Translations under genes and position numbers: made by a program
Shown here: in pieces, positions 1 through 64,000 of the stretch
How positions within the stretch are numbered: position 1 is the stretch's first letter
Layout of the letters: each line of letters begins with the position of its first letter
From: Candidatus Doudnabacteria bacterium
Lineage (GTDB): Bacteria > Patescibacteriota > Doudnabacteria > UBA920
DNA: 64,000 bases
Assembly: GCA_963837465.1 (NCBI GenBank)
Contig: CAWINB010000004.1
Location: forward strand, 74,853 to 138,852
Direction: 5' to 3'
Notes under the pieces: model-generated
The model's input: the letters and a program-made list of their open reading frames with translations, nothing else
Told to the model about the DNA's origin: nothing
Databases searched by the model: none

Positions 1-2073
1 GGGCACGCTTTGTTTGTGACCATTGAGGACATCCTGATTAGATATAAAAGGATGCGGGGATACAAGGCCCTTTGGCAGCCGGGAACCGACCACGCCGGCT
101 TTGAAACCCAGGTGGTATTTGAAAAAAAACTGGAAAAAGAAGGCCGGTCGCGCTTTAAAATGCGGCGCGAAGAATTCTACAAAGAAATTTGGGATTTTGT
201 GCAAAGCAACAAGCACATAACGGAAAATGGTTTAAAAAGACTGGGCGCGTCGTGCGACTGGGACAGGAATATTTTTACACTGGATCCGGAAATTGTAAAA
301 ATCGTCTACGCGACATTTAAAAAAATGTACGCTGATGGCCTAGTCTACCGTGGCGACCGCATTGGCAACTGGTGCTTTAAACACCAAACCGCGCTGTCGG
401 ATTTGGAAACCAAATACGAAGAGCGCGTTGAGCCGTTTTATTATTTTAAATACGGCCCGTTCACTATTGGCACCAGCCGTCCGGAAACAAAATTCGGCGA
501 CAAGTACGTGATTATAAATCCAAACGACAAACGCTACCAACAATACAAAAATGGCGACACCTTTGAAGCTGAATGGATTAGCGGCCCCATTAAAGCCACC
601 ATTATAAAAGACGAGGCCGTGGATATGGAATTCGGCAGCGGCGTAATGACTATAACTCCTTGGCATGACCAGGTAGATTTTGACTTGGCGCAAAAGCACA
701 AACTGGACAAAGAGCGGATTATAGACAAGTTTGGAAAATTGCTTCCGGTTGCCGGAGAATTCGCCGGGATGAAAACCGCGATCGCGCGTCCTTTGATTGT
801 GGAAAAATTAAAAAATAAAGGCTTGCTGGAAAAAATTGACGAAAATTACAAGCATAACGTGCAAGTATGCTACAAGTGCGGCACAATAATCGAACCCCAG
901 ATAATTCCACAATGGTTTGTCGCAATGACAAAGACATTACCTGATGAACGCCCTTCCTTGCGTGATATGGCCGTTAATGCCGTCCAGAACAAAGAAGTGG
1001 AGATTGTCACGGAAAAATTTGAAAAAATCTTTACGCACTGGATGGAAAACCTGCGCGACTGGCCCATCTCCAGACAAATCTGGTGGGGAATCCCGATTCC
1101 GGTAAAATACTGTAAAAACAGTTACGAGTTGCGGGTAACTGGTAATGAATGCAAAGAGCCGGTAATTGACATAGAAAATAAAACTGATACCTGCCCCGGT
1201 TGTCGGGGAGCGCTGGTAAATGACCCCGATACCTTTGATACCTGGTTTTCCAGCGGCCAATGGCCATACGCGACTTTAATGGCTAATGATGTTAAACGCG
1301 GAACAAAAGATTTTGAAACTTATTTCCCGACGCAGGTTATGGAAACCGGCTGGGATATTTTATTCTTTTGGGTGGCGCGGATGATGATGCTGTCTTATTA
1401 TAAAACCGGCAAACAGCCGTTTGAAAAAGTTTACTTGCATGGGTTAGTGAGGGCCGGCGACAGGCAAAAAATGAGCAAGAGCAAAGGAAATGTTGTGGGT
1501 ATTTTGGAAGCCACCGATGAATTCGGCGCTGATGCAATTCGCATGGCTGTAATTTTTTCTTCCGCAGCCGGCAATGACATCCCATTGGCAATGGAAAAAA
1601 TTAAAGGAATGAAGCACTTTGCCAATAAGGTCTGGAATATCGCGAGATTTATTTTGAGCAACACTGTCATTGCCAACACTGTCATTGCGAGGAGCGCGGC
1701 CGACGAAGCAATCTTACCACAGGAAAAGATCGCTTCGGACGCACTCGCGATGACAGCCGCGGACAAAAATATTTTAGCTAAATTAGATGCTGTCATAAAA
1801 TCATCTACCGAACATCTCGAAAACTTCCGCCTCCACGAAGCCGCGCAGGAAATTTACCAGTTTATCTGGCATGAATTCGCGGACATTTACATTGAGGCCA
1901 GCAAAAAACAACTGGCCGATGGACAGTTAAAAGAAAGTACTTACAACTTACTAACTTACAACTTACTAACTGTCCTAAAACTTCTCCACCCTTTTATGCC
2001 CTTTGTGACCGAGGAAATTTGGAGCAAACTTAACCAAAAAAGTTTACTGATGGTAACCAAGTGGCCTCTCTAG
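1..2073 (+). CDS. valS: valyl-tRNA synthetase, 5'-partial (continues upstream of the window; track ORF begins at an in-frame TTG at 10)
   Basis: Class I aaRS motifs: 'WQPGTDHAGFETQ' (ValRS-like), 'SRPET', 'KMSKS'. Reading frame is open to the window edge. Confidence 0.8.
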   Translation, partial: GHALFVTIEDILIRYKRMRGYKALWQPGTDHAGFETQVVFEKKLEKEGRSRFKMRREEFYKEIWDFVQSNKHITENGLKRLGASCDWDRNIFTLDPEIVKIVYATFKKMYADGLVYRGDRIGNWCFKHQTALSDLETKYEERVEPFYYFKYGPFTIGTSRPETKFGDKYVIINPNDKRYQQYKNGDTFEAEWISGPIKATIIKDEAVDMEFGSGVMTITPWHDQVDFDLAQKHKLDKERIIDKFGKLLPVAGEFAGMKTAIARPLIVEKLKNKGLLEKIDENYKHNVQVCYKCGTIIEPQIIPQWFVAMTKTLPDERPSLRDMAVNAVQNKEVEIVTEKFEKIFTHWMENLRDWPISRQIWWGIPIPVKYCKNSYELRVTGNECKEPVIDIENKTDTCPGCRGALVNDPDTFDTWFSSGQWPYATLMANDVKRGTKDFETYFPTQVMETGWDILFFWVARMMMLSYYKTGKQPFEKVYLHGLVRAGDRQKMSKSKGNVVGILEATDEFGADAIRMAVIFSSAAGNDIPLAMEKIKGMKHFANKVWNIARFILSNTVIANTVIARSAADEAILPQEKIASDALAMTAADKNILAKLDAVIKSSTEHLENFRLHEAAQEIYQFIWHEFADIYIEASKKQLADGQLKESTYNLLTYNLLTVLKLLHPFMPFVTEEIWSKLNQKSLLMVTKWPL
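1681..1713 (+). repeat. copy (a) of the palindromic element family GTCATTGC-GAGGAGCGCGGCCGACGAA-GCAATC, in frame inside valS (encodes VIARSAADEAI); immediately preceded by a 15-nt tandem duplication (1659-1688)
   Basis: Near-identical to the intergenic copy at 25644-25670; stem arms ATTGC/GCAAT. Confidence 0.7.
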
Positions 2074-2105
2074 CAACTAAAAACTAAAAACTAATTACTA
2101 AGCTT

Positions 2106-2507
2106 ATGTTCAAAGGATTCAGGCAGTTTATTTTGCGGGGTAATGCCATAGATTTGGCCGTGGGTGTGGTTATGGGCGCGGCTTTTGGCAGTGTGGTTAA
2201 TTCTTTGGTTAAAGATTTGCTGACGCCGCTTATTGGCATACCCGGAAGAATATCCAATTTTTCCTCACTGACGCTGACCATAAACCACAGCCAGTTCGCT
2301 TTTGGCGACTTCTTAAATAATCTGATTTCATTTTTGCTTACGGCCATAGCCGTCTACTTTTTCGTGGTCCTGCCAATGAATACCGTGGTCAACAGGATGC
2401 GCGGAGGCGAAGTTTCGAAACCCAACACAAAAATCTGCCCGCAGTGCTGCAGCGAAATTCCCAAATCCGCTACCCGCTGCGCCCACTGCACCCAGCCGGT
2501 GGAATAG
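2106..2507 (+). CDS. mscL: large-conductance mechanosensitive channel MscL with C-terminal zinc-ribbon-like tail
   Basis: N-terminus 'FKGFRQFILRGNAIDLAVGVVMGAAFG' is typical of MscL. C-terminal C-x2-C...C-x2-C (CPQCC...CAHC). Confidence 0.8.
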   Translation: MFKGFRQFILRGNAIDLAVGVVMGAAFGSVVNSLVKDLLTPLIGIPGRISNFSSLTLTINHSQFAFGDFLNNLISFLLTAIAVYFFVVLPMNTVVNRMRGGEVSKPNTKICPQCCSEIPKSATRCAHCTQPVE

Positions 2508-2587
2508 CTACAAAGGGCAACCCTTGCGCGGGCCATCTGTCATTCGTTTTTACATCCGTGTCTTCCGTGTAAAATTGTCCCAAATTC

Positions 2588-3788
2588 CTATTCCCTCTCC
2601 TTATAAGCTTCAACTCCTTTGGCCAAAACATCCATAGCCTGTTTTAAGTCGCCTGTATTAAGCACGTAGGCAATCCTGATTTCCTGGGTGCCTTTGCCGG
2701 GGGTGATATAAAAATCTTTCATCGGAGTAACCATAACGGTTTTCCCCTGATGCGAAAACTCCCCTATCATAAATTTAACAAACTCTTCGCTGTCGTTAAT
2801 CGGCAGTTTCACCGCCTGGTAAAACGCGCCCTGGGCCGGCTTAAACACCGCGCCTTTTATTTTGGCCAGGCCGTCCGCCACTACCCTTTGCCTTTTTTTG
2901 TATTCCTGCACGACTTTGTTAACGTAAGGGGCGCTGTTTTCCAAAAGCGGCACCAAACCCAGCTGCTCCAAAGTCCCGGCGGAAAGCCGGGCCTGGGCGA
3001 ACTTTAATATGGCGGACATAACATCGGCGTTAAAACTGGACACGCAGCCAATCCTGGCACCGGGCATGGAAAAACGCTTTGACACGCTGTCGGTTAAAAT
3101 TACCTGCTGCCTGATTGTTTTGTCGCTAAGCAGGCAGTAAGGCTTGCCGGCAAAACGGATTTCGCGGTAAGTTTCATCGGAAATAATAAACAGGCTATAT
3201 TTTTTGGCGATGTCGGCTAAAACTTTCAGCTCCCCCGCGCTCCATAATTTTCCGGTCGGGTTGTCCGGGTTTATTATGACAATGGCTTTGGTGCGGGAGG
3301 TGATTTTTTTCTCTATCTCGGCGGCCGGCGGCAAAGCGAAGTTTTTTTCTATGGGCAGCGTCACGGGTACCAGCTTGATGCCGGCCATTACGGAAAAAGA
3401 TTTGTAGCTGGTATAAAGCGGTTCAAAAACAATAATTTCGTCGCCAAAATCCGCCACTGCCAAAAGCGCCAGCATGATAGCCTCGGCGCAACCCACCGTG
3501 GGCAGCATTCTGGTTTAATTCCAGGCTGATGCCAAATTGCTTGTAGTACTTTTGCCAGGCCGCCATATGAGCCTTTATTCCCGGGCTTGGCGCGTAACCC
3601 AAAGTCTTTTCGTCGTATTTTTTTATGACCCGCATAAACTCCGGCGGCGGAGCCAAATCCGGATCGCCCACATTTAACCTAAAAACCTTCACCCCCCTGC
3701 CTTCCGCCGCCTGCATCAACGGCAAAAACTTGCGTATTGGCGAAGCAATAACATTTTGTCCGCGCTTGGAAACTTGTAACTTATCCAT
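2588..3788 (-). pseudogene. class I/II (aspartate-like) aminotransferase interrupted by a single frameshift near 3500-3530
   Basis: Track ORFs 3423..3788 (N-terminal part) and 2588..3508 (C-terminal part) overlap in different frames. Both match the aminotransferase fold (PLP-enzyme-like 'IINPDNPTG', 'SKRFSMPGARIG'). Confidence 0.6.
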
Positions 3789-3881
3789 GATTAGTAAATT
3801 TTAATACTTTTAAGAAAGATTGTTCTTTATCTTTTTTTATTACGTGTTCCCAAATTCTAATTACTTTCCAACCCTTATTAT

Positions 3882-4244
3882 TTAAATAAGCGGTAATTTC
3901 ATGGTCTCTCTTTTATTATTTTCAATCTTTAATCTCCAAAAATCGTCTTTTAATAAATGCTTCCACCTTGGGTACTGCCAACCGTGCCAAAAATCACTGT
4001 CTAAAAAAACACAAATTCTCTTTTTTCTAAATACTATATCTGGTTTCCCTCTGATTGAAGCGGTATTAATTTCGAATTTATTTTTTGTTCTGATTTTTAA
4101 TTCCGCGATAAAATCTTGTTCAAATTTAGTTTCTCTAGAACGTATTTTGGACATTAAATTTGAACGGCGCTTTTTACTTAGCTTATCAGGCGTTCTGATT
4201 TTTTTAAAATTTCTGCCCGAATAATTTTTATAAACTTTTTTCAT
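3882..4244 (-). CDS. vsr: very short patch repair endonuclease Vsr
   Basis: 'RSRETKFE...GKPDIVF...ICVFLDSDFWHG' matches the Vsr signature (RSRNMSRI...GKPD...CFWHgH). Adjacent to a C5 methyltransferase. Confidence 0.75.
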   Translation of the reverse strand: MKKVYKNYSGRNFKKIRTPDKLSKKRRSNLMSKIRSRETKFEQDFIAELKIRTKNKFEINTASIRGKPDIVFRKKRICVFLDSDFWHGWQYPRWKHLLKDDFWRLKIENNKRETMKLPLI

Positions 4245-5287
4245 TCTAAACCAGATTCAAAAATTTCAGAGGCCTTACAGTTTTCCAAATCAGAATCGGA
4301 ACTTTTATTCAGTAAACTTTTCCAAGCTTCAATCCTGTCATTACCTATATTTTTCAATTTCCAATACTCTAATAATTTGTCTTGGGGTATTAAATCAATC
4401 GTCCTGGTTACTAATTTTGCTTTTTCGAAAAGAAGAGCGAATATCTGAGGAACCATAATTTTTTTACCACTAACTTTTAATCCAACCTGTCCGCCGGCTG
4501 TAAAAAAATCCCTCAAATTATGAGTTATGGCATTATAGTCATTAAGCAAAAAGGCTGCGACTCTTTCAAACTTTGTTTTGTTATTGTTGCCAAAAATCTC
4601 TGGGAAAAAAATCATGGATTTAATAATAAAATCCGACTCCTCTTTTTCGTCAAATTTATTTAAAAACCGTACGATCGGCTGATCGTTTTTTGCCATACCT
4701 GGATCTATCCACCATAATTCTTCTCCCGGCTTTAACAATGACCTATAGTGTTCTTTGAATTTTAAAATTGGCTTTGGGTCTTTTCGCAGTGAGTCATAAT
4801 CTAAGTTTAATTTATTAAAGATAGACTGTCCTAAAGGGAGTTCCATGTCAATTTTGTAACGCGGTGAATGGGTCACGGCAACTTCATAGAGACAATCTTG
4901 ATACGGTCTGTATATAATATTAGGAGAGCCTCCCAGTTTTCCAAAAAACATATATATTCGTTCTGTCTCTTCCACCCGAGTCCCCTCCGCGACGCTGTTG
5001 CCCGTGGAAATCCATTTATCTTCGGCGGTAACTTTAACTTCTATGCCATAATATTGATTGGCTATTATGTCAGGAAAGGTCTGCTTACCTGTTTGTCTTA
5101 TAGTGCCATAAAACTTTGTACCCTTTGACGCCAAACACATCTTCGCGAAAACTATATTTTCAAAAGACACCCCATCCATTTTTATGCTGGGCGTCTTTTT
5201 TATTTCTTCCAAACACAAAATCTTAGTTTTTTCCAACAAGTTCCTGAACTCTTCTTCCGTGATTTTTTGACTCTGAATGTAAACCAT
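4241..5287 (-). CDS. putative type II restriction endonuclease (PD-ExK) of the MTase-REase-Vsr operon
   Basis: Lies between the C5-MTase and vsr; 'FPDIIANQYYGIEVKV' is a D...ExK motif. Its start is overlapped by the last 65 nt of the MTase. Confidence 0.45.
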   Translation of the reverse strand: MVYIQSQKITEEEFRNLLEKTKILCLEEIKKTPSIKMDGVSFENIVFAKMCLASKGTKFYGTIRQTGKQTFPDIIANQYYGIEVKVTAEDKWISTGNSVAEGTRVEETERIYMFFGKLGGSPNIIYRPYQDCLYEVAVTHSPRYKIDMELPLGQSIFNKLNLDYDSLRKDPKPILKFKEHYRSLLKPGEELWWIDPGMAKNDQPIVRFLNKFDEKEESDFIIKSMIFFPEIFGNNNKTKFERVAAFLLNDYNAITHNLRDFFTAGGQVGLKVSGKKIMVPQIFALLFEKAKLVTRTIDLIPQDKLLEYWKLKNIGNDRIEAWKSLLNKSSDSDLENCKASEIFESGLE

Positions 5288-6263
5288 TAAGTTTGGAATT
5301 AAGATTCCTATCTAAAAATTCCTCAATACTTTTCGCTATATGCCAAGCCAAAACCGGAGGCACAGCGTTACCTATTTGTTTATACGCGCTAGATGTTGAA
5401 GGTAAAAATTCAAAATCATCCGGGAAAGATTGAATACGCGCCGCTTCTCGAGCGGAAAGCCTTCTTTTTCCATTCCAATGGTATTCAATATTGCCATGGT
5501 GCTCTGTTCTCATTGTTGGACCAGGTTTATTAGCGGAAACCAAGTTATTACCCTGACCTTTATTCTTTTTAGCTTTGGACCAATAATGATTTAGTAAAGC
5601 TCCTTCCTCTTTTTTCTCCAAATCCCCAATCGCTTCTTTTAAAGTAACCCAGTTATTTTTATTCAATAAAGGTTTTGGGTGATCAAAAGGAGGTAGCGCG
5701 TCTTTACGAGTTCCTACTATAATAACCCTTTCTCTCTTTTGAGGAACTCCATAATCGGCTGCTAGTAAAAGCTTATAACGGACATGGTAACCCAAAACTT
5801 CAAAATCTTTTACTATAGTTTCTATAGCGTTATCCATTGTTAGCAAACCTTTAACATTTTCAGCTATAAAAACTAGTGGAGTTGTTCTCTTTACTACTTC
5901 TACCATGCTGCGATACAAAACCCCTCTTTTACCTTCAAAGCCCATTCTTTTACCAGCGTGGCTAAAATCTTGACAAGGAAAACCTCCAAGCACAACATCA
6001 ACATGCTGAGGCAGCGATCTATCAAAAATAGTTCCGGAATGCTTGTTGGCTAAAATTTCGGTGATATTGCCGCAAATAATTTCGTGCTTAAAATATTTTC
6101 TAAAACTTTCACAAGCTGATTCGTCTATATCATTAGCCCATTTTACCTCAAAATTTCTTTTGGAGTACTTTTTACCTAAAAACGTAAAACCCCCAGTGAA
6201 GCCTAAATCTAATCCTCCACAACCTGTAAAGAGCGAAGCTATAGAATATTTTTGTTTTTGCAT
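5223..6263 (-). CDS. dcm: DNA cytosine-5 methyltransferase
   Basis: Motif I 'FTGCGGLDLGF', motif IV 'GFPCQDFSHAGKR', motif VI 'ENV'. Confidence 0.85.
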   Translation of the reverse strand: MQKQKYSIASLFTGCGGLDLGFTGGFTFLGKKYSKRNFEVKWANDIDESACESFRKYFKHEIICGNITEILANKHSGTIFDRSLPQHVDVVLGGFPCQDFSHAGKRMGFEGKRGVLYRSMVEVVKRTTPLVFIAENVKGLLTMDNAIETIVKDFEVLGYHVRYKLLLAADYGVPQKRERVIIVGTRKDALPPFDHPKPLLNKNNWVTLKEAIGDLEKKEEGALLNHYWSKAKKNKGQGNNLVSANKPGPTMRTEHHGNIEYHWNGKRRLSAREAARIQSFPDDFEFLPSTSSAYKQIGNAVPPVLAWHIAKSIEEFLDRNLNSKLNGLHSESKNHGRRVQELVGKN

Positions 6264-6295
6264 AAATTTATTATATTAGTTTTTACTGCATTTTA

Positions 6296-6324
6296 ATAGT
6301 ATACTTTCGTTCACCAATAGTCAA
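6296..6324 (-). promoter_or_regulatory. promoter-operator module copy 1: TTGACT-attg-GTGAAC-gaaa-GTATAC-TAT (gene strand), 17-nt spacer with -10 TACTAT, about 35 nt upstream of the dcm ATG
   Basis: Same 29-bp architecture as the copies at 47664-47692, 54222-54250 and 60853-60881. Confidence 0.6.
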
Positions 6325-6383
6325 CTAATCATAAATGGCTTGAATTGAAGACTTTTTGATTATTTATCCACAGAAATAAAACT

Positions 6384-6415
6384 AAAATCCCATCCTTTTG
6401 AGAGGATGGGATTTT
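6384..6415. terminator. bidirectional intrinsic terminator (AAAATCCCATCC-ttttgaga-GGATGGGATTTT) after the rpoC stop
   Basis: Perfect 12-bp stem flanked by an A-run and a T-run. Confidence 0.7.
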
Positions 6416-6424
6416 AAGAATTTT

Positions 6425-9400
6425 CTATTCCATTACTTCGACGACTGCTTCCATGGCCGAGCCTTCTATTTGCAGGTTTTGGCGGGCAATTTCGTCGGTG
6501 TAACCGGTACCGGCGGGAATGAGTTTGCCGATGATGACATTTTCTTTTAAGCCACGCAAATAATCTGTTTTTCCCGTAACAGCCGCTTCAATAAGCACGC
6601 GGGTGGTTTCCTGAAAACTGGCCGCGGCCAAAAACGAATCGGTGTTTAAGGAGACTTTGGTAATACCCATCAGCAGCTGCTCCGTGGTAGCGGGACGTTT
6701 GCCGGCGGAAACCAACTGTTCGTTAATGGCGCCGAGCTTGGCTTTGTCCACCACTTCGCCGGAAACAAATTCGCTGTCGCCGGAATCATTAATGCGGATT
6801 TTGGAAAACATTTGTTTTACAATAACTTCAATATGTTTGTCGTGGATGTTCTGACCCTGGGAAACGTAGATATCCTGGACTTCCTTGACCACGTATTTCT
6901 GCGCGGCTTCCAAACCCTTAAGTTCCATAATCTGCCCGGGGTTTAAATTGCCTTCTGTCAGCTGCTGGCCTTTGGTCACCAAGTCGCGGTCCTTAACCAG
7001 TAAAGACAAAGCCGCGGGAATGATATATTCCTTGACCTGGTCGCTTTCGTGCACCACGGTGATTTTGCTTTTGTCGGTGCCAAATCCGGATAAGACAACC
7101 AGGCCAGTTGTTTTAGCCTTAATCTGCTTGCCGCTTTCATCCACATACAAAACTTCCCCGGCTTCCACGCGGCTGCCATCTTTAATGGATGACTGCGCGT
7201 TGCCAAGTTCGTAGACATCCGTTTCCACATCCGCGCCCTGGATCCTGACCACCTGTTCTTTGTTGTTGGGCTTGCTGATGTAAACCTGTCCGTCTATTTC
7301 CGAAACCGTGGCCTGACCTTTGGGCTCTCTGGCTTCAAATAATTCTTCCACGCGGGGCAACCCCTGGGTAATATCTTTTACCGAGGCCGAACCTCCGGTG
7401 TGGAAAGTTCTCATAGTCAGCTGGGTACCCGGTTCGCCAATGGATTGAGCGGCCACAATACCTACGGCGGCGCCCATTTTTACCATATCGTTAAAACCTA
7501 AATCGTAACCATAGCACATGCGGCAAACGCCGCGGGGCAGCTTGCATTTGAGCACGCTGCGGCACTTAACTTCCTGCGAACCGGTATCGGCAATGGCCTT
7601 GGCCTGCAAATCATCAATCCCGTGGTTCTTTTCCACAATAACCTGTCCGTCTTTATCTTTCACTTCCTCGGCGGCAACTCTGCCGAACAAGCGGCGGTCA
7701 AACAGTTTGTTCATGCGCTGGCTTTCTTCCTGGGTGATTAGATCGTACTCTTCGGTGCCGCAATCCTCGGAGTTAACCACAATGTCCTGGGCCACGTCCA
7801 CCAACCGGCGGGTCAAATAACCGGCATCGGCGGTACGCATAGCGGTATCGGACATACCTTTTCTGGATCCGTGAGTGGAAATAAAATATTCCAAAACGCC
7901 CAGGCCTTCCTTAAAGCTGCCTTTAACCGGCAGTTCAATAACGTCGCCGGCCGGGTTAACCACCAGTCCTTTCATTCCGGACATCTGGGTGATTTGCGAA
8001 AACGAGCCTCTGGCGCCGCTGGACACAAAATAGTTAACCGAGCCGTATTCGGTAACGGTGCCGACAACCGACTTGGCGATGTTTTCCGAAACATCGGCCC
8101 AAATTTCCACCACGCGGTTTTTGCGCTCTTCTTCGGTAAGCAGTCCTTCGCGGTATTGCTGGTAAGTACCTTCAACTTCGGTGTCGGCTATTTTTAGCAT
8201 TTCATATTTGCCTTCAGGCACCAGCAAATCATCCATACCCCAGGACAGCCCGGATTTTTTCATATAGTAAAAACCGGTGCGCTTGATTTCGTCAATCAGT
8301 TCCGCGGTTTTTTCATTGCCGAGCAAACGGTGCGCCTCGCGGACCAGGGCTTGGAGTTTCTTCTTGTCAAAGTTATCGTTCCTAAAGCCAAATTCCCTGG
8401 GCACGACTTTATTAAAGATAAGCCGCCCAACGGAAGTTTCCGTAAGTTCTCCGTTCTCGCCGTTGTCCAAAGGCAACCTGACTTTAATGGCAGCCTGAAT
8501 ATGCGCGTAGCCGTTGTTGTAAGCCAAAATAGCTTCGGTGGGGTTGGCAAAGACCTTGCCTTCGCCTTTCATACCGGGATGGATGCGGGTAATGTAATAA
8601 CAGCCCACCACCACGTCTTTGTCCGGAGTCATAACCGGATCGCCGCTGGCAGGCTTAAGCAGGTTGTGGGCCGAGGCCATAATTTCCCGCGCTTCTTTTT
8701 GGGCCGCTTCGGTTAACGGCACGTGCACGGCCATTTGGTCGCCGTCAAAATCCGCGTTAAACGCGGCACAGACCATCGGATGCAACTGAATGGCCTTGCC
8801 TTCTATTAATACCGGCTGGAAAGCCTGGAAACCCAAACGGTGCAGGGTCGGGGCGCGGTTAAGCAGTACGTAGTGTCCGCGGGTAACCTCTTCCAAAATA
8901 TCATAAACTTCTGTCCTGCCCTGTTCTATTAAACGATTGGCGGAGCGGACATTATGGGCGAATTCGCGGCCGATTAGTTTGCTGATAACAAAAGGCTTGA
9001 ACAATTCCAAAGCCATCATTTTGGGCAAACCGCACTGGTGCAATTTTAAGTGCGGGCCCACAACAATAACGCTGCGTCCGCTGTAGTCCACGCGTTTACC
9101 CAAAAGGTTTTGGCGGAACCGTCCCTGTTTGCCTTTAAGCATGTCGGCAAGCGACCTTAACTTGCGTTTCTGTCCGGTGGAGGCAGTTACCTCTTTGCCG
9201 TGGCGGATGCTGTTGTCTATTAAAGCGTCCACCGCTTCCTGCAGCATACGTTTTTCGTTTTTGGTAATAACTTCCGGCGCCTTAATTTCCAGCAATTTTT
9301 TTAAGCGGTTATTGCGGTTAATAACGCGGCGGTACAAATCGTTTAAGTCGGACGCGGCAAAACGGCCGCCATCCAACTGGACCATGGGCCGCAAATCCGG

Positions 9401-10345
9401 AGGAATAACCGGCAAAGCCGAAATCAGCATCCATTCGGGGCGCAGTCCGGCGTGGACCAGGGATTTTATTAATTTTAAACGCTTTAAAACCTTGCGCTGG
9501 GCCTGGCCTTCCAGGTTGGGCAGCTGGGTTTGCAAATCCGCCAGCAACTGTTCCAGGTTAACTTCTTCTAAAAGACCCTTGATCCCCTCGGCGCCAATAC
9601 CGGCCGAAAAAACCGGGCCGTACTTTAAGCTTAAGTCGCGGTATTGCAGTTCGCTGATGATTTGATGCTTTTTGATGGATTTAAGTTCGCTCCTGGCCTG
9701 ATCCCGTATGCTTTCCAAACCTTCCAGCTCCTTGCTCCAGGCATCCTTGAGTCTTGTAACTTCCGCGTCAGTTTCCGCTCCGGCCAAATCTTTATCTTTA
9801 TTGGATGGCTTCTGCTGGGTCTTGGTTTTGGCAATCAGGGCTTCGTACTTGTCTTCTATTTCCTTTTTCTTGCCCTTAAACTCCCGTTCAATCTGCTCCA
9901 CAGTCTGCATTCTGGCTTCTTCGTCCACATTGGTAATAATGTGGGCGGCAAAGTAGACGACTTTTTCCAAATCCATAACGCCCAAATCCAAAATCAAACC
10001 CAAACGAGAGGGTACGCCGCGCAAAAACCAAATGTGGGCCACGGGCACGGCCAGTTTAATATGGCCCATGCGCTCGCGGCGGACAGAGGACTTGGTAACT
10101 TCCACGCCGCACTTGTCGCATACAATGCCTTTGTAGCGAATGCGCTTATACTTGCCGCAATAACATTCCCAGTCTTTGATAGGACCGAAAATCTTTTCGT
10201 CAAAAAGCCCGTCCTTTTCCGGACGCTGGGTTCTATAATTAATAGTTTCCGGCTTGGTAACCTCTCCGTGCGACCATTGCAAAATGGTATCCGGGGAAGC
10301 CAGTTTCAGCCTTACACCTTTAAAATCTTCGGTTTGGGTGAACAT
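6425..10345 (-). CDS. rpoC: DNA-directed RNA polymerase subunit beta'
   Basis: 1306 aa; 'NADFDGDQMAVH' catalytic motif; typical N-terminus. Confidence 0.95.
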   Translation of the reverse strand: MFTQTEDFKGVRLKLASPDTILQWSHGEVTKPETINYRTQRPEKDGLFDEKIFGPIKDWECYCGKYKRIRYKGIVCDKCGVEVTKSSVRRERMGHIKLAVPVAHIWFLRGVPSRLGLILDLGVMDLEKVVYFAAHIITNVDEEARMQTVEQIEREFKGKKKEIEDKYEALIAKTKTQQKPSNKDKDLAGAETDAEVTRLKDAWSKELEGLESIRDQARSELKSIKKHQIISELQYRDLSLKYGPVFSAGIGAEGIKGLLEEVNLEQLLADLQTQLPNLEGQAQRKVLKRLKLIKSLVHAGLRPEWMLISALPVIPPDLRPMVQLDGGRFAASDLNDLYRRVINRNNRLKKLLEIKAPEVITKNEKRMLQEAVDALIDNSIRHGKEVTASTGQKRKLRSLADMLKGKQGRFRQNLLGKRVDYSGRSVIVVGPHLKLHQCGLPKMMALELFKPFVISKLIGREFAHNVRSANRLIEQGRTEVYDILEEVTRGHYVLLNRAPTLHRLGFQAFQPVLIEGKAIQLHPMVCAAFNADFDGDQMAVHVPLTEAAQKEAREIMASAHNLLKPASGDPVMTPDKDVVVGCYYITRIHPGMKGEGKVFANPTEAILAYNNGYAHIQAAIKVRLPLDNGENGELTETSVGRLIFNKVVPREFGFRNDNFDKKKLQALVREAHRLLGNEKTAELIDEIKRTGFYYMKKSGLSWGMDDLLVPEGKYEMLKIADTEVEGTYQQYREGLLTEEERKNRVVEIWADVSENIAKSVVGTVTEYGSVNYFVSSGARGSFSQITQMSGMKGLVVNPAGDVIELPVKGSFKEGLGVLEYFISTHGSRKGMSDTAMRTADAGYLTRRLVDVAQDIVVNSEDCGTEEYDLITQEESQRMNKLFDRRLFGRVAAEEVKDKDGQVIVEKNHGIDDLQAKAIADTGSQEVKCRSVLKCKLPRGVCRMCYGYDLGFNDMVKMGAAVGIVAAQSIGEPGTQLTMRTFHTGGSASVKDITQGLPRVEELFEAREPKGQATVSEIDGQVYISKPNNKEQVVRIQGADVETDVYELGNAQSSIKDGSRVEAGEVLYVDESGKQIKAKTTGLVVLSGFGTDKSKITVVHESDQVKEYIIPAALSLLVKDRDLVTKGQQLTEGNLNPGQIMELKGLEAAQKYVVKEVQDIYVSQGQNIHDKHIEVIVKQMFSKIRINDSGDSEFVSGEVVDKAKLGAINEQLVSAGKRPATTEQLLMGITKVSLNTDSFLAAASFQETTRVLIEAAVTGKTDYLRGLKENVIIGKLIPAGTGYTDEIARQNLQIEGSAMEAVVEVME

Positions 10346-10371
10346 ATGGGAAAGTGATTAGTTGATAGTGT

Positions 10372-10397
10372 GTCATCCTGAATTTATTTCAGGATCC
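10372..10397. repeat. short variant (f) of the palindromic element: GTCATCCTGA-atttattt-CAGGATCC, just upstream of the rpoC start
   Basis: Shares the GTCATCCTGA arm with the copies at 26003, 26050 and 32915. Confidence 0.5.
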
Positions 10398-10408
10398 ATT
10401 ATTTATAT

Positions 10409-10513
10409 AATTTCAAATTACAAATATCAAATTTCAAATGAATGGCAAGTGTCAAAGTTTAAAATTGAAACATTAGGATTTTATTTGAAATTTGTAATTG
10501 GAAATTTGAAATT
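10409..10513. repeat. imperfect ~30-bp inverted repeat built from AATTTCAAAT/TTACAAAT units (arms 10409-10439 and 10483-10513) in the rpoC 5' region
   Basis: The reverse complement of the right arm matches the left arm in blocks; followed by a (CT)5 run. Confidence 0.5.
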
Positions 10514-10589
10514 AAACCTGGCCTTTACAAAACTCTCTCTCTCTTTGGTATTCTTGGGTGTCCGAACACTTGGTGTTTAAAGGAGGAGT

Positions 10590-10799
10590 ATGTACGTATA
10601 TTTCGTCGCCTACTGGGACCATTATTTCAATGGCTCCTACAATGATGAAGTGAAAATGGCGCAAAAGATCACTTCTTTGGAGCAGGTTAGGAAGCTGGAG
10701 CAAGAGATCAACAAGAAGAGGAACAAAGCAGCTGCCTCAGGGTCACAATACCACAATGTCAACATTACCTGGTTTCAGCTACTGCGTCGGGAAAAATGA
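10590..10799 (+). CDS. small hypothetical protein (69 aa) on the opposite strand inside the rpoB-rpoC intergenic region
   Basis: 'AAAGGAGGAG' precedes the ATG and a strong intrinsic terminator follows. No recognisable homology. Confidence 0.35.
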   Translation: MYVYFVAYWDHYFNGSYNDEVKMAQKITSLEQVRKLEQEINKKRNKAAASGSQYHNVNITWFQLLRREK

Positions 10800-10838
10800 C
10801 AGGCTGTCATCGCAAACTGCCAGTACATCGGCTGCGCG

Positions 10839-10895
10839 CCCGGTTCCGTCAATTCCGCCAAGCGATGGCGGGTGACGGAACCGGGTCGTTTTTTT
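10839..10895 (+). terminator. intrinsic terminator: 13-bp stem CCCGGTTCCGTCA/TGACGGAACCGGG followed by T7
   Basis: Perfect stem with an inner hairpin in the loop, then tcgttttttt. Confidence 0.7.
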
Positions 10896-10992
10896 GCCCA
10901 CAACAATTTAATTTATAGAGCCTCTGGAGGAGATATTTTTTACGGCTGATGATTATCCTTTGGCGTAAAAATCCGGGATGACAACTCTTAGA

Positions 10993-11033
10993 TTCAGCGT
11001 CTATTCAGCGTACGTATCAGCGACAATTCAGCG
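10993..11033. promoter_or_regulatory. four direct repeats of (T/A)TCAGCG at 11-12 bp phasing, abutting the rpoB stop codon
   Basis: Repeats at 10993, 11004, 11016 and 11027, i.e. helical periodicity. Confidence 0.4.
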
Positions 11034-11035
11034 GC

Positions 11036-14000
11036 TTATTTTTTCTTGTCTTTCTTATACTTCTTACCATCCTTCTTAGGCTCATCGGCAAATAAAGAAG
11101 CTTCAGATGCCATGGGCATCATTGCCGGCATATTGGGGACTATTATTTCCGGCTCTTCGGCGGCAGAGCTTACCGCGCCGTCTTTACCGAGAAGTTCTAC
11201 ATCCAAACAAAGCGACTGAAGTTCTTTGACCAAAACGCGGAAGCTTTCCGGAATATTCGGTTTCTTAATCGGTTCGCCTTTTACAATAGCTTCATAGGTT
11301 TTGCTTCTGCCGACCACATCGTCAGATTTAATAGTCAGCATTTCCTGCAAAGTGTGGGCAGCGCCGTAACCTTCCAAAGCCCAAACTTCCATTTCCCCAA
11401 AACGCTGGCCGCCGAACTGGGCTTTTCCGCCCAAAGGCTGCTGGGTAATTAAGCTGTACGGACCGGTGGAACGCGCGTGCATTTTGTCATCCACCAAGTG
11501 GTGAAGTTTCAAAAAGTACATAACGCCAACCGTAACTTTTTCGTCAAACGGCTCGCCGGTCTTGCCATCAAACAAAACAACTTTGCCGTCTTCGGGCACG
11601 CCGGCTTTTTTAAGTTCCGCCTTAATTTGGTCTTCGTGAATACCGTCCAGTACCGGGGTGGCAATTTTATAACCGAGCTTGTAAGCGGCCATCCCCAAAT
11701 GGGTTTCCAGAATCTGACCGAGGTTCATACGGGACACCACGCCAAGAGGATTTAAGATGATATCGACAGGAGTTCCGTCTGCCATAAACGGCAAATCTTC
11801 CAGCGGAATGACTTTGGAAATAACGCCCTTGTTGCCGTGGCGGCCGGCCATTTTGTCGCCGACCTGGATTTTACGAAGCACGGCCACCGATACCTGAATA
11901 GAGCGGATAACACCGCTGGGGAGTTTGTCGCCGGCATCGCGCGTAAACTGGCGGATGTTGACTACTTTTCCGTATTCGCCGTGCGGCAGGGTTAACGACG
12001 TGTCTTTAACGTCGCGGGATTTTTCACCAAAAATAACTCGCAGCAGTTTTTCTTCGGCCGTTAAGTCTGTTTCGCCTTTGGGCGTGATTTTTCCAACTAA
12101 AATATCACCGGCTTTAACCTGGGCGCCAACGCGGATAATGCCGTTTTCGTCCAAATCTTTTAATTTTTCATCGCCGACGTTGGGGATGTCGCGGGTAACC
12201 TGTTCGGGGCCGAGCTTGGTGTCGCGCACATCTATTTTAAAATCATCAATGTGAATGGAAGAATAGCGGTCCTGCTGAACCACGCGTTCACTAACCAAAA
12301 TAGCGTCTTCGTAGTTGCCGCCTTCCCAGGAAAGGAACGCCACCAAAACGTTCTGGCCCAAAGCCAATTCCCCGCCTTCGGTGGAAGCGCCGTCGGCTAA
12401 AACGTCGCCTTTGCTTACTTTTTGGCCGCGGTTAACACGGGCAATCTGGTTAATGGAAGTTGCTGAGTTGGTGCGCAAAAATTTCAGCAAAGGATATTCT
12501 TTCTTTTTGCCTTTTTCGCCGGCCACGATAATTTTTTCGCCGGTCACGGAAACTACGTCGCCGTCTTCCTCGGCCAAGACCACCGTGCCGCTGTCGCGCG
12601 CGCTCTTGGCTTCCATGCCGGTGCCTACCAAAGGCGCGTCCGGCTTAATGCAGGACACGGCCTGGCGTTGCATGTTGCTGCCCATTAAGGCGCGGTTGGC
12701 ATCGTCGTGTTCCAAAAAGGGAATTAAGGAAGTAGTAACGGAAATAATCTGCTTGGGGGAAACGTCCAGGGCATCTATGTCCGAAGTTTCGGAAATAGAC
12801 GGAACGGAGTGCACGCGCACCGAGGAGCGAGGCTGCACAAAGTAGCCTTTGTCGTCTATTTCAATATTGCTTTGGCCGATAATTAAATGCTCTTCTTCAA
12901 AAGCATCCATATAAACAATTTTGTCCGTGGCCCGGGCTTTAATCCGGACTTCCAAAAGCTGTTCGTTTTTAGCCAATTCTTTGGCCTGGGCCGGGCTGAT
13001 AGTTTGGCCGGCTTTGACTACAACATTACCCTTGGCATCTTTAACATCATAAAAAGCAATTTCATCCACAGAATCTTTGCCGTCATTTTTGGCGTTCTTT
13101 TTAACAAAACGGTAGGGAGTTTCTATAAAACCAAAATCATTTACGCGCGCGTAAGTGGCCAAGTGGGCTACTAGTCCAATGTTTGGCCCTTCCGGAGTGG
13201 TAATGGGACACAATCTTCCGTAGTGGGAACGGTGCACGTCGCGGACTTCAAAACCGGCGCGTTCGCGGCTTAAACCGCCGGGACCCATAGCGCTCAGTCT
13301 GCGCTTGTGCTCCAGTTCGGCTAGCGGGTTGGTCTGGTCCATAAACTGGCTAAGCTGGGAAGATGAAAAGAATTCCTGCATGGTGGCCACAACCGGACGC
13401 ACGTGGACCAGTTGGGCGGGTGTTACAGCGTCAAGATCAGTGAGAGTGGACATGCGGTCTTTGGCAATGCGGGCCATTCTCACCAAACCCACGCGGAAGC
13501 GGGCCTGGATAAGTTCACCCACGGCGCGGACGCGGCGGTTGGCCAAGTGGTCAATGTCATCGGGCGGTTCCTGGGTATTGTTTAAACGGATAACTTCGCG
13601 CACCACGGCAAGCAGATCCTCTTTGGTCAGCAGCGGAGTTTCGTTATCTTTTATGGACAGACGCTGGTTAAATTTGTAGCGGCCTACGTCTGAAAAATCA
13701 TAGCGCTCCAGATTAAAAAACATGCCGGAAATAAGGGATTTGGCATTATCTACGGTAGCCAAATCGCCTGGGCGGATTCTTTTGTAAACTTCTTTGTAGC
13801 CTTCATCACTGTTGGTGGAAGCGTCTTTTTCCAAAGTATTTTGAATGTATTTGGTGTCCGGATCGGTATCAATATCGGCAAAATTGGTTAAAATTTCTTC
13901 GTTGCTTGATAGGCCAAAAACACGCAACAGGGCGGTAATGGGAATTCTGCGTTTGCGGTCAATTTTTACGCCGATAACGCCGGCGGCATCGGTATCCAGC

Positions 14001-14551
14001 TCCAGCCAGGCGCCGCGGTTAGGGATAATTTTGGCGCCGTAGCAGTTTTTGCCGCGGATATTTTCCATGGTGAAAAACACGCCGGGAGATTTAATCAGCT
14101 GGTTAACCACCACGCGTTCCACGCCGTTGATAATAAAAGTGCCGCGCGGCGTCAGTAAAGGGAAATCCCCAAAATAAACATCCTGGGTTTTGGTTTTCCC
14201 GCTTATTTTATTGACCAGCTTGGCCGAAACGTACAAAGGAGCTTCGTAGGTGGTGTTGCGTTCGCGCGAAGTAAACTCGTCATACTTGGGTTTGTCAAAA
14301 AAATAGTCGCCAAAAAACAGCTCCAGGTTCTTGCCCGTAAAATCGCGGATAGGGTTAACTTCGCCAATAAGCGCCTTTAAGCCTTTTTCCACAAACCAGC
14401 GGTAAGAGTTCAACTGGACCTCTATTAAATTGGGCAACAGCGCGGTCTCGTGCTGCTTGGTAAAAAATTTGCGCGCGGGGAATTCTTCCACCCAGGTTTT
14501 GGTGGTAATTTCTTTTGATTTAGTGGCCATTAAGTATGAACTTTCAGCCAA
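11036..14551 (-). CDS. rpoB: DNA-directed RNA polymerase subunit beta (track start is TTG; a more likely start is the ATG 'MATKSK' at about 14530)
   Basis: 1171 aa with typical RpoB conservation throughout. Confidence 0.95.
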
Positions 14552-14635
14552 AACGCACTATTTTGGCTTAATTAAAGCAAAAACTAAACCTTGCTATGTG
14601 AGTCGGTAAGGACTTCCGTGCTTGGTCAAGTACTA

Positions 14636-14700
14636 GGCATTTTTTGAGGATGTTTGGAGATGTAGTCATACTACACCGGAAAACAGCGGAAAAAAATAAC
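14636..14700. repeat. 65-nt element copy 1: GGCATTTTTTGAGGATGTTTGGAGA + hairpin (TGTAGT-cat-ACTACA) + ...CGGAAAAAAATAAC, upstream of rpoB
   Basis: Second copy at 63929-63993. The hairpin stem differs between copies but stays paired (CGTAG-tttac-CTACG). Confidence 0.6.
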
Positions 14701-15206
14701 AAAGTAATTAAACAAGCCCTCTTTGGGGGTTTCATCAATAATATCAATATTTTTAGATAAAACACGGAAGTCCTTTATGGAATATTTTATGTTCTCTATC
14801 TTCCCGAAATCATGGATTGAGGACACAAAACATTCCCTTTTTACACGCATCCCGCTATTTTTTAATAATTGATGGGTTTTGGAAAAAAATTTACTTTATT
14901 TAAAAGCATAAATATTTTTCCAGCCAACGCAAAAAAATTTGCGGGGAACGCAAAAAGGGCCGATCCACAAAGGCTTATAGGCTTACAACATTGTGCATAT
15001 TTTGATTATACTCGTCAACCAAAACTTGTCAAGTCCCGATTCTACCGGAACAAAATCCTTAAAACCCGATATCTTTATACATCCATACTACCACACTTAC
15101 CCACAAACCTCAAACAGTTAATCCACAGGGGAATAAAAGATGGCTCTGATATTTTTTGGTTACTTTAAAATAAAGGCAATACCTTCTTTTAGTGGTGCTT
15201 ATTATT

Positions 15207-15430
15207 TACAAACACATAGAGAATTTTATATATGGATTTGAGTATTTTTTATGTATAAATCATTCACGTATCTACAAAAGTAGAAATTTTATATATGGAT
15301 TTGAGTTTTAGATTCTTATAATATTATAACATATCTACAAAAGTAGAAATTTTATATATGGATTTGAGAGTTCCTGTACGGAAAGGACTGGAATATCTAC
15401 AAAAGTAGAAATTTTATATATGGATTTGAG
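15207..15430 (-). CRISPR. CRISPR array, leader-distal segment: degenerate terminal repeat (15207-15242) plus three intact 36-nt repeats (15270-15305, 15333-15368, 15395-15430); spacers of 27, 27 and 26 nt
   Basis: Repeat on the transcribed (minus) strand is CTCAAATCCATATATAAAATTTCTACTTTTGTAGAT, the canonical Cas12a crRNA repeat 3' hairpin. Confidence 0.9.
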
Positions 15431-15443
15431 TGAACTGCTCTGA

Positions 15444-16403
15444 TTATACCGTACCACTTCGACCGTTTTTGATGAGAGGTTTTAGAGCGGTCTTGGTGTA
15501 GGCCATCGGCGGTTTGTAGCCGATGCTGCTGTGTAATCTTCTATAATTATAGTAGTTAATTTTCTTCTTTACAAACTTAATAACTTCGGTTAAATTGGTC
15601 AGCTCAGATATCTCGCTTTGCAGCTCAGTCTTAAACCTGCCAAAGAAAGATTCCTGTCCTGGATTGTCCGTTGGAGTGCCAGGCTTGGAAAAAGATATCT
15701 TGCCGTGTCCCAGTATCGCTTCCACATAACTGTAACCGGTATACTGACTGCCCCTGTCCTGATGCCAAATCATTTTCTTAAATAATCTTTTTAACAGTTT
15801 GGGACAAGGTGGGAGTCGGCTGATAGTTTTTAAAGCGCTGCAAAACGAATTTAAGACTAAAGTTTCTTCCATGTTGTCATCAATATCGTATCCGTAAACT
15901 GCTTCCCCTAAGTTGTCCTTATGTACACACAAGTAAGCTTTTCCGGTTTTGAACTTCAACTCCGTAATATCCGAAGTAACGGCCTGCAAGGGTTTGGTGA
16001 TATTAGCCTTTAAAAGTAAGTTGGCTTTATCTCCTAAAGCATTTAAAGTTTTTTGAATAAAAGTATCTTTATTCTTTTTAATATTTCTAGGTAGACTAAG
16101 GCCCCAAAGGTTGCTTAATTTAGCCACTTTATCTCGGCCAATAGTAATGCGCTTGTTATCGTTCAGCTCATAGTAAAGCCTTCTTATTCCATAACCAGAA
16201 TTATCTTTTATGACTTTGACAAAGACTGCTTTTAAATGTTTATGGGCAATTTCAAACTTTTGGGTTTTATCACAGGCGTGGTAGTAAGTGTCCTTACTGA
16301 TATTAAAGAGTTTACAGATTTGATTAATCCCAATTCCATCCTGGCCGGCAAACTTGCGACAGTATTCGGCGATGCAAAGCTTGCTTACCCCTGACTGTCT
16401 AAA
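15444..16403 (-). CDS. IS3-family transposase OrfB (integrase core), expressed as an OrfAB fusion by -1 frameshift at T TTT TTA (about 16398-16404); the track ORF 15444..16127 is the Met-initiated portion
   Basis: 'HQDRGSQYTGYSYVEAILGHGKISFSKPGTPTDNPGQESFFGRFKTE...YNYRRLHSSIGYKPP'. The -1 frame is open from the slippery heptamer into 'MAKLSNLWGL...'. Confidence 0.75.
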   Translation of the reverse strand, partial: FRQSGVSKLCIAEYCRKFAGQDGIGINQICKLFNISKDTYYHACDKTQKFEIAHKHLKAVFVKVIKDNSGYGIRRLYYELNDNKRITIGRDKVAKLSNLWGLSLPRNIKKNKDTFIQKTLNALGDKANLLLKANITKPLQAVTSDITELKFKTGKAYLCVHKDNLGEAVYGYDIDDNMEETLVLNSFCSALKTISRLPPCPKLLKRLFKKMIWHQDRGSQYTGYSYVEAILGHGKISFSKPGTPTDNPGQESFFGRFKTELQSEISELTNLTEVIKFVKKKINYYNYRRLHSSIGYKPPMAYTKTALKPLIKNGRSGTV

Positions 16404-16711
16404 AAATTTTTAAGTAAGTTAATTTCCACTTCCTTTTTTCCCAGTAAGGATTCCAGATCACGAATTTGTTGTTTTGCTTGCTCTGTAGTTTTATCTGCTT
16501 TGAGTTCAAAGATGCTGGGACCGTTGTCCAGGAAGTGCCTGCGCCAGGTGGAAATTTGGTTGGGAGCTAAGTTATGCTTCCTGGCCAGTGCTGTAACTTC
16601 CGATTGTTTAAAACTTTCCAGTACCAGGTTAAACTTAAATTGGGCTGAATGTTTAATCTTAGAATTTAATTTGCTGCTACGCTTGTAGACATATTTTTTT
16701 ACATAATTCAT
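16385..16711 (-). CDS. IS3-family transposase OrfA (HTH plus leucine zipper)
   Basis: 108 aa ending at the slippery site; typical OrfA arrangement upstream of OrfB. Confidence 0.75.
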   Translation of the reverse strand: MNYVKKYVYKRSSKLNSKIKHSAQFKFNLVLESFKQSEVTALARKHNLAPNQISTWRRHFLDNGPSIFELKADKTTEQAKQQIRDLESLLGKKEVEINLLKNFLDSQG

Positions 16712-16825
16712 AATGGTTTTAGCAGGGTTACAATTAATTGTATTTTACCCTCTAAAACCTCTCATGCATAGTGGTACGGGAAAGCCAGGACAGATCAGAG
16801 GATTACTACTGGCGCCGGGACTTTG

Positions 16826-17049
16826 ATCTACAAAAGTAGAAATTTTATATATGGATTTGAGTTTTATGGAACGGCGTACAAGCACAGATCTACAAAAGTA
16901 GAAATTTTATATATGGATTTGAGGGGGAATAACCAAGTCGCCGCATTCCATCTACAAAAGTAGAAATTTTATATATGGATTTGAGTATATTCTTTGTGGA
17001 AGATGTGGGCTACATCTACAAAAGTAGAAATTTTATATATGGATTTGAG
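16826..17049 (-). CRISPR. CRISPR array, leader-proximal segment: four intact 36-nt repeats (16826-16861, 16888-16923, 16950-16985, 17014-17049); spacers of 25 (IS-adjacent), 26, 26 and 28 nt
   Basis: Repeats identical to those of the distal segment. Leader 17050-17211 lies between the array and cas2. Confidence 0.9.
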
Positions 17050-17063
17050 TCCGAATTGTTTTA

Positions 17064-17121
17064 GTTTAAGCCAAAAAGAATGCAAATAACAAATAAATTG
17101 TTACGACTTTTTGGCTTAAAC
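17064..17121. repeat. perfect 15-bp inverted repeat in the CRISPR leader (GTTTAAGCCAAAAAG ... CTTTTTGGCTTAAAC, 28-nt spacer)
   Basis: Exact reverse-complement arms at 17064-17078 and 17107-17121. Confidence 0.6.
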
Positions 17122-17211
17122 ATAAGTGGCCAAAAAATAAAGACCAAGGTTTTCAAATCTATATTTAAACTTATACCTTTAGGTATTTTGTTTAATTTTT
17201 AAGGTACATTT

Positions 17212-17493
17212 TTATTTAAAGACTAACACATCTTTCTCTTCGTTAGCCGAATAGCCATAACGAATGACTTTTTTTTGACAGACCAGACAAACTGGAAAAA
17301 TAACAATACTATCGCTATTGGTAAACTGCTTTTTATATACCAATTCTATCTCTTTTAAAATGTTTGTCAATACGCGCGGGCTGTTCTTTATTTCAAAAAC
17401 CGAATACTGAATTCTGCGGCCAAATTTCTTTAAAAATTTGCTGAATTTTGTCCTGGTTTTGTCGTCGGCAAAATCGTAAGAAACTAAAATCAT
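17212..17493 (-). CDS. cas2: CRISPR-associated endoribonuclease Cas2
   Basis: 93 aa starting 'MILVSYDFADDKTRTKFSKFLKKFGRRIQYSVFE'; sits between cas1 and the array. Confidence 0.85.
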   Translation of the reverse strand: MILVSYDFADDKTRTKFSKFLKKFGRRIQYSVFEIKNSPRVLTNILKEIELVYKKQFTNSDSIVIFPVCLVCQKKVIRYGYSANEEKDVLVFK

Positions 17494-17494
17494 A

Positions 17495-18457
17495 TTATTG
17501 AACCTCTTTGTTTAAAATATTAAAGTCAGGAAACTCGCCGCCGCTATGCATAAGAGACCTGTAAAATTTTTGGGTGAATAAATATAAAGCCTCTTTATTG
17601 TCCATAATTGCTTCCATAAAAATTTTGCCGTACTTTTGGCTTTTTTGATAATCTAAAACATATCTTCTGCCTACAACAGAAAAATCTTTACTATCTATTT
17701 GCTTGAGGTTGTAGGATTTTATAAGTTGTTTTTCTATAATACAGCGAAATGGCTCAATGATATCGCAGGTTAGTGATTTCCGCTGGAAAAATAATTTATG
17801 ATAGACCCCTTTGTAGGTATCAAAGCCAAACAGCAATAAAAGCGAATCAATAAAGTTAAATAAAAAAGTATAGCCCATATCCAATAAAAAATTAGGGATA
17901 TCGGGTTTTACCCGCGGCATACGTCTAAGCCAGCCAATTTTCCCAAAATATTCTCCAAAAAATACTCGGCTAAAATTTCCTTCCAGTCCCAATAACTCTT
18001 CAGGATTTCTGGCATTAACGACCTGCGCTAAAAATTCTGCAATCCCAGCTTCAACGTTCAAATCCCTATCTAATAACCTAAACTGGTTTTCCATTTTATT
18101 TGCTACCAATTTTTTTGCCATCCTAAACTCTTTTTCCTCGGGCATAGTGTATTGCATTGACCTAAGCATATAATTTCCCTCTGCCCGCGCGTTAAGGGCG
18201 CCGTATAACCCAAAATTATTACCCAAAAAAAATAAGGAAACCGCCCGCTTGCGGCACTCTTTTACTAAACCAGAGGTAAAAGAAAAGTCCCCGATTACGA
18301 ATATAGCCAAAATGCGGTGGCACGAAGCCTGGTTTATAATTTTTCCCTCTTTTTCAAAAACCACGTTTTCATTTTTAAAGAACAACCGGTTTTTAGCTCC
18401 GTGTTCGGTCTGGACAAATAAAATCTGCTTGGCTTTTAAATCCGGCAAAGTTAGCAT
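17495..18457 (-). CDS. cas1: CRISPR-associated integrase Cas1
   Basis: 320 aa of typical Cas1 length and conservation, adjacent to cas2 and cas4. Confidence 0.85.
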   Translation of the reverse strand: MLTLPDLKAKQILFVQTEHGAKNRLFFKNENVVFEKEGKIINQASCHRILAIFVIGDFSFTSGLVKECRKRAVSLFFLGNNFGLYGALNARAEGNYMLRSMQYTMPEEKEFRMAKKLVANKMENQFRLLDRDLNVEAGIAEFLAQVVNARNPEELLGLEGNFSRVFFGEYFGKIGWLRRMPRVKPDIPNFLLDMGYTFLFNFIDSLLLLFGFDTYKGVYHKLFFQRKSLTCDIIEPFRCIIEKQLIKSYNLKQIDSKDFSVVGRRYVLDYQKSQKYGKIFMEAIMDNKEALYLFTQKFYRSLMHSGGEFPDFNILNKEVQ

Positions 18458-18460
18458 AAG

Positions 18461-19003
18461 TTAGTTCCAAGCTAATGGGCTGTAAATATTATTTTGACAA
18501 TGGGCGCATGAATGTTCGGTAATATCCTTGGGGCTGAAACTTCTCATTTTTTGCAACGTTTGTTCAAATTCTAAAATTTCCTCCGCGCTTGGCAAGCCAA
18601 CTTCATAACGTTTGTTATCGGAAAGGCTGTGTAAAAACATTTTTTCTACTTTATACCCCATTTCTTCCATACAAAACATTTCCGCGTAAAGCTGGTATTT
18701 GTAACCCAAATAAATGTTTTTAATTTTATTTTTGCGCTCTATTAAAGTTTTTCCGGTTTGGTCATATATATCGATCTTGCCAATCAAACCATACCTCTCG
18801 CAATATACATCTATCCCCTGAACAAATCGCTTAGCGCTGGAATAAGTCCCATCTTCTATATTTTCATGCACCAACTTCCCCGCCACCTGCGCAGTTTCGT
18901 GATATCCCCGCTGGTCAAAATTCTCATATATTGTATGCAGATATAAAGACAAAGGACAGTAAAGAAAGTCATTTATTTTGGAAATTTGTATGTAATTTTC
19001 CAT
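18461..19003 (-). CDS. cas4: CRISPR-associated Cas4 (RecB-like nuclease with Fe-S cysteines)
   Basis: 180 aa with an N-terminal 'YCP' and C-terminal 'CAHCQ' cysteines. Order is cas12a-cas4-cas1-cas2. Confidence 0.75.
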   Translation of the reverse strand: MENYIQISKINDFLYCPLSLYLHTIYENFDQRGYHETAQVAGKLVHENIEDGTYSSAKRFVQGIDVYCERYGLIGKIDIYDQTGKTLIERKNKIKNIYLGYKYQLYAEMFCMEEMGYKVEKMFLHSLSDNKRYEVGLPSAEEILEFEQTLQKMRSFSPKDITEHSCAHCQNNIYSPLAWN

Positions 19004-19010
19004 TTATTTT

Positions 19011-22000
19011 TTATTTCTGAACAAAGGAATCCCATTCTGATAAACTAACAAATAAGTCTTTATAAACCAATTTATCTGCGCCGCCTTTGGCCTTCGCGGC
19101 ATCTCTAATTTTATTAATCATATATAAACCTTTTCGAGCTATATTATAAGCTCCATTTGCGTCTCCGTTTATTATTGTTGCCAGACTAAGATTAGCATCT
19201 TTAGGATTACGGCTATCAAAACTGCAAACAGGGCATTGTATAAAATCATCATCCTTTTCAGAACTATTACGAATAGATAGCAATAGGCCAAAATAAAATA
19301 AAAAGTTTTTATAAAATTGCGCCGTCAAATTAGCATTAATTATCGCGTCTGTTATATCCCCTTTTCCACGCCAGTCAATCTTGGATTCGTCAAATAATTC
19401 AATAAACCTTTCTGTAATTTGATAGCTATTAGTAATATAACGCTTTTCTCCATTTTCAATTCTAGGGCTAGTCTTATAGCGAATAACGTCTGAATATAAA
19501 GTCCATTCGTTTTTCCCTGATGGTTTTTCATTACTGAAGTCAGCAATCTTATAAGTAAAAGCGAGCCTATTATTTTTTACCTCGTACTGGATCCGTAAAT
19601 TTTGGATTAACTCTTTTGATTTTTCAACATTTTCGAAAACAGTCTTTAGCCGCGCATCTTTACGGAAACCACAGTTTGGGCAGGTGGTAGAAGTATAAGC
19701 TGGGGCCGTATAGAATATCACACCCGTTTGTCCGGAAAGATTCTGAACACTTTGTATTGGAGAAGTTAGCTGAAAAGCTTTTAAAGGATGACCGAATTCA
19801 CCCTCTTGAGCGTGTTTAAGTACCAAAAAATTCAACTTTTTTACCAATGCCAATTCTAACTTTTGATAAACCTGTTTTTCTATTTTTGTTCTCCCGCGTT
19901 TAAACTTACTATTCAAATCCTCAAATATCACAATAGCATTATACTTTATAACTAAATCGCATAACTTTTTAACGGCGTGGGAAGCATAACCTTCTTTGAG
20001 TTCTTTGATATTTGCTATGGCCTGCCAGTCTAACCGAGCTTGTTTCCGTTGTTTTTCTCTTTCGTCTAATTTTTGGTGATAAGAAATACCATTAACTACA
20101 TTTAGACTCTGATGCTCATTTTCAATAATATTACCCTCGCCATCCAATATACAATAATAACCCAAGTGTTTTTCACCTCGGTCTATACCAATAATATTAA
20201 TCTTATTTTGTACCAACTCCTTATTAACTGCTATGTTAAAATTTTTAGGTGTAATAGCGCCACTATTTGCGTTTAATGATATGGGTAGATGAAGTAATAT
20301 TTTATCTTCCGTGTATCTTTTGTTCCCTATAACATCAATTTTAGTTTTCCTTTCTTTATCAACAACAGACTTAAGTGATTTTGGCCGGAAAAAAACTTCA
20401 GCTCCACCACTTAATTTAAAGACCAAATCGTTCAAATTTTGTTTATCAAATAAAAGTTTGAAGTATGTGGTATGCAGGTTTTCCTTACCGGATGATTTTT
20501 TAGCAAAATCCTTTGAATAAATCTCAAACAAATATAAATGTTTATCTGCCGTTTCTTTAGTTTTTTTATTTGTTCTAATATATACCCCCTGCTCTACATA
20601 AACTTGACTAACCTGTTCAAAATCAAGTTCGTAAGTATTAACCAATTCCAAATCAGCCAGTAAGTCCTTGGTGGCGACATATGTTTTACTAACAAGACTT
20701 TGCAACTCTGGGAACTTTGATATTTTAGTCAGCAGAATTTTGTTAATCCTTTCCAACAATTTTTTCTCAGACATAAGCTTCTTGTCGTCTTTGAAAGTTG
20801 AGCCAAACATGCCTTTATAACTACTTCCAAAAAGACTTGTGGTTTTGAGCTGCTTGTAGACCATTTTTTCATATCGTGCTCCTTTTTCAAATGCAGTAAA
20901 AGCTTCTGGATACTTCTGCCTTTCAAATAATCCTGGGTCATCAGAAATTCCCAGAAAGAACTTTTTATGCTTTTTGAAAATAAAACCACAAAATTGAGCC
21001 GCGCCGGCATCATTTTCAGACCAGCCATCTAATAAATTCCCTTTATCAAAATTCAACTTAACCTTTCTGGTCAAAAATATTTTTTTTGTCAAAAAATTAC
21101 GTAAAGCATCATAATATTTAAAGGCTGCCCAATTATGGTATATATCATTAAATGAATTATAAAAATTGCTTTCAATTTTTATATCTGCAATTTTCTTCTT
21201 CCCTTTTTCTAAAGCTAAATATTTTACCATACGGTATAAGCTTAAAACCGCTTCGGCATAATGCTTTACAATTTCCAAAGACTGTGGGGTTTTATTCCAC
21301 TTTTGTTTCAATAATAACCCAAGCTCTTTATTTGCTTCTTGATAAATCTTTAATAGTTGATAAAATTCACTGAGCCAAATGTTGTAAAAATTATGCAAAT
21401 GACTTTGCGTGGAATCGATTGTCTTAGTTTTAATATATTCTTCCTTAAAAAGATCTTCGTTTTTTATATAGCGTAATGTTTCCAGTGCATTGCTAATTTC
21501 CATAAAACTAACAAAATCCGGTAAATTATCTTTTATATCTTTTTTCTTTTTTTCTTCATTAACAATATTTATAACGGCTTGTTTAAAAATTTCACCATTT
21601 TTAAACCATTTATAGCTTATTGTATTAAAAGCTTGTCCGTTTACATAAATTCCCGATAAATCAAAAGGGGCTTTATCTATGAGCAACGATTTAAATAATT
21701 TTTCAATTTCTGGGATAACTTCATTATTTTCTCTTTCAAATTCGTTTAGTGTGTCTAATAAATTATCATCGTCTTCAATAATTAATCTACCAACTTCTTG
21801 GGCAGATTTCTCGCTTAGAATCTGCTTATACAAAGCCTGAAATAATGGCAATTTTTCTTCTTTGTGTTTCTGCCTATATTCATTAATTTTTTGATTCAAG
21901 CCCTTAGCTCCAACGCCGCCAGCTTCCTTATCTGCGCCAATTATTTTATTATAGACATCAATACCAGATTGCAAAAAACAGTTATTATAATAATCCAAAT

Positions 22001-22718
22001 TAAATATTTTTAAATCCTCCTCGCTAAATGCCAGATCGCCTTGTAGCTGACCTTTATAATATTTATCAAACAGCTCCTTATTTTTGGAAAAAATGGTTAA
22101 GTTTTCATCTATAATACGATTAGCAATTGCCGTATCTTCAGCGCCATCGCTATACAAATTTTCTCTGCTTTGACGAAAATTTCCCAAAGAAGTTGCAAAT
22201 TTTTTAAAAGAATCGATCAAAGCTACCGCTTCTTTATTTTTAATCTCTTGAGACTTTAAGATATCCAAAATTTCCTTTTTGAACAGAAATTTAAAGTCCG
22301 TCGAATTTTCAGCAAATTTTACACCATCGGCCGTATATTTTTCTCTCCACTTATCACCAGCGATTTTAAAATATTCAACAACCTCTCTACGTAGATTCTC
22401 TTTTTCTTTACTAAACGGATTCACTTTACCTTTTAACCCAGTTAAATTGCTACTAGTAAACAGCTCATAAAATTCCTTAAAATCCATTTCAGGGGCCATC
22501 AAGGCATCTATTACAAAACGACGATGTACTTCGTCCAAATATGGTTTTATTTTTTTATAATTTTCCGCTACTAATTTATCTTTTTCAATTATCCGGTTTT
22601 CCACCAACATTTTTAAAGTGTTTCCAACCGGCTTCAACTCAAACCTTAAAGTCTTGGAAAGGGCGTATTTTCCAGTAAATTGTTCAAAAATAGACTTTTC
22701 CTTAATTGTGTTTGGCAT
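19011..22718 (-). CDS. cas12a: Cas12a (Cpf1) type V-A effector nuclease
   Basis: 1235 aa with N-terminal 'YALSKTLRFELKPVGNTL'. RuvC-I 'IGIDRGEKHLGYYCIL', RuvC-II '...VIFEDLNSKFKRGR', RuvC-III 'DANGAYNIARKGL'. Adjacent cas4-cas1-cas2 and a Cas12a-type repeat. Confidence 0.9.
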   Translation of the reverse strand: MPNTIKEKSIFEQFTGKYALSKTLRFELKPVGNTLKMLVENRIIEKDKLVAENYKKIKPYLDEVHRRFVIDALMAPEMDFKEFYELFTSSNLTGLKGKVNPFSKEKENLRREVVEYFKIAGDKWREKYTADGVKFAENSTDFKFLFKKEILDILKSQEIKNKEAVALIDSFKKFATSLGNFRQSRENLYSDGAEDTAIANRIIDENLTIFSKNKELFDKYYKGQLQGDLAFSEEDLKIFNLDYYNNCFLQSGIDVYNKIIGADKEAGGVGAKGLNQKINEYRQKHKEEKLPLFQALYKQILSEKSAQEVGRLIIEDDDNLLDTLNEFERENNEVIPEIEKLFKSLLIDKAPFDLSGIYVNGQAFNTISYKWFKNGEIFKQAVINIVNEEKKKKDIKDNLPDFVSFMEISNALETLRYIKNEDLFKEEYIKTKTIDSTQSHLHNFYNIWLSEFYQLLKIYQEANKELGLLLKQKWNKTPQSLEIVKHYAEAVLSLYRMVKYLALEKGKKKIADIKIESNFYNSFNDIYHNWAAFKYYDALRNFLTKKIFLTRKVKLNFDKGNLLDGWSENDAGAAQFCGFIFKKHKKFFLGISDDPGLFERQKYPEAFTAFEKGARYEKMVYKQLKTTSLFGSSYKGMFGSTFKDDKKLMSEKKLLERINKILLTKISKFPELQSLVSKTYVATKDLLADLELVNTYELDFEQVSQVYVEQGVYIRTNKKTKETADKHLYLFEIYSKDFAKKSSGKENLHTTYFKLLFDKQNLNDLVFKLSGGAEVFFRPKSLKSVVDKERKTKIDVIGNKRYTEDKILLHLPISLNANSGAITPKNFNIAVNKELVQNKINIIGIDRGEKHLGYYCILDGEGNIIENEHQSLNVVNGISYHQKLDEREKQRKQARLDWQAIANIKELKEGYASHAVKKLCDLVIKYNAIVIFEDLNSKFKRGRTKIEKQVYQKLELALVKKLNFLVLKHAQEGEFGHPLKAFQLTSPIQSVQNLSGQTGVIFYTAPAYTSTTCPNCGFRKDARLKTVFENVEKSKELIQNLRIQYEVKNNRLAFTYKIADFSNEKPSGKNEWTLYSDVIRYKTSPRIENGEKRYITNSYQITERFIELFDESKIDWRGKGDITDAIINANLTAQFYKNFLFYFGLLLSIRNSSEKDDDFIQCPVCSFDSRNPKDANLSLATIINGDANGAYNIARKGLYMINKIRDAAKAKGGADKLVYKDLFVSLSEWDSFVQK

Positions 22719-22801
22719 AAGTTTTATTAGGAAAATTTAATTGTTAGGCTTATTTTAGGATAATTTCATAGTTTTTACAAATTTCGAGGCCGTTGACAAA
22801 T

Positions 22802-22830
22802 ATATTAAAACTGCTAAACTGTTTATACAA
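22802..22830 (-). promoter_or_regulatory. putative sigma70-type promoter for cas12a (TTGTAT-17-TAATAT on the minus strand)
   Basis: About 75 nt upstream of the cas12a ATG. Overlaps a plus-strand TTGACA-16-TAAACT promoter-like sequence (22793-22820). Confidence 0.4.
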
Positions 22831-22850
22831 ATGGTCACTAGGCCAACCGA

Positions 22851-22875
22851 GGCTCCCGAAAGGGAGCCGTTTTTT
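22851..22875 (+). terminator. plus-strand intrinsic terminator GGCTCCC-gaaa-GGGAGCC + T6, abutting the mazF-like stop
   Basis: Perfect 7-bp stem with a GNRA-like loop and T-run. Not terminator-like on the minus strand. Confidence 0.55.
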
Positions 22876-23269
22876 ATAGACCTAATAAACCTCCAAGCTT
22901 TTGTTTTATGGCTTGAAGCTGAGCTGGGGATATTTTTCTAACAAGTCTTCTAAACCTTTTTACGCTTACCAGCCGGAGCTGGGACAGGATGACGCTATAC
23001 AGATTTCCCTGATATTCAAGACCGTGATAATAAATACCGATTTTTTCTTTGCTTGTCATTGGCAAGACCCATGCCAACTTTGCGTTAAATTTCCTTACTA
23101 CTAAAACAGGCCTTTCATATAAATCGTTCTTTCCGTCCTGTTCATCACCCAAGTTAACTCCAATACTACACCACCAAATTTCTCTTTCATGAAAGGGTAG
23201 AGTGTCCGGAGCGATTATCTCTAAATTTTTCTTTTCTTTGTTCCAGCCGTCAAAATTTTTTTGATACAT
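22874..23269 (-). CDS. MazF/PemK-family endoribonuclease toxin-like protein (solitary)
   Basis: 'REIWWCSIGVNLGDEQDGKNDLYERPVLVV...VLPMTSK...SVILSQLRLVSVKRF' aligns with the MazF/EndoA core (GDV...GSEQ.G.RP.LV...P.TS...S.VLLDQIRTIDK.RL). No adjacent antitoxin ORF. Confidence 0.65.
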   Translation of the reverse strand: MYQKNFDGWNKEKKNLEIIAPDTLPFHEREIWWCSIGVNLGDEQDGKNDLYERPVLVVRKFNAKLAWVLPMTSKEKIGIYYHGLEYQGNLYSVILSQLRLVSVKRFRRLVRKISPAQLQAIKQKLGGLLGL

Positions 23270-23408
23270 TTATTTTATCTTGTAAGTTATCCGGGAGAAC
23301 TTATACTTACCCCTTCTTATATAGTATACGAACGTTTACCTTATGTAAAGTGCATAGCTATGGCCAATTTAACAACGGTTTTAAAAATGCTATAATTCAG
23401 CCATAGCT

Positions 23409-24389
23409 ATGGACAAGGTTATTGAAATCCAAAATTTAAAGAAAAGCTATCCGCTGGCCAAGGGGAAAAGTTTGGAAGCCATTAAGGGTACGTCTTTTTT
23501 TGTTGGGAAGGGCGAGATTTTTGGGATTTTGGGGCCGAATGGGGCGGGCAAGACTACGACTTTGGAGATTATAGAGGGCCTAAAACGGCAGACTGATGGC
23601 TTGGTAACCGTTTTAGGTTTTAACAACATAACGCAAGCCGATGAAATAAAAAAACGCATTGGGGTGCAGCTGCAATCGGCCGACTATCTCCCCTATTTAA
23701 CCTTAGGGGAATTATTAGATTTATTTGCGTCGCTTTATAGCCCTGTAGCGCAGGCCCCCGGCCTGCCCAAGCAGGAAAAGCAGGCCACGGGCCTGCGCTA
23801 CAAGAAACTCGATTTGCTAAAGCTCGTAGACCTACAAGAAAAAGAAAACGAACAGGTTAAAAACCTGTCCGGCGGCCAAAAGCAGCGTTTTACGATTGCT
23901 ACTTCTTTGGTTAACCGGCCGGAAATTTTATTTTTAGATGAGCCGACCACGGGCCTGGACCCGGCCGCGCGCAGGAATTTGTGGGATTTGGTAAAAAAAA
24001 TCAACGCCCGCGGAATCAGCATTGTCCTGACCACCCACTACATGGAAGAAGCGGAGTTTTTATGCCATCGCGTGGCTATTATGGACCACGGCGAAATTTT
24101 AAAAATAGACGAACCGAGGAAACTTATTGAACAGCTTTCTGGCACTGTGCAGGTTAGTTTTTTAACCAGCGATGACTGCGACGCCGAAATATTCAAATCC
24201 ATAACTGGGGTTAAAAAAGTTTACAGCCAGGCCCCGAAAACCATTATTGATATTGAGAACTTGGATAAAGTTGCCTCGGTAATAGAAAAACTTAAAGCTT
24301 CTAAAATTACTTTCAGCGGCTTTACCGTAAAAACCGCAAGCCTTGAAGATGTTTATTTGCAATTAACAGGCAGAGAATACCAGGAATAG
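23409..24389 (+). CDS. ABC transporter ATP-binding protein
   Basis: Walker A 'GPNGAGKTT', signature 'LSGGQKQR', Walker B 'ILFLDEPTTGLD'. Confidence 0.9.
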   Translation: MDKVIEIQNLKKSYPLAKGKSLEAIKGTSFFVGKGEIFGILGPNGAGKTTTLEIIEGLKRQTDGLVTVLGFNNITQADEIKKRIGVQLQSADYLPYLTLGELLDLFASLYSPVAQAPGLPKQEKQATGLRYKKLDLLKLVDLQEKENEQVKNLSGGQKQRFTIATSLVNRPEILFLDEPTTGLDPAARRNLWDLVKKINARGISIVLTTHYMEEAEFLCHRVAIMDHGEILKIDEPRKLIEQLSGTVQVSFLTSDDCDAEIFKSITGVKKVYSQAPKTIIDIENLDKVASVIEKLKASKITFSGFTVKTASLEDVYLQLTGREYQE

Positions 24390-24420
24390 CAAATAGGCGA
24401 TAGGGATTAGGCAATAGCAT
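24390..24420. repeat. left inverted repeat flanking the four-helix-bundle gene (…AATAGGCGATAGGGATTAGGCAATAGC)
   Basis: Reverse complement shares GATTAGGCAATAG with 24794-24820. Confidence 0.5.
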
Positions 24421-24789
24421 ATGCAAATTCAAAGTTACAAAGATTTAATAGCATGGCAAAAGTCCATAATCCTTGTGAAGATTATTTACAAGATTTGTAA
24501 AGAATTTCCTAAAATGGAGTTATATAATCTTTCCAGCCAGATGCAGCGCTCAGCGATTTCCATACCATCTAATATTGCGGAAGGCTGGGCAAGAAACCAC
24601 AAACTTGAATTCGCCCGATTTCTTTCGATTGCTTATGCATCGGCCGCAGAACTGGAAACTCAAATCATTATTGCAAAAGATCAATATCCGGCTGTTGACT
24701 ACACAGAAGCAGAAAATTTATTATTAGAAATACAAAAAATACTATTTGTTCTTATAAGAAACACCAAATCGGCTGAACAAAAATGGTAG
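24421..24789 (+). CDS. four-helix-bundle protein (23S rRNA intervening-sequence protein family), inserted between the ABC ATPase and permease genes
   Basis: 122 aa; 'YKDLIAWQKS...LSSQMQRSAISIPSNIAEGWAR' is typical of TIGR02436-like proteins. Confidence 0.8.
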   Translation: MQIQSYKDLIAWQKSIILVKIIYKICKEFPKMELYNLSSQMQRSAISIPSNIAEGWARNHKLEFARFLSIAYASAAELETQIIIAKDQYPAVDYTEAENLLLEIQKILFVLIRNTKSAEQKW

Positions 24790-24793
24790 TGCG

Positions 24794-24820
24794 CCCCTAT
24801 TGCCTATTGCCTAATCACTA
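24794..24820. repeat. right inverted repeat flanking the four-helix-bundle gene (CCCTATTGCCTATTGCCTAATCACTA); a related motif lies upstream of rpsT (42451-42487)
   Basis: CTATTGCCTAATC shared in inverted orientation with 24390-24420. Confidence 0.5.
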
Positions 24821-24826
24821 TTTTCT

Positions 24827-25570
24827 ATGAACCCCCTCTATCAACTCTTTCTTGCCCATCTTAAAATTATAATCCGCAACACCAGCGGAGTTTTTTGGAC
24901 GATTATTATGCCGGCGGTCATCTACATTGGCCTGTCGGTTTTGCCCATTGGCGCGGCGATTAACCCACAACTGCGTTATTCCAATTACGTTTTGCCCGGA
25001 ATTTTAGCTATGACTATTATGCAGGGCGGGATTTACGGCCTGGCTTACTGGATGACGGACTTAAAAGCCCTGGGCGTTATCAAACGTTTTTTGGTAACCC
25101 CGCTAAAAATGTGGCAGCTGATTATTGCCGTAGTCGGCGCGCGGCTGGTGCTTATTTTTTCCCAGGTGATAATTCTTACTTTAATCGGTATGGCTATTTT
25201 CCACGCCCAATTCTCCGGCAATATTGTTTCCACTATAATACTGGTATTTTTAGGCGGCTCAATATTCCTGCTGGTCGGACTATTGATAGCCAACTACGCC
25301 ACATCGTACGACACGGCCGCGCCAATAACCACGGGCATCGGGCTGCCTTTAACTTTTTTGGGAAATATTTTTTATCCCATTAGCCTGTTGCCCCACGGCT
25401 TAAGAATTTTCGCGGAACTTTTACCCATAACCTACCTGGCCGACGGCCTGCGCCAGGCCTATTTATACCCTTTTAATTTCGCGGTTATTGGAAAAAATAT
25501 TTTAGTCCTTGCTATTTGGCTGGTCGGGATGCTTATTGTGACAATATCTTTGTTTAGATTAAAAGAATAA
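24827..25570 (+). CDS. ABC-2 family transporter permease
   Basis: 247 aa with six predicted TM segments, downstream of the ABC ATPase. Confidence 0.8.
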   Translation: MNPLYQLFLAHLKIIIRNTSGVFWTIIMPAVIYIGLSVLPIGAAINPQLRYSNYVLPGILAMTIMQGGIYGLAYWMTDLKALGVIKRFLVTPLKMWQLIIAVVGARLVLIFSQVIILTLIGMAIFHAQFSGNIVSTIILVFLGGSIFLLVGLLIANYATSYDTAAPITTGIGLPLTFLGNIFYPISLLPHGLRIFAELLPITYLADGLRQAYLYPFNFAVIGKNILVLAIWLVGMLIVTISLFRLKE

Positions 25571-25605
25571 AAACACCAAAGCAAAAGACTTTGGTGTTTT
25601 TATTA
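25571..25605 (+). terminator. intrinsic terminator AAACACCAAAG-caaaagac-TTTGGTGTTT + T-run
   Basis: Perfect 10-bp stem directly after the permease stop. Confidence 0.7.
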
Positions 25606-25643
25606 TTGCGCTTTTTTTGCAATACCCCACGACTCCGCTGCGT

Positions 25644-25670
25644 TGTCATTGCGAGCGCGGCCGAAGCAAT
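25644..25670. repeat. palindromic element copy (b): GTCATTGC-GAGCGCGGCCGAA-GCAATC, ending 3 nt from the tsaB-like stop
   Basis: Same arms as the in-frame copy inside valS. Confidence 0.7.
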
Positions 25671-25673
25671 CTG

Positions 25674-25991
25674 TTAACATATATACTCGCGGTCAAACTT
25701 ATCTTTAGCCACAGCTTTTACCGGCACGTTCCAGGCAAAGCCCAAAGCCAGGGCGTGGGCAACGCCCATGCGCACGCCGGTGTAGGAACCAGGGCCTTTG
25801 TTTACGATAATCTTTCTAATTTTAGATTTAGGATTTGAGATTTTAGATTTCCGTAAAAATTCACCAAGCTTTGCCAAAACCTGATGGGACTTATGGGGGT
25901 CGATTTTGTAAAATTTTTTTACGGTTTCTTTACCGTCAAAAACCCCAAAAGTGACTTTATTAAAATCTGTTCCGTCTATGTATAGTATCAT
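25674..25991 (-). CDS. TsaB/YeaZ-like (N-terminal Kae1/TsaD-fold) protein, short (105 aa)
   Basis: 'GPGSYTGVRMGVAHALALGFAWNVP' matches the TsaB core. It lacks the usual C-terminal half. Confidence 0.5.
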   Translation of the reverse strand: MILYIDGTDFNKVTFGVFDGKETVKKFYKIDPHKSHQVLAKLGEFLRKSKISNPKSKIRKIIVNKGPGSYTGVRMGVAHALALGFAWNVPVKAVAKDKFDREYIC

Positions 25992-26002
25992 GCCGGTCTG
26001 GC

Positions 26003-26090
26003 GTCATCCTGAGGGAGCGCATCCGACCGAAGGATCTTACAAATTTAAGGGATCCTTCGTCCCTCGGATGCACTCGGGACTCAGGATGAC
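26003..26090. repeat. two inverted copies (c, d) of the element GTCATCCTGAG(G)GAGCGCATCCGAC(C)GAAGGATC, 13 nt apart, forming an ~88-nt palindrome; the TGA in copy d is the Mur-ligase stop codon
   Basis: 26003-26036 is the forward copy and 26050-26090 the reverse-complement copy. Stop codon tca/tga lies at 26081-26083. Confidence 0.7.
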
Positions 26091-27406
26091 GCCGATGTTA
26101 GCTTATTTAATTCTTCCCGCGCCACATCGCGATCATCCCACTCAATCCGTTTATTGCCGGGCAAGACCAAAAACTGCTCACTGCCTTTGCCGGTAATTAG
26201 CACAATGTCGTTTGCCTGGGCAATTTTTAAGGCGTGGGCGATGGCGGCGCGCCGGTCTAAAATTATTTCGTACGGCGGTTTCCTTAATTTAAAGCTGTTA
26301 ATTCCCTGCTCTATATTTGCCGCGATTTCCGCCGGGTCTGAGCCGTAGACGTCGTCGTTGGTCACAATAATATAGTCGGCAAACTGGGCCGCGGTTTTGC
26401 CGAAAATGAATCTTTTGGAACCATCGCGATGGCCGCCCGTGCAGCCGAAGACGTGGATCAATCGGTTGTGGGGAAACAGGCTGGCCGCCTCAAGCGAGCT
26501 TTTAATGGATATCGGTTCGCAGCCGTAATCCACAATTACGCCGAAACCCAGATTATTTTTCACCATTTCCATGCGGCCGGGAGCGCCACGGAAGCTTTTC
26601 AGCAGTTCCGCGGACTTGGCCAAATCCACTCCCAGCATAACCGCGCACGAGGCGGCCAAGCCGGCGTTTTTAGCGTTAAATTCAGCCAGTAAATCAACCA
26701 CAAAAGGCACGCCATCAATGGTAAATTCCGCCGGCGGCGCCATCCTGACCAACCCGGCGTTAAAAACTTTGTCCGCGTCCCGCGCCACGACATTGCCAAA
26801 GCTGACGCCGAATTTTTTATCGGCGGGAAAGCTTAAAAAATAACCGGACATCGCGTCATCCAGATTCACGCCGATTATTTTTCTCGGGAAAAAACTTTTT
26901 TTCCGGGCTTTTCCCAAAGCCCCGAACAATTTCCCTTTGGCCGCCTGGTAGTTGCCAAAACTGCCGTGGGAATCCAGGTGCGCGCGTGAAAGGTTCGTAA
27001 ACAAAGCTATGTCAAAATTAATCCCCAAATGGCGGTTTTGTTCCAGTCCTTCGGAAGTACATTCAATAACCGCGGCTTGGCATTTATTTTTTGCCATAGT
27101 ACGCAATTGCCGCTGCAGCAAAATTTCATTGGGCATGGACAAGCCGTGCTTGTTGATGTTTATGTTCTGCCCATCAAAAAATTCCACCGTTGTAATATAA
27201 CCCGTCCGCGTTCCCGCTCCGTTTAAAATATGCGCCAGCATAGCCGCCGTGGTTGACTTACCCACAGTACCGGTTATGCCAATGACAATCATTTTTCCGC
27301 TCGGGCGCCCATAATAAAAACCCGCGGCTCGGGCTGTTAAACCGTGGTAATAGGGGCGAATAAATTTTAACAAAGGCCGCGGCAACAGGCTTTTGAAGGA
27401 ATCCAT
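26081..27406 (-). CDS. Mur ligase family protein (MurE-like UDP-N-acetylmuramoyl-tripeptide synthetase)
   Basis: 'IGITGTVGKSTTAAML' P-loop typical of Mur ligases; central and C-terminal Mur ligase domains present. Confidence 0.65.
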   Translation of the reverse strand: MDSFKSLLPRPLLKFIRPYYHGLTARAAGFYYGRPSGKMIVIGITGTVGKSTTAAMLAHILNGAGTRTGYITTVEFFDGQNININKHGLSMPNEILLQRQLRTMAKNKCQAAVIECTSEGLEQNRHLGINFDIALFTNLSRAHLDSHGSFGNYQAAKGKLFGALGKARKKSFFPRKIIGVNLDDAMSGYFLSFPADKKFGVSFGNVVARDADKVFNAGLVRMAPPAEFTIDGVPFVVDLLAEFNAKNAGLAASCAVMLGVDLAKSAELLKSFRGAPGRMEMVKNNLGFGVIVDYGCEPISIKSSLEAASLFPHNRLIHVFGCTGGHRDGSKRFIFGKTAAQFADYIIVTNDDVYGSDPAEIAANIEQGINSFKLRKPPYEIILDRRAAIAHALKIAQANDIVLITGKGSEQFLVLPGNKRIEWDDRDVAREELNKLTSASS

Positions 27407-27498
27407 AGACTTATTTTGACAAAATAGCCAAAATTAAGCAATTATTCTATAATACAGCAGACAGAATCCATCTTCTTTGACACAAATTTGACACAAAA

Positions 27499-28353
27499 AT
27501 GCAAATTCAATACCAAAAAATTTCCGGCGGCGCTTTGGAAGGGGTTTGGGAAAACCGCAGGCTGATTTTTTCCGGCCAAACTGACGGCGGCCTTACGAAC
27601 AGGGTAAAATGGTTAAAAAGGTTTTTGTCGGGACGGAAAAACCAACTCCTTAATCTTGGCGCGTCCGAAAATTCAACCATAGACATTTACAGCCTGTTCA
27701 GCAAAAGCGCCAAAGACGCCTGGAAGCAAAGTTTCCGCTTGGCAAAAAAACGCGGCGGCAAACCGGAACTTGAAGAAATTTTTTTGGCCCTGCTCAAGGA
27801 ACTGTCGGTGCAGGAACTGCTTAAGCGCTTGGGCGCCAAAGCGGAAGACGCGCGAATCTTACTGGACAATTATTTAAAACTCAAACAACCGTCCGGCGGG
27901 GAAACCATAACGCGAATTCCTTTTGAAGCTTTTGCCCTGGCCGTAAAATTGCGCGACCATAAAGTCGGGAGCCTGATGCTTTTGGGCGCCCTGCTCAAAA
28001 CCGCGCCCAAAGACAGCATGCTCCAGGCTATTTTCAGCAACATCGGCCTCACCTTGGATAAGCTGGAAGTCTTGGCGGTTTGGCAAGTAAAACTTAATTT
28101 TGATTTTCCGGAAAGCCCCCAAAAAAGCGGACTGCTTGATTGCGCCAGGCAGGCGGAATTTTTGGAGCGGCAGTTTGGTTACAGGTTTGATTTTTCCGCC
28201 ATTGAAACCGCGACAGCTTTATCATCGGCCGACAATAACTCTACCAGAAGGCGCAAAAACACTCTGCGCCTCCTGGTTAAGGCCGGGCTGCTGGCAAAGC
28301 AGGGAAAAAACAAAACTATTTCCGCTTTAATGGTAAAAAAATCTTCAGCTTAG
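27499..28353 (+). CDS. Clp N-terminal-domain-like repeat protein (hypothetical)
   Basis: Two Clp_N-like repeats ('...EEIFLALLKELSVQELLKRLGAKAEDA...'). Confidence 0.4.
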   Translation: MQIQYQKISGGALEGVWENRRLIFSGQTDGGLTNRVKWLKRFLSGRKNQLLNLGASENSTIDIYSLFSKSAKDAWKQSFRLAKKRGGKPELEEIFLALLKELSVQELLKRLGAKAEDARILLDNYLKLKQPSGGETITRIPFEAFALAVKLRDHKVGSLMLLGALLKTAPKDSMLQAIFSNIGLTLDKLEVLAVWQVKLNFDFPESPQKSGLLDCARQAEFLERQFGYRFDFSAIETATALSSADNNSTRRRKNTLRLLVKAGLLAKQGKNKTISALMVKKSSA

Positions 28354-28368
28354 GCTGAAGATTTTTTT
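28342..28368 (+). terminator. intrinsic terminator TCTTCAGC-ttag-GCTGAAGA + T7, overlapping the stop codon
   Basis: Perfect 8-bp stem followed by a T-run. Confidence 0.7.
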
Positions 28369-29465
28369 AAAACCCGGTTTAACCTGCGCATATGCTTATA
28401 AACCCAGTAGCCGAACCTGCTGTTAATCAAATCGTAAGCGCCCGGGTATTGCAGGATGCCGGAGCCGGACTGCGGTCCAAAGCCCAGTTTAAAACGCACA
28501 AAACCGGGCACATCCCCGACCGAGGTTTCCACGCCCCAGAAATCGTAAGCACTCAAGCCTAAATTTTTGGCATCCAGCATGGCCTGCCAATGCAGCAGAT
28601 ACGGCGCCATGACATTTTTATGGTTATAGGACGATCCGCCGAATAAAAATGTCCGGGTGGTGCCAAAATCCACCATGATAGCGGCGGCCAGAAGTTGGTT
28701 CTGTTCGCCAGAAGCGGATCCGCCTCCGGCGGAAAAAACGGCTTTGTAAATATGGAGTTTTAGATCGCCGCGGTTATGGAGAGTAAAAAAATCCGCCAAT
28801 TTTTTATAATAGGAAACCGGAAAAGTATTAAATTTTTGGCGCCTTGATGTTTCCAAAATCAGTTTTAATGCTTCGTCAAAAAATAACCCATGTCCAACGG
28901 AAACATCAAATTCGTCCTTAACTTCGACTTCGTGTTTTTGCGCTACTTTAATGTTATAGCGGGTTTTATGATGCATCTCGGCCAAGAGTTGGTTTTCGGA
29001 TTTTGTAAGGTCAATTAGTAACGTTTTAGCCGGCTGAATATTAACGGTTTTTTTAAGTCGGAGGTCGGAGGTCGGAGGTCGGAGGTCAAATTTTGGCTCA
29101 ACACGGATAAAAACCGAATCTCTAAATTTTTCCCTCAACTTCTCAATTATCAGATTTCCGATTCTCCGATTCTCCGACCTGTCCGACGTAGCCTTGGCGA
29201 AGTTGGATTCTCCGATTTTTCCGGTAACCCATCCGTACGGCGCGTACAAATAATATTTGCCGAAAGGCAACGGCATTTTAATAAGCTGGATAACAGCGGC
29301 GGTTTCCCCGCTTTCCGCTTTCCACTTTAACCTTTTAACTTGCCGTCCAAGGGCTGACTGCCATTCTCCCCACTCCCAGCTCTGCGAAAAACTGCCGCTT
29401 GGGCTTTCTGCCACAAAGCGGTTATAAGATTCTTTATCGGAAGATGATAATTCTGTAAGGTTCAT
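28350..29465 (-). CDS. FemAB-family peptidoglycan peptide-bridge aminoacyltransferase
   Basis: 'YNIKVAQKHEVEVK' and 'FLFGGSSYNHKNVMAPYLLHWQAMLDAKNLGLSAYDFWGV' match FemA/FemX motifs. Confidence 0.75.
   Translation of the reverse strand: MNLTELSSSDKESYNRFVAESPSGSFSQSWEWGEWQSALGRQVKRLKWKAESGETAAVIQLIKMPLPFGKYYLYAPYGWVTGKIGESNFAKATSDRSENRRIGNLIIEKLREKFRDSVFIRVEPKFDLRPPTSDLRLKKTVNIQPAKTLLIDLTKSENQLLAEMHHKTRYNIKVAQKHEVEVKDEFDVSVGHGLFFDEALKLILETSRRQKFNTFPVSYYKKLADFFTLHNRGDLKLHIYKAVFSAGGGSASGEQNQLLAAAIMVDFGTTRTFLFGGSSYNHKNVMAPYLLHWQAMLDAKNLGLSAYDFWGVETSVGDVPGFVRFKLGFGPQSGSGILQYPGAYDLINSRFGYWVYKHMRRLNRVLKKSSA
29058..29087. repeat. tandem heptamer (TCGGAGG)x4 inside femAB (encodes DLRPPTSDLRL); a partly complementary GATTCTCC x2 lies about 80 nt away
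   Basis: Direct 7-nt repeats counted from the femAB start codon. Confidence 0.6.
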
Positions 29466-29481
29466 AGCGTAAGAAAGTGTT

Positions 29482-29644
29482 CCATCCCGGAATTTTTCAG
29501 TGGCAGATCATGGTTCTCTGAAAAATATCCGGCCCGTCCGCCAAAGCTTTAGCGGCGGCGGAGATCCAGGCACGGGTTTTGTTCTGGATCCCGGATATTT
29601 TTTGTCGCCTATTATTGACGCCTGTACAAAAAATTCCGGGATGG
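29482..29644. repeat. 163-nt structured element with perfect 16-bp terminal inverted repeats (CCATCCCGGAATTTTT / AAAAATTCCGGGATGG) and nested internal inverted repeats, between ruvA and femAB
   Basis: Outer arms 29482-29497 and 29629-29644. Inner arms CTGAAAAATATCCGG (29518-29532) and CCGGATATTTTTT (29592-29604), plus hairpins ATCCAG/CTGGAT and CCGCC/GGCGG. Confidence 0.6.
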
Positions 29645-29650
29645 GAGCAC

Positions 29651-30208
29651 CTAATGTTTTCCTAACATCTTGAGTGATTGCTTCAGTTGTTCACTTTGGG
29701 GCTTTGAGCTGTCAATTTTATTTATAACTTCCCGGACTTCGCGCTGGTTGTAGCCCAAAGCCAACAAGGCGTCAAAAACTTCACTGCTTGCCGCAGGTGA
29801 ACTGCCGGAGAGCGAGCCAACTTTACTTTTGAGTTCGACGATGATCTTCTCCGCGGTCTTAAGCCCCACTCCGGAAATTCTGGTAAACACCCCCGCGTCC
29901 TGGTTGGCAATGGCCTGGCGCACGGCATCGGCAGGGGCTGACGATAAAATAGCCAGCGCGACTTTTGGCCCGACTCCGGAAACCGTAATTAAAAGTTCAA
30001 AAAACTGCAGGCTGGAAAAATCCGGCAACCCAAACAAGCTCTGCCCGTCATCGCTGACCTTCATATAGGTATATAAAGCTACTGTACCGCCAATCTTGTT
30101 TTCCAAAATTTCCGGCGTCACAAAAACCTTATAGCCAATCCCCTGGTTTTCGAGGATAATATAAGTCAAACCTTTTTCTAAGATTACGCCTTTTAAATAA
30201 GAGATCAT
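29651..30208 (-). CDS. ruvA: Holliday junction DNA helicase RuvA
   Basis: 'MISYLKGVILEKGLTYIILENQGIGYKVFVTP' and a C-terminal HhH domain. Confidence 0.9.
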   Translation of the reverse strand: MISYLKGVILEKGLTYIILENQGIGYKVFVTPEILENKIGGTVALYTYMKVSDDGQSLFGLPDFSSLQFFELLITVSGVGPKVALAILSSAPADAVRQAIANQDAGVFTRISGVGLKTAEKIIVELKSKVGSLSGSSPAASSEVFDALLALGYNQREVREVINKIDSSKPQSEQLKQSLKMLGKH

Positions 30209-30369
30209 TTACCCACCTAAATTTTGCCCGAACAGTCAGGCAAACCTAATTATCTAAAAACAGTACCGTATGTTTTCCCAAACTTCCCGCAAAATTTTGG
30301 CGGGTGAACTAATTTTAGCATTATAAAAACCCATTGACAAAAGACGCAACTAAGCATAGATTTGTCTTA

Positions 30370-30758
30370 TATAACCTGGGTTAAGGATCGCGGCTGCGCA
30401 AGCAGGTTGTCCGTCTTTTGCAAGACTAATGAATTAACAAACTTTCGAGATGTTAATCCCGCGATCCAAGCCTAATGTTTTCGGGAGCCGACCCTGGGGG
30501 TTGGATGCTCATTATCCAGCCGTTTTCCGCGCAGACGGAACCTGCAAGGATATGGGTAGTCGGCTTCCGTCCAGTACCAAGCCATAGTAATTAAAGAGGA
30601 ATTGGGCATGCGACCTGATTTGCCGCAGGTTGTAAAATCCGTTTGCCCGGATTTTGAGCCCAGGATTAGTTTTAATTCCTGACAGGCGCGCCGCCAGAAC
30701 GCCATAAGTCAGAACCCGGGCTCGAGTAGTTCCTTCTCCTCCTGCCCGGCTTTTTTTT
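30370..30758 (+). ncRNA. candidate ~390-nt structured ncRNA (class unresolved; 3' region AGUCAGAACCCGGGCU resembles the RNase P RNA P4 3' strand ACAGAACCCGGCUUA)
   Basis: TTGACA-17-TAGATT promoter-like sequence (30334-30362) and intrinsic terminator CCCGGGC...GCCCGGC + T8 (30715-30758). Local pairing GGATCGCGG (30385-30393) with CCGCGATCC (30459-30467). No convincing ORF in 600 nt. uvrB has its own downstream -10 (TATATT about 30789). Confidence 0.35.
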
Positions 30759-30805
30759 GTTCGCCGATGCTGGTATGCTAATAATTGGTATATTGATATT
30801 AAGCT

Positions 30806-32902
30806 ATGTCAAAATTTAAATTACAATCCAAGTTTAAACCTGCTGGCGACCAACCCAAGGCTATTGAAGGCTTGATTAAATCTATAGAGGCCAAGCGCCG
30901 CTACCAGACTTTGCTTGGAGTAACGGGCTCGGGAAAAACCTTCTCCATGGCGAACGTGGTACAGCATTTCCAAAAACCCACGCTCATCATCAGCCACAAC
31001 AAAACTTTGGCCGCGCAGTTGGCCGCGGAGTTTCAGGAATTTTTTCCGGATAACGCCGTGCACTATTTTGTTTCCTATTACGATTACTACCAGCCCGAAG
31101 CCTATATCCCCCGCTCAGATACCTACATAGAAAAAGACACCCAAATTAACGAAGAGATAGACCGTTTGCGCAACGCGGCCACGCAATCGCTTTTATCCCG
31201 AAAAGATGTGCTGATAGTAGCCAGCGTTTCCTGCATTTACGGGCTTGGCAACCCCGCCAATTATTTGGAACTGTCCCTGCCGGTAAAAAAAGGCCAGTCG
31301 CTTAAACGCGACAAGCTAATTAGAAGGCTAACAGACCTCCAGTATCATAGAAACGATCTTGAGCTGGAGCGCGGAAGTTTTAGAGCCAAGGGCGACGTGG
31401 TGGAAATTATTTTATCTTCCGAGGACACCGTTATCCGTATGGATTTTTTTGGCGATGTCCTGGAGAATATAGAACGTCTGGACGTGGTAACCGGCCGCAA
31501 AATCGAAAGCTTAAAGGAATTTATTATTTTCCCGGCCAAGCATTTTGTGACGCCCGAAGACAAGCTTAAGGAGGCCACGGAAAATATCCGGCGGGAACTG
31601 GCTGACCAGATTAAAAAATTCAAATCGCGGGACAAGCTTATAGAAGCCCAGCGCGTAGAACAGCGCACCAATTTTGACCTGGAAATGCTCACCAACACCG
31701 GTTTTGTTTCGGGCATAGAAAACTACTCCCGCCAGCTGGAAGGCCGCGAAGCCGGCAGTCCGCCTTCCACATTAATTGATTATTTTCCCGATGACTTCCT
31801 TTTATTTATAGACGAATCCCACCAGAGCATCCCGCAAATTGGCGCCATGTACGAGGGCGACAAATCGCGCAAAACCACTTTGGTGGATTACGGCTTCCGG
31901 CTGCCCAGCGCTTTGGACAACCGGCCGTTAAAATTCGCCGAGTTTGAAAAAAAAATCAACCAGGTAATTTTTGTTTCCGCCACGCCGGCCGAGTTTGAAA
32001 TAGAAAGAAGCCTGACGCAAAAAGACACCAAGTTCGTCACAAAGTCCAAACGTACACAAGAGGAGCAAAGCATTATAGACGCGCGCGGGAAATTAAAACA
32101 AATGGATCCGCCTTCAATTGTTGAGCAAATTATCCGCCCCACTGGACTGCTTGACCCAACAATAGAAATCAAACCCATAAAAAACCAAGTGGATGATTTA
32201 ATGGAGCGGATTAAAGAACGGATAAATAAACACCAGCGCGTTTTGGTGGCAACCTTAACCAAGCGGATGGCCGAAGAGTTGACCGAATATTTAAAAGAAG
32301 ACGGCGTAAAAGTCCAGTACCTGCACAGCGATGTGGATACTTTTGAGCGTTTGGAAATACTACGCGACCTGCGCTTGGGAGTTTTTAATGTCTTGGTGGG
32401 AATTAACCTATTACGGGAAGGCCTGGATTTGCCGGAAGTTTCCCTGGTGGCAATTTTGGACGCGGACAAAGAAGGTTTTTTGCGCAGCGAAACTTTTTTT
32501 ATGCAAATGATGGGCCGCGCGGCCCGCCACTTAGAGGGCCATGTGGTAATGTATGCCGATAGGATTACCGGGAGTATGGATAGAGCTATAAGCGAAACCA
32601 CCCGCCGCCGCAAACTCCAGGAAAACTATAACAAAAAGCACGGCATTACCCCGCAGTCCATAAAAAAAGCCATAGCCGATTCCCGCCTGGCCGGCAGCAA
32701 AAAAGAAATTGAAGCTGTTGACGACGAGGCCAAGCAGATTGATCCGAGCAAAATGAACAACGAAGAGATAAAATTCTACATGGACGAACTGGAACAACAA
32801 ATGGACTTGGCCGCCAAAAACCTGGAATTTGAACTTGCGGCGAGACTAAGGGACAGAATTGATGAGATAAAAAAAGTGCAAAAACTGACAGCAAAAAGAT
32901 AA
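30806..32902 (+). CDS. uvrB: excinuclease ABC subunit B
   Basis: 'LLGVTGSGKTFSMANVV' Walker A, helicase motifs and a C-terminal UVR domain. Confidence 0.95.
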   Translation: MSKFKLQSKFKPAGDQPKAIEGLIKSIEAKRRYQTLLGVTGSGKTFSMANVVQHFQKPTLIISHNKTLAAQLAAEFQEFFPDNAVHYFVSYYDYYQPEAYIPRSDTYIEKDTQINEEIDRLRNAATQSLLSRKDVLIVASVSCIYGLGNPANYLELSLPVKKGQSLKRDKLIRRLTDLQYHRNDLELERGSFRAKGDVVEIILSSEDTVIRMDFFGDVLENIERLDVVTGRKIESLKEFIIFPAKHFVTPEDKLKEATENIRRELADQIKKFKSRDKLIEAQRVEQRTNFDLEMLTNTGFVSGIENYSRQLEGREAGSPPSTLIDYFPDDFLLFIDESHQSIPQIGAMYEGDKSRKTTLVDYGFRLPSALDNRPLKFAEFEKKINQVIFVSATPAEFEIERSLTQKDTKFVTKSKRTQEEQSIIDARGKLKQMDPPSIVEQIIRPTGLLDPTIEIKPIKNQVDDLMERIKERINKHQRVLVATLTKRMAEELTEYLKEDGVKVQYLHSDVDTFERLEILRDLRLGVFNVLVGINLLREGLDLPEVSLVAILDADKEGFLRSETFFMQMMGRAARHLEGHVVMYADRITGSMDRAISETTRRRKLQENYNKKHGITPQSIKKAIADSRLAGSKKEIEAVDDEAKQIDPSKMNNEEIKFYMDELEQQMDLAAKNLEFELAARLRDRIDEIKKVQKLTAKR

Positions 32903-32947
32903 TATCTTTTTGCTGTCATCCTGAGGAGCGCATCCGACGAAGGATCC
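32888..32947. repeat. perfect 13-bp hairpin ACAGCAAAAAGAT-aat-ATCTTTTTGCTGT overlapping the uvrB stop, immediately followed by palindromic element copy (e) GTCATCCTGAGGAGCGCATCCGACGAAGGATCC (32915-32947)
   Basis: Exact reverse-complement arms; element identical in arms to 26003-26036. Confidence 0.7.
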
Positions 32948-32965
32948 CTTACTTAAAAACCGGCA

Positions 32966-33826
32966 TTACGCCTGTTTTTTTATAACCTTCTCATAAGGCT
33001 CGGCCGATTCCCAAGCGAACTCAAACAAAATCTTAATAGCGTGGCTTATTTCTTTGCTTGTAATGCTTACCGCGAATATAGTTGGCCGAAAAGAAAAAAA
33101 TACTACAGTGTCGCCAAAAATGGCGTTGTCCGTTAAAAAGTTTTTTTCATTCGGCAAAAACCGCGCCTGGTAATTTTTGTCTTTGGTTGCAATTTTTGCG
33201 TATTCCAAGTTCTCTTTAGAGTATCCCATAACATCGCGCACGGTTAAATTTATTTCCTGGGCTCTTTTCAAAAATTGCACCAGGGTTTCCGGGTCCACTT
33301 TTAAAGCATCCGCGGGAGTGCCAAAAAACCAGACCTCGTTAGCGGAATAAATTTTTTGATAAATTTGTTTTACACCCTCTTTGCCCTCAAATAATTGGAC
33401 ATTGGGTTTTTCCTTTTTGGCGTTAAATAAGGCCAATAAATTTGGCATTGTGCTTTTAAGCAATTCTTCTTTTTTGCGCAAATCGTAAATCAGCTTTTCC
33501 GGCGACTCGGCCGTGTACAAAGCTTTTTTGGCGCGCGGAATAATGCTGACAATCCCCTTTTGCTGGAGCTCATCCAAAATTAAATAGGTAGTCGGGCGTT
33601 TAAGCCCCGCTTTTGCGGCAATTAACTGCACACTCGCCGTCCCCAATTCCAAAAGGGCCAAATAAACTCCGGCCTGTTTTTGGTTTAATCCTGTTTGATT
33701 TAAAACATCGGAAATCTCCATATATTTTACTCGGCAGCATTCCTTAAGTTTGTAATCAAGGGTTCCTTCGGCTGCACTCAGGACGACAGCTATGTTAAGT
33801 ATAAATGATGTTTGTCGTTTTGTCAA
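32966..33826 (-). CDS. TrmB-family HTH transcriptional regulator, paralogue 1 (track start is TTG; likely true start is the ATG 'MEISDVLNQ' at about 33721)
   Basis: 'LNQKQAGVYLALLELGTASVQLIAAKAGLKRPTTYLILDELQQKGIVS' is a TrmB-type wHTH. Paralogue at 40907-41677. Confidence 0.7.
   Translation of the reverse strand: MTKRQTSFILNIAVVLSAAEGTLDYKLKECCRVKYMEISDVLNQTGLNQKQAGVYLALLELGTASVQLIAAKAGLKRPTTYLILDELQQKGIVSIIPRAKKALYTAESPEKLIYDLRKKEELLKSTMPNLLALFNAKKEKPNVQLFEGKEGVKQIYQKIYSANEVWFFGTPADALKVDPETLVQFLKRAQEINLTVRDVMGYSKENLEYAKIATKDKNYQARFLPNEKNFLTDNAIFGDTVVFFSFRPTIFAVSITSKEISHAIKILFEFAWESAEPYEKVIKKQA
33761..33787. repeat. divergent copy (h) of the palindromic element (reverse orientation: GTCGTCCTGAGTGCAGCCGAAGGAACC) in the TrmB-1 upstream region
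   Basis: GTCNTCCTGAG...CGAAGGANCC skeleton conserved. Confidence 0.45.
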
Positions 33827-33839
33827 TTTTTATGACAAA
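33819..33839. promoter_or_regulatory. palindrome TTTGTCA-attttta-TGACAAA upstream of TrmB paralogue 1 (candidate autoregulatory operator)
   Basis: Perfect 7-bp arms. Confidence 0.35.
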
Positions 33840-33904
33840 TAAATATATAAGCCTATAAATGCTTTATTTATGGGTAATTAATGATATAAACTAAGTCATT
33901 ATTA

Positions 33905-33933
33905 TTGACTATCTTGTATATTTATGACATAAT
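33905..33933 (+). promoter_or_regulatory. conserved promoter copy 1: TTGACT-17-CATAAT (…TTATTGACTATCTTGTATATTTATGACATAATA…) driving the plus-strand gene at 34026
   Basis: Near-identical 35-nt block at 41774-41802, next to the other TrmB paralogue. Confidence 0.6.
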
Positions 33934-34025
33934 AGCGAGTTACAATCAAGTAACAAACCTCCCAACTCCGGAGCGGTTGGCAAAGGTAACCTAAGCTCTA
34001 ACACAAAGCCTTAAGGAGGCAAAAA

Positions 34026-34562
34026 ATGAAGACGCAAATCGGTTGGACAAAGATGGCATGGACATTAGTGACCGCCCTCGTTCTTGGACTCATCATCTAT
34101 CCGCATCAACGCCGAGAGAAGAAGGTTGCGGCGGATACTGCCACACTTCGCGGCCGCCTGCTCGGCAATAAGAATTACCGCAACTTTGAAGTCGGCCTGG
34201 AGGAGTATAACATCTCCCTGGTTGACCACGGCGAAATAGAAGTCGAACTGCGCGACCGGCGCGTATGTCACGGCAGCACAAATCCTGATGATGTTTGTAC
34301 CGCCATCATTTGGAGAATGGATGTCCACGGAAAATTCATCAGCCGCGAGACCTACAACTTCAACCACGGGATAAATGTCGGGGTCGGCCGCATCGACAGC
34401 ATTGGACCTAAGGAAGATTATCGTCAGGTGGCGAGTTACGGGATAGGCAACGCGATCCCTTATACCTTTCAGGTCTATCCTTACAGTCCTAAAGACAGGC
34501 GCCTGTACTACTTTCAGCAGCAAATCGACGCGCTGCTGAAAGACATCCCTCCGGCAGCGTAA
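34026..34562 (+). CDS. hypothetical membrane-anchored/secreted protein (178 aa)
   Basis: SD AAGGAGG 8 nt upstream; N-terminal TM segment 'MAWTLVTALVLGLIIY'. Confidence 0.5.
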   Translation: MKTQIGWTKMAWTLVTALVLGLIIYPHQRREKKVAADTATLRGRLLGNKNYRNFEVGLEEYNISLVDHGEIEVELRDRRVCHGSTNPDDVCTAIIWRMDVHGKFISRETYNFNHGINVGVGRIDSIGPKEDYRQVASYGIGNAIPYTFQVYPYSPKDRRLYYFQQQIDALLKDIPPAA

Positions 34563-34643
34563 CTACTTCAGGCGGGCGGCGATGACAACATCAACCGCCC
34601 TGCCCACTTTACTTTTTTGAATTCAACAAAGTTTTTTGACCTT

Positions 34644-34673
34644 ACCTTAGTAAATAAAATTTGTTTACCGAGG
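34644..34673 (+). promoter_or_regulatory. operator/promoter motif copy 1: ACCTTAGTAAATAAAATTTGTTTACCGAGG (imperfect dyad CCTTAGTAA...TTACCGAGG) preceded by TTGACC
   Basis: Second copy at 35036-35065 with perfect 9-bp arms. Confidence 0.5.
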
Positions 34674-34739
34674 TAGGGCCATAAACCCTAGTTCCCAGGA
34701 ACGCTCCAAACAAACTCCCCACAATATTAAGGAGAGTGT

Positions 34740-34970
34740 ATGACACAGCGCAAAGAACAGTACTTCGTTATCTCGTACCGAGATAACGGCTACTACGAGG
34801 ATGACTTAGACTGCTACACTTGGGAGTCTGACCTCCAATTCAAAGGAGCAGCCGGGCCCTTTGAAAAAGCCGAGGCGCAAGCCTGGGCAGACAAGGGCAA
34901 TAGGGTTGATAAAGAGTGGCACTACAAAATAGTGCCAAAACTGAAACTCAACCTTTTGGCTCGACTGTAA
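34740..34970 (+). CDS. hypothetical small protein (76 aa)
   Basis: SD AAGGAGA upstream; preceded by the operator motif. Confidence 0.45.
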   Translation: MTQRKEQYFVISYRDNGYYEDDLDCYTWESDLQFKGAAGPFEKAEAQAWADKGNRVDKEWHYKIVPKLKLNLLARL

Positions 34971-35035
34971 CTTCGCTAACCGCCCCGCAGGTCTGTGCGG
35001 GGACGGCAAGACTCTTCACCGATTCTTGCCGCTCT

Positions 35036-35065
35036 ACCTTAGTAAGTAAATTTTGTTTACTAAGG
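35036..35065 (+). promoter_or_regulatory. operator/promoter motif copy 2: ACCTTAGTAAGTAAATTTTGTTTACTAAGG (perfect arms CCTTAGTAA/TTACTAAGG)
   Basis: Upstream of the lipoprotein-like gene; preceded by two GC hairpins (34980-35030). Confidence 0.5.
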
Positions 35066-35141
35066 AGGAGAATACATAATTTTTTCCAGGTAACTTGTTT
35101 ATCTAAACAATAAATGGTAACCGGGTTTCCTGGAAAAAGTT

Positions 35142-35651
35142 ATGAAAAAACTAATTACTACCATTCTGTTTGCGATATCCACGTGCGCAAGCCTGACCGC
35201 CCAAACCCCCAATGAGCCGCAACTCTCATTGGAAGAACAAAAGATAAAGCTTAAAAAGCTGGCGCAAGACCTGCGCTTGAGCGTTGCTTTTATAAGCTTT
35301 GAGGCAGAAAAACTGCAGACGGCGACCACAAAGGCCAAAAAAGCCAAGGAAACGGACGACGAGTTCTCGGCCAAGAAAGAAGTCCAAAAAGAAGCAGGTA
35401 AATTGTTTGGGCTCGTTAAGAACTATGGGGGCTTATACCCACATCTCCAGCAGGAGTTTGATAAAATCCTCAACTCTTTTGAAGTGTTCAGACCCAAATC
35501 TGACGACCCCGACTACCTTAAAAAAACGACGGCGGAAAATAGCCGTGAGATGGAGCTTCTGGCGTGGTACAACAAACTCTGCGCGGGAACACAGCTTCCA
35601 AATAATCTGGTAAAGATTATGAGGGAAGCCAAGACTGCCACAGAGCAATAA
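35142..35651 (+). CDS. hypothetical secreted/lipoprotein-like coiled-coil protein (169 aa)
   Basis: Signal peptide 'MKKLITTILFAISTCASLTAQ'. Confidence 0.5.
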   Translation: MKKLITTILFAISTCASLTAQTPNEPQLSLEEQKIKLKKLAQDLRLSVAFISFEAEKLQTATTKAKKAKETDDEFSAKKEVQKEAGKLFGLVKNYGGLYPHLQQEFDKILNSFEVFRPKSDDPDYLKKTTAENSREMELLAWYNKLCAGTQLPNNLVKIMREAKTATEQ

Positions 35652-35869
35652 ACCATACCCGGCGCGAGACTCAAAACCTCGCGCCCCTATCTTAGCAAAT
35701 AAGCTTTATTTGTTGAGATAGGGATGTCCACTAAATTGACAACATATTAGTTAAATAAATTGCTTTAAATTAATCTTAGTATATAATTAACTTAAATAGA
35801 GACGGCTTAAATAAGCTATTCTCTTTATCTAAATAATTTAATCCCAAATTTTGGGAGAAATAAATATGT

Positions 35870-36622
35870 ATGAGAGATTTAGGAAGCACGCCTCTGGATG
35901 CTGTGGAATGGAAAGCTCCGGACACTGGGGCTGGAAGCCCTGAAGAAGGAAGCCCGCAGGCCAAAGCCGCAAAAATTATTGAAATATCAAAAGCCAATGC
36001 CTTACAGATTACTGAGAGAGAAGGAAAACCGGGCTGGGCTCCTTATGAAGACAGGTTGGCTGTTGCGGAGCGTAACTGGATATCGCAAGCCATGAAAGGC
36101 AACCAAGACCAGGCGGTTTTGGGAATTTTACAGCAACGATTGGCAGAAATAGACGAGCAAGTCCCAAACATGCAGGAATATTTACAGGATAGAGCAGCAG
36201 CGGAAGACAGTCTTGAAACGTATAGGGCTGGGATTGAGAATTCTAAAAAGGAAGCCAAAATTCTTTTGGAGCAAAAATTACCCGCCATAGAGGCTGCCTT
36301 TGCAGATTTTCCCCAAGAATTAAAAATAAATATTGCGGATAATAATGGTAAAAATATAGTGGCTTTGGATGACAGTCCTAATATGGCGATTGTGCACCAA
36401 AGGGAGCTGGGACAGCAAAAGTTTCCCGGCAAAACCGAGCAGCTGGAAAGTTTTTTAGACCAAGCCGGAAAAATTGTTACTACTTTTCCTAAACTGGAAG
36501 GAGAATACAACCTTGGTTTAATATGGCATAAAGAAAAAAGTATTACCGTCGGCAAACTATTAAAAGAAATTAAGTCCGCCCTTGAAGCGGCGGAAAAAGT
36601 TAAAACCCCGGAAACTCTTTAA
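35870..36622 (+). CDS. hypothetical protein (250 aa)
   Basis: Long ORF with coiled-coil-like composition and no recognisable domain. Confidence 0.45.
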   Translation: MRDLGSTPLDAVEWKAPDTGAGSPEEGSPQAKAAKIIEISKANALQITEREGKPGWAPYEDRLAVAERNWISQAMKGNQDQAVLGILQQRLAEIDEQVPNMQEYLQDRAAAEDSLETYRAGIENSKKEAKILLEQKLPAIEAAFADFPQELKINIADNNGKNIVALDDSPNMAIVHQRELGQQKFPGKTEQLESFLDQAGKIVTTFPKLEGEYNLGLIWHKEKSITVGKLLKEIKSALEAAEKVKTPETL

Positions 36623-36640
36623 ACAAGAGGGTTTATTATT

Positions 36641-37360
36641 TTGATTATGAACGAAACGGGAAGCAACAACGAAGAATTAGCCAATTGGCATCCGCCCGAA
36701 GAACCCAAAAAACCTTCGCGTTTTGGCAGGACTTTGGGCGCTGTAAACAGATTCAAAGACGCCGCAACAGAAGCGGCGGCTGGACAGTTTGCCAAGGGCA
36801 TGAAAGCCGCAAGGAATTTTGATACAGAGGCGGTTTTGACAGCGGCACAGGCGGCAGTGGATAGCGCCGCAACTGTCGGTAAGGATCTTGCCGGACGAGG
36901 CGCGGAGGTTGCAATCAATTTTAAAGATAGTGCTATTAAAACTTTTGAGGGTGAAAGATTCCGACAGCTTACTGCAACCCTCCAGGAAGTATTAACTTCG
37001 CCGGAAGCCCGTAAAGTTCTGGAAAAATTGCCCTTTGCCCGTGGGATTGTAAAAATTATTGAGGGCGGCGTGGGCACAACCATGGAACGGGAATCTTTAA
37101 GTGTATTCGGCAGAATGAAAAAAGTTGTCGGCGGAGGTAAAGATTTAGCGGTGGATACTCTGGGCGGAGAGGCTATAAAGGGAGCAAAAATTTTACAAGC
37201 GTTAATTAATGCCGGGCCCGATATTTTATCCCAAGTTGGGCATGCGCTAAAGGCCAGAGAAGTTAAAGGCGCGGAAACAATAGCGGCTTTGGCAAGTTTT
37301 ATGCAGGAACACCCAACCATCATAAACTTCTTAAGCGGCAAATTGCCGTCAAAAAGATAA
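36641..37360 (+). CDS. hypothetical Ala/Gly-rich protein (239 aa)
   Basis: Long ORF 18 nt after the previous gene (operon-like). Confidence 0.45.
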   Translation: MIMNETGSNNEELANWHPPEEPKKPSRFGRTLGAVNRFKDAATEAAAGQFAKGMKAARNFDTEAVLTAAQAAVDSAATVGKDLAGRGAEVAINFKDSAIKTFEGERFRQLTATLQEVLTSPEARKVLEKLPFARGIVKIIEGGVGTTMERESLSVFGRMKKVVGGGKDLAVDTLGGEAIKGAKILQALINAGPDILSQVGHALKAREVKGAETIAALASFMQEHPTIINFLSGKLPSKR

Positions 37361-37365
37361 TACTT

Positions 37366-37536
37366 ATGACCCAAGACCAACTAAACCAAATTTTAGATCA
37401 GCTTATTTCCTTAGGCGGGAATAAAGACGAATTGGAAATGTGGAGGGCCTTATACTTGACTTTACCTCAGGAAAAACAGGAGCAATTGGATAAAAATTTC
37501 AAACGGGAACTGGAACTGCTAAAAAATCAAGCCTGA
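37366..37536 (+). CDS. small hypothetical protein (56 aa, below the track cutoff), whose stop is embedded in an intrinsic terminator (37530-37553)
   Basis: ATG 6 nt after the previous stop; AGCCTGAT-aaa-ATCAGGCT + T5 at the 3' end. Confidence 0.3.
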   Translation: MTQDQLNQILDQLISLGGNKDELEMWRALYLTLPQEKQEQLDKNFKRELELLKNQA

Positions 37537-37567
37537 TAAAATCAGGCTTTTTAAATCCACGGATACC

Positions 37568-40500
37568 TTGATTTTTGGGTCAAAATACTATAAAGTTTGT
37601 TGTATGAAAAATTCATGGATTAACAATTATTTTGACGGGTTTACAATAGAAAAAGGGCGGGATTACTTTAACCAAAACAGGGTAAAGAGTATTAAATTTG
37701 AAGACGATGAATTAACGGCAAAAGTTTGGGGTACCGGCGCAAACCCTTACGATACAAAAATTCATCTGGAAAAAAGCGGAATATGTCACACCGAATGCAG
37801 TTGTCCAATAGGAGACGGCTGCAAACATTGCTCGGCTCTGGCTTTGGCTTACTTATCGGAGCAAAATAACCTGGCCTTGCCAACCATTAACGCGGCCGCC
37901 AAACAGGTTGTAAGCGGGCCTCCGGTAAAAATCGGCGCGTGGCAAAAATTTTTGGAGCCGATAATCGGCGGCAAACAGGAAACAAACAGCGACGCCGCGA
38001 CTCCGTGGCGCCTGCAAATTATATTGCGAACCAATGAGCCGGATTATTACCAAGAGGGTGTGGCGGAAGGCGCCGAACTACTGGTGGAACTTCGTCCGCA
38101 AAAAGTACATAACCAAACCGGCAAAACTATTTTCAGCGGCGTGGAATGGAACAGCCTGGAAAACTTAAAAACCCGCGACTATCAATATTACGTCCACGAG
38201 CCGGACAAACAACCCCCCAGAAGCCAAATAATTTGGCTTTGTAATTTACACGACGCCTTAAACCCGGACACCGGTTATTATTTTTCATCCAAAGACTGGC
38301 TGCCGGTGCCCGCCAGAAAAGCCGCGGATGTTTTTCGGTTGCTGTTAACAGCCGAAGAATTCGGCATAGACATAAAAGACCTGGCCGGCATTAAAGTAAA
38401 TATCAGCAACAAACCGGTAAAAAATTCTTTGGTAATAACCGAAGCCGGCAATAATGTAACTATCAGCCCTGAACTGACCCAGGACGGCAAAGTCATTGAT
38501 ATGGAAAGCCTGGAAACGGGAAGGCCGCCTGTTTTTGTCCTTTTGACCGGCAAACAGCCGAATTCCAAACAGCCGCTGGAGCTGAGACCTGTAATTCAAG
38601 CCGGCGCCGGCGTTAAAAAATTTGAAAGGCCTCTGGCAATACCGCAAAATGAACTTGACCAGTTTGTTAAAGAGTACCTGCCGCTGCTGGCCAGGGATTT
38701 TTATATAATTTCACAAACTGAAAAAATAAAACCGCCGATTTTAGGTGATCCGGTTTTAAACATATCCGTAAATAAAATATCTCCCCAATCCATAGGCATA
38801 GAAAATTATCTTGCCTACAATAACCGGCGCCTGGATTTGGCAAAAAATGATATTTATCTGGATAACGGGAACGAAGCGCCAATAGCCAGAAATTTGCGGC
38901 TGGAAAACCGTTTGAGCCGCGTAGTGACGGAAAAAATAATAGCGGCCGGCATTAAAACAGCGGCCAGGGAACAATTTACGCTGGCCGGCGCCGAAGCCAA
39001 AAGTTTTTTGGAAAAGGTTTTGCCGTCGCTGCGCGAACATCAGAACATTATTCTGGAGTCCGCCGCCGATTTGCCCCGGTTTGAAGAAGTGCTTGGGGCT
39101 CCAAAAATAGAAATTGAAATGGAGCAGGGGCAAAGCCAGGATTGGTTTGACCTCCAGCTAAAAATTTTCGTTGATGGCGCCAGCATACCTGTCGCAGAAA
39201 TTTTAAACGCGCTCGCGCAAAACAGCACCCTGTTGTTTTTGGCGGACGGCAGGTACATAGATTTAAGCAAAAGTCCGGAAATCCAAAAACTCCAGGCCCT
39301 GCTCAAACGCGCCAACAAGCTAAAAGACGTGGCCGGCGGCAAGCTCTCCATAAGCAAGTTTGAAGCCGGATGGTTCGAACAGCTTAAAGAACTCGGCATT
39401 GTGGCCAAGCAATCCAAACTTTGGGAAGACAGTGTGGGAAAACTAAAAAATTCTTCCGCTCCGGAATTGCTGCCGCATCCAAAAAATTGGCAGCACAAAC
39501 TGCGGGATTACCAACTGGAAGGCTTTTCCTGGCTGAACTTTTTGGCCGAAAACAACCTGGGCGGAATTTTGGCCGATGACATGGGCCTGGGCAAGACTGC
39601 TCAAAGTATTGCCCTGATATGCAAAGTTGCGGAAACAACCAAACTGCCCACCCTGATAGTAGCCCCAACCAGCGTGGTGGAAAGCTGGGATATGGAACTT
39701 AAAAAATTCGCGCCGGAACTTAAAACGGCAATTTTAAGGAGCGGCGACAGAAAAGCCGCGCTTAAAACGCTGGGCAAAAACCAGGTAGTGATAACTTCTT
39801 ACGCCCTTGTCAGGCGCGATTTTGAAATTTTAAAAAAACAGGTCTGGAAAATGCTGGTACTGGACGAAGCTCAAATGTTGAAAAACTACCAGTCGCAAAG
39901 CTACGGGCTGATAAGACAATTAAATGCCGGTGTAAAAATAGGGCTCTCCGGCACGCCAATGGAAAACAATTTAAGCGAGCTCTGGTCGGTTTTTTCCATA
40001 GTTTGTCCCGGACTGTTTTCCGATATTGAGCACTTTAAGGAATTTTTCCAAAAACCAATAGAAAGATTTTCCAATAAGGAAGCGCTGGACAGCCTGCGCA
40101 AACAAATCCGGCCTTTTATAATGCGGCGCAAAAAAGAACTGCTGGGAAAAGAATTGCCGGCAAAAATTGAACAAATTTCCCTGATGGATTTACAGGGCCG
40201 CCACCGAAAAATTTATGACCTCTGGCTGGCCAAGCAGAGGCAACTGGTTTTGGGGTTAATTGAACAGGGCGGGATGAAAGCCAACCGCTTTGCCATTCTT
40301 ACCGCCCTTACCCGCTTAAGGCAACTTTGCCTGCATCCGGCATTGGTGGATAAAAAACACCTGTCGGTGGAAGCTGTAAAAGTAGAAGGGCTGATTGGAC
40401 AAATTGAAGCCATTGTAGACGGCGGCCACCAGGTGCTGGTATTTAGCCAGTTTACCGGTTTTTTGGAAATTATCAGAAGCAGGCTTTCCGCGGAAGGCTA

Positions 40501-40876
40501 TTTTTATTCCTACATAGACGGCTCGGTAAAAAAACGCCGCGAAGAAATTGACAAGTTCCAGTCGGGCAAAACAAAAATTTTCCTCATTAGCCTTAAAGCC
40601 GGCGGTTTTGGGTTAAATCTGACGGCGGCCGATTACTGCATTATGCTTGACCCATGGTGGAACCCGGCGGCCGAAGCCCAGGCCATAGACCGCGCCCACC
40701 GCATTGGCCAGACCAAACAGGTTATGGTCTACCGCTTCATCGCTAAAAATACCATAGAGGAAAAAGTTTTAAAACTTCAGGAAAAAAAGCGCTCCCTGTT
40801 TAAAAATGTCCTGGACGAAGGCGAATTCTTCTCGCAAATGATTACCGAGGATGACATAAAATCCATTTTGGAATAA
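37568..40876 (+). CDS. SWIM zinc-finger / SNF2-family helicase (likely start at the Met at about 37604)
   Basis: N-terminal SWIM 'CSCPIGDGCKHCSALALAYL'. C-terminal SNF2 ATPase 'LRDYQLEGFSWL...DDMGLGKTAQSIAL', 'DEAQMLKN', 'LSGTPMENNLSELWSVF' and helicase-C 'DRAHRIGQTKQVMVYRFIAKNTIEEKV'. Confidence 0.85.
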   Translation: MIFGSKYYKVCCMKNSWINNYFDGFTIEKGRDYFNQNRVKSIKFEDDELTAKVWGTGANPYDTKIHLEKSGICHTECSCPIGDGCKHCSALALAYLSEQNNLALPTINAAAKQVVSGPPVKIGAWQKFLEPIIGGKQETNSDAATPWRLQIILRTNEPDYYQEGVAEGAELLVELRPQKVHNQTGKTIFSGVEWNSLENLKTRDYQYYVHEPDKQPPRSQIIWLCNLHDALNPDTGYYFSSKDWLPVPARKAADVFRLLLTAEEFGIDIKDLAGIKVNISNKPVKNSLVITEAGNNVTISPELTQDGKVIDMESLETGRPPVFVLLTGKQPNSKQPLELRPVIQAGAGVKKFERPLAIPQNELDQFVKEYLPLLARDFYIISQTEKIKPPILGDPVLNISVNKISPQSIGIENYLAYNNRRLDLAKNDIYLDNGNEAPIARNLRLENRLSRVVTEKIIAAGIKTAAREQFTLAGAEAKSFLEKVLPSLREHQNIILESAADLPRFEEVLGAPKIEIEMEQGQSQDWFDLQLKIFVDGASIPVAEILNALAQNSTLLFLADGRYIDLSKSPEIQKLQALLKRANKLKDVAGGKLSISKFEAGWFEQLKELGIVAKQSKLWEDSVGKLKNSSAPELLPHPKNWQHKLRDYQLEGFSWLNFLAENNLGGILADDMGLGKTAQSIALICKVAETTKLPTLIVAPTSVVESWDMELKKFAPELKTAILRSGDRKAALKTLGKNQVVITSYALVRRDFEILKKQVWKMLVLDEAQMLKNYQSQSYGLIRQLNAGVKIGLSGTPMENNLSELWSVFSIVCPGLFSDIEHFKEFFQKPIERFSNKEALDSLRKQIRPFIMRRKKELLGKELPAKIEQISLMDLQGRHRKIYDLWLAKQRQLVLGLIEQGGMKANRFAILTALTRLRQLCLHPALVDKKHLSVEAVKVEGLIGQIEAIVDGGHQVLVFSQFTGFLEIIRSRLSAEGYFYSYIDGSVKKRREEIDKFQSGKTKIFLISLKAGGFGLNLTAADYCIMLDPWWNPAAEAQAIDRAHRIGQTKQVMVYRFIAKNTIEEKVLKLQEKKRSLFKNVLDEGEFFSQMITEDDIKSILE

Positions 40877-40879
40877 AAT

Positions 40880-40909
40880 ACCGGCTTAGGCTTTAGCGCC
40901 GGTTTTTTA
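40880..40909 (+). terminator. intrinsic terminator ACCGGC...GCCGGT + T6 after the SNF2 gene
   Basis: Stem followed by a T-run; overlaps the 3' end of the convergent TrmB-2 gene. Confidence 0.5.
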
Positions 40910-41677
40910 ATTTACCACTTTCTCATAAGGCTCGCTTGCCAGCCAGGATGTGATAAACAGCGCTTCCAGGGATTCATAAATTCCCCTGCTGGAGATTTGC
41001 ACGGCAAAAATATAGGGTTGGTAGGAAAAAAATGCCGCGGTGCCATCAAACAGAGCGTTATCTGTCATTAAATTCATACCGGCGGGCAAAAACCTATGCT
41101 GGTAGTTCTCGCTGTGCTGCATTTTTTTTGCGTAATTAATGTCTCCCTCGTTACGGCTTAAAAGTTCCCGAAATTTCATTTTGCCCTCCAGGGCTGTTTT
41201 CATTATTCGATTGGGATAATCCGGAAACACACTTTCAATATCGCGGATTGTACAGAAAAAATCCACTTTTTTTGCCTGTAAAATTCTTTCGTAAACTTCA
41301 GCCACAGCCTCTTTTCCCTCAAAAAACTGAACTTGGGGTTTTTCTTTGCGTTCAGATTCATTATAAAGAGCCTCAAGGTTGGGTAAAAATCTTTTATAAA
41401 GCTCCTTGGTTTTTTCCAGCTCTCCTAAAATTTTCCCCGGGCCGACGGCAACATACAATTTTCTACCCCCTTGCGGCACCGAAGAAACCAGGCCTTTATG
41501 CTGAAGGCTTTCCAAAACAACATAGGTAATAGGCCTTTTAAGCGCGGCCTTTGGTCCTATTTTGTAGGCAGAAGACGGTCCCAGCTCAAGCAAAGCCAAA
41601 TAAACCCTGGCTTCTTTATCACTTAACCCTGCCTTGTTTAACACTTCTGCTAATTCCATATATACAGTATATATCAA
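40907..41677 (-). CDS. TrmB-family HTH transcriptional regulator, paralogue 2
   Basis: 'LNKAGLSDKEARVYLALLELGPSSAYKIGPKAALKRPITYVVLESLQHKGLVS'. Similar length and C-terminal domain to paralogue 1. Confidence 0.7.
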   Translation of the reverse strand: MIYTVYMELAEVLNKAGLSDKEARVYLALLELGPSSAYKIGPKAALKRPITYVVLESLQHKGLVSSVPQGGRKLYVAVGPGKILGELEKTKELYKRFLPNLEALYNESERKEKPQVQFFEGKEAVAEVYERILQAKKVDFFCTIRDIESVFPDYPNRIMKTALEGKMKFRELLSRNEGDINYAKKMQHSENYQHRFLPAGMNLMTDNALFDGTAAFFSYQPYIFAVQISSRGIYESLEALFITSWLASEPYEKVVN

Positions 41678-41773
41678 ATCTTAAATTTAGTCAATATTTT
41701 TGATTATTATATTATATATCATAAAAAAGCTTATAAATAAAGCATAATATAACATTTAGTCTATTCTATGTTA

Positions 41774-41802
41774 TTGACTATATGTCATATTTATGACATA
41801 AT
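41774..41802 (+). promoter_or_regulatory. conserved promoter copy 2: TTGACT-17-CATAAT with internal dyad TATGTCATA..TATGACATA
   Basis: Matches 33905-33933; drives the plus-strand gene at 41837. Confidence 0.6.
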
Positions 41803-41836
41803 ACATTGTCAGGATAATTAAACGAAAGGATTTCAT

Positions 41837-42265
41837 ATGCATAATGAAAAAAGTTATAATTCTGATTTTTTATTGTTTCAACCGATTTTTAAAAAAGAAA
41901 GCCAGCTAGAAGGAGGTGTTAATATGGACGAAACTTTAGGGAAAATAGCCGTTGAAATGGACAGGCTCGCAGAAAAACAGGCCAATAAAATTGGCTGGAA
42001 CAGAGACATGAGGCGCTTCACTGAAGGATGCCTATATTGCACAGCAAGGTGCCATTTACGCGGCCAGCCCGATGTGCGGCATGATTTTTTAGAAGACCTT
42101 TGGCAGATTCTCCCGGCTTACGGAATAAACCCCCTGCCAATCCAGGAAGCCTTTAAACAAAAGTTGTTGGAAAAACCATGGACTACAACGGTTGCATATC
42201 GTCGAGAGGATATCTTAAAGTTGGTTGCCGATCAGCTTATCAATCGGGCAGCTAAGTCTAAATAA
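41837..42265 (+). CDS. hypothetical protein (likely true start at the ATG at about 41924, preceded by GAAGGAGGTG)
   Basis: Strong SD before the internal Met 'MDETLGKIAV'; no recognisable domain. Confidence 0.45.
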   Translation: MHNEKSYNSDFLLFQPIFKKESQLEGGVNMDETLGKIAVEMDRLAEKQANKIGWNRDMRRFTEGCLYCTARCHLRGQPDVRHDFLEDLWQILPAYGINPLPIQEAFKQKLLEKPWTTTVAYRREDILKLVADQLINRAAKSK

Positions 42266-42450
42266 AAAATAAAACTATCAATTATGGGGAACATTGCGAC
42301 ATGCTCCCCTCCGTTTTTGAGAACTTGATAGCAATTCAAGCTTTCAAAAATGGAAAATATCACTATTGCCCTAAAATATGTTTTCTGCTAAACTATTTCC
42401 ATCCCGGTAAAAAGTTGCTGCTATTTACCTGGGTCCGTGTCCTATTTTAT

Positions 42451-42487
42451 GCTATTCCCTAATCACTAATCCCTATTCCCTAAATTT
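42451..42487 (+). repeat. GCTATTCCCTAATCACTAATCCCTATTCCCTAAATTT motif immediately upstream of the rpsT ATG; related to the inverted repeats flanking the four-helix-bundle gene
   Basis: Shares CCTAATCACTA with 24794-24826, which likewise abuts a start codon. Confidence 0.45.
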
Positions 42488-42751
42488 ATGCCCAACACCA
42501 AATCGGCCGCCAAGGCCATGAGACAGTCTGTTCGCCGCAGAGAAAAAAACTTGGCCAGCAAAGATAAGTTCAAGGACGCGGTTAAGGAAGTAAAAAAACT
42601 TATTGCCGCCGGCAAAAAAAGCGACGCCATGGAAGCCATGAAAGCCGCCATGTCCTCACTGGACAAAGCCGTTAAGAAAAATGTTATCAAAAAAGGCAAA
42701 TCATCGCGTCTGAAATCCAGAATCGCGAAAGCAATCGCGAAAATCAAATAA
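42488..42751 (+). CDS. rpsT: 30S ribosomal protein S20
   Basis: 'MPNTKSAAKAMRQSVRRREKN...'; 87 aa. Confidence 0.9.
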   Translation: MPNTKSAAKAMRQSVRRREKNLASKDKFKDAVKEVKKLIAAGKKSDAMEAMKAAMSSLDKAVKKNVIKKGKSSRLKSRIAKAIAKIK

Positions 42752-42756
42752 CATTA

Positions 42757-42783
42757 AAAATCCTCCGCATGGAGGATTTTTTA
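42757..42783 (+). terminator. intrinsic terminator ATCCTCC-gcat-GGAGGAT + T5
   Basis: Perfect 7-bp stem and T-run after rpsT. Confidence 0.75.
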
Positions 42784-42871
42784 GCAAAGACTTCGCTGGA
42801 ACCCAATTTTAAAAATCCTTTATGGCTAAAGTAGCGGCAATTTCGCCTGAAAATTATTTTTAAAACAGGCT

Positions 42872-45733
42872 CTAATAGCTCCAATTTAAGTCCCCCTGAT
42901 TAGTTGTTATTTTAATCAACGCTAACCCATTTAAAGTTTTATTAATTTTTCCAGTTTGGTCTTTACCTATTAACAGGGTTTTATTCAGCATGTAAATGGC
43001 TAAAATATTATAGTCTTTTTTGGATTGTACCTGCTGGGTCAGGACTTGCGGGACGCCTTTTCTGTCAAATGACCAATCAAAGTGTAAAAGGTTGGCGCTT
43101 AAGTCCGCGGCTTTGCCATTATAGGTCAAGGATTTAATGTCGGCCTTAAGCGTATTCTTCCTGCCTTTGCCCTGCAAGGTCATTATGGTTCGGTTGCCCG
43201 CGGCATCGGTAGCTGTAATAACATCGTCCTGGTCTAAAACCTTAAGGCTTGGACGGCTGATTAAGCTTGACGTGGAAGACAATAAAGCAGGAAGAGTATC
43301 TGTCGCGGTAAATTGCAGGTCCTCCAGGTCGGGATTAAACCGCACAACCAACTCCGGCGCGGTTTTATCTATTGTAAAGACAATGGTTTGGTGCTGTTCG
43401 TTGTTGCCGGCTTTATCCGTGGAGAAAAAACTTACGGTATGGATGCCTTCTGAACTTACCACAACCGGCTGGTCATAAGCTTGGTAACCGCTGCCATCCA
43501 AACTATATCGCGTATTTAAAACTCCGGATGTTTGGCTTGAGTTATTGCCCGCCACAGGATCGATGGCGGACAAACCAACGCTGACATTGCTGCTGTAATA
43601 TCCGATCTGTCCCATAGTGCCTGTAATGGTGGAAGTGGAAACGGGAGCCGTAATATCAGCGGACTGATTCGCGTTAATAACCGAAGAAGGCATAACCGTA
43701 ACCGGAACGCTGGTGGCCGTAGCCCGTAAACTTAAAGTTGTCGGTCCCCCGCTGCCAAGATTAACAGATCCGGTCAATGACGGGGTTACGGGAAGATTGC
43801 TAAAGACCTGGGTTTGGGTTACATTGTTGCCGTCTATACTTTGGTCATCCAGGGTAAAGGTACCGGAGCCTACGCCAGTTAAGTTGATATTATAAGTTTG
43901 CCCGTCATCGTCAGGTAAAAATACGTACTTATGATCGCCCCATACTTCGTAATCGGCTCCCGGAATATCGTTTTGCATGGAGCCGTTGGAAGCGACTTGG
44001 GAAATATTACCTGACTGGTCGGTAACGGATATCGCCACAGGGCTTTTAATCTTAATCTGCTCACCTTTAATTTCACAAAGCTTGGGGTTGGCCTGGACCG
44101 CGTCGTGGGTTAAAATTTTTCCATCCGTATCAAGCCGACTGCCAGTTAAAATATTAACTATTTGCTGTCTAATGCCGTCTGCCGATGGCATTTTTCCATG
44201 TTCCGCTTTCGGCGCGAAAAATACGTGATCGGGATCAGCAGGAATGGTTTGCGCGCTCAGCAGCGGCACAGTACCGTCGCCGCTGGCATCAACCGGAAAA
44301 TCATAAACAGAAGAGCCGTCCTCCTGGACACTTTCCGTAAACTTGCCGAAGGTCGCGGTTTTACAACCAATAATATTATACACATCAACGCCATTGTTGC
44401 GGATATCATAGTTATCAAAATCGGCGGTACGCAAAGCATGGCTGTTGGCAAGAGCCGCGCTGTTTACCAAATGCTGATTTTCAAACTCCGCGACCGTGCT
44501 ATTGTAATCCAGGTCTTTGCCCTCATCTATGAGCGAAACAAAAGGATCGGACTTATTTAAAAAACTGCCTACCTGCCGGCCATACTGCGCGTCCGGAGCC
44601 AAGTCATAAGCGATGGGCAGGTTTTGGGAGATTTGCTTCATCTCCTGATCATTCAGGTCCGGTACGCTAAAACCATCGCCATTTATTAAAGCCTTAAAGG
44701 CTTTTGGGGCTCCCAGGTTTGGGACGCCTACAAACACAACCTTGTTTAAAAAGCTTGGCTCATTATTGTTGGCACTATCCATTACATATTTTTTTACAAT
44801 TAAGCCCCCGGTACTATGCGCCACAAGATTAACCTAACCTATGCCGGTCTGTAAAATTATGGAATCAATTTTATTTTTTAATTGCCTTACAACATCATCG
44901 CTCACCCCATAACGCCAATCATAAGGAAAAACAAATAAATTTTGATTTTCAGTATATCCTTGACTGGTAAGCTGGCTTATCAGACCCGCGGAATAATTAT
45001 ATAACTGAAAGGGGTTTCTTATTATATCCCCTGTTTCTACATCAGCATTGGACGGAACTAAGTCCGGGCTAAAACCCAAAGGGTTCATGAAAGAATCGCT
45101 GTCAAATGGATTTTTAGCCATTCTTGGGATGTCGGCCCACAGTAAAGTATTGTTTTGGAATATTTCCGTACCCAACAAGCCAGGGACAATCAGCACAGGC
45201 CGCGGAGCGCCTGGGTCGGCAATAGAAAAAGAAGCGGAAACAACCTCGGAACTTCCGTAATAATCATTGGCGCTAAAAGAGGCTTTAAATCCGCTTTGAA
45301 AATTTGGGTTTGTAAAAACATTGTCACAAAGAGGGCAGTTTAAAAGCGTATTATGATCGTCATCCCAAATCTGGAAGCGCGCCCCGCTAATAAAACGCAG
45401 GCTAAAATTAATGGTGCCCGCGGGCAGGATAAACGTACTGGTTTGTAAATTTGAAAAATTATCGACCAAATTGCAGTTGCTGTCAAAAATATCCAAGCCC
45501 GGCACAATAATATTTTGTCCATTGTTATTTTCATTATCCAAAAGCCGCAAATGAATTCTTAAAAGCCCATTCGCATAGTCGGCGGACGTAAAACTATCCA
45601 AAAAATGATTATCATCGCGGTAGCTAACACCTCTGCAAACCGCGCCGCCGCCAATAGGAATAGTAACAGCCGCAAAAGCATAATAAGGCAAAATAAATAA
45701 CCCCGGAACCAAAACCAAAAAAATTTTTCTCAT
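42872..45733 (-). pseudogene. large secreted lipase/PGAP1-like alpha/beta-hydrolase with C-terminal beta-rich surface domains, interrupted by one in-frame TAG (44834-44836) five codons upstream of the GHSxG-like nucleophile motif
   Basis: Track ORFs 44834..45733 (signal peptide, 'PVLIVPGLLGT') and 42872..44824 (begins V-N-L-V-'AHSTGG') are in the same frame: ...QTGIG-TAG-VNLVAHSTGG. Confidence 0.6.
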
Positions 45734-46095
45734 AATACTTTCACTTTAATTTTTAATACCGAAAATTTATTGTGGCCGATAATAAATAAAGGTTCCCCGC
45801 CGCAAACAGCGGGGTATTACCGCAACTACGCTTCGCGGCAAGCCCGCGGGGCGGGGCATTGAACCTGTATTAACCCCTCTCGGCTCTCAAAGTAAATAGC
45901 AAGCTATTTACTTTGACTCGCTCTACGTCGCGAATAAAAATATTGCTGAAAATGTGCTTATGAGATTTATCATTTTTTATTATAAACTTATCCCTTTTAT
46001 AAATTTATGCTTTATTTAAGCATAACAGTTATAAATCTGTTGTCAAATAAGGTTATTTTAATTAAAAAGGCTTAATTATAATAAGTTATCCACAT

Positions 46096-46131
46096 AAAAA
46101 TCACCCTTTGGCTAAGCAAAGGGTGATTTTT
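46096..46131. terminator. bidirectional terminator AAAATCACCCTTTG-gctaagc-CAAAGGGTGATTTT downstream of the DUF3276-like gene
   Basis: Perfect 14-bp stem flanked by an A-run and a T-run. Confidence 0.65.
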
Positions 46132-46139
46132 ACCAAAAG

Positions 46140-46370
46140 TTATTTAACTTTTTCCGCCATCTCCTGGATTGCCTGGTTAAAATTTGTGAGATGATCCTGA
46201 AAAACAGTAAGCGAGCTTCTAAATTTCCTGCCGTCTTTGTTAATACTGCTTTCGGTAATAGTAAGGTACTTATTACCGTTCTTGGCCGCTTTGACGTCAA
46301 AAAAGTAAGTCTTGTTGCCTGCCTTTAAGTTGGCGGAGTGGAGCGCCGGCGCGTGTAATTGTTCGGGCAT
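46140..46370 (-). CDS. DUF3276/PUR-like small nucleic-acid-binding protein
   Basis: 'KAGNKTYFFDVKAAKNGNKYLTITES' resembles the DUF3276 family ('GKRTYFFDVKATRSGDYYLTITES'). Confidence 0.45.
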   Translation of the reverse strand: MPEQLHAPALHSANLKAGNKTYFFDVKAAKNGNKYLTITESSINKDGRKFRSSLTVFQDHLTNFNQAIQEMAEKVK

Positions 46371-46531
46371 ATATTTTGTGTTGGTTTATAATGCGACCTT
46401 TCATCCGGAAACTGGAATCTATTTTAAAAATCCTTTACGGCTGAAGTAGCGGGATCTCGCATAAAAATTATTTTTAAAATGGGTTCCGATTCTGCTGGCG
46501 AATTAGTCTTGGATTTTAATTTAAGATGGTG

Positions 46532-47527
46532 TTATTTCTTATTGATTAAATTTACCACCAGTTTAACCATAATGTCTTTATCCTGGGGTTTACTTTCGGC
46601 AATCAGCAGAGCCAGAGCGGCCAGGGCGCTGTCGTTGATTTTTCGTTCGCCGGTTTTGTTGCTGTAGAGCGCGTGGTTCTGGACCAGATAAAGCATAAAT
46701 ATCAACGAACCGATTCTTTTGTTGCCATCGGCAAAAGGATGGTCTTTAACCAAAAAGTACAGCAAATGCGCGGCTTTTTCCTCCAAACTGGGATAAAGCT
46801 GTTTGCCGTTATAAGTCTGTCCAATGTTGCCCAGAATGGCTTTAAATTTTTCTCCCACTTCCTGGCCGAACAAATCTCCGGCTTCTTTTTTTGCCCCAAG
46901 CCGGGTCTTAAACACAACAATACTTTTTTGCAAGTCTGCATAATCCAAAACCGCGGCCGCGCGGCTGCTTACGCCCTCCAGTCCCAGTTCGCCCTTATCG
47001 TATTTATTCAGTAAAGCCCAGGTAGCGGAATAGTCTGTAATAATTTTAAGCAGATCTTTTTCGTAACCTTCGGCGCGGCGGCTTTCCAGCACATTTTGGA
47101 ACAACCTGGCAGTATCCTGCAGCTCTTTCATTTTGAGGTCGTGCTCTTGCATCAAGCGCCGCTCGTTGATTAGGTAACCTTTTAGCAAGTAGTCTTTTAG
47201 TTTTTTTGTAGCCCAAATTCTAAACTGGGTTGCCCGCGAAGAATTAACCCTATAGCCTACGGAAATAATAAAATCCAGATCATAAAATTTAACCGGTTTG
47301 TCTGAATTAGCAATGTGCAAAAATTGCACATTGCTTTTTTCGCTTAATTCAGATGAATTTATTATATTTTTAATATGTTTTCCGACCGACGTACGATCTG
47401 TCTGAAACAATGCCGCTAATTGGGCTTGCGTCACCCATACTGTATCTCCTTCTATGCGTACTTGGAGTTCCGCGCCTGCTTGAGGCTTATAAATAATGAT
47501 TTCGCCTTTGTTTATTTGTTCAGTCAT
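46532..47527 (-). CDS. Fic/DOC-family protein with N-terminal RhuM-like DNA-binding domain
   Basis: Fic motif 'HPFADGNKRIGSLIF'; N-terminus 'KGEIIIYKPQAGAELQVRIEGDTVWVTQAQLAALF' is RhuM-like. Confidence 0.75.
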   Translation of the reverse strand: MTEQINKGEIIIYKPQAGAELQVRIEGDTVWVTQAQLAALFQTDRTSVGKHIKNIINSSELSEKSNVQFLHIANSDKPVKFYDLDFIISVGYRVNSSRATQFRIWATKKLKDYLLKGYLINERRLMQEHDLKMKELQDTARLFQNVLESRRAEGYEKDLLKIITDYSATWALLNKYDKGELGLEGVSSRAAAVLDYADLQKSIVVFKTRLGAKKEAGDLFGQEVGEKFKAILGNIGQTYNGKQLYPSLEEKAAHLLYFLVKDHPFADGNKRIGSLIFMLYLVQNHALYSNKTGERKINDSALAALALLIAESKPQDKDIMVKLVVNLINKK

Positions 47528-47663
47528 AAAAAGTACCTTTATATAAGACAGTTCTTGCTTTTCCAGAATTGCTTTTTGTAAAACCTTTTCATTATCCTAA
47601 ATCTTAAAAAACTTATAGTTCGTTTTTTAACTGTTTCCAATACAGAAACAGTTGATACTTATT

Positions 47664-47692
47664 ATAGTAAACTATCGTTCACCAATTGTAAA
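47664..47692 (-). promoter_or_regulatory. promoter-operator module copy 2: TTTACA-attg-GTGAAC-gata-GTTTAC-TAT, about 135 nt upstream of fic
   Basis: Same 29-bp architecture as the other three copies. Confidence 0.6.
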
Positions 47693-47740
47693 GCCCTTAA
47701 TAATAAGGGTTAAATAAACTATCGCTTTAGTTATGCACAG

Positions 47741-48379
47741 TTATATTTCAAAGCTTTCCAATTGTTTTTTAATGCCTGCCACAGACTGCTCTGTAATATC
47801 TTCGGGGTTGATGGAACAACGTTCAAAAATCTGTCGTTCCATTTGCCGCATAGCGTTTTCAAAATTATCCCGCGCTTCTGAACTATCTTTATGATGCTTG
47901 TAACGCGCGCGCAAATCGGCCAACCTTTGCTCCAAACTGACCACGCCATGCGGCCCTACGCGGTCATCGCAATACTCCACAATTTTTTTGCCAAAATCCG
48001 CGCCGGCGGCGTTTGCCGGAGCGCCCAAAAAACTTACAGAGTCTATTAATTCCAAAACCCTGGCGCTTACCCCCAGCTCCCCGGCAATTTGTAAATGCGC
48101 CTGATGTTCGTTATTGCCGTATTTAGCCCGATACTCATCCTGAACTTTTTGCCAATAGCCAATATCAATATTAAAATTCAGCAAATTTTTTGTAACCCCA
48201 AGGTCAAACTTAATAATGTTACCCATATCGTGCAGCAGGCAGGCTTTAATAATATTGCCGTCGTCGACTTGGCCGCTAAAATTTTGGCAGATTATTTTCG
48301 CCACGGCCGCCACCCTAAGCTGATGCTGGGCCAACTGCGGCATAATTTTATATTTTTTATAGATTTCTAAAATATTCAT
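47741..48379 (-). CDS. HD-domain phosphohydrolase
   Basis: 'ACLLHDMGNIIKF' HD motif. Confidence 0.6.
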   Translation of the reverse strand: MNILEIYKKYKIMPQLAQHQLRVAAVAKIICQNFSGQVDDGNIIKACLLHDMGNIIKFDLGVTKNLLNFNIDIGYWQKVQDEYRAKYGNNEHQAHLQIAGELGVSARVLELIDSVSFLGAPANAAGADFGKKIVEYCDDRVGPHGVVSLEQRLADLRARYKHHKDSSEARDNFENAMRQMERQIFERCSINPEDITEQSVAGIKKQLESFEI

Positions 48380-48531
48380 ATTATCACCTATCTTAAAAAT
48401 ACCAGTTTGTTTACACCTGGTCTTGTTACTTAACCCTAACGCAAAATACCATCCGTCAACTCCTCCACCGTTAGAACGATGGCTTTTTTTATATAATTTC
48501 CGCCGATGTAAATTTTGATTTTGTTAATATT

Positions 48532-49071
48532 CTAAAAAAACCCTTCCATAATCTCAATAATTCTTTTTAGCGTGGCGTTTTTGATTCTTGTCGTTTCAAT
48601 AACTGTCTTCGTAAAAAGTTTCTCGCACTTAATTTGGGTTAGCGTCTTGTCTCCATTTAGATAATTTTTTTGAAAACGCTTCTTTAGGGCGGCAGACATA
48701 TCATTGGCGTGATTTGCCGATGGTTCTAAAATTGACAATAGCAAACATTCCAAACAGGGTGTATTTTCCACTACTTCAATATTTCTATTGGAAGCTTCTT
48801 CTCTGGCCACAGCCATTTCTCCTTCGCTTTTATCATTATCCAGGATAACAACTCTCTTATCAAAGGCAGAAAAATCGTTACCCGCATCTACAACAATGTC
48901 TCTGGCGCTGCCGCCTTTACCCCTTCTTACGGTCACGGCAACATTTTTGCCATAGGCAAATAAGCTTTTAAGATGCCTTAAAAAGATTTCTTCATTAAGA
49001 CCTTCCCCATAAACCAAAATTGTCCTGTTTGCCGAGCGCGGTTTTTTCTTATATGGATCCGTTCGTGACAT
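48532..49071 (-). CDS. small TOPRIM-like protein (RloB/DUF4276-like) paired with the upstream ATPase
   Basis: 'TILVYGEGLNEEIF' (conserved Glu) and 'VVILDNDKSEGE' (DxD) are TOPRIM-type motifs; 19 nt downstream of the ATPase gene. Confidence 0.5.
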   Translation of the reverse strand: MSRTDPYKKKPRSANRTILVYGEGLNEEIFLRHLKSLFAYGKNVAVTVRRGKGGSARDIVVDAGNDFSAFDKRVVILDNDKSEGEMAVAREEASNRNIEVVENTPCLECLLLSILEPSANHANDMSAALKKRFQKNYLNGDKTLTQIKCEKLFTKTVIETTRIKNATLKRIIEIMEGFF

Positions 49072-49089
49072 TTTGTTTTACTGTTACTT

Positions 49090-50304
49090 TTAAAGCTTTG
49101 GAACGGCACCATAGGCTCCGGCCATATATTTAGCGTAGTAGTTATCATCCGCCCGTACGCCACTAACCTCATCCAAACGCCAAGATTCACTTTCATTACT
49201 TTGGTTTTTTTCTACGAATACTAACTGATATTTATCCAATTTACTTAAAATTATATGGCTATGAGTGCTAAATAAAAGCTGGGCATTCTTAGGGTTGGTT
49301 TCCGGCTGGATAAATAGATCAAAAAGCGAAAGTAATATCTCAGGATGCAGACTGGAGTCCATTTCATCAAACACGGCAATTCCTCCTTTATCCAATACTT
49401 GTAAAATACTTTTTAAAAGAACAAATAACTGTTTAGTTCCTGAAGACTCATAAATAATCGGAAGGGCTTGTTCTTGGCCATTGTATGAGTGAATGCCCGT
49501 GATGTTTATTTGAAAACCATTCCCGGATGGCTTTTTGTCTATATTAATACCCGCCAATCCAAGATCAAAACGAGATAAAAGCTTTTCTGCTTTTTCTTTC
49601 AAAGCCTTATTATCGTTATAAAAAACCAAAGCATCAAACCATTGAGGCATTGCGTTATTCAACATTGGATCTCCCATCCAACCAGTCTCACTGGCATTCG
49701 TCTCTAGTCCCTGCCAAAATTCTGCGATCTCCTGGCTTTCCTTATGGTTTAAACGGGCCGCTGCCGAAATAACGCTAGCATTTTTACGCAATAAATTTAA
49801 ATTTTCAAAACCTTTAGGCAAGCCGAAGCCCTCGCCGTCAAAAGTATAAGCTGCTGATTGAGGGTTCCATGTTCGGACAAATAACGTTTTGGTCCCCATT
49901 TTTTCTTTTGCCATACTTGTGAGTTTTAACTCTTCCAAAAAAATCTTGGTTTTGTCTAAAATAAAGCTATACGTATAAATTTTTTTATCAACTTCAAACA
50001 CAACAGAAAGCTCTGTTTGCTGATCTTTCTTCTCTCCAAAAGCAAACGATTGTACTGCAATAGGAAATTCTGGCGGCATTGTAAACGAAGTAACAATAAG
50101 CCATTTAAAAAATGGTAAAACTTTAAGCAAGTTAGTTTTGCCTGAGGCATTAGAACCTATTATCGTTTCTACTTTTGAAAGCCGGGTGCCGGAAGGGGCT
50201 ACAAAATATCCATAATTTTCCGGAGCATTGTCGTTCACGACAAAATCAAGGGTTGTCAAGTCCCCAAAAGAATAAAAATTCTTGCAAGAAAAAGAATGGA
50301 TCAT
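49090..50304 (-). CDS. AAA/ABC-type ATPase of the OLD/RloA/AriA class (AAA_21-like)
   Basis: Walker A 'GSNASGKTNLLKV' near the N-terminus and a Walker B/D-loop region 'GIAVFDEMDSSLHP'. Confidence 0.6.
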   Translation of the reverse strand: MIHSFSCKNFYSFGDLTTLDFVVNDNAPENYGYFVAPSGTRLSKVETIIGSNASGKTNLLKVLPFFKWLIVTSFTMPPEFPIAVQSFAFGEKKDQQTELSVVFEVDKKIYTYSFILDKTKIFLEELKLTSMAKEKMGTKTLFVRTWNPQSAAYTFDGEGFGLPKGFENLNLLRKNASVISAAARLNHKESQEIAEFWQGLETNASETGWMGDPMLNNAMPQWFDALVFYNDNKALKEKAEKLLSRFDLGLAGINIDKKPSGNGFQINITGIHSYNGQEQALPIIYESSGTKQLFVLLKSILQVLDKGGIAVFDEMDSSLHPEILLSLFDLFIQPETNPKNAQLLFSTHSHIILSKLDKYQLVFVEKNQSNESESWRLDEVSGVRADDNYYAKYMAGAYGAVPKL

Positions 50305-50398
50305 AATTGTTCTTTCTTAGTTTATTGTTTAATGTAAGACCAGTTTAGCATGTATTAAGTAAATTTGCAAGTATTTATACAAAAATTTGTATAAAATA

Positions 50399-50427
50399 CC
50401 AAAAAATGCCTCTTTTTAGGCATTTTT
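50399..50427 (-). terminator. terminator hairpin AATGCCT-cttttt-AGGCATT flanked by A/T runs (downstream of the type IIG fragments)
   Basis: Perfect 7-bp stem with a T-run on the minus strand. Confidence 0.5.
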
Positions 50428-50527
50428 GACCTTTGTATATCCTATTAACATGACTTTTCCACAACCACCTACTGGGCAAACTTCTTGTACTGTTCAAACA
50501 AGAACTCCAGCCATTCTGCGTTTAGCA

Positions 50528-53389
50528 CTATTTTACTTCAATAATCTTGATTTCCTCATCCGTCAAACCATATAGCTTATAAATTTCCTGGTCGATTTTT
50601 TTGTCAGTTTTGACGATTTCATCTTTGAGCTTTTGCCAATCATTGGAGTTTGCTTGAGTTTTTACTAATGAATGATTGAGTTCAACTATTTTGTCTACCA
50701 AAACGGCAACTTGCTTTTGTTCTGTAGCGCTGGGAACGTAAATAGGAATATTAAGAATCGGTTCTTTGTCGATTTGAAGCATATCACCTTGCATTTTGCC
50801 TTTTCCTCGAAGCCAAAAATAGTTTAGCTTTGAATTTAAAAGCCCAGTTAGGTATTTTAGATTGGAGCGATTTGTACTTATGACAAAATAGGTCTGTGAT
50901 ACAAAACAGGGAAAGTCAACATAAGAAAACCTTGGGATATCGGTTTTGCGTATTGAAAAAACGCTAGGTCCGAGAAATAATTTCTCCTCACGGGCTCAAT
51001 GCAAACCATAAGGTCCAAATGATGAGGTGATAACACTTTTGTATCTGCTAAGATGTTTTTTTATTTCAGGATAACTATCAATTTTTTTTGCAACTTTACT
51101 ATCTGTATAAATTATCCAAAAACTATTTTTGGGGTTAATGTTGTAACGATTTATTTGCTCTGAAGTATAAAAGGGTCTTATAAGCTTTCTCTCTTCTGGG
51201 GATAATTTTAGACTACTAAGCTCATCATTAGATAAAACAAATATCCCTTCCCCTAATACGGCCCCGTGAATTAATGAAAGATGGGGACGAATTACAGACT
51301 CCTGGGGAGCCACAATACCTTGGCCAACTTCTTTATCGGTGAGTTCAAAATTTTTTTTACTTTCTAATTTATCAAAAATTGAGCCGAATTCTTCGTTCGC
51401 AAAAGTAATATTTTTACCAATTAATTTTTGGGGTTCAATTTCGATTTTCTTTTTAGCTGACAAAATATCAGAAACCAATTTACCTTCATCAATATTTTTA
51501 TCTGTAATCCTTAAATATTCTATTGGGTATTTTTAGCGTGGCTCGCCTTTTTTAAAAACGTAAATCATTGTTTGAATGCCAGCATCTTCAAAAACTTTGT
51601 AATCTCCGAAGTCGATAAAAGTAATTAACTCACCTTCATTCAGAATTTTATCTCTAAAAATACTTGCTCCGGCATTAGTCACCCAGTTATTAGGGGCTAT
51701 AAAACTCATCGTGCTGTTATCTTTTAAAAGGTCAATTGACATACAGGCAAACATTGTCCAAATATCCATTTTGCCTTGATAGTAAGGGCTGCTATGTAAA
51801 CCATCAAATGCGCTTTTATTTACAAACTCTTTAATATATGGCGGGTTGCCGATTATACAATCAAAACCGCCCTGTTTAAAGACTTCCGGGAATTGGTCTT
51901 GCCAGTCAAAGGGTTTTTTGGAACGGAACTCGGAGCCGAAGTGTTTTTTTAGTTCTTCATCTGTACCAGAAATTAAGGAATTGCCATTTTTTATGTTATT
52001 ACCAAGATTGGGTAGTTTTATCTGTGAATCGCATACCGCCAAGAGTAGGTTTAAACGCGCAAGTTCAACGGCTTGTTCGTCTAAATCTACGCCATAAATA
52101 TTATTTATTAAAATTTGTACTTTTAAAAATGGCTCGTTCTTAGCCCCAAATTCTTCATATTTTTTTAGGATTTTTTCAAATGCGGCAATTAAAAAAGAAC
52201 CGCTTCCGCAGGCTGGATCTAGGACTTTTATTTTTTGCAAATCATTTATGCTTTTGCACTTATCCAAGACCGGACAGAGAGCATTTTGGACTATATATTC
52301 CACAACAAACCTGGGGGTATAATAAATGCCGTGTTCTTTGCGTTTTCTTTTATCTTTGGCCAGGTCTAAATCCTTGCCGAACAAAGTTTTTTTGGACTGT
52401 TCCAATTTATAGCCCAAATAGTTTTCGTAAACAGCGCCTAAAACATCGGCCGGAATGGCAGAAAAATCATATTCAAAATAGTCTTTATCTCCATACAAAA
52501 TTTCAATTGATTTTTCTGTAGCGCCGCTAAATTCTTCCCATTGCTCAAAAGGGTGAGGGGAGAATAGGTTAGAGTTATAAATATTGTCTAAATAGCGAAA
52601 TTTTTCTACCATGGCCTGATAAGGACTGCTTTGGCCTGATGTACCGCCGGCTTTCCATTGATTAATTAAAGGCCTAAGGGTTTGTGGCTCTATTTTTCTA
52701 TCCTCTGCGACGCGTATAAAAATTAAACGGTCAAGTAATTTTTGCACGCCCTCGTCAATTAAATATGGGGAAACTTTTTGGTTCCAACTTGTAAAGGCCT
52801 CTGTTAAAATCTTGCGGCTGTCGTTTAAATCTTTTGCTAATTTTTCAGTAACAGAAACCTTCTGGAGCTTCTTTCCGACTTTCTCGGCCTCTCTGTCCAA
52901 AACATCTTCAGTAAACGCTTGTTTGGACAACCACCATAATTCTTCAAAGCGAGTTAAATATTCCTGATATGTAAAAGATAGATACTTTTTACCTGCCAAA
53001 GATTTTTCCGGAGAAAGAGCGTTAAACACCATTAATCCTTCAAAATCGCTTAAGGCAGCCCAAGTAACACCCTTATTCCAAGAATAGCGTATGGCCTGCT
53101 TGGCATGATCTTCACGATATAAGTCCACCGAAAACTTTTTAGCTTCCAGATAAAATTTAATTCTGCCATTTAAATAAAAACCGTAATCAACTCTATCCTT
53201 ACTGATTTGCTCCTCGGCTGTTACTTCATTTCTTTGCAAAAAATCCCAGCCTAAAGCTGAAAATAAGGGCTCTATAAAACCCTTTTTTGTTTCTTCTTCA
53301 CTATATTTTGCCAATTTTCCGGCGACTTTTTCTGTCTGGTACTTTTCTACTAACTTAACTATCTGCTTTTTTGCGAGTTCTTTTTCCAT
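50528..53389 (-). pseudogene. type IIG/IIL (MmeI/Eco57I-like) restriction-modification enzyme split into three ORFs (53389-51533, 51478-50996, 50794-50528)
   Basis: N-terminal PD-ExK 'VDYGFYLNGRIKFYLEAKKF', gamma-class N6-adenine MTase motifs 'VLDPACGSGSFL' and 'IIGNPPY', TRD-like middle fragment, C-terminal '...LYGLTDEEIKIIE'. Total length is about that of MmeI. Confidence 0.6.
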
Positions 53390-53436
53390 TGTTTGTCTTA
53401 TTAAAATAACACCCTTATAAATTTTTATACATCAAA

Positions 53437-53466
53437 ATAAAAAAATCCAACGCTGGTCGGTTGGAT
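53437..53466 (-). terminator. intrinsic terminator for the rnh-like gene (AATCCAAC-cgaccagc-GTTGGATT + T7 on the minus strand)
   Basis: Hairpin plus T7 in minus orientation. A separate plus-strand hairpin with T6 lies at 53531-53584. Confidence 0.5.
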
Positions 53467-53673
53467 TGTTTCTAAAACACAAAGCCCCGCGCCAGCATGA
53501 GCCTTACGGCTCCATGGCCTTTCGACCATGACCCAACGAAGAGTAGCTGAACACGGGGTTCAGTATTTTCGTTGGGTTTTTTCATGCCATGCCCGGGCCC
53601 TTGGGGGGCTGCGGGTTTAGGCATATTAAGTTGTTAGCCTTATTTTAGGGTAATTTTAGGTTTTTTACAAATT

Positions 53674-54201
53674 TTACCCCCTCTGCAGCCGGCTGTATTC
53701 TTCGTTGGCAACTTTGTCCGCGGCTCTGGCCCAAAAACTGCCGCGGCTGTGGTGGAAGTAGGAAACTTTGGCAAAACGCCTTTCCAGTTTTTTAATTTCG
53801 TCAAACAGCGGCTTAATACGCTCCGAGCGCAGGCAATAAATTCCATTGAGTTGCCCCACTACCACCTCGCTATCCATCCAAACCTCCACTTCCCTCCTGC
53901 AAAACCCCGGCGCGCGATCGAGCGCGAAAATAACGGCCGCGTATTCCGCCTGGTCAATTGTAACATCGCCTAAATATTTAGCTCTTTGCTCAACTACTTC
54001 ATCACGACCACCAACCATAACGTAGCCGCAAGCGGATTTGCCCCGCGCCTTATGCTGTGGAATATGCTGTCTGTTTTCCGGCACGCGGCAACAGGCATCG
54101 CAAATAATTTTTAAAAATGGATAGCAAAAATACGCTGCCAATTTCTCGCCAACGGCAATATCCTGCAAATAATAAAAACTGTTTAAGGTAAATTTGGGCA
54201 T
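53674..54201 (-). CDS. ribonuclease H-like (RNase HI/RVT-associated RNase H family) protein
   Basis: 'ACGYVMVGG...QAEYAAVIFALDRA...EVEVWMDSEVVVGQLNG...' carries the DEDD-type RNase H core. Confidence 0.6.
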   Translation of the reverse strand: MPKFTLNSFYYLQDIAVGEKLAAYFCYPFLKIICDACCRVPENRQHIPQHKARGKSACGYVMVGGRDEVVEQRAKYLGDVTIDQAEYAAVIFALDRAPGFCRREVEVWMDSEVVVGQLNGIYCLRSERIKPLFDEIKKLERRFAKVSYFHHSRGSFWARAADKVANEEYSRLQRG

Positions 54202-54221
54202 ATTAAAATTAGTATACTTTT

Positions 54222-54250
54222 ATAGTATACTATCGTTCACCTATTGTCCA
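54222..54250 (-). promoter_or_regulatory. promoter-operator module copy 3: TGGACA-atag-GTGAAC-gata-GTATAC-TAT, about 20 nt upstream of the rnh-like ATG
   Basis: Same 29-bp architecture as the other copies. Confidence 0.6.
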
Positions 54251-54305
54251 GTGGATAACTTTTTACAGCAGAGATTATAAAAAGTTAATCGTTAAATGTT
54301 AAATG

Positions 54306-57152
54306 TTAAATGTCTAACCTATCCATCTCCCCCCAATTATTCCCGACCTTGGCTTCCACCCGCACGGGAACCGAAAGCTTTATGGCGTTTTCCATTAAGG
54401 GGATGAGTTTTTTGGCCCAAAATTCCACTTTATCTTCTTTAACCTCAAACACCAGTTCATCGTGAACCTGAAGAAGCATCCGGATTTCCTGACTTGTTAC
54501 CAGTAACTTGTCACTAGTCACTTGTTTGTGAATGTTAATCATCGCCACTTTAATAACGTCCGCCGCCAAACTCTGAATGGGAAAATTCACGGCGGCGCGT
54601 TCGGCCGCGGCGCGTATAAAAAATTGCGAGGATTTAATTTCCGGGAACTTGCGGACGCGGCCAAGCTCGTTACGCACAAACCCCTCCTGGTTAACCTGTA
54701 GCTTAACCTGCTCTATATATTGCTCCACGGCCGGGTAGGCTTCAAAATATTTTTTAATAAACTGCTTGGCATCGGCATTGCTGACTTCGCCAATACGCGA
54801 TGAAAGCCCAAACGATGAAAGTCCGTAAAGAATGCCGAAATTAATGGTTTTAGCGTCCCGGCGCATATCTTTGGTTATTTTGTCGGCAGGCACCCCAAAA
54901 ATTTCCATGGCTGTTTGGCTGTGAATATCTTCACCTTTTTTAAACACCTCCATCATCTTTTTATCTTTGGCCAAATGCGCCGCGACGCGCAGTTCAATTT
55001 GCGAATAGTCGATGGACAGCAATTTATAGCCTTTTTCCGCCACAAAAGCCTGCCTTACCTTGCTTCCCATCCCCTCACCTTTAACCGGAATGTTTTGCAG
55101 ATTCGGGTCTACCGAAGACAGCCTGCCCGTTGCCGCGATGGTCTGGTTATAGCTGGTATGGATGCGTCCGGTTTTTTTATTTACCAATTCCGGCAGGGCC
55201 AGCAAATAGGTGGATTGTAATTTGGACAGTTCGCGGTACTGCATAATTTTGGCAATGACCGGATGCTGGCCCAGCATTTTTTCCAGCTCGTCGGCGGCCG
55301 TGGAAAGTCCGCTCTTGTTTTTCTTGTTCATAACAGGCAACAGGCCCATTTTTTCAAACAAGACTTCCTTCATTTGCTTGGGTGAGTTTATATTAAACTC
55401 TTCCCCCGACAGCTTATAAATTTCACTTTCCAGTTCTTTAATGTCTATTTCCGCCTCGGCCGATAACCGGTTTAAAAACTTGGCATCCACCTTAATGCCA
55501 TTTTGTTCCATATTGGCCAAAACTTCTATAAGCGGAATTTCAATTTCGTTAAAAACTTTTTCCAAGCCCTCTTCCTTTAATTTTGGCGCAAATAATTCTT
55601 TGAGCCGCAAAGTCATGTCCACATCTTCACAGCAATACCAGGAAACTTTTGCGGGATCAACTTTATCCATGGTTATTTGCGTTTTGCCTTTGCCGATAAG
55701 CTCCTCTATTGGCTGCATTTGATAACCCAGCTCGTTAAAAGCCAGCGCTTCCAGGTTATGCTGGCGGGTACCGGCGTTTAATAAATACGACGCGATCATA
55801 GTATCAAAATAGAGAGGCGCCAGGTTACAGGTATTGGATTTAAGGGCCTCGAGGTCGAACTTAATGTTGTGGCCGGTTTTTTTTATTTTTTCATCGACCA
55901 GTAATTTTTTTAAGCTATGGGATGCCGATGCCAAAGCCGCGGACACATAATAAGCCTCGCCGGCTTTAGAACAAAGGCCTATGCCCACCAGTTCCGTATC
56001 CACCGATGTCAAACTTGTTGTTTCTGTGTCTATAACAATTTCTTTTTCTCGCGCTAATTTTTTTAAAGCCTTTTCCAGTTTTTCCTGGGTGTCTAAAAAT
56101 ATATAGTCCTGTTTGAATTTCCTATCGGAGACATTTTTTTCCAGTGGAGAGCTATCGTCACTAACCGCTAATCCCTCTTTATCCGCCGAAGCCTTGTCGA
56201 AGGCGGAACCCCTGTCAACTTGTCCCTGCCCCTTCGGCAACTTGCTCAGCAAACTCCTGAACTCCAATTCCTGGAAAAGTTTTACCGTAGTTTGCAAATG
56301 GGGCGCGTCCAAATCGTACTTTGGCACATTTATTTCCACAGGTACACTGCAATCTATTGTGGAAAGTTCAAAAGACATCCGTGCTTCTTTTTCCTGGGCC
56401 TTAAGCAATTCCAAAACCCGCGGCTTTATTTTAGCGCCGGTTTTTTCCGCGGTAATGGCTTCATACAAACCATCAAGTGATTTAAAATCTTTCACCAACT
56501 CGGAGGCGGTTTTTTCGCCAATACCTTTTACGCCCGGGATGTTATCGGACGGGTCGCCCCGCAGGGCTTTATAACTCACCATTTGGTCGGGATTCAAACC
56601 ATAGCGCGCCCTTACGGCCTTGGGGTCATAAACCATGGTATCGCTGATACCTTTGCGCATGGTGTAAATTTTTACGCAAGTCTCTACAAGCTGCAAAGTA
56701 TCCAAATCCCCGGTGACAATAAAAACTTCGCAGTCGTTTTTGCAATGCTCACAAATTTTTTTAGACAGCGTACCCAGCAGATCATCGGCCTCAAATCCTT
56801 CTTTTTCGTAAATAGAAATATTCAACCCGCGCACCACTTCCTTAACCCGGGGGATTTGGTCGTAAAGCTCCTGGTCACTTTTGACCCGGTGCGCCTTATA
56901 CTGGTCATAAGCCAAATGCCTAAAAGTGGGTCCTTTTAAATCAAAAGTACAGGCAATGTGGGTAGGCTTAATATCCTTTATGGCCTTAAGTAATATTAAA
57001 GTAAAACCATATACTGCGTTGGTTTGTTCGCCGCTCTTGGTATTTAAAACCGGGATGGCATGATAACCGCGGTGAATAAGCGCGTTGCCGTCTATGAGCA
57101 TGTAGCGTGATTTTGATGATGTTGGCATAAAGCTATTATAAACCATCGGCAC
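54306..57152 (-). CDS. polA: DNA polymerase I (5'-3' exo, 3'-5' exo and polymerase domains; GTG start)
   Basis: 948 aa with the Pol A family motif 'DYSQIELRVAAHLAKD'. Confidence 0.95.
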   Translation of the reverse strand: MPMVYNSFMPTSSKSRYMLIDGNALIHRGYHAIPVLNTKSGEQTNAVYGFTLILLKAIKDIKPTHIACTFDLKGPTFRHLAYDQYKAHRVKSDQELYDQIPRVKEVVRGLNISIYEKEGFEADDLLGTLSKKICEHCKNDCEVFIVTGDLDTLQLVETCVKIYTMRKGISDTMVYDPKAVRARYGLNPDQMVSYKALRGDPSDNIPGVKGIGEKTASELVKDFKSLDGLYEAITAEKTGAKIKPRVLELLKAQEKEARMSFELSTIDCSVPVEINVPKYDLDAPHLQTTVKLFQELEFRSLLSKLPKGQGQVDRGSAFDKASADKEGLAVSDDSSPLEKNVSDRKFKQDYIFLDTQEKLEKALKKLAREKEIVIDTETTSLTSVDTELVGIGLCSKAGEAYYVSAALASASHSLKKLLVDEKIKKTGHNIKFDLEALKSNTCNLAPLYFDTMIASYLLNAGTRQHNLEALAFNELGYQMQPIEELIGKGKTQITMDKVDPAKVSWYCCEDVDMTLRLKELFAPKLKEEGLEKVFNEIEIPLIEVLANMEQNGIKVDAKFLNRLSAEAEIDIKELESEIYKLSGEEFNINSPKQMKEVLFEKMGLLPVMNKKNKSGLSTAADELEKMLGQHPVIAKIMQYRELSKLQSTYLLALPELVNKKTGRIHTSYNQTIAATGRLSSVDPNLQNIPVKGEGMGSKVRQAFVAEKGYKLLSIDYSQIELRVAAHLAKDKKMMEVFKKGEDIHSQTAMEIFGVPADKITKDMRRDAKTINFGILYGLSSFGLSSRIGEVSNADAKQFIKKYFEAYPAVEQYIEQVKLQVNQEGFVRNELGRVRKFPEIKSSQFFIRAAAERAAVNFPIQSLAADVIKVAMINIHKQVTSDKLLVTSQEIRMLLQVHDELVFEVKEDKVEFWAKKLIPLMENAIKLSVPVRVEAKVGNNWGEMDRLDI

Positions 57153-57156
57153 CCTA

Positions 57157-57203
57157 TAAAAAAGGGCGCCCCTTTGCGAGGGGCGCCCTGTTAAATATTT
57201 TTT
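57157..57203. terminator. bidirectional terminator A6-GGGCGCCCC-tttgcga-GGGGCGCCC-T-run between polA and the upstream gene
   Basis: Perfect 9-bp GC stem. Confidence 0.7.
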
Positions 57204-57211
57204 GGGTTTGG

Positions 57212-58150
57212 CTAATTTTGCTGGCCGGATGGCGGAGGCGGCGGTCTTTGGCCGGGCATTTGCGGCGGAGTGGAGCTGGGAGTGGTGGATGAATTCATTA
57301 TCATATAAGGAAAATGGCCGCGCGGCATATGCATTAAGCCGGGCGGGCTGCTGCTGGCTTGTCCGGCGCCGGAAAGCATAGGAGGCCGGCAGGAAGTTGG
57401 GGAACAGGACACAGCGCCGTTATCTTCTTTTATGCAAAATCCCGGCATAAAAAGTCCTGATGATGTGGAAGAAGCGGTCGTTGTTGAGTTTGGAGATGAA
57501 GGGGGAGTTTGCGGCTGTAAGCAGGGTGTGCCGGAACTGCCGCCTTCGGATCCGCCGGCCTTTTTGGTCTTAAGCGCGAATTCCGCCGCGGCTGTATTGT
57601 TGCCGCTGGCATCTGTTACCCACAAAGTGACGTGGTAAAGCATAGAGGGTTTCAGTATAGAGCCGGTTTGGACAGTGCCGGTAGCGCTGGTTAAGCCGCT
57701 TGCCAGGACATAAGTGCCTATGGTAATGCTGCCTGTGCCGCTTAATCCTCCTGAAACCGAATAAGAGATATTGTAGTTCCAGCGGCCCAAAGTGCTGTCG
57801 TAACTTACGGCCTTGGCGGAAATTTTAGCGGTTGGCACGGCGTTAGTGGCTTCCAGGGATGAATCGTCAACAGTTGTTTGGCTGACAACCGATATGGAAT
57901 CGCCCAAAACCTGGGTTTTGGCCGGCATACGCATAGCAACATAGGGACTCGGGTCGACCGCCGAGCTTACTTCCGGATAAGCCAAAGCGGCCATACTGAC
58001 TGTGGATCCGGCCGCGAACAATACAAAGGCAAAAGCAACGGCCGGGCTCATTGGACTTAAAAAAATTGCCTTGCTCCAGGCCACCAAAGACGATTGCGCC
58101 GCCGGCTGCCCAGGCTTTGTCCAGCCTTTCCTGTAGGTGTATGGGTTCAT
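57212..58150 (-). CDS. hypothetical membrane-anchored surface protein with Pro-rich C-terminus
   Basis: N-terminal TM segment; Ser/Thr/Gly-rich; C-terminal 'QRPPPPPSGQQN'. Confidence 0.5.
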   Translation of the reverse strand: MNPYTYRKGWTKPGQPAAQSSLVAWSKAIFLSPMSPAVAFAFVLFAAGSTVSMAALAYPEVSSAVDPSPYVAMRMPAKTQVLGDSISVVSQTTVDDSSLEATNAVPTAKISAKAVSYDSTLGRWNYNISYSVSGGLSGTGSITIGTYVLASGLTSATGTVQTGSILKPSMLYHVTLWVTDASGNNTAAAEFALKTKKAGGSEGGSSGTPCLQPQTPPSSPNSTTTASSTSSGLFMPGFCIKEDNGAVSCSPTSCRPPMLSGAGQASSSPPGLMHMPRGHFPYMIMNSSTTPSSTPPQMPGQRPPPPPSGQQN

Positions 58151-58471
58151 ATTTTTGTTTTCTGATGCAAAAATCTGGGATTTGCCTGATTTTGGACAAA
58201 GCCTGACTCTACTACATCAATAATTAATTTTTATTTTTGTTTCTATATACTCGCGCTAATTTTGGCACGAATATTATTTTTTGGAACTAGTAAATGCATT
58301 ATAGCAGATAATAAGATTTCTGTCAAAACTTTTAAAATATGCAAAATAAAAAACCGCGCCGCACATCATATCCTCAGATACAATGGCGCACGCGGTTCTC
58401 GCAGGCTCTTTGGTACGGTAGCCTACCGCCAACCCACCGCAATGTGCGGAGATCGGAGAGAAGAAATTAGA

Positions 58472-59494
58472 CTAGTGGGGAATGGAGACGTTCGCGCTTG
58501 GAAGACTCGGTAACTCGACGATGCTCTGCGCACTATAGACCACATCATCGTACGCAACCCCTGAAGGCGAAAATACCATAACTCGAAACGTAGTTGGCTG
58601 ACGAACGCTAGACAACGGATACGGAACGCGCTGAGTGAACTGCTGGAGAATGGGCTGACCTACCGGCGCCGCCAAAATTGGCCAGAAGCCTGGGATACCG
58701 ATGCTATTAAAAGCTGCCGTTACATTGTTTCCATTGACCAGCCAAGTAAATGATACTTCCGACTGCGCCAACGTCGATGACACACCGGCGATCAGCTGGA
58801 CATTTGTCGGTTGACCAGGGATATTATAAAGAATAGTACCTGTCGCCGGGGACAAGCTAACGCTAAGCGTAGACGGAACAGTCGCGTAACCCGACGACGG
58901 GAAAAAATCCGTCGAGTCGCCATTTATGTTGGTATATAGGTACAGAGCTACCTGCGCCGGCTGACCTTCATTGCCGATGTCCGCGTTATTGAACGAGAAA
59001 GCGAAGCTGGTCCCGTCGAACTGGAAATCATCAGCGTTTAAACTATTTTGGGTGCCAGGAGTGAGGGTCGCACCGAACTGCGTCACAGAAATCAGCGCGC
59101 TGTATGGATCGAAGCTCCGACTTTGGTTCGAAGGCAACGTAATGGTAAAGTTGCCGTTTACCTTTATGCCGCCGGAGTCAAGCAAGTGAATATAGGCGCC
59201 GGTCCTCAATGGGTCTGTGACTTGAAGCCGGAAAGCCGTTTTTAGGCCATTGCTCTGGGCGCAGAATGATATCAACCTTCCGGGAGGTACGGCCACCGTG
59301 ACCGGACCGGTTGACACTGGTGCTGTTGTACTCTGGGGAGTAATACAAACCGGCATCGGATCTGCGACCTCAAAGATGCCAGCGTCTGCTGCCATGGCTT
59401 TCAGGGGCCGAGTCGTCTGGGCTGTAACGGCGACTGGAAAAAATAGCGCCGCGGAAACGAGAAAGAGAAAACGCGTCATGTTGTGATACTCCAA
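58472..59494 (-). CDS. hypothetical secreted beta-rich protein
   Basis: Signal peptide 'MTRFLFLVSAALFFPVAVTAQT'. Confidence 0.5.
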   Translation of the reverse strand: MEYHNMTRFLFLVSAALFFPVAVTAQTTRPLKAMAADAGIFEVADPMPVCITPQSTTAPVSTGPVTVAVPPGRLISFCAQSNGLKTAFRLQVTDPLRTGAYIHLLDSGGIKVNGNFTITLPSNQSRSFDPYSALISVTQFGATLTPGTQNSLNADDFQFDGTSFAFSFNNADIGNEGQPAQVALYLYTNINGDSTDFFPSSGYATVPSTLSVSLSPATGTILYNIPGQPTNVQLIAGVSSTLAQSEVSFTWLVNGNNVTAAFNSIGIPGFWPILAAPVGQPILQQFTQRVPYPLSSVRQPTTFRVMVFSPSGVAYDDVVYSAQSIVELPSLPSANVSIPH

Positions 59495-59988
59495 TCTACT
59501 TTGAGATAACTACATCACCAAGAAGCCCTGCAGGGTAACTCCTTGGGCGGGGACAAAAATGAAACTTTCATTTCTAACTTCGCCCAAGGAATCCAAATTT
59601 TCTTCTCTTAAAATCCTCCTACGGATTTATTTAAAGAACAAAAAAGTAATCGGCACGGTTTGTGCAGATTAACTCAAAATTGTACCTTATTTTAGGGAGT
59701 TTGTCAATATCAAAATTATTAAAACCGCATATTTATGCGGAATTAGAGGATGGAGATTACAAATTTATTGCTGATATACTGATAGGAACACTTATTTTAT
59801 GATATATTTACAATTCTCTTGAATTTAACACCTTCACGACCAAAGTGAACCAACAAGCCAAGTTGGAGGTTTAAGGCTTTTAAATAATTTAAAGTTTGCT
59901 GTATGTGGTTCCTGGAAACGCGTAAATGAGATCAATAGTGTTTTTTGTTTCCATCCGTATATCAGTAACAAATTAGTAATCCCTATCC

Positions 59989-60828
59989 TTATTTAAACTG
60001 TTTGTTATTTTTAAGTACAAAACGCCGGCCGGGCAGGTAATTACTTTTGGATACTACGCTCCTGCCGGTTTCTTTTTCTGTTTCTTTTCTGGCTTTGCCG
60101 GCTACGCTGCCGCCTCTTTGGGCTACTTTTTTGTTGTTTAAAAATGTTGTCGGTTTTTCTATTTGGGAAATTTCGGTTGTGACCCGTTCGCCAAGCATAG
60201 TAAATATAAGCTCCAGGTCGGTCATATGGTCCGCAAATTTTCCTGTTTCAGATCTTTAAGTTTTTTGTATTGGCCCGGAGTCATTCCAAAAGTCGCTTTG
60301 GAAATTTCCGCGGTCAGGATTTCATAGTTTTTTTGTTCGCTCACGCCTCTGTTTTTCCATTCGTCGGTCAGCTCCTCCCTAATGGCAATGCCACGCATTC
60401 GCTTTTCTATCCAACCGTCGGGATAACCTTTAAGTTTATAAAGCATCCCGCGTCCTTTTTGTGGCCAGTTCGGGATCTTCTATTTCCTGCACCCGCTCAT
60501 AGCCAACTTTGGCCAGCCATCGCTTAAACGGCTCGGCCTTGGGAGATGGAATGGACTGGACTATACGAAAAATGCCTTCTGTATTGGCGCAGTCGGTTTC
60601 GCGCATTTTTCCATCCGGGGCTTGTAACTTCAACCATCGACAAATTGTCGATAGTTCAAGGCCGTCTTCCGTTTTAACCCTGACTTTCATTTTATACCAA
60701 TAATCATTGGCGTTTAAGCTGTCAGTAAGAGCCGCGATAACATCCACAACCGAAAACCACCAGTCATTTTGGTGTATGACTTTTCTTATTTCCTTACCTT
60801 TAAACAAGGCGATTGCTGTTGTTTCCAT
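59989..60828 (-). pseudogene. dinD-like (DNA-damage-inducible protein D; Bro-N/KilA-N-type N-terminus) gene split by two frameshifts into ORFs 60828-60436, 60446-60222 and 60225-59989
   Basis: Consecutive fragments align along E. coli DinD ('...WFSVVDVIAAL...', '...AEPFKRWLAKV...', '...MTDLELIFTMLGERVTTEI...'). Overlaps of 11 and 4 nt indicate frame changes. Confidence 0.55.
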
Positions 60829-60852
60829 AATTCTAAAGTTAATCTTTTTATT

Positions 60853-60881
60853 ATAGTAAACAAACGTTCACCTTTTGTCAA
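60853..60881 (-). promoter_or_regulatory. promoter-operator module copy 4: TTGACA-aaag-GTGAAC-gttt-GTTTAC-TAT, about 25 nt upstream of the dinD-like ATG
   Basis: Same 29-bp architecture as the other copies. Confidence 0.6.
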
Positions 60882-60942
60882 TGCGGAAAGCTCTTTTACA
60901 ATTTGACGGGCAATTGTCAATTGTTAAAAGCTAATTGTTGTC

Positions 60943-62661
60943 CTACCCCTCCCCTGCCACCCTAAACACCTCCTCAACATCCGTAACCCCCTCCAAAGCT
61001 TTTAACAGGCCGTCCTGGGTCATGGTTATCATTCCCTGGGAGACGGCGATTTTTTTGAATTCGGCCATGGAGGTGTTTTCGGCCAGTATCAGTTTTTGCA
61101 CGGCTTCGGTGTTTTCCAGGACTTCGTAAATGCCAACACGGCCCTGGTAGCCGAGATGCCTGCATTGGTCGCAGCCGGAAGCGTGGTAAAACTGCAAATC
61201 TTTGGGTAGTTTAACTCCGGCATCGGCAGGGATTTGTTTTAAAATATACTGGATTTTTTCCATAACTCCGGGCGCAAGCAGAGCCGGTTTTTTGCAAGTC
61301 TGGCACAGGCGGCGCACCAGGCGCTGGGCCAAAACAGCGGAAAGCGCCGGCGCCACCACAAAAGCTTTAATGCCCATATTCAGCAAACGCGGAATCGCCC
61401 CGGCGGCATCGTTGGTATGCAGAGTAGAAAAAACCATATGTCCGGTCAGCGCCGCCTGCATAGCCACTTCTGCGGTTTCCTGGTCGCGGATTTCACCGAC
61501 CATCACAATATCCGGGTCCTGCCGCAAAATAGCGCGCAAACCCTTGGCAAAATCAAAATCCACGTTGTGGTCTATGGGAGTTTGCACAATCCCCTCCAGC
61601 TTGTATTCCACCGGATCTTCCAAAGTAATAATTTTTACGCCTGGCTCGTTAAGCTGGTTTAAAAAAGCGTACAGGCTGGTGGTTTTGCCGCTGCCGGTGG
61701 GGCCGGTGGTAATAATCATACCGTTGGGCTTTTGCAATTGCCGCTCCAATACGCTTAAAGCCTGGTCGGAAAAACCCAAATCTTTTAATTTTAAACTGGT
61801 GGCGCCCGTGCCCAAAAGCCGCATAACAATTTCTTCGCCGTAAGCGCTTGGCAGGGTGGAAACACGCACGTCTATGGCTTTGCCCAAATAGTGGAAAGTA
61901 ATGCGCCCGTCCTGCGGGATGTTGTCAACATTTAGCTTAAGCTTGGATAAAATTTTAATGCGGGTCACAATCGTGCGCTGCAAATCTTTGCTGATATGCA
62001 GCATGTCCTGCAGCACGCCGTCCACCCGGAAACGCAATTTCACGAAATGATCTTCCGGTTCAATATGGATGTCGGAAGATTTATAAAACATGCCCGCGCC
62101 AAAAATAATTTCCAGAAGCCCGCTGCCGTTTATCTTTTTTTGCTCGTCTTCGGACTTAAGCAAATCCAGCAGCTTGCCGTAATCTTCCTGCTTTTCCACG
62201 CGCACGGACTCGTCGGCGAGTATTTTGGGCCGCGCAACCTTACTGTAAAATTTTAAGGTCTGCTGCAGGCTTTTTTGGGAAATAAAATACAGGGTGACTT
62301 TATTTTTTTTGGACAGTTCCGCGACTTTTTCCAAAAGCAACGGATGGCGCGGCTGGGTCACGCCAACGCGCAGGTCGTTCAGCTCCTTGTAAAAAGGTAC
62401 GGCGCCCATTTCTTTGGCCTCATCCTCGGTAAAAATGCCGAGCACGCTCAAATCCACGGGAAAATGATGCAGGTCAATGTAAGGCAAGCCCAGACTGCCC
62501 GCCTTTCCTTGGGTTTCTTCTTCCTGCATTTTGCGGTTTAGGTCGTCCAGGCTTTCCTGCAGCTGCTGGGGAGTGCCGGATAAAAATCTGTCGCTCATTT
62601 TTTTTGTTTCAGAAACTTTTAATTTCGTTTTTCTATTATAACATCGGCTATAAAAAAGCAA
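60943..62661 (-). CDS. pilB: type IV pilus assembly / type II secretion ATPase (PilB/GspE family)
   Basis: Walker A 'GPTGSGKTTSLYA', 'VGEIRDQETAEVAMQAALTGHMVFSTLHTND', C-terminal Zn-binding CxxC...CxxC. Confidence 0.85.
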   Translation of the reverse strand: MLFYSRCYNRKTKLKVSETKKMSDRFLSGTPQQLQESLDDLNRKMQEEETQGKAGSLGLPYIDLHHFPVDLSVLGIFTEDEAKEMGAVPFYKELNDLRVGVTQPRHPLLLEKVAELSKKNKVTLYFISQKSLQQTLKFYSKVARPKILADESVRVEKQEDYGKLLDLLKSEDEQKKINGSGLLEIIFGAGMFYKSSDIHIEPEDHFVKLRFRVDGVLQDMLHISKDLQRTIVTRIKILSKLKLNVDNIPQDGRITFHYLGKAIDVRVSTLPSAYGEEIVMRLLGTGATSLKLKDLGFSDQALSVLERQLQKPNGMIITTGPTGSGKTTSLYAFLNQLNEPGVKIITLEDPVEYKLEGIVQTPIDHNVDFDFAKGLRAILRQDPDIVMVGEIRDQETAEVAMQAALTGHMVFSTLHTNDAAGAIPRLLNMGIKAFVVAPALSAVLAQRLVRRLCQTCKKPALLAPGVMEKIQYILKQIPADAGVKLPKDLQFYHASGCDQCRHLGYQGRVGIYEVLENTEAVQKLILAENTSMAEFKKIAVSQGMITMTQDGLLKALEGVTDVEEVFRVAGEG

Positions 62662-62710
62662 AAGCGGGCGATTAGCCCATCAGTGCGTCAGATAATCAGC
62701 TGGCTGCTGT

Positions 62711-63877
62711 TTACTGACTACTGATTAACAGCCCACTTTCCAAGCTCTTCAAAAAACGCTGCTGCAGCGCTTCCAGGGTTTGGCCGTCAAAATCCTGTTC
62801 AACAACCCTGTGGCGGCCGAAAGATATATCTAAAACTTTGGCTTCCGGCCCAAGAGCTGACAAAAAACCTTCCAGCGGCAAAGACTCATGGATGGCGACC
62901 AGCAGTTTGGCCGAAGATTTATCCGGCTGGGCCAAAAGCGCTATTAACCTATAGCCGCTGACGCTGTCCACAAACTCCTTTAAGGCCGGCAGCAAGTCCA
63001 GCGGCGAACTTTGGGCTTTTTCAAAATCAGCCGGAGCCAGGGCCGAGTAAATAATTTTAGCGTCTTCCAGAATTGTCATGCGCGCCAGGGCCCGGCCCCA
63101 GAGCTTGAGCAGGGACAACGGCTTGGTTTTGTAAATATTTTTTATAATTTCCTGCTGCCTGCCGCCCAATGCCACCAGTTCGCTGGCCTTGAGGAAACTT
63201 TTGGGCGTGGTTTGGGCGTGCTGGAAGCTGGAAGTTTTTTCTATAATGCCGGTTAAAAGGCAGGTGGCAATATCCTGGTCGATGACCTGGGATTCATAAT
63301 TTAAAAACAGTTCGGCCAAAATTTCCGAAACCGAAGTGGCCGTAACATCCACTAAATTTACGGCGCCGAAATAATCATTGCCTGCCTGGTTATCTATATT
63401 AATTTTCGGGGTTTCAAAAAACAGGTCGGTATTCTGTTCATAAAGCAATCCCGATTCTTCGGGCGATTTCAGCCCCAGGCAAAAAATAAGGTCCAGCGGA
63501 AATTTCTCCTGCGCGAACTTTAAGTCGCTTTCCGTAAACTGCCGGTCTTTGGCCTTGAGATAAATATCAACCCTGTTGTCCTGCTTTTGATAACTGACCT
63601 CGGCCAGTTCTTTATCCCTGGTGTCCACGGTTATAACCAAACTTTTGCCGGCGTCCAGTTGCGGCCTGACCGCTTCCCAGCCCGGCAAAAATTTAAGATT
63701 TTCCGGCACAGGCCCGCTGCCGGCCAAAGAAACGTCTTTTTCCAGTTTGGTTAAAAACAGCCTCAGCGCCAAAGCCGAAGCCAGGGCATTGGCCGTAACC
63801 TGAGCAGGCAGGCTGATAAGGATTTTTTGGCTCTTCTTTATTTGTTCAAAAATTTGTTCTTGTACGGATAGTTCCAT
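62711..63877 (-). CDS. DHH/DHHA1-superfamily NrnA-like protein with degenerate catalytic motifs
   Basis: Architecture and 'NIDNQAGNDYFGAVNLVDVTATSVSEILAELF' resemble NrnA, but the DHH motif is replaced (DNQ) and the N-terminal DxD is absent. Confidence 0.4.
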   Translation of the reverse strand: MELSVQEQIFEQIKKSQKILISLPAQVTANALASALALRLFLTKLEKDVSLAGSGPVPENLKFLPGWEAVRPQLDAGKSLVITVDTRDKELAEVSYQKQDNRVDIYLKAKDRQFTESDLKFAQEKFPLDLIFCLGLKSPEESGLLYEQNTDLFFETPKINIDNQAGNDYFGAVNLVDVTATSVSEILAELFLNYESQVIDQDIATCLLTGIIEKTSSFQHAQTTPKSFLKASELVALGGRQQEIIKNIYKTKPLSLLKLWGRALARMTILEDAKIIYSALAPADFEKAQSSPLDLLPALKEFVDSVSGYRLIALLAQPDKSSAKLLVAIHESLPLEGFLSALGPEAKVLDISFGRHRVVEQDFDGQTLEALQQRFLKSLESGLLISSQ

Positions 63878-63928
63878 ATAAAATTAAACCGGCGAAACGT
63901 CAGAGATTCCGCGCTTGGCCGCTAACGA

Positions 63929-63993
63929 GGCATTTTTTGAGGATGTTTGGAGACGTAGTTTACCTACGGCGATAAACACCGGAAAAAAATAAC
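63929..63993. repeat. 65-nt element copy 2, upstream of the nrnA-like gene (hairpin CGTAG-tttac-CTACG)
   Basis: First 25 nt and last 14 nt identical to 14636-14700; the hairpin has compensatory substitutions. Confidence 0.6.
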
Positions 63994-64000
63994 GACGTTA

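Follow-up and report, generated by a model that had tools for sequence, protein, structure and literature searches.

Proteins of the TrmB family can act by activation as well as by repression, and both TrmBL1/Tgr and Halobacterium TrmB are repressor or activator according to the position of their site (PMC4158304). Tyr50 of TrmB is important for DNA binding (PMC4158304). The related TrmBL2 is a non-specific chromatin protein that binds DNA without sequence specificity (PMC4877046). Here, we analysed a 64-kb stretch (hereafter named the window) of a small uncultured Patescibacteria/CPR genome, in which two TrmB-like cassettes are located between uvrB and rpsT (Table 1). On balance, the locus probably carries a conserved regulatory module of CPR genomes twice, in tandem, and not a single seven-kb island.

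Table 1 Features of the uvrB-rpsT locus (window coordinates).
Feature	Position	Strand	Remarks
TrmB1, TrmBL2-like regulator, 251 aa	32966–33721	-	PF01978 E 2.5e-12; 415 CPR homologues
TrmB1 promoter TTGACA-N17-TATACT	33798–33826	-	11/12 match; then ~70-nt leader
O1, candidate operator TTGTCA-N7-TGACAA	33820–33838	.	Perfect palindrome; overlaps TrmB1 -35
O2, candidate operator AGTCA-N7-TGACT	33894–33910	.	Right half is P1 -35
P1 block TTATTGACTAT-N7-ATTTATGACATAATA	33902–33934	+	-35 33905–33910, extended -10 TG, -10 33928–33933
Structured 5' leader of first cargo gene	33938–34025	+	Two hairpins and CCUCC complementary to SD
w_178, 178 aa, orphan	34026–34562	+	N-terminal membrane anchor; hydrophobic segment residues 6–24
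Hairpin h1	34640–34678	+	18-bp stem, 3-nt loop; GC-rich hairpin precedes
w_76, 76-aa orphan	34740–34970	+	Without signal sequence
Hairpin h2	35032–35070	+	
27-nt inverted repeat	35075–35144	+	Predicted fold; pairs across start codon of 169-aa gene
w_169, 169 aa, orphan	35142–35651	+	N-terminal signal-like segment
Hairpin h3	35685–35723	+	Compensatory changes relative to h1/h2
Candidate third operator TGTCC-N7-TGACA	35725–35741	.	1 mismatch; 19 nt upstream of internal -35
Putative internal promoter of trio TTGCTT-N16-TATAAT	35760–35787	+	Promoter-like site
w_250, near-orphan	35870–36622	+	Helical bundle and small alpha/beta domain
w_239, near-orphan	36641–37360	+	
w_56, small helical protein	37366–37536	+	Conserved w_239 partner
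Terminator-like hairpin (8–9 bp) and short T run	37529–37554	+	After w_56
SNF2-family ATPase	37604–40876	+	SNF2_assoc region; N-terminal SWIM-like CxCx5CxH; Pfam
Hairpin and T run	40880–40908	.	SNF2 and TrmB2 genes converge here
TrmB2, paralogous regulator, 250 aa	40907–41659	-	PF01978 E 6.5e-15; recognition helix KRPITYVVL
TrmB2 promoter TTGACT-N17-TATACT	41666–41694	-	Promoter pattern
O1', candidate operator AGTCA-N7-TGATT	41689–41705	.	TrmB2-clade variant
O2', candidate operator ATTCT-N7-TGACT	41763–41779	.	Distal half degenerate; right half is P2 -35
P2 block	41771–41803	+	Includes dyad TATGTCATA-N2-TATGACATA (41781–41800)
w_142, orphan	41837–42265	+	Cassette 2 cargo, outside the earlier 'island'

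Two TrmBL2-like paralogues

Both regulators proposed in a preliminary description of this DNA are confirmed as minus-strand TrmB-like paralogues by PF01978 matches. The starts given there were too far upstream: alignment with more than 100 homologues beginning ME(I/L)xE(V/I)L sets them at ATG 33721 and ATG 41659. The earlier start of regulator 1, TTG 33826, was discarded, as it serves as the -35 hexamer of the TrmB1 promoter. TrmB1 is composed of a winged helix-turn-helix domain, a coiled-coil helix and a PLD-like C-terminal domain. Its AF2 model (pLDDT 85.6) has TrmBL2 as full-length fold match, the best PDB folds being TrmBL2 5bpd (E 7.6e-14) and TrmB 3qph. For the C-domain of the model, the matches are PLD-like folds and the effector subdomain of TrmB, 2f5t; the Pfam TrmB effector-domain model has no match in the regulators. 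The family profile matches P. furiosus TrmB 3qph (E 1.9e-7), in an alignment that pairs the invariant Tyr46 of the family with Tyr50 of TrmB.

TrmB1 and TrmB2 are 46% identical over 250 aa, and TrmB2 falls in another clade, where it has its own relatives at 64–67%. The -10 of the TrmB2 promoter ends 7 nt before the ATG, and the mRNA is predicted to be leaderless. Across CPR contigs, the TrmBL2-like regulators of the module are often leaderless.

A promoter block shared by the two cassettes

The regulator and promoter cassette described previously occurs twice in the window. Its shared block was confirmed as 33 nt, with 29/33 identical positions, TTGACT-N17-CATAAT and an extended -10 TG. P1 and P2 are the sole pair in the window fitting this pattern at ≤3 mismatches, and 100 shuffles gave 0 matches. 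When 16 sigma-70-like N17 sites of the window are compared in pairs, they have 16.2 ± 2.6 of 33 positions in common; hence, the likeness of P1 and P2 stands out and does not reflect a general AT-rich consensus. Family promoters from other genomes have 20.1 ± 3.4 positions in common, with 29 between P1 and L016 and 30 between P2 and L026, and the best-conserved positions are the -35, the TATG of the extended -10 and the -10. P1 is thus as close to the L016 promoter as to P2, which, with the separate TrmB2 clade, speaks against a recent duplication as the source of the promoter near-identity. The dyad noted earlier in the second copy is present.

Paired candidate operators

The palindrome reported upstream of regulator 1 is indeed there and is widely conserved: an exact TGTCA-N7-TGACA precedes the TrmB homologue in 48/81 loci, its TTGACA half being typically at -35 from the ATG. 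O1 is the only perfect such site in the window, and one half of it is the -35 hexamer of the TrmB1 promoter. Over the divergent -35 lies a second GTCA-N7-TGAC site, and about 20 loci show this layout at the level of single bases. The O1 and O2 centres are 73 bp apart in cassette 1 (O1'-O2', 74 bp); across loci, the spacing is 72–75 bp in 24 and 64–65 bp in 10, that is, about 7 or 6 helical turns. As ~73 bp corresponds to seven helical turns, both sites would lie on the same face of the DNA. Moreover, 4/6 of the WGTCA-N7-TGACW sites (≤1 mismatch) in the 64 kb fall in this locus. The third candidate operator is weak alone, with 2.5 such sites expected by chance, and a counterpart looked for in L093 was not found.

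O1 co-varies with the recognition helix. KRP-T.YL regulators with a detected O1 (~47) all have TGAC in the promoter-distal half, three more having no detectable site. TrmB2-type regulators (KR[PS]-I.Y[VI]) have TGAT or TGAG in 5/5 cases, a set that probably stands for one or two evolutionary events (window TrmB2 and L094, L095, L091 and L096, the last four of which also carry the O1' variant). TrmB1 and TrmB2 are old paralogues with differing recognition helices and matching operator variants, so that the two cassettes are probably insulated from each other. The distal half-sites of cassette 2 are poor (TGATT, ATTCT), so that TrmB2 may bind differently; one alternative would be the dyad of TATGTCATA and TATGACATA that lies in the spacer of P2.

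Overall, sequence comparison defines a putative regulatory module, a TrmBL2-like regulator with two GTCA-N7-TGAC palindromes, found in dozens of CPR contigs. Conservation, spacing, co-variation, synteny and fold are observed; binding, the sign of regulation, ligand control and any function of the cargo we infer. Most likely, this is a paired-operator module in which cooperative, ligand-responsive auto-repression would be coupled to repression of the cargo promoter. Each module consists of a regulator of ~250 aa (winged helix, coiled-coil dimerisation helix, PLD-like C-terminal domain) behind a back-to-back promoter pair. The regulator dimer would bind both palindromes, O1 over the -35 of its own promoter and O2 over that of the divergent cargo promoter. 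Cooperative occupancy of O1 and O2, possibly with looping, would shut both promoters, which would be freed again once the C-terminal domain senses a ligand.

Cargo genes and their turnover

The gene list of the preliminary description is correct, with qualifications on the hydrophobic segments, the SNF2 start and the SWIM score. All seven genes between the regulators have the same orientation. They had been said to encode small secreted proteins, which fits two of them, the 178- and 169-aa proteins with an N-terminal hydrophobic segment, and not the other five. The cargo genes of the window are orphans, predicted to encode one protein anchored in the membrane, one with a signal and several small ones of the cytoplasm. 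w_178 has no match in Pfam, NCBIfam, PHROG, PADLOC or PDB. The homologous leader of L013 differs by a compensatory change (CCAAC/GTTGG to CCGAC/GTCGG), and a similar protein (MKT…TM) starts in L013. h1–h3 are three conserved 18-bp intercistronic RNA hairpins; in h3, 3 pairs are altered on both sides relative to h1/h2, and the score is 65 bits on the + strand versus 35 on the - strand. w_142, behind P2, has an alternative start at 41924 with a strong GGAGG.

A search of 1.84 billion representatives gave just 3 relatives of w_250, the AF2 model of which (pLDDT 73.4) has no PDB or BFVD match. The sole homologue of w_239 among 5.8 billion proteins is P0122 (51%), and w_239 weakly matches a 225-aa protein of L012. 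The w_250/w_239/w_56 trio recurs in the closest relative, L093, with its own promoter and without SNF2; w_250 is 71% identical to the 254-aa protein there, and w_56 is 70% identical to the 53-aa protein (46% to a 54-aa protein of L012). L093 has TGaTATAAT at the position of the internal promoter, and in the window also the trio would have its own promoter.

The SWIM-SNF2 protein reported as 1102 aa is an SNF2 ATPase, the likeliest start of which is ATG 37604 (1090 aa, the form on record). The CxCx5CxH signature is visible, and Pfam SWIM scores 15.5 bits, below the 19.6 cut-off. PADLOC and NCBIfam give only generic SNF2 matches, under cut-offs. The nearest GTDB relative is 39% identical, and none of the relatives examined (L009, L012, L016, L093, L094, L096) has SNF2 in this slot. 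The SNF2 ATPase is a separate unit, a passenger in the uvrB-rpsT slot.

Mapping of synteny in related genomes, as proposed earlier, upholds the cassette and not its cargo. The regulators are kept in the slot, with the order RuvA-UvrB-TrmB<->cargo-S20 in L009, L012, L016 and L096, and L094 has both paralogues in the same order and the same two-cassette layout. The cargo consists mostly of unrelated orphans: UvrB is 72–84% identical between relatives, and BLAST of their cargo found no match except for w_56 and w_239. Genes behind the regulated promoters thus appear to turn over quickly between related genomes.

Alternative readings of the locus

The palindromes and the shared block could be mere promoter signals in AT-rich DNA, with -35 hexamers placed back to back and a strong -35/TRTG/-10 consensus, and with regulators acting elsewhere or coating DNA non-specifically, as does TrmBL2, the closest solved fold. 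In both O1 and O2, a TTGAC -35 hexamer makes up one of the halves, so that part of the palindrome conservation is promoter conservation, and block conservation peaks at the promoter elements themselves. This reading is nevertheless unlikely: the promoter-distal half-sites (AGTCA of O2, TGACA of O1) are dispensable for a promoter, yet are kept at N7; the distal half varies in step with the recognition helix; the distance from O1 to O2 takes quantised values of about 6 or 7 helical turns; and the P1/P2 identity is 5 SD over other promoter-like sites in the window. We consider it equally improbable that the same module works with the opposite sign, the regulators repressing themselves at O1 and activating the cargo promoters from O2 or from 35725–35741. 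Dual action according to site position has precedents in TrmBL1/Tgr and Halobacterium TrmB (PMC4158304), and the site at 35725–35741 precedes the internal promoter without overlapping it, ~61 bp upstream of the internal start. On the other hand, P1 and P2 are near-consensus with an extended -10 and should not need an activator, and the centre of O2 falls on the -35 hexamer, at about -37, a typical repressor position.

Concerning the layout, the preliminary description saw a duplicated cassette controlling one module bracketed by the two regulators. The duplicated regulator cassette stands; the single module does not, the units being in tandem and the cargo split, and the bracketing was rejected because promoter 2 faces away from the 'island' and drives the 142-aa gene outside it. 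A seven-kb island of small proteins and a SWIM-SNF2 ATPase under joint control, for instance in defence or DNA transactions, would fit the common orientation of the seven genes and the scores of the SNF2 protein against DpdE, ZorD and DrmD models. However, these matches span the generic SNF2 core only, and partner genes of Dpd, Zorya or DISARM are absent. The seven genes were also rejected as one unit by the recurrence of the trio alone in L093 and by the terminator-like hairpin before SNF2: the cargo divides into several units. With the slot free of SNF2 in every relative and cargo unrelated between genomes, synteny has already largely refuted this highly improbable reading. Just as remote is a cassette-acquisition site in the uvrB-rpsT slot, with the 18-bp hairpins as boundaries like integron attC and the TrmB cassette giving the promoter. 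Like an integron, the locus has a divergent gene, a promoter and, on one strand, promoterless ORFs with a hairpin after each. The small genes that precede the three near-identical hairpins are three and unrelated, L016 has a homologous hairpin behind a first cargo gene that is likewise unrelated, and cargo differs wholly between genomes with 81–84% identical UvrB. Against this, attC sites carry R''/R' core sites (RYYYAAC…GTTRRRY), which the hairpins of the locus lack, being also shorter, and the hairpins reach a higher score when treated as RNA of the sense strand with G·U pairing. Other junctions, including those of L093, L009 and L012, are without hairpins; a search of 860 kb of related loci gave copies in L016 only, and viral contigs gave none. 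The ten window ORFs tested include no detected tyrosine recombinase, and the single match of integrase type is an rve transposase 18 kb away.

Comparison with archaeal TrmB

Distant family members offer a precedent for the two-module reading: as with archaeal TrmB, the divergent gene there often encodes an ABC substrate-binding protein. The cassette design is a variant of an ordinary type of gene switch, placed in front of fast-turnover cargo.

Two old members of the TrmB family

As the preliminary description had it, the two minus-strand ORFs are paralogous TrmB-type regulators (TrmB1 and TrmB2): the PF01978 winged helix is found in both (Pfam, 46.9 and 55.2 bits; cut-off 25.6), with 46% identity over 250 residues. 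The same domain is present in all of the at least 120 listed homologues. The proposed starts, on the other hand, had to be moved. The longer ORFs begin within the regulators' own promoters, the TTG proposed at 33826 being that of the -35 hexamer TTGACA of the TrmB1 promoter, and the true start codons are ATG 33721 and ATG 41659. Homologues of TrmB1, about 250 aa long, number in the hundreds and come without exception from uncultured Patescibacteria, including Candidatus Doudnabacteria; tblastn with TrmB1 against a phage collection gave no match. Full-text literature searches pairing TrmB with CPR or Patescibacteria returned no paper.

The CPR family profile matches Pyrococcus furiosus TrmB (3qph, E 1.9e-7), and the profile alignment places the invariant Tyr46 of the CPR proteins on Tyr50 of 3qph. 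In P. furiosus TrmB, this recognition-helix tyrosine contacts DNA and is important for DNA binding (PMC4158304). In addition, the full length of the AlphaFold model of TrmB1 (pLDDT 85.6) aligns with TrmBL2 (E 7.6e-14), and the model also matches TrmB; the top eight Foldseek matches are TrmBL2 chains (260-272 columns, E 7.6e-14 to 2e-12). In this monomer model, a long helix (residues 74-99) lies at the position matching the TrmB-family coiled coil. The TrmB effector-binding domain PF11495 was not matched by either regulator in Pfam at E <= 0.1. The TrmB1 C-domain matches a PLD-like subdomain only (NucT, SauUSI and the first effector subdomain of TrmB, 2f5t, E 6e-6), the second effector subdomain being missing, as it is in TrmBL2. 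The profile match to 3qph and the model match to TrmBL2 thus place the CPR regulators in the TrmB family, with a predicted short, TrmBL2-like architecture.

A recent duplication of the cassette is ruled out: TrmB2 is nearer to regulators of other genomes (55% identity) than to TrmB1, and sits in its own clade of relatives at 64-67%. TrmB1 and TrmB2 are therefore old paralogues.

Paired palindromes over both -35 elements

Regulatory DNA was compared across 80 metagenomic loci and several genome contigs encoding TrmB homologues. At both cassettes the regulator stands opposite a plus-strand gene across an AT-rich gap, and the near-identical promoter block reported there is real: it spans 33 nt, of which 29 are identical between the divergent cargo promoters P1 and P2. 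Allowing three mismatches, the block matches nothing else in the window and nothing in 100 shuffles. With TTGACT-N17-CATAAT and the TG of an extended -10, it comes close to the sigma-70 consensus promoter. The alternative named beforehand, a general AT-rich consensus, fares badly, the 16 promoter-like N17 sites of the window sharing 16.2 +/- 2.6 of 33 positions versus 29 for P1 and P2. The family consensus of the block reads TTATTGACtaTa-N6-aATTTATGnTATAATT. Since P1 is as similar to the promoter of a related locus (L016, 29/33) as it is to P2, and P2 matches that of L026 at 30/33, the likeness of P1 and P2 reflects selection on a common cis-module and not recent copying.

The two dyads mentioned in the preliminary description, in P2 and upstream of TrmB1, were both found in the sequence. 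Of 81 loci, 48 have the latter, O1, as an exact TGTCA-N7-TGACA directly 5' of the regulator gene, even where the proteins share only about 30% identity. In related loci, the TTGACA half of O1 is mostly found 29-34 nt before the regulator ATG, and would therefore be the -35 element of a promoter making a leaderless mRNA. Such an mRNA is implied at window positions 41659-41694 and in most related loci; in TrmB1 and some relatives, a leader of 65-145 nt is instead inserted between promoter and start. A second GTCA-N7-TGAC palindrome, O2, overlaps the -35 element of the divergent promoter, in the window that of P1.

Centre to centre, O1 and O2 are 72-75 bp apart in 24 loci (about seven helical turns) and 64-65 bp apart in 10 (about six); the window values are 73 bp for cassette 1 and 74 bp for cassette 2. 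Some 20 aligned loci share one order: the regulator start is followed by its -10 and O1, and a gap of about 66 nt separates O1 from O2/-35; next come a spacer, conserved in part, whose last bases are TTTATG, the second -10 and a transcript that starts with the A-rich GTTAAAACAAAA. A variant of this transcript start, GTTACAATCAAGTAAC, follows P1 (about 33940-33960), and P2 is without it.

The promoter-distal half-sites are conserved at a fixed distance though dispensable for promoter function, and they follow the recognition helix of the adjacent regulator. Every KRP-T-x-Y-L locus with a detectable O1 has GTCA-N7-TGAC (about 47; three more are without a detectable site), whereas the five KR[PS]-I-x-Y-[VI] loci (TrmB2 of the window, L094, L095, L091 and L096) have GTCA-N7-TGAT or TGAG. 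As these five probably represent one or two evolutionary events, the co-variation is supportive rather than conclusive. Overall, comparative evidence makes the palindromes candidate operators of the TrmB regulators. When WGTCA-N7-TGACW was searched with at most one mismatch, four of the six window sites fell in the regulator-cargo locus. The distal half-sites of TrmB2 are weak and the P2 spacer holds an extra perfect dyad, TATGTCATA-N2-TATGACATA, so that TrmB2 may read its sites differently from TrmB1.

Window coordinates of the features discussed in the text
Feature	Position	Strand	Remark
348-aa ORF	4241-5287	-	
C-5 cytosine DNA methyltransferase	5223-6263	-	overlaps the 348-aa ORF
CRISPR-Cas locus	15217-22718		in a stretch of 29-38% GC
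Short repeat array	15217-15431		period 62-63, 3.4 copies
rve-family transposase	15444-16127	-	adjoins the repeat array
Small ORFs	16385-16711, 18461-19003		CRISPR-Cas locus
Cas1	17495-18457	-	CRISPR-Cas locus
1235-aa ORF	19011-22718	-	CRISPR-Cas locus, putative effector (likely)
TrmB1	32966-33721	-	251 aa
O1	33820-33838		candidate operator, upstream of TrmB1
O2	33894-33910		candidate operator, AGTCA-N7-TGACT, overlaps -35 of P1
P1	33902-33934		divergent cargo promoter
h1	34640-34678		imperfect palindrome
h2	35032-35070		imperfect palindrome
h3	35685-35723		imperfect palindrome
Candidate operator	35725-35741		upstream of a putative internal promoter, one of the four WGTCA-N7-TGACW sites at the locus
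SNF2 gene	37604-40876		
TrmB2	40907-41659	-	250 aa
P2	41771-41803		divergent cargo promoter
650-aa and 299-aa ORFs	42872-45733	-	downstream of S20
AAA_21/AAA_15 ATPase	49090-50304	-	404 aa
LOOT RNA (RF03000)	53499-53623	-	full-length match

A constant slot with changing cargo

The flanks of the locus are well conserved among relatives (UvrB 72-84%, RuvA 63-78%, S20 63-79%, plus FemAB, Mur ligase and Fic). A contig from the assembly of run ERR10755945 carries the locus as well. Synteny bears out only half of the idea that regulators and cargo belong together: the regulators stay in the uvrB-S20 slot (L009, L012, L016, L094 and L096), whereas the intervening cargo differs by genome. L094 (GCA_964561365.1) has the same arrangement as the window, namely UvrB, TrmB1-like, cargo, TrmB2-like, cargo, S20. 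Only the TrmB2 type is found in L096, only the TrmB1 type in L009, L012 and L016, and both types lie within 6.8 kb in L095. More distant loci (L069, L070, L076) contain tandem arrays of 3-4 TrmB-like regulators, each paired divergently with one of several paralogous substrate-binding proteins of the Peripla_BP_6 type; in these other CPR genomes, the cassette of regulator and target has undergone repeated amplification.

From the regulator to S20, genes are unrelated between genomes, apart from the trio w_250, w_239 and w_56, from w_56/w_239 and from w_178-like genes. In L093, the closest relative, the trio is present (71%, 51% and 70% identity, respectively) behind a TGnTATAAT promoter of its own; a terminator follows the small gene, the upstream gene is a different one, and there is no SNF2 gene. 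In L012, a 54-aa protein is homologous to w_56 (46%) and a 225-aa one weakly resembles w_239 (22%, E 0.003). The first gene of L013 is w_178-like and lies behind a homologous leader. The region 32966-41802 had been proposed as a single island bracketed by the two regulators. Neither point survived the comparison: cargo is unrelated in relatives, the trio recurs without the SNF2 gene, and the latter is absent from the uvrB-rpsT slot in all relatives examined; moreover, P2 drives a 142-aa gene (w_142) outside these bounds. GC content rises to 50% over the w_178 and w_76 genes (34001-35000) versus 39-45% in the adjoining kilobases, which is compatible with recent acquisition.

Among the ten locus proteins scanned, w_178, w_76, w_169, w_250, w_239, w_56 and w_142 had no match in Pfam, NCBIfam, PHROGs or PADLOC, and w_178 and w_239 had no sequence match in the PDB. 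Exact-sequence look-up did not recover w_178 from any contig. We call w_239 and w_250 near-orphans because large protein searches gave one homologue of the former in 5.8 billion proteins and three of the latter among 1.84 billion representatives. The AF2 model of w_250 (pLDDT 73) combines a helical bundle with a small alpha/beta domain and has no structural neighbour in the PDB or BFVD. The view that the cargo consists of small secreted proteins applies to w_178 and w_169, which have an N-terminal hydrophobic stretch (a membrane anchor and a signal-like segment, respectively), and not to the other cargo. In relatives, Pfam identifies ABC transporter substrate-binding proteins and one radical SAM enzyme behind the divergent promoter; by eye, putative CheW-like, isochorismatase-like, cupin-like and receiver-like sequences and several signal-bearing proteins are seen.

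RNA elements of the cargo transcripts

Three imperfect palindromes of about 39 nt (h1-h3) follow the first three cargo genes, which are small and unrelated, each with a GC-rich hairpin just upstream of the palindrome. They fold into an 18-bp stem with a 3-nt loop (-16 to -25 kcal/mol), and in h3 three base pairs are altered on both sides, in a compensatory manner. Their covariance model scores 64-65 bits in sense versus 29-45 in antisense, consistent with G·U pairs in RNA. A homologue lies in L016 (9130-9186, minus strand) between the unrelated first and second cargo genes there. Across 860 kb of related loci the covariance model gave no other copy, and viral contigs had none when searched with a degenerate pattern. 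The elements were rejected as intrinsic terminators, their stems being AT-rich, without a U tract and not called on the plus strand. With low confidence, we propose that they are intercistronic RNA stem-loops that would act in processing, in stabilisation or in attenuation of the transcript; a duplex of 18 bp has the length that RNase III needs.

The leader behind P1 is predicted to fold and has a CCUCC stretch complementary to the SD; in L013, one of the stems shows a compensatory change. Further downstream, a 27-nt inverted repeat buries the w_169 start codon. No Rfam family was found in leaders or hairpins of the window or relatives, positions 33700-36000 giving only a chance-level mir-513 match (25 bits, cut-off 72).

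Another leader motif, absent from the window, recurs in TrmB-divergent operons of L020, L024, L026, L027, L095 (two sites) and L096. It consists of a 3-4-bp hairpin with loop GGCG, then AAUACGC, 15-25 nt before the SD. Its stem co-varies (CCU/AGG, CCC/GGG, CUCC/GGAG, CUGC/GCAG), and a pseudoknot could form between GCG of the loop and CGC of the tail. A longer form with an extra 5' domain containing GGUGAUAC is found in L009, L017, L021 and L012. The motif has no Rfam match and may be an undescribed cis-regulatory RNA.

The SNF2 ATPase

The SNF2 protein has an SNF2-related core (225 bits) and Helicase_C (75 bits) in Pfam. The SWIM motif scores 15.5 bits, under the cut-off of 19.6, with CSCPIGDGCKH seen in the translation. 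The gene lies 3' of a hairpin with a short T run, and a weak promoter may place its start at ATG 37604, the start on record. A role in defence as Zorya ZorD, DISARM DrmD or Dpd DpdE was considered and rejected: PADLOC and NCBIfam matches are confined to the generic SNF2 core, far under the NCBIfam cut-offs, and PADLOC found no Zorya, DISARM or Dpd partner gene among nine neighbouring proteins. Other PADLOC matches were limited to weak, wHTH-level ones of TrmB1 to CasR/Csa3 (E 1e-5 to 5e-3). The protein resembles bacterial SWIM/SNF2_assoc ATPases (NCBIfam 'pilus expression-regulating Snf2 family helicase', SCO1167 family) in combining SNF2-rel_dom, Helicase_C, SNF2_assoc and a candidate N-terminal CxCxnCxH; it differs from the SCO1167-family equivalog in score (437 bits versus a cut-off of 1100) and in having no conserved neighbours. 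Searching genome contigs gave only a 39% Saccharibacteria match, the nearest GTDB relative, and actinomycete matches, with no gain in synteny.

Other features of the window

The window also contains a CRISPR-Cas locus, and a LOOT RNA scoring 65.6 bits (gathering score 46.4). In a low-GC patch (34-38%), the cytosine methyltransferase and the overlapping ORF, which has no Pfam match, may form a restriction-modification pair. The 404-aa ATPase belongs to Pfam families whose descriptions mention AbiEii-type proteins. A single 764-aa LCAT-domain protein of L096 is matched by the 650-aa and 299-aa ORFs taken together (about 42% identity), which suggests that the gene is split in the window, or that a start or a frameshift separates the ORFs.

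A proposed local switch for exchangeable genes

Regulator dimers would occupy O1 and O2 from one side of the DNA helix and could cooperate, possibly through looping. The regulator gene and the cargo promoter would both be repressed until a ligand, sensed by the C-terminal domain, lifts repression. Activation may apply instead, as TrmB relatives both activate and repress (PMC4158304); repression is favoured by promoters close to consensus and by the position of the O1 and O2 centres, some 37-38 bp before the predicted starts. Given the heterogeneous cargo of relatives, the regulator family is best described as a local switch for whatever gene stands behind the divergent promoter.

A bolder reading, which we consider improbable, makes the uvrB-rpsT slot a regulated 'expression dock' of small symbiotic CPR genomes for fast-exchanged accessory genes. 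The TrmB switch, sometimes duplicated and re-tuned in operator specificity, would provide a strong promoter under tight control; new orphan genes, which might encode surface or host-interaction factors, would be exchanged behind it, and the conserved 18-bp hairpins would mark or process cassette boundaries. If true, this would be a platform for gene capture and expression without a known recombinase.

Transcription control in CPR/Patescibacteria is almost unstudied. The locus gives a testable regulatory code for a widespread CPR regulator family: the operator GTCA-N7-TGAC stands on the -35 of both divergent promoters, with six or seven turns between its copies, and a Thr to Ile change in the recognition helix tracks the operator change. 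Such a code allows regulon prediction and simple in-vitro tests for organisms that are not cultivable. A stable regulatory cassette fronts genes that are replaced among close relatives, and this hypervariable regulated slot points to where lineage-specific, probably environment- or host-related, functions are kept.

Comparison with known systems

In integron arrays, as here, a promoter by a divergent gene precedes same-strand small ORFs, each with an imperfect palindrome, and cargo is highly variable. attC sites carry R''/L''…L'/R' cores (RYYYAAC … GTTRRRY); none was found in the h1-h3 sequences. No tyrosine-recombinase integrase was found among the ten locus proteins or ten mid-sized window ORFs, the rve transposase being the only recombination-type match, and both results make an integron unlikely. 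The hairpins also differ in their length of only about 39 nt, and most junctions in relatives lack them.

Classical bacterial divergent repressor-target units have operators over both -35 boxes and integral helical turns between sites. The CPR cassettes share these features and the regulator opposite its target; they differ in protein family and in keeping regulatory DNA across many genomes while the regulated genes are replaced.

TrmBL2, an archaeal chromatin protein and global repressor (5bpd, 5bqt), is the best full-length structural match, with the same length and domain order (wHTH, coiled coil, single PLD-like C-domain). Its type of architecture, about 260 aa with a single C-domain and no sugar-binding subdomain, is found here at about 20% sequence identity. 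Two reports describe TrmBL2 as coating DNA and binding it largely without sequence specificity (PMC4877046, PMC3031468). The CPR proteins, unlike TrmBL2, have a divergent target at their own locus and a specific palindrome that co-varies with them; this palindrome argues for site-specific binding.

With TrmB/TrmBL1 (Tgr) of Thermococcales and Halobacterium TrmB, the CPR regulators share a PF01978 wHTH with the DNA-contacting Tyr and a predicted coiled-coil dimer helix. Palindromic candidate operators over or next to the core promoter, putative autoregulation and, in more distant CPR members, apparent control of adjacent transporter genes are further likenesses. In contrast to the archaeal proteins, they are about 250 aa long, lack the second sugar-binding subdomain, and work in a CPR bacterial host with sigma-70-type promoters and a fixed two-operator divergent layout; the window cargo consists of orphan proteins, not sugar genes. 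The CPR operator, GTCA-N7-TGAC, differs from the TACT-N3-AGTA, TATCAC-N5-GTGATA and TACT-N7-8-GAGTA of these archaeal regulators (PMC4158304). Overall, the type of switch is familiar and overturns no principle; host, promoter type, operator and two-operator design set it apart from the archaeal members.

Follow-up and report, generated by a model that had tools for sequence, protein, structure and literature searches.

Among the described antiphage systems that join an ABC ATPase to a Toprim protein, the closest to the locus reported here are AbiL and RloAB. AbiL of L. lactis has been placed among the AAA15/21 ABC ATPase + TOPRIM systems (PMC11464382) and blocks the phage after transcription (PMC13064643); phage resistance by abortive infection is known for this prototype only. 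RloB, the partner of RloA in Campylobacter (Pfam PF13707), is a Toprim protein with a conserved Glu and a DxD motif (PMC12065111). The best-understood model is PARIS (AriA/AriB), in which the effector is sequestered by the ATPase, released upon a trigger and then cleaves tRNA; both AriB and P2 OLD are tRNases. The same two activities are combined in the OLD nucleases, including P2 Old, the class 2 OLD proteins of B. pseudomallei and X. campestris, and GajA of the Gabija system.

The locus described in this article lies in a stretch of 64,000 nucleotides from a Candidatus Doudnabacteria bacterium (contig CAWINB010000004.1), referred to below as the window, and all coordinates are positions in it. 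The locus consists of two genes and the elements that surround them:

49090..50304, minus strand: AbiLi-type ABC ATPase, 404 aa, ATG start, TAA stop, AAA_15/AAA_21 matches, predicted Rad50/SMC-head fold
49072..49089, minus strand: intergenic spacer of 18 nt between the ATPase and RloB-type genes
48532..49071, minus strand: predicted RloB/AbiLii-type Toprim nuclease partner, 179 aa, ATG start, TAG stop
50402..50427, minus strand: terminator-like hairpin (10-bp stem) with a T-rich tail, closing the upstream type IIG restriction-modification (R-M) gene
50342..50370, minus strand: putative promoter, TTGCAA, 17 nt, TGcTAAACT (extended -10), read by eye

The pair is an ordinary two-gene module of the AbiL/RloAB type, a known type of defence system. 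The spacer and the shared strand are consistent with a bicistronic operon in which the ATPase gene comes first. The original prediction, made from the sequence alone, had given the outer coordinates and the lengths of both open reading frames exactly, and the gap as 19 nt, which is one nucleotide too many; it did not state that both genes are on the minus strand. The hairpin probably marks the 5' limit of the module's own transcription unit. From the sequence we infer a promoter 38 nt 5' of the ATPase start codon, which agrees with the consensus at 8 of 12 positions and thus falls under the scan threshold, CPR promoters being poorly characterised.

The assignment of the ATPase to AbiLi is clear from profile searches. 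Its best PADLOC model is AbiLi PDLC02335 (E=6e-74, 247 bits), followed by the AriA family at 1e-26, and its Pfam matches are AAA_21 (2.2e-24) and AAA_15 (4e-14). PADLOC models of PtuA match the C-terminal half of the protein. The predicted structure (pTM 0.82) has Rad50, SMC and the Septu protein PtuA as its top folds (E 1e-10 to 4e-12), and on the basis of this model the protein is a Rad50/SMC/PtuA-like ABC ATPase of the defence type rather than a transporter ABC protein or, as the original prediction had named as a possible outcome against itself, a member of the housekeeping ABC proteins. Judging from the conserved motifs, the site for ATP binding and hydrolysis appears complete:

50134..50157, minus strand: Walker A / P-loop, G50-S-N-A-S-G-K-T57, invariant in the ATPase alignment
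49429..49452, minus strand: ABC signature region, Y285-E-S-S-G-T-K-Q292, with Y285, E286, S287, G289 and Q292 invariant (SSGT at aa 287-290)
49342..49374, minus strand: Walker B (D313, catalytic E314) and D-loop (D316...H320-P321), with D313, E314, D316, L319, H320 and P321 invariant (VFDEMDSSLHP at aa 311-321)
49255..49269, minus strand: H-loop, S346-T-H-S-H350, with the motif STHS at aa 346-349, from the ATPase alignment
49093..49158, minus strand: C-terminal tail, aa 383-404, conserved and predicted to be disordered

The last of these features combines a pLDDT below 50 over aa 383-404 with twelve invariant residues (R384, D386, N388, Y389, K392, Y393, A395, G396, Y398, G399, A400 and P402), and the tail is a candidate docking peptide.

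The 179-aa protein matches the Pfam family RloB with 33.5 bits against a gathering cutoff of 31.5 (E 6.3e-8), the match covering only positions 1-157 of the 195 in the profile, and 44 of its 46 relatives match RloB as well. PADLOC assigns it to AbiLii (PDLC02338, 9.6e-8; PDLC02337, 1.5e-4), so that both genes of the pair are called by the AbiL models, as the original prediction had proposed to check. The AF2 model (pLDDT 91.1) shows a core of four beta-alpha units (strands at aa 16-22, 44-50, 72-78 and 99-103) followed by helices. Strand 1 is followed by Glu23 and strand 3 by Asp78-x-Asp80, which is the Toprim arrangement; a small protein without such a fold had been the other outcome named against the original prediction. 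The best fold match in the PDB is the C-terminal Toprim region of OLD (6nk8_A, prob 0.97), with GajA also listed. By absolute standards these OLD Toprim matches are weak (E 2e-3, TM 0.37-0.44), and generic Rossmann-like folds score nearby. The best viral match is an RloB-like phage protein (E 2e-4, TM 0.61). Searches of PDB sequences with the ATPase, the 179-aa protein and the family profile gave no meaningful match to any solved structure. Residue conservation was evaluated on 131 representatives at no more than 50% identity (132 sequences in total) and singles out the following positions:

48991..49008, minus strand: Toprim Glu motif, G22-E23-G24...E27, directly after strand 1, with E23 at 100% and E/D27 at 98% of the 132 sequences
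48832..48840, minus strand: Toprim DxD motif, D78-N-D80, at the end of strand 3, with D78 at 100% and D80 at 95% of the 132 sequences
48748..48759, minus strand: P105-C106-L-E108 motif, where the first helix past strand 4 begins, with C106 at 96% and E/D108 at 100%
48682..48684, minus strand: near-invariant lysine K130 (98%), in the C-terminal helical region

The motifs that had been quoted for the two proteins are all present, namely GSNASGKT and the Walker B/D-loop in the ATPase, and VYGEGLNEE (aa 20-28) and ILDNDKSEGE (aa 76-85) in its partner. By analogy, E23, E/D27, D78, D80, C106, E/D108 and K130 look like the two-metal site of the B. pseudomallei OLD protein (BpOLD), formed by E400, E404, D455, D457, T506, E508 and K562. 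The distance of 55 residues from E23 to D78 equals that from E400 to D455 in BpOLD. The P105-C106-L-E108 motif, which corresponds in alignments to PCHE/ECFE in annotated RloB proteins, is a candidate set of metal-B ligands by comparison with T506/E508, and K130 is a candidate catalytic lysine by comparison with K562. The seven residues would cluster in space, judging from their positions relative to the secondary-structure elements. Taken with the model, the 179-aa protein is a predicted compact nuclease of the RloB family with a Toprim fold.

The small size of this protein had been taken to indicate a reduced variant, which the relatives contradict. A length of about 170-185 aa is normal for the subfamily, with copies on Proteobacterial plasmids and one phage included: among the best 150 of 1125 representative clusters nearly all proteins have 168-187 aa, and the partners that NCBI annotates as RloB have 170, 174, 185 and 221 aa in plasmid and phage copies. 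A truncated RloB was also considered and rejected, as the length is kept among relatives and the start codon is backed by the conserved N-terminus. The start of the small gene should be annotated at 49071 (179 aa) instead of the 161-aa call in one public copy, and the pair deserves the label of an AbiL-type system.

The same compact pair is found in more than 70 related species of Patescibacteria (CPR). The ATPase gene is located immediately 5' of the RloB-type gene in all 76 species-level loci with upstream DNA, with a gap of 4-39 nt and one overlap. A total of 2406 homologues of the ATPase were found, the top matches being 401-405 aa long and 62-71% identical, a level of identity that holds across CPR classes, and in 70 of 71 loci the ATPase is better conserved than the effector. 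The divergence of the ATPase and that of its partner are correlated (Spearman 0.52, p = 4e-6). The distribution of the pair is patchy and the flanking genes are different in nearly every genome. Among 135 immediate neighbours in 70 genomes, comprising 162 Pfam families, none was frequent and no third gene is conserved beside the pair. Outside the CPR, plasmids of Agrobacterium, Photobacterium and Clostridium carry the same cassette, its partner gene being annotated as RloB by NCBI, and the temperate Stenotrophomonas phage BUCT708 carries it as a moron. Chance can be ruled out as the source of the pair because of the matches to AbiLi, AbiLii and AAA_21, the RloB score above the cutoff and the recurrence in 76 of 76 loci.

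Comparison with the known systems places the pair on the AbiL/RloB branch of the class that the original prediction had outlined as PARIS/AbiL/RloAB. In AbiL of L. lactis, as annotated by PADLOC, the order is the same, the ATPase gene preceding that of the RloB-type Toprim protein in the same orientation, and both models match. The locus differs from AbiL in belonging to a distant, CPR-specific clade, whose ATPase shares no more than 30-32% identity with any homologue from plasmids or phages in the collections searched, and in the size of the ATPase, which is 404 aa here compared to the figure of 453 aa given for AbiLi in the superposition of a review. With annotated RloB proteins the 179-aa protein shares the E...DxD...(P)C-x-E motifs, whereas the pair is found here outside a type I hsd locus; some relatives do lie in R-M loci. 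The general class of a split ABC ATPase + Toprim-like module was borne out by the AbiLi/AbiLii and RloB matches, the predicted fold, the invariant Glu and DxD and the strict synteny, and the PARIS part of it was not: AriB is a DUF4276 protein of ~35 kDa, while the partner here is an RloB protein, no match of the pair to DUF4276/AriB was found at E<=0.01 in Pfam and PADLOC, and the AriA score of the ATPase (1e-26) is far below its AbiLi score (6e-74). OLD proteins carry on one polypeptide what is divided here between two, and the helical region that follows the Toprim core is shorter here. Gabija does not apply, the genes being separate and no GajB-like or UvrD-like helicase being conserved beside the pair. 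Septu shares the ATPase fold through PtuA and has an HNH nuclease as its effector rather than a Toprim protein, and for MADS (MAD3/MAD4) the matches are limited to 28.8 bits against a cutoff of 420 for NCBIfam antiphage_MADS3 and to 2.4e-8 for PADLOC mad3.

In the window the pair resides in a lower-GC islet together with a type IIG R-M gene, directly downstream of which it lies, and a RhuM-Fic protein (PDC-S23). The Fic, HD and type IIG R-M neighbours had been reported and are present, the decay of the R-M gene being due to two in-frame stops in a single 953-codon frame and not to a frameshift. A genetic code with TGA as a sense codon was considered as an explanation of this interruption and ruled out: TGA ends two of the 31 longest stop-free frames (>=250 codons), the standard bacterial code leaves these long frames intact, and the codon at this site is CGA in an independent assembly. 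The HD and Fic genes are not part of the module, since the HD-domain gene (47741-48379), tried as a third component, adjoins the pair in none of 78 related loci, and the RhuM-Fic gene, tried as a partner, is nearby in only four of the 78.

We consider it highly probable that the pair is a self-contained bicistronic defence module of the AbiL/RloAB class, with an abortive-infection or toxin-antitoxin-like mode of action. By analogy with PARIS and P2 OLD, oligomers of the ATPase would hold the nuclease inactive in the uninfected cell, a phage-derived cue would shift the state of the ATPase in an ATP-dependent manner, and the nuclease would then be released or activated and cut an essential nucleic acid, such that phage production would stop at the cost of the infected cell. 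We infer nuclease sequestration, trigger, substrate and defence phenotype in the CPR from such analogies. In E. coli the AbiLii protein of F. nucleatum is toxic, and sequestration as in PARIS is not established for the AbiL family because F. nucleatum AbiLi did not neutralise this toxicity in the one published test (PMC3985639). As to the target of the nuclease, we rank RNA above DNA, giving tRNA or another RNA about an even chance and regarding DNA as possible and less likely. The CPR clade could also be a mechanistically distinct, minimal subtype of AbiL, in which two conserved segments predicted to be disordered, the C-terminal tail of the ATPase and the basic N-terminus of the nuclease (aa 1-14), might latch the nuclease to the ATPase. 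In such a subtype the ATPase, which is unusually conserved, might respond to some conserved feature of host or phage that is particular to these ultrasmall episymbionts, and not to a phage protein that evolves fast; we regard this reading as unlikely.

Other readings of the pair start from its mobility and its company. It could be a pure addiction cassette with no real anti-phage role, the RloB nuclease being the toxin and the ATPase the antitoxin that together stabilise the carrier islet or mobile element. NetFlax pairs of AAA and TOPRIM_OLD proteins do behave as toxin-antitoxin systems, with AAA antitoxins neutralising TOPRIM_OLD toxins (PMC10440598), and the variable genomic contexts and the plasmid copies, including one on a Photobacterium plasmid of 5.3 kb with only four genes, would fit such a role. 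However, the prototype AbiL was isolated through its phage-resistance phenotype, one copy is the moron of a temperate phage and the local neighbours are defence genes, and we find the proposal improbable in its pure form, the two roles not being mutually exclusive. Less probable still is a role as an accessory of R-M ("restriction-linked ORF"), in which the pair would depend on the type IIG enzyme next to it and could, for example, detect anti-restriction proteins in the manner of PARIS or serve as a backup once the R-M system is disabled. RloAB was first described within type I R-M loci of Campylobacter, the pair here lies directly 3' of the type IIG gene, and among the relatives it follows a type I hsd locus in L004/L029 and is accompanied by methyltransferases or GmrSD in L001 and L002. 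Across the 70 genomes, however, only ~3-5 of the 135 immediate neighbours belong to R-M families, so that R-M adjacency is occasional and an obligate linkage was rejected for the clade; in addition, the terminator and the putative promoter divide the pair from an R-M gene that is itself interrupted by stops.

The Rad50 and SMC heads among the best folds of the ATPase model also bring to mind a housekeeping DNA-repair pair, such as RecF/RecR or Rad50 with a nuclease, and RecR is likewise a small Toprim protein of ~200 aa. Against this, no RecF, RecR or SbcC matches were found in Pfam and NCBIfam, the best models being specific to defence, and the model of the 179-aa protein lacks a zinc-finger or HhH region like that of RecR. 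A patchy spread, with plasmid and phage copies and variable flanks, also speaks against a housekeeping function, which we deem extremely improbable.

With the reading that we prefer, a self-contained defence module of the AbiL/RloAB class, the Patescibacteria gain a well-defined and widely spread clade of a defence type that is already known; these bacteria have tiny genomes and an immune repertoire that is only now being catalogued (PMC12259885). AbiL/RloAB systems are without a solved structure or an established mechanism, and a version with proteins of 404 and 179 aa and a fully conserved catalytic set would lend itself well to structural and biochemical studies of the control that ABC ATPases exert over Toprim effectors.

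The ATPase and the small RloB-type nuclease are encoded by two adjacent genes on the reverse strand. Both open reading frames had been placed at 48532-50304 from the sequence alone, and these outer coordinates are exact; all motifs quoted at that time are found in the two proteins, and the spacer, put at 19 nt, is in fact 18 nt long.

50427-50402: terminator-like hairpin ending the gene upstream of the ATPase
50370-50342: plausible promoter ahead of the ATPase start, TTGCAA-17-TGcTAAACT, read by eye
49090..50304, (-): ATPase gene, ORF of 404 aa; Walker A G50SNASGKT57, ABC signature S287SGT, Walker B/D-loop V311FDEMDSSLHP321, H-loop S346THS
49072-49089: spacer between the two genes, 18 nt
48532..49071, (-): small gene, ORF of 179 aa; motifs G22-E23-G24 and D78-N-D80

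The promoter, which we infer from its sequence, scores under the promoter-scan threshold. In the public NCBI/ENA copy of the small protein (P0001) the annotated product has 161 aa and lacks the N-terminus; because the dropped N-terminus is conserved family-wide, the start at 49071, which gives 179 aa, is to be preferred.

PADLOC assigns the ATPase to AbiLi (E=6e-74, with AriA as the runner-up family at 1e-26) and the small protein to AbiLii (9.6e-8), while in Pfam the ATPase matches AAA_21/AAA_15 and the small protein matches RloB (33.5 bits versus a cutoff of 31.5); the NCBIfam scan of both proteins yielded no family over cutoff. These assignments support the core of the original prediction, a two-gene module of an ATPase and a TOPRIM-like protein, and narrow the proposed PARIS/AbiL/RloAB class to its AbiL/RloB branch, PARIS being disfavored by the AriA score. 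AbiL has been grouped with PARIS, MADS and OLD as ABC-ATPase + TOPRIM systems (PMC11464382; bioRxiv 2026.07.10.737580), and RloB is related to OLD_TOPRIM, TOPRIM toxins being neutralised by AAA partners (PMC10440598). The pair is a new member, with a large CPR clade, of an already known kind of defence system, and PADLOC would call it automatically.

The suggestion that the small protein is unusually small, perhaps a reduced variant, does not hold. A profile run against 1.84 billion representative proteins returned 1125 clusters (595 at E<=1e-10), and the top 150, aligned end to end, are almost all 168-187 aa long, so its length is typical of its relatives and a reduced RloB is rejected. Close homologues of the small protein number over 120, are 175-180 aa long and come almost exclusively from Patescibacteria; ATPase homologues number in the thousands, the top matches having 401-405 aa and 62-71% identity. 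Plasmids of Agrobacterium, Photobacterium and Clostridium, as well as Stenotrophomonas phage vB_SmeS_BUCT708, encode distant ATPase homologues (27-32% identity); in each case the protein encoded next is annotated by NCBI as having an RloB domain (185, 170, 221 and 174 aa, respectively). Profile-sequence comparison gives homology to the small protein with 98.6% probability for the phage RloB (hhalign) and 91% for that of Agrobacterium, and in these comparisons the GEG, DxD and PC-x-E motifs are matched to one another. In this temperate phage (L087, 2609-4260) the cassette is compact, with an ATPase 32% identical and a 174-aa RloB carrying a PCLE motif; it runs antiparallel to the flanking phage genes and adjoins an MT-A70 methyltransferase, and this orientation and neighbour make it look like a defence moron.

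A sequence-level search for solved structures detected none for the module proteins. The small protein's AF2 model, for which 46 homologues served as input, is confident (pLDDT 91.1, pTM 0.85) and consists of four beta-alpha units (strands 16-22, 44-50, 72-78 and 99-103) followed by a helical region, with E23 right behind strand 1 and D78-x-D80 ending strand 3, which is the Glu/DxD placement by which Toprim is defined for RloB and DUF4276 (PMC12065111). In Foldseek searches of the PDB the top match is the C-terminal Toprim region of BpOLD, the class 2 OLD nuclease of B. pseudomallei (6nk8_A, prob 0.97, E 2e-3), and the matches include X. campestris OLD and GajA; all of them score weakly, with generic Rossmann-like folds close behind. 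The one significant match among predicted viral structures is an "RloB-like protein" (E 2e-4, TM 0.61). The strand order and the E23/DxD placement support the TOPRIM-like character originally proposed. The ATPase model (pLDDT 77.5, pTM 0.82) resembles the heads of Rad50 and SMC proteins and PtuA, the ATPase of Septu (E 4e-12 to 1e-10), which points to a defence/SMC-type ABC ATPase rather than a transporter.

Across 39 ATPase homologues no variation is seen in Walker A, the signature, Walker B D313/E314, the D-loop or the H-loop, and the ATPase is therefore predicted to be hydrolysis-competent. For the nuclease, we aligned 131 full-length representatives (pairwise identity <=50%) and compared conserved positions with BpOLD residue roles (PMC6755086).

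Conserved nuclease residues and candidate BpOLD equivalents
E23: 100% conserved; E400, metal A
E/D27: 98%; E404, metal B
D78: 100%; D455, metal A
D80: 95%; D457, metal A
C106: 96%; T506, metal B
E/D108: 100%; E508, metal B
K130: 98%; K562, catalytic lysine

G53 is 98% conserved as well. The Glu-to-DxD spacing in BpOLD, 55 residues, equals that of the small protein. The equivalences are candidates drawn from sequence pattern and secondary-structure position. Two conserved segments are predicted to be disordered, namely the C-terminal tail of the ATPase (aa 383-404, 49093-49158 (-), 12 invariant residues, pLDDT <50) and, in the nuclease, a basic tail at the N-terminus (aa 1-14, 49030-49071 (-), MSRTxPYKKKxRxA, pLDDT ~51). 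Both may act as docking peptides between the subunits.

A species-level scan with one genome per species gave 78 loci, two of them at contig ends without upstream DNA. The ATPase gene ends 4-39 nt upstream of the small gene in 76 of the 76 loci with upstream DNA, including one overlap, and the arrangement is identical in metagenome loci. Loci with a more diverged ATPase gene tend also to have a more diverged small gene (Spearman 0.52, p = 4e-6); in 70 of 71 loci the ATPase is the better conserved of the two. Copies resembling those of CPR (44-58% and 60-70% identity) lie on contigs binned as Gammaproteobacteria, Bdellovibrionales, Methanosarcinales, Bathyarchaeia and others (L022, L037, L040, L041, L062, L067, L069, L081), and this high identity points to CPR contigs placed in the wrong bin or to recent transfer.

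The surroundings of the pair are variable. In the window they comprise the following genes.

50528-53389, (-): type IIG R-M gene, single 953-codon frame
47741-48379, (-): HD-domain gene, intact, 212 aa
46532-47527, (-): RhuM + Fic/DOC fusion, 331 aa, matching PADLOC candidate defence family PDC-S23 end to end (E=1.5e-115)

The 135 immediate neighbours of the pair fall into 162 Pfam families, among which R-M subunits are the most frequent, yet with only 3-5 occurrences each. The downstream HD gene is conserved beside the pair in none of the related loci scanned, and RhuM/Fic is near it in only 4, one of these within a type I R-M locus; for these reasons we take the two genes alone as the functional unit. 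The same neighbour survey, together with the family scans, makes it very unlikely that the pair is an accessory dependent on R-M, and it also speaks against a RecF/RecR-like repair pair, a reading that is exceedingly improbable. A pure addiction module is unlikely, and this reading overlaps with the main defence model.

That model, which combines an ATPase as sensor and restrainer with a Toprim protein as the effector of abortive infection, is the best supported. The ATPase would sense infection and restrain the nuclease, presumably by sequestration that a trigger would relieve, and the Toprim effector would abort infection by acting on a presumed substrate, RNA being somewhat more likely than DNA as its target. 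In E. coli, AbiLii of F. nucleatum is toxic and its AbiLi gave no rescue (PMC3985639); AbiL of L. lactis acts at a stage later than phage transcription, by a mechanism that is still open (PMC13064643); tRNA is cleaved by AriB and P2 OLD (PMC11464382; bioRxiv 2026.07.10.737580).

Other features of the window were also recorded. The type IIG gene, previously described as degraded, has two stop codons in frame as its only interruptions (TAA, 51533-51535, codon 619; TGA, 50996-50998, codon 798) and is free of frameshifts. Where the window has this TGA, L005, an independent Logan assembly from the same organism, has CGA (Arg), and the stop is thus a recent or polymorphic nonsense mutation. In L005 (3183-3761) a 1-nt insertion in the HD gene (CATCAAGC versus CATCAGC) cuts the called product to 161 aa; the difference is due either to polymorphism between strains or to an error in assembly. 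A LOOT RNA is located between the type IIG gene's start and an RNase-H-like (RVT_3) gene (53674..54201), and a type V-A CRISPR-Cas locus (15205-22718, genes (-)) falls entirely within the low-GC stretch at 15-23 kb.

53499-53623, (-): LOOT RNA, Rfam RF03000, full-length model match, 65.6 bits versus gathering 46.4
19011..22718, (-): Cas12a/Cpf1 (RuvC_1 2.7e-76, REC1, Cpf1 REC2)
17495..18457, (-): Cas1
15205-15430 and 16824-17049: CRISPR array in two parts, eight repeats of ~36-38 nt, periodicity 62-64 nt
15444..16127: rve-family integrase, within a 1.4-kb insertion between the array parts

The repeat, in reverse complement, has the 3' end AATTTCTACTTTTGTAGAT. The array looks IS-interrupted, since the insertion with its integrase splits the repeats.

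The ATPase-nuclease pair is of value as a compact example from a defence family so far without structure or mechanism, and it adds to the defence repertoire of CPR bacteria.
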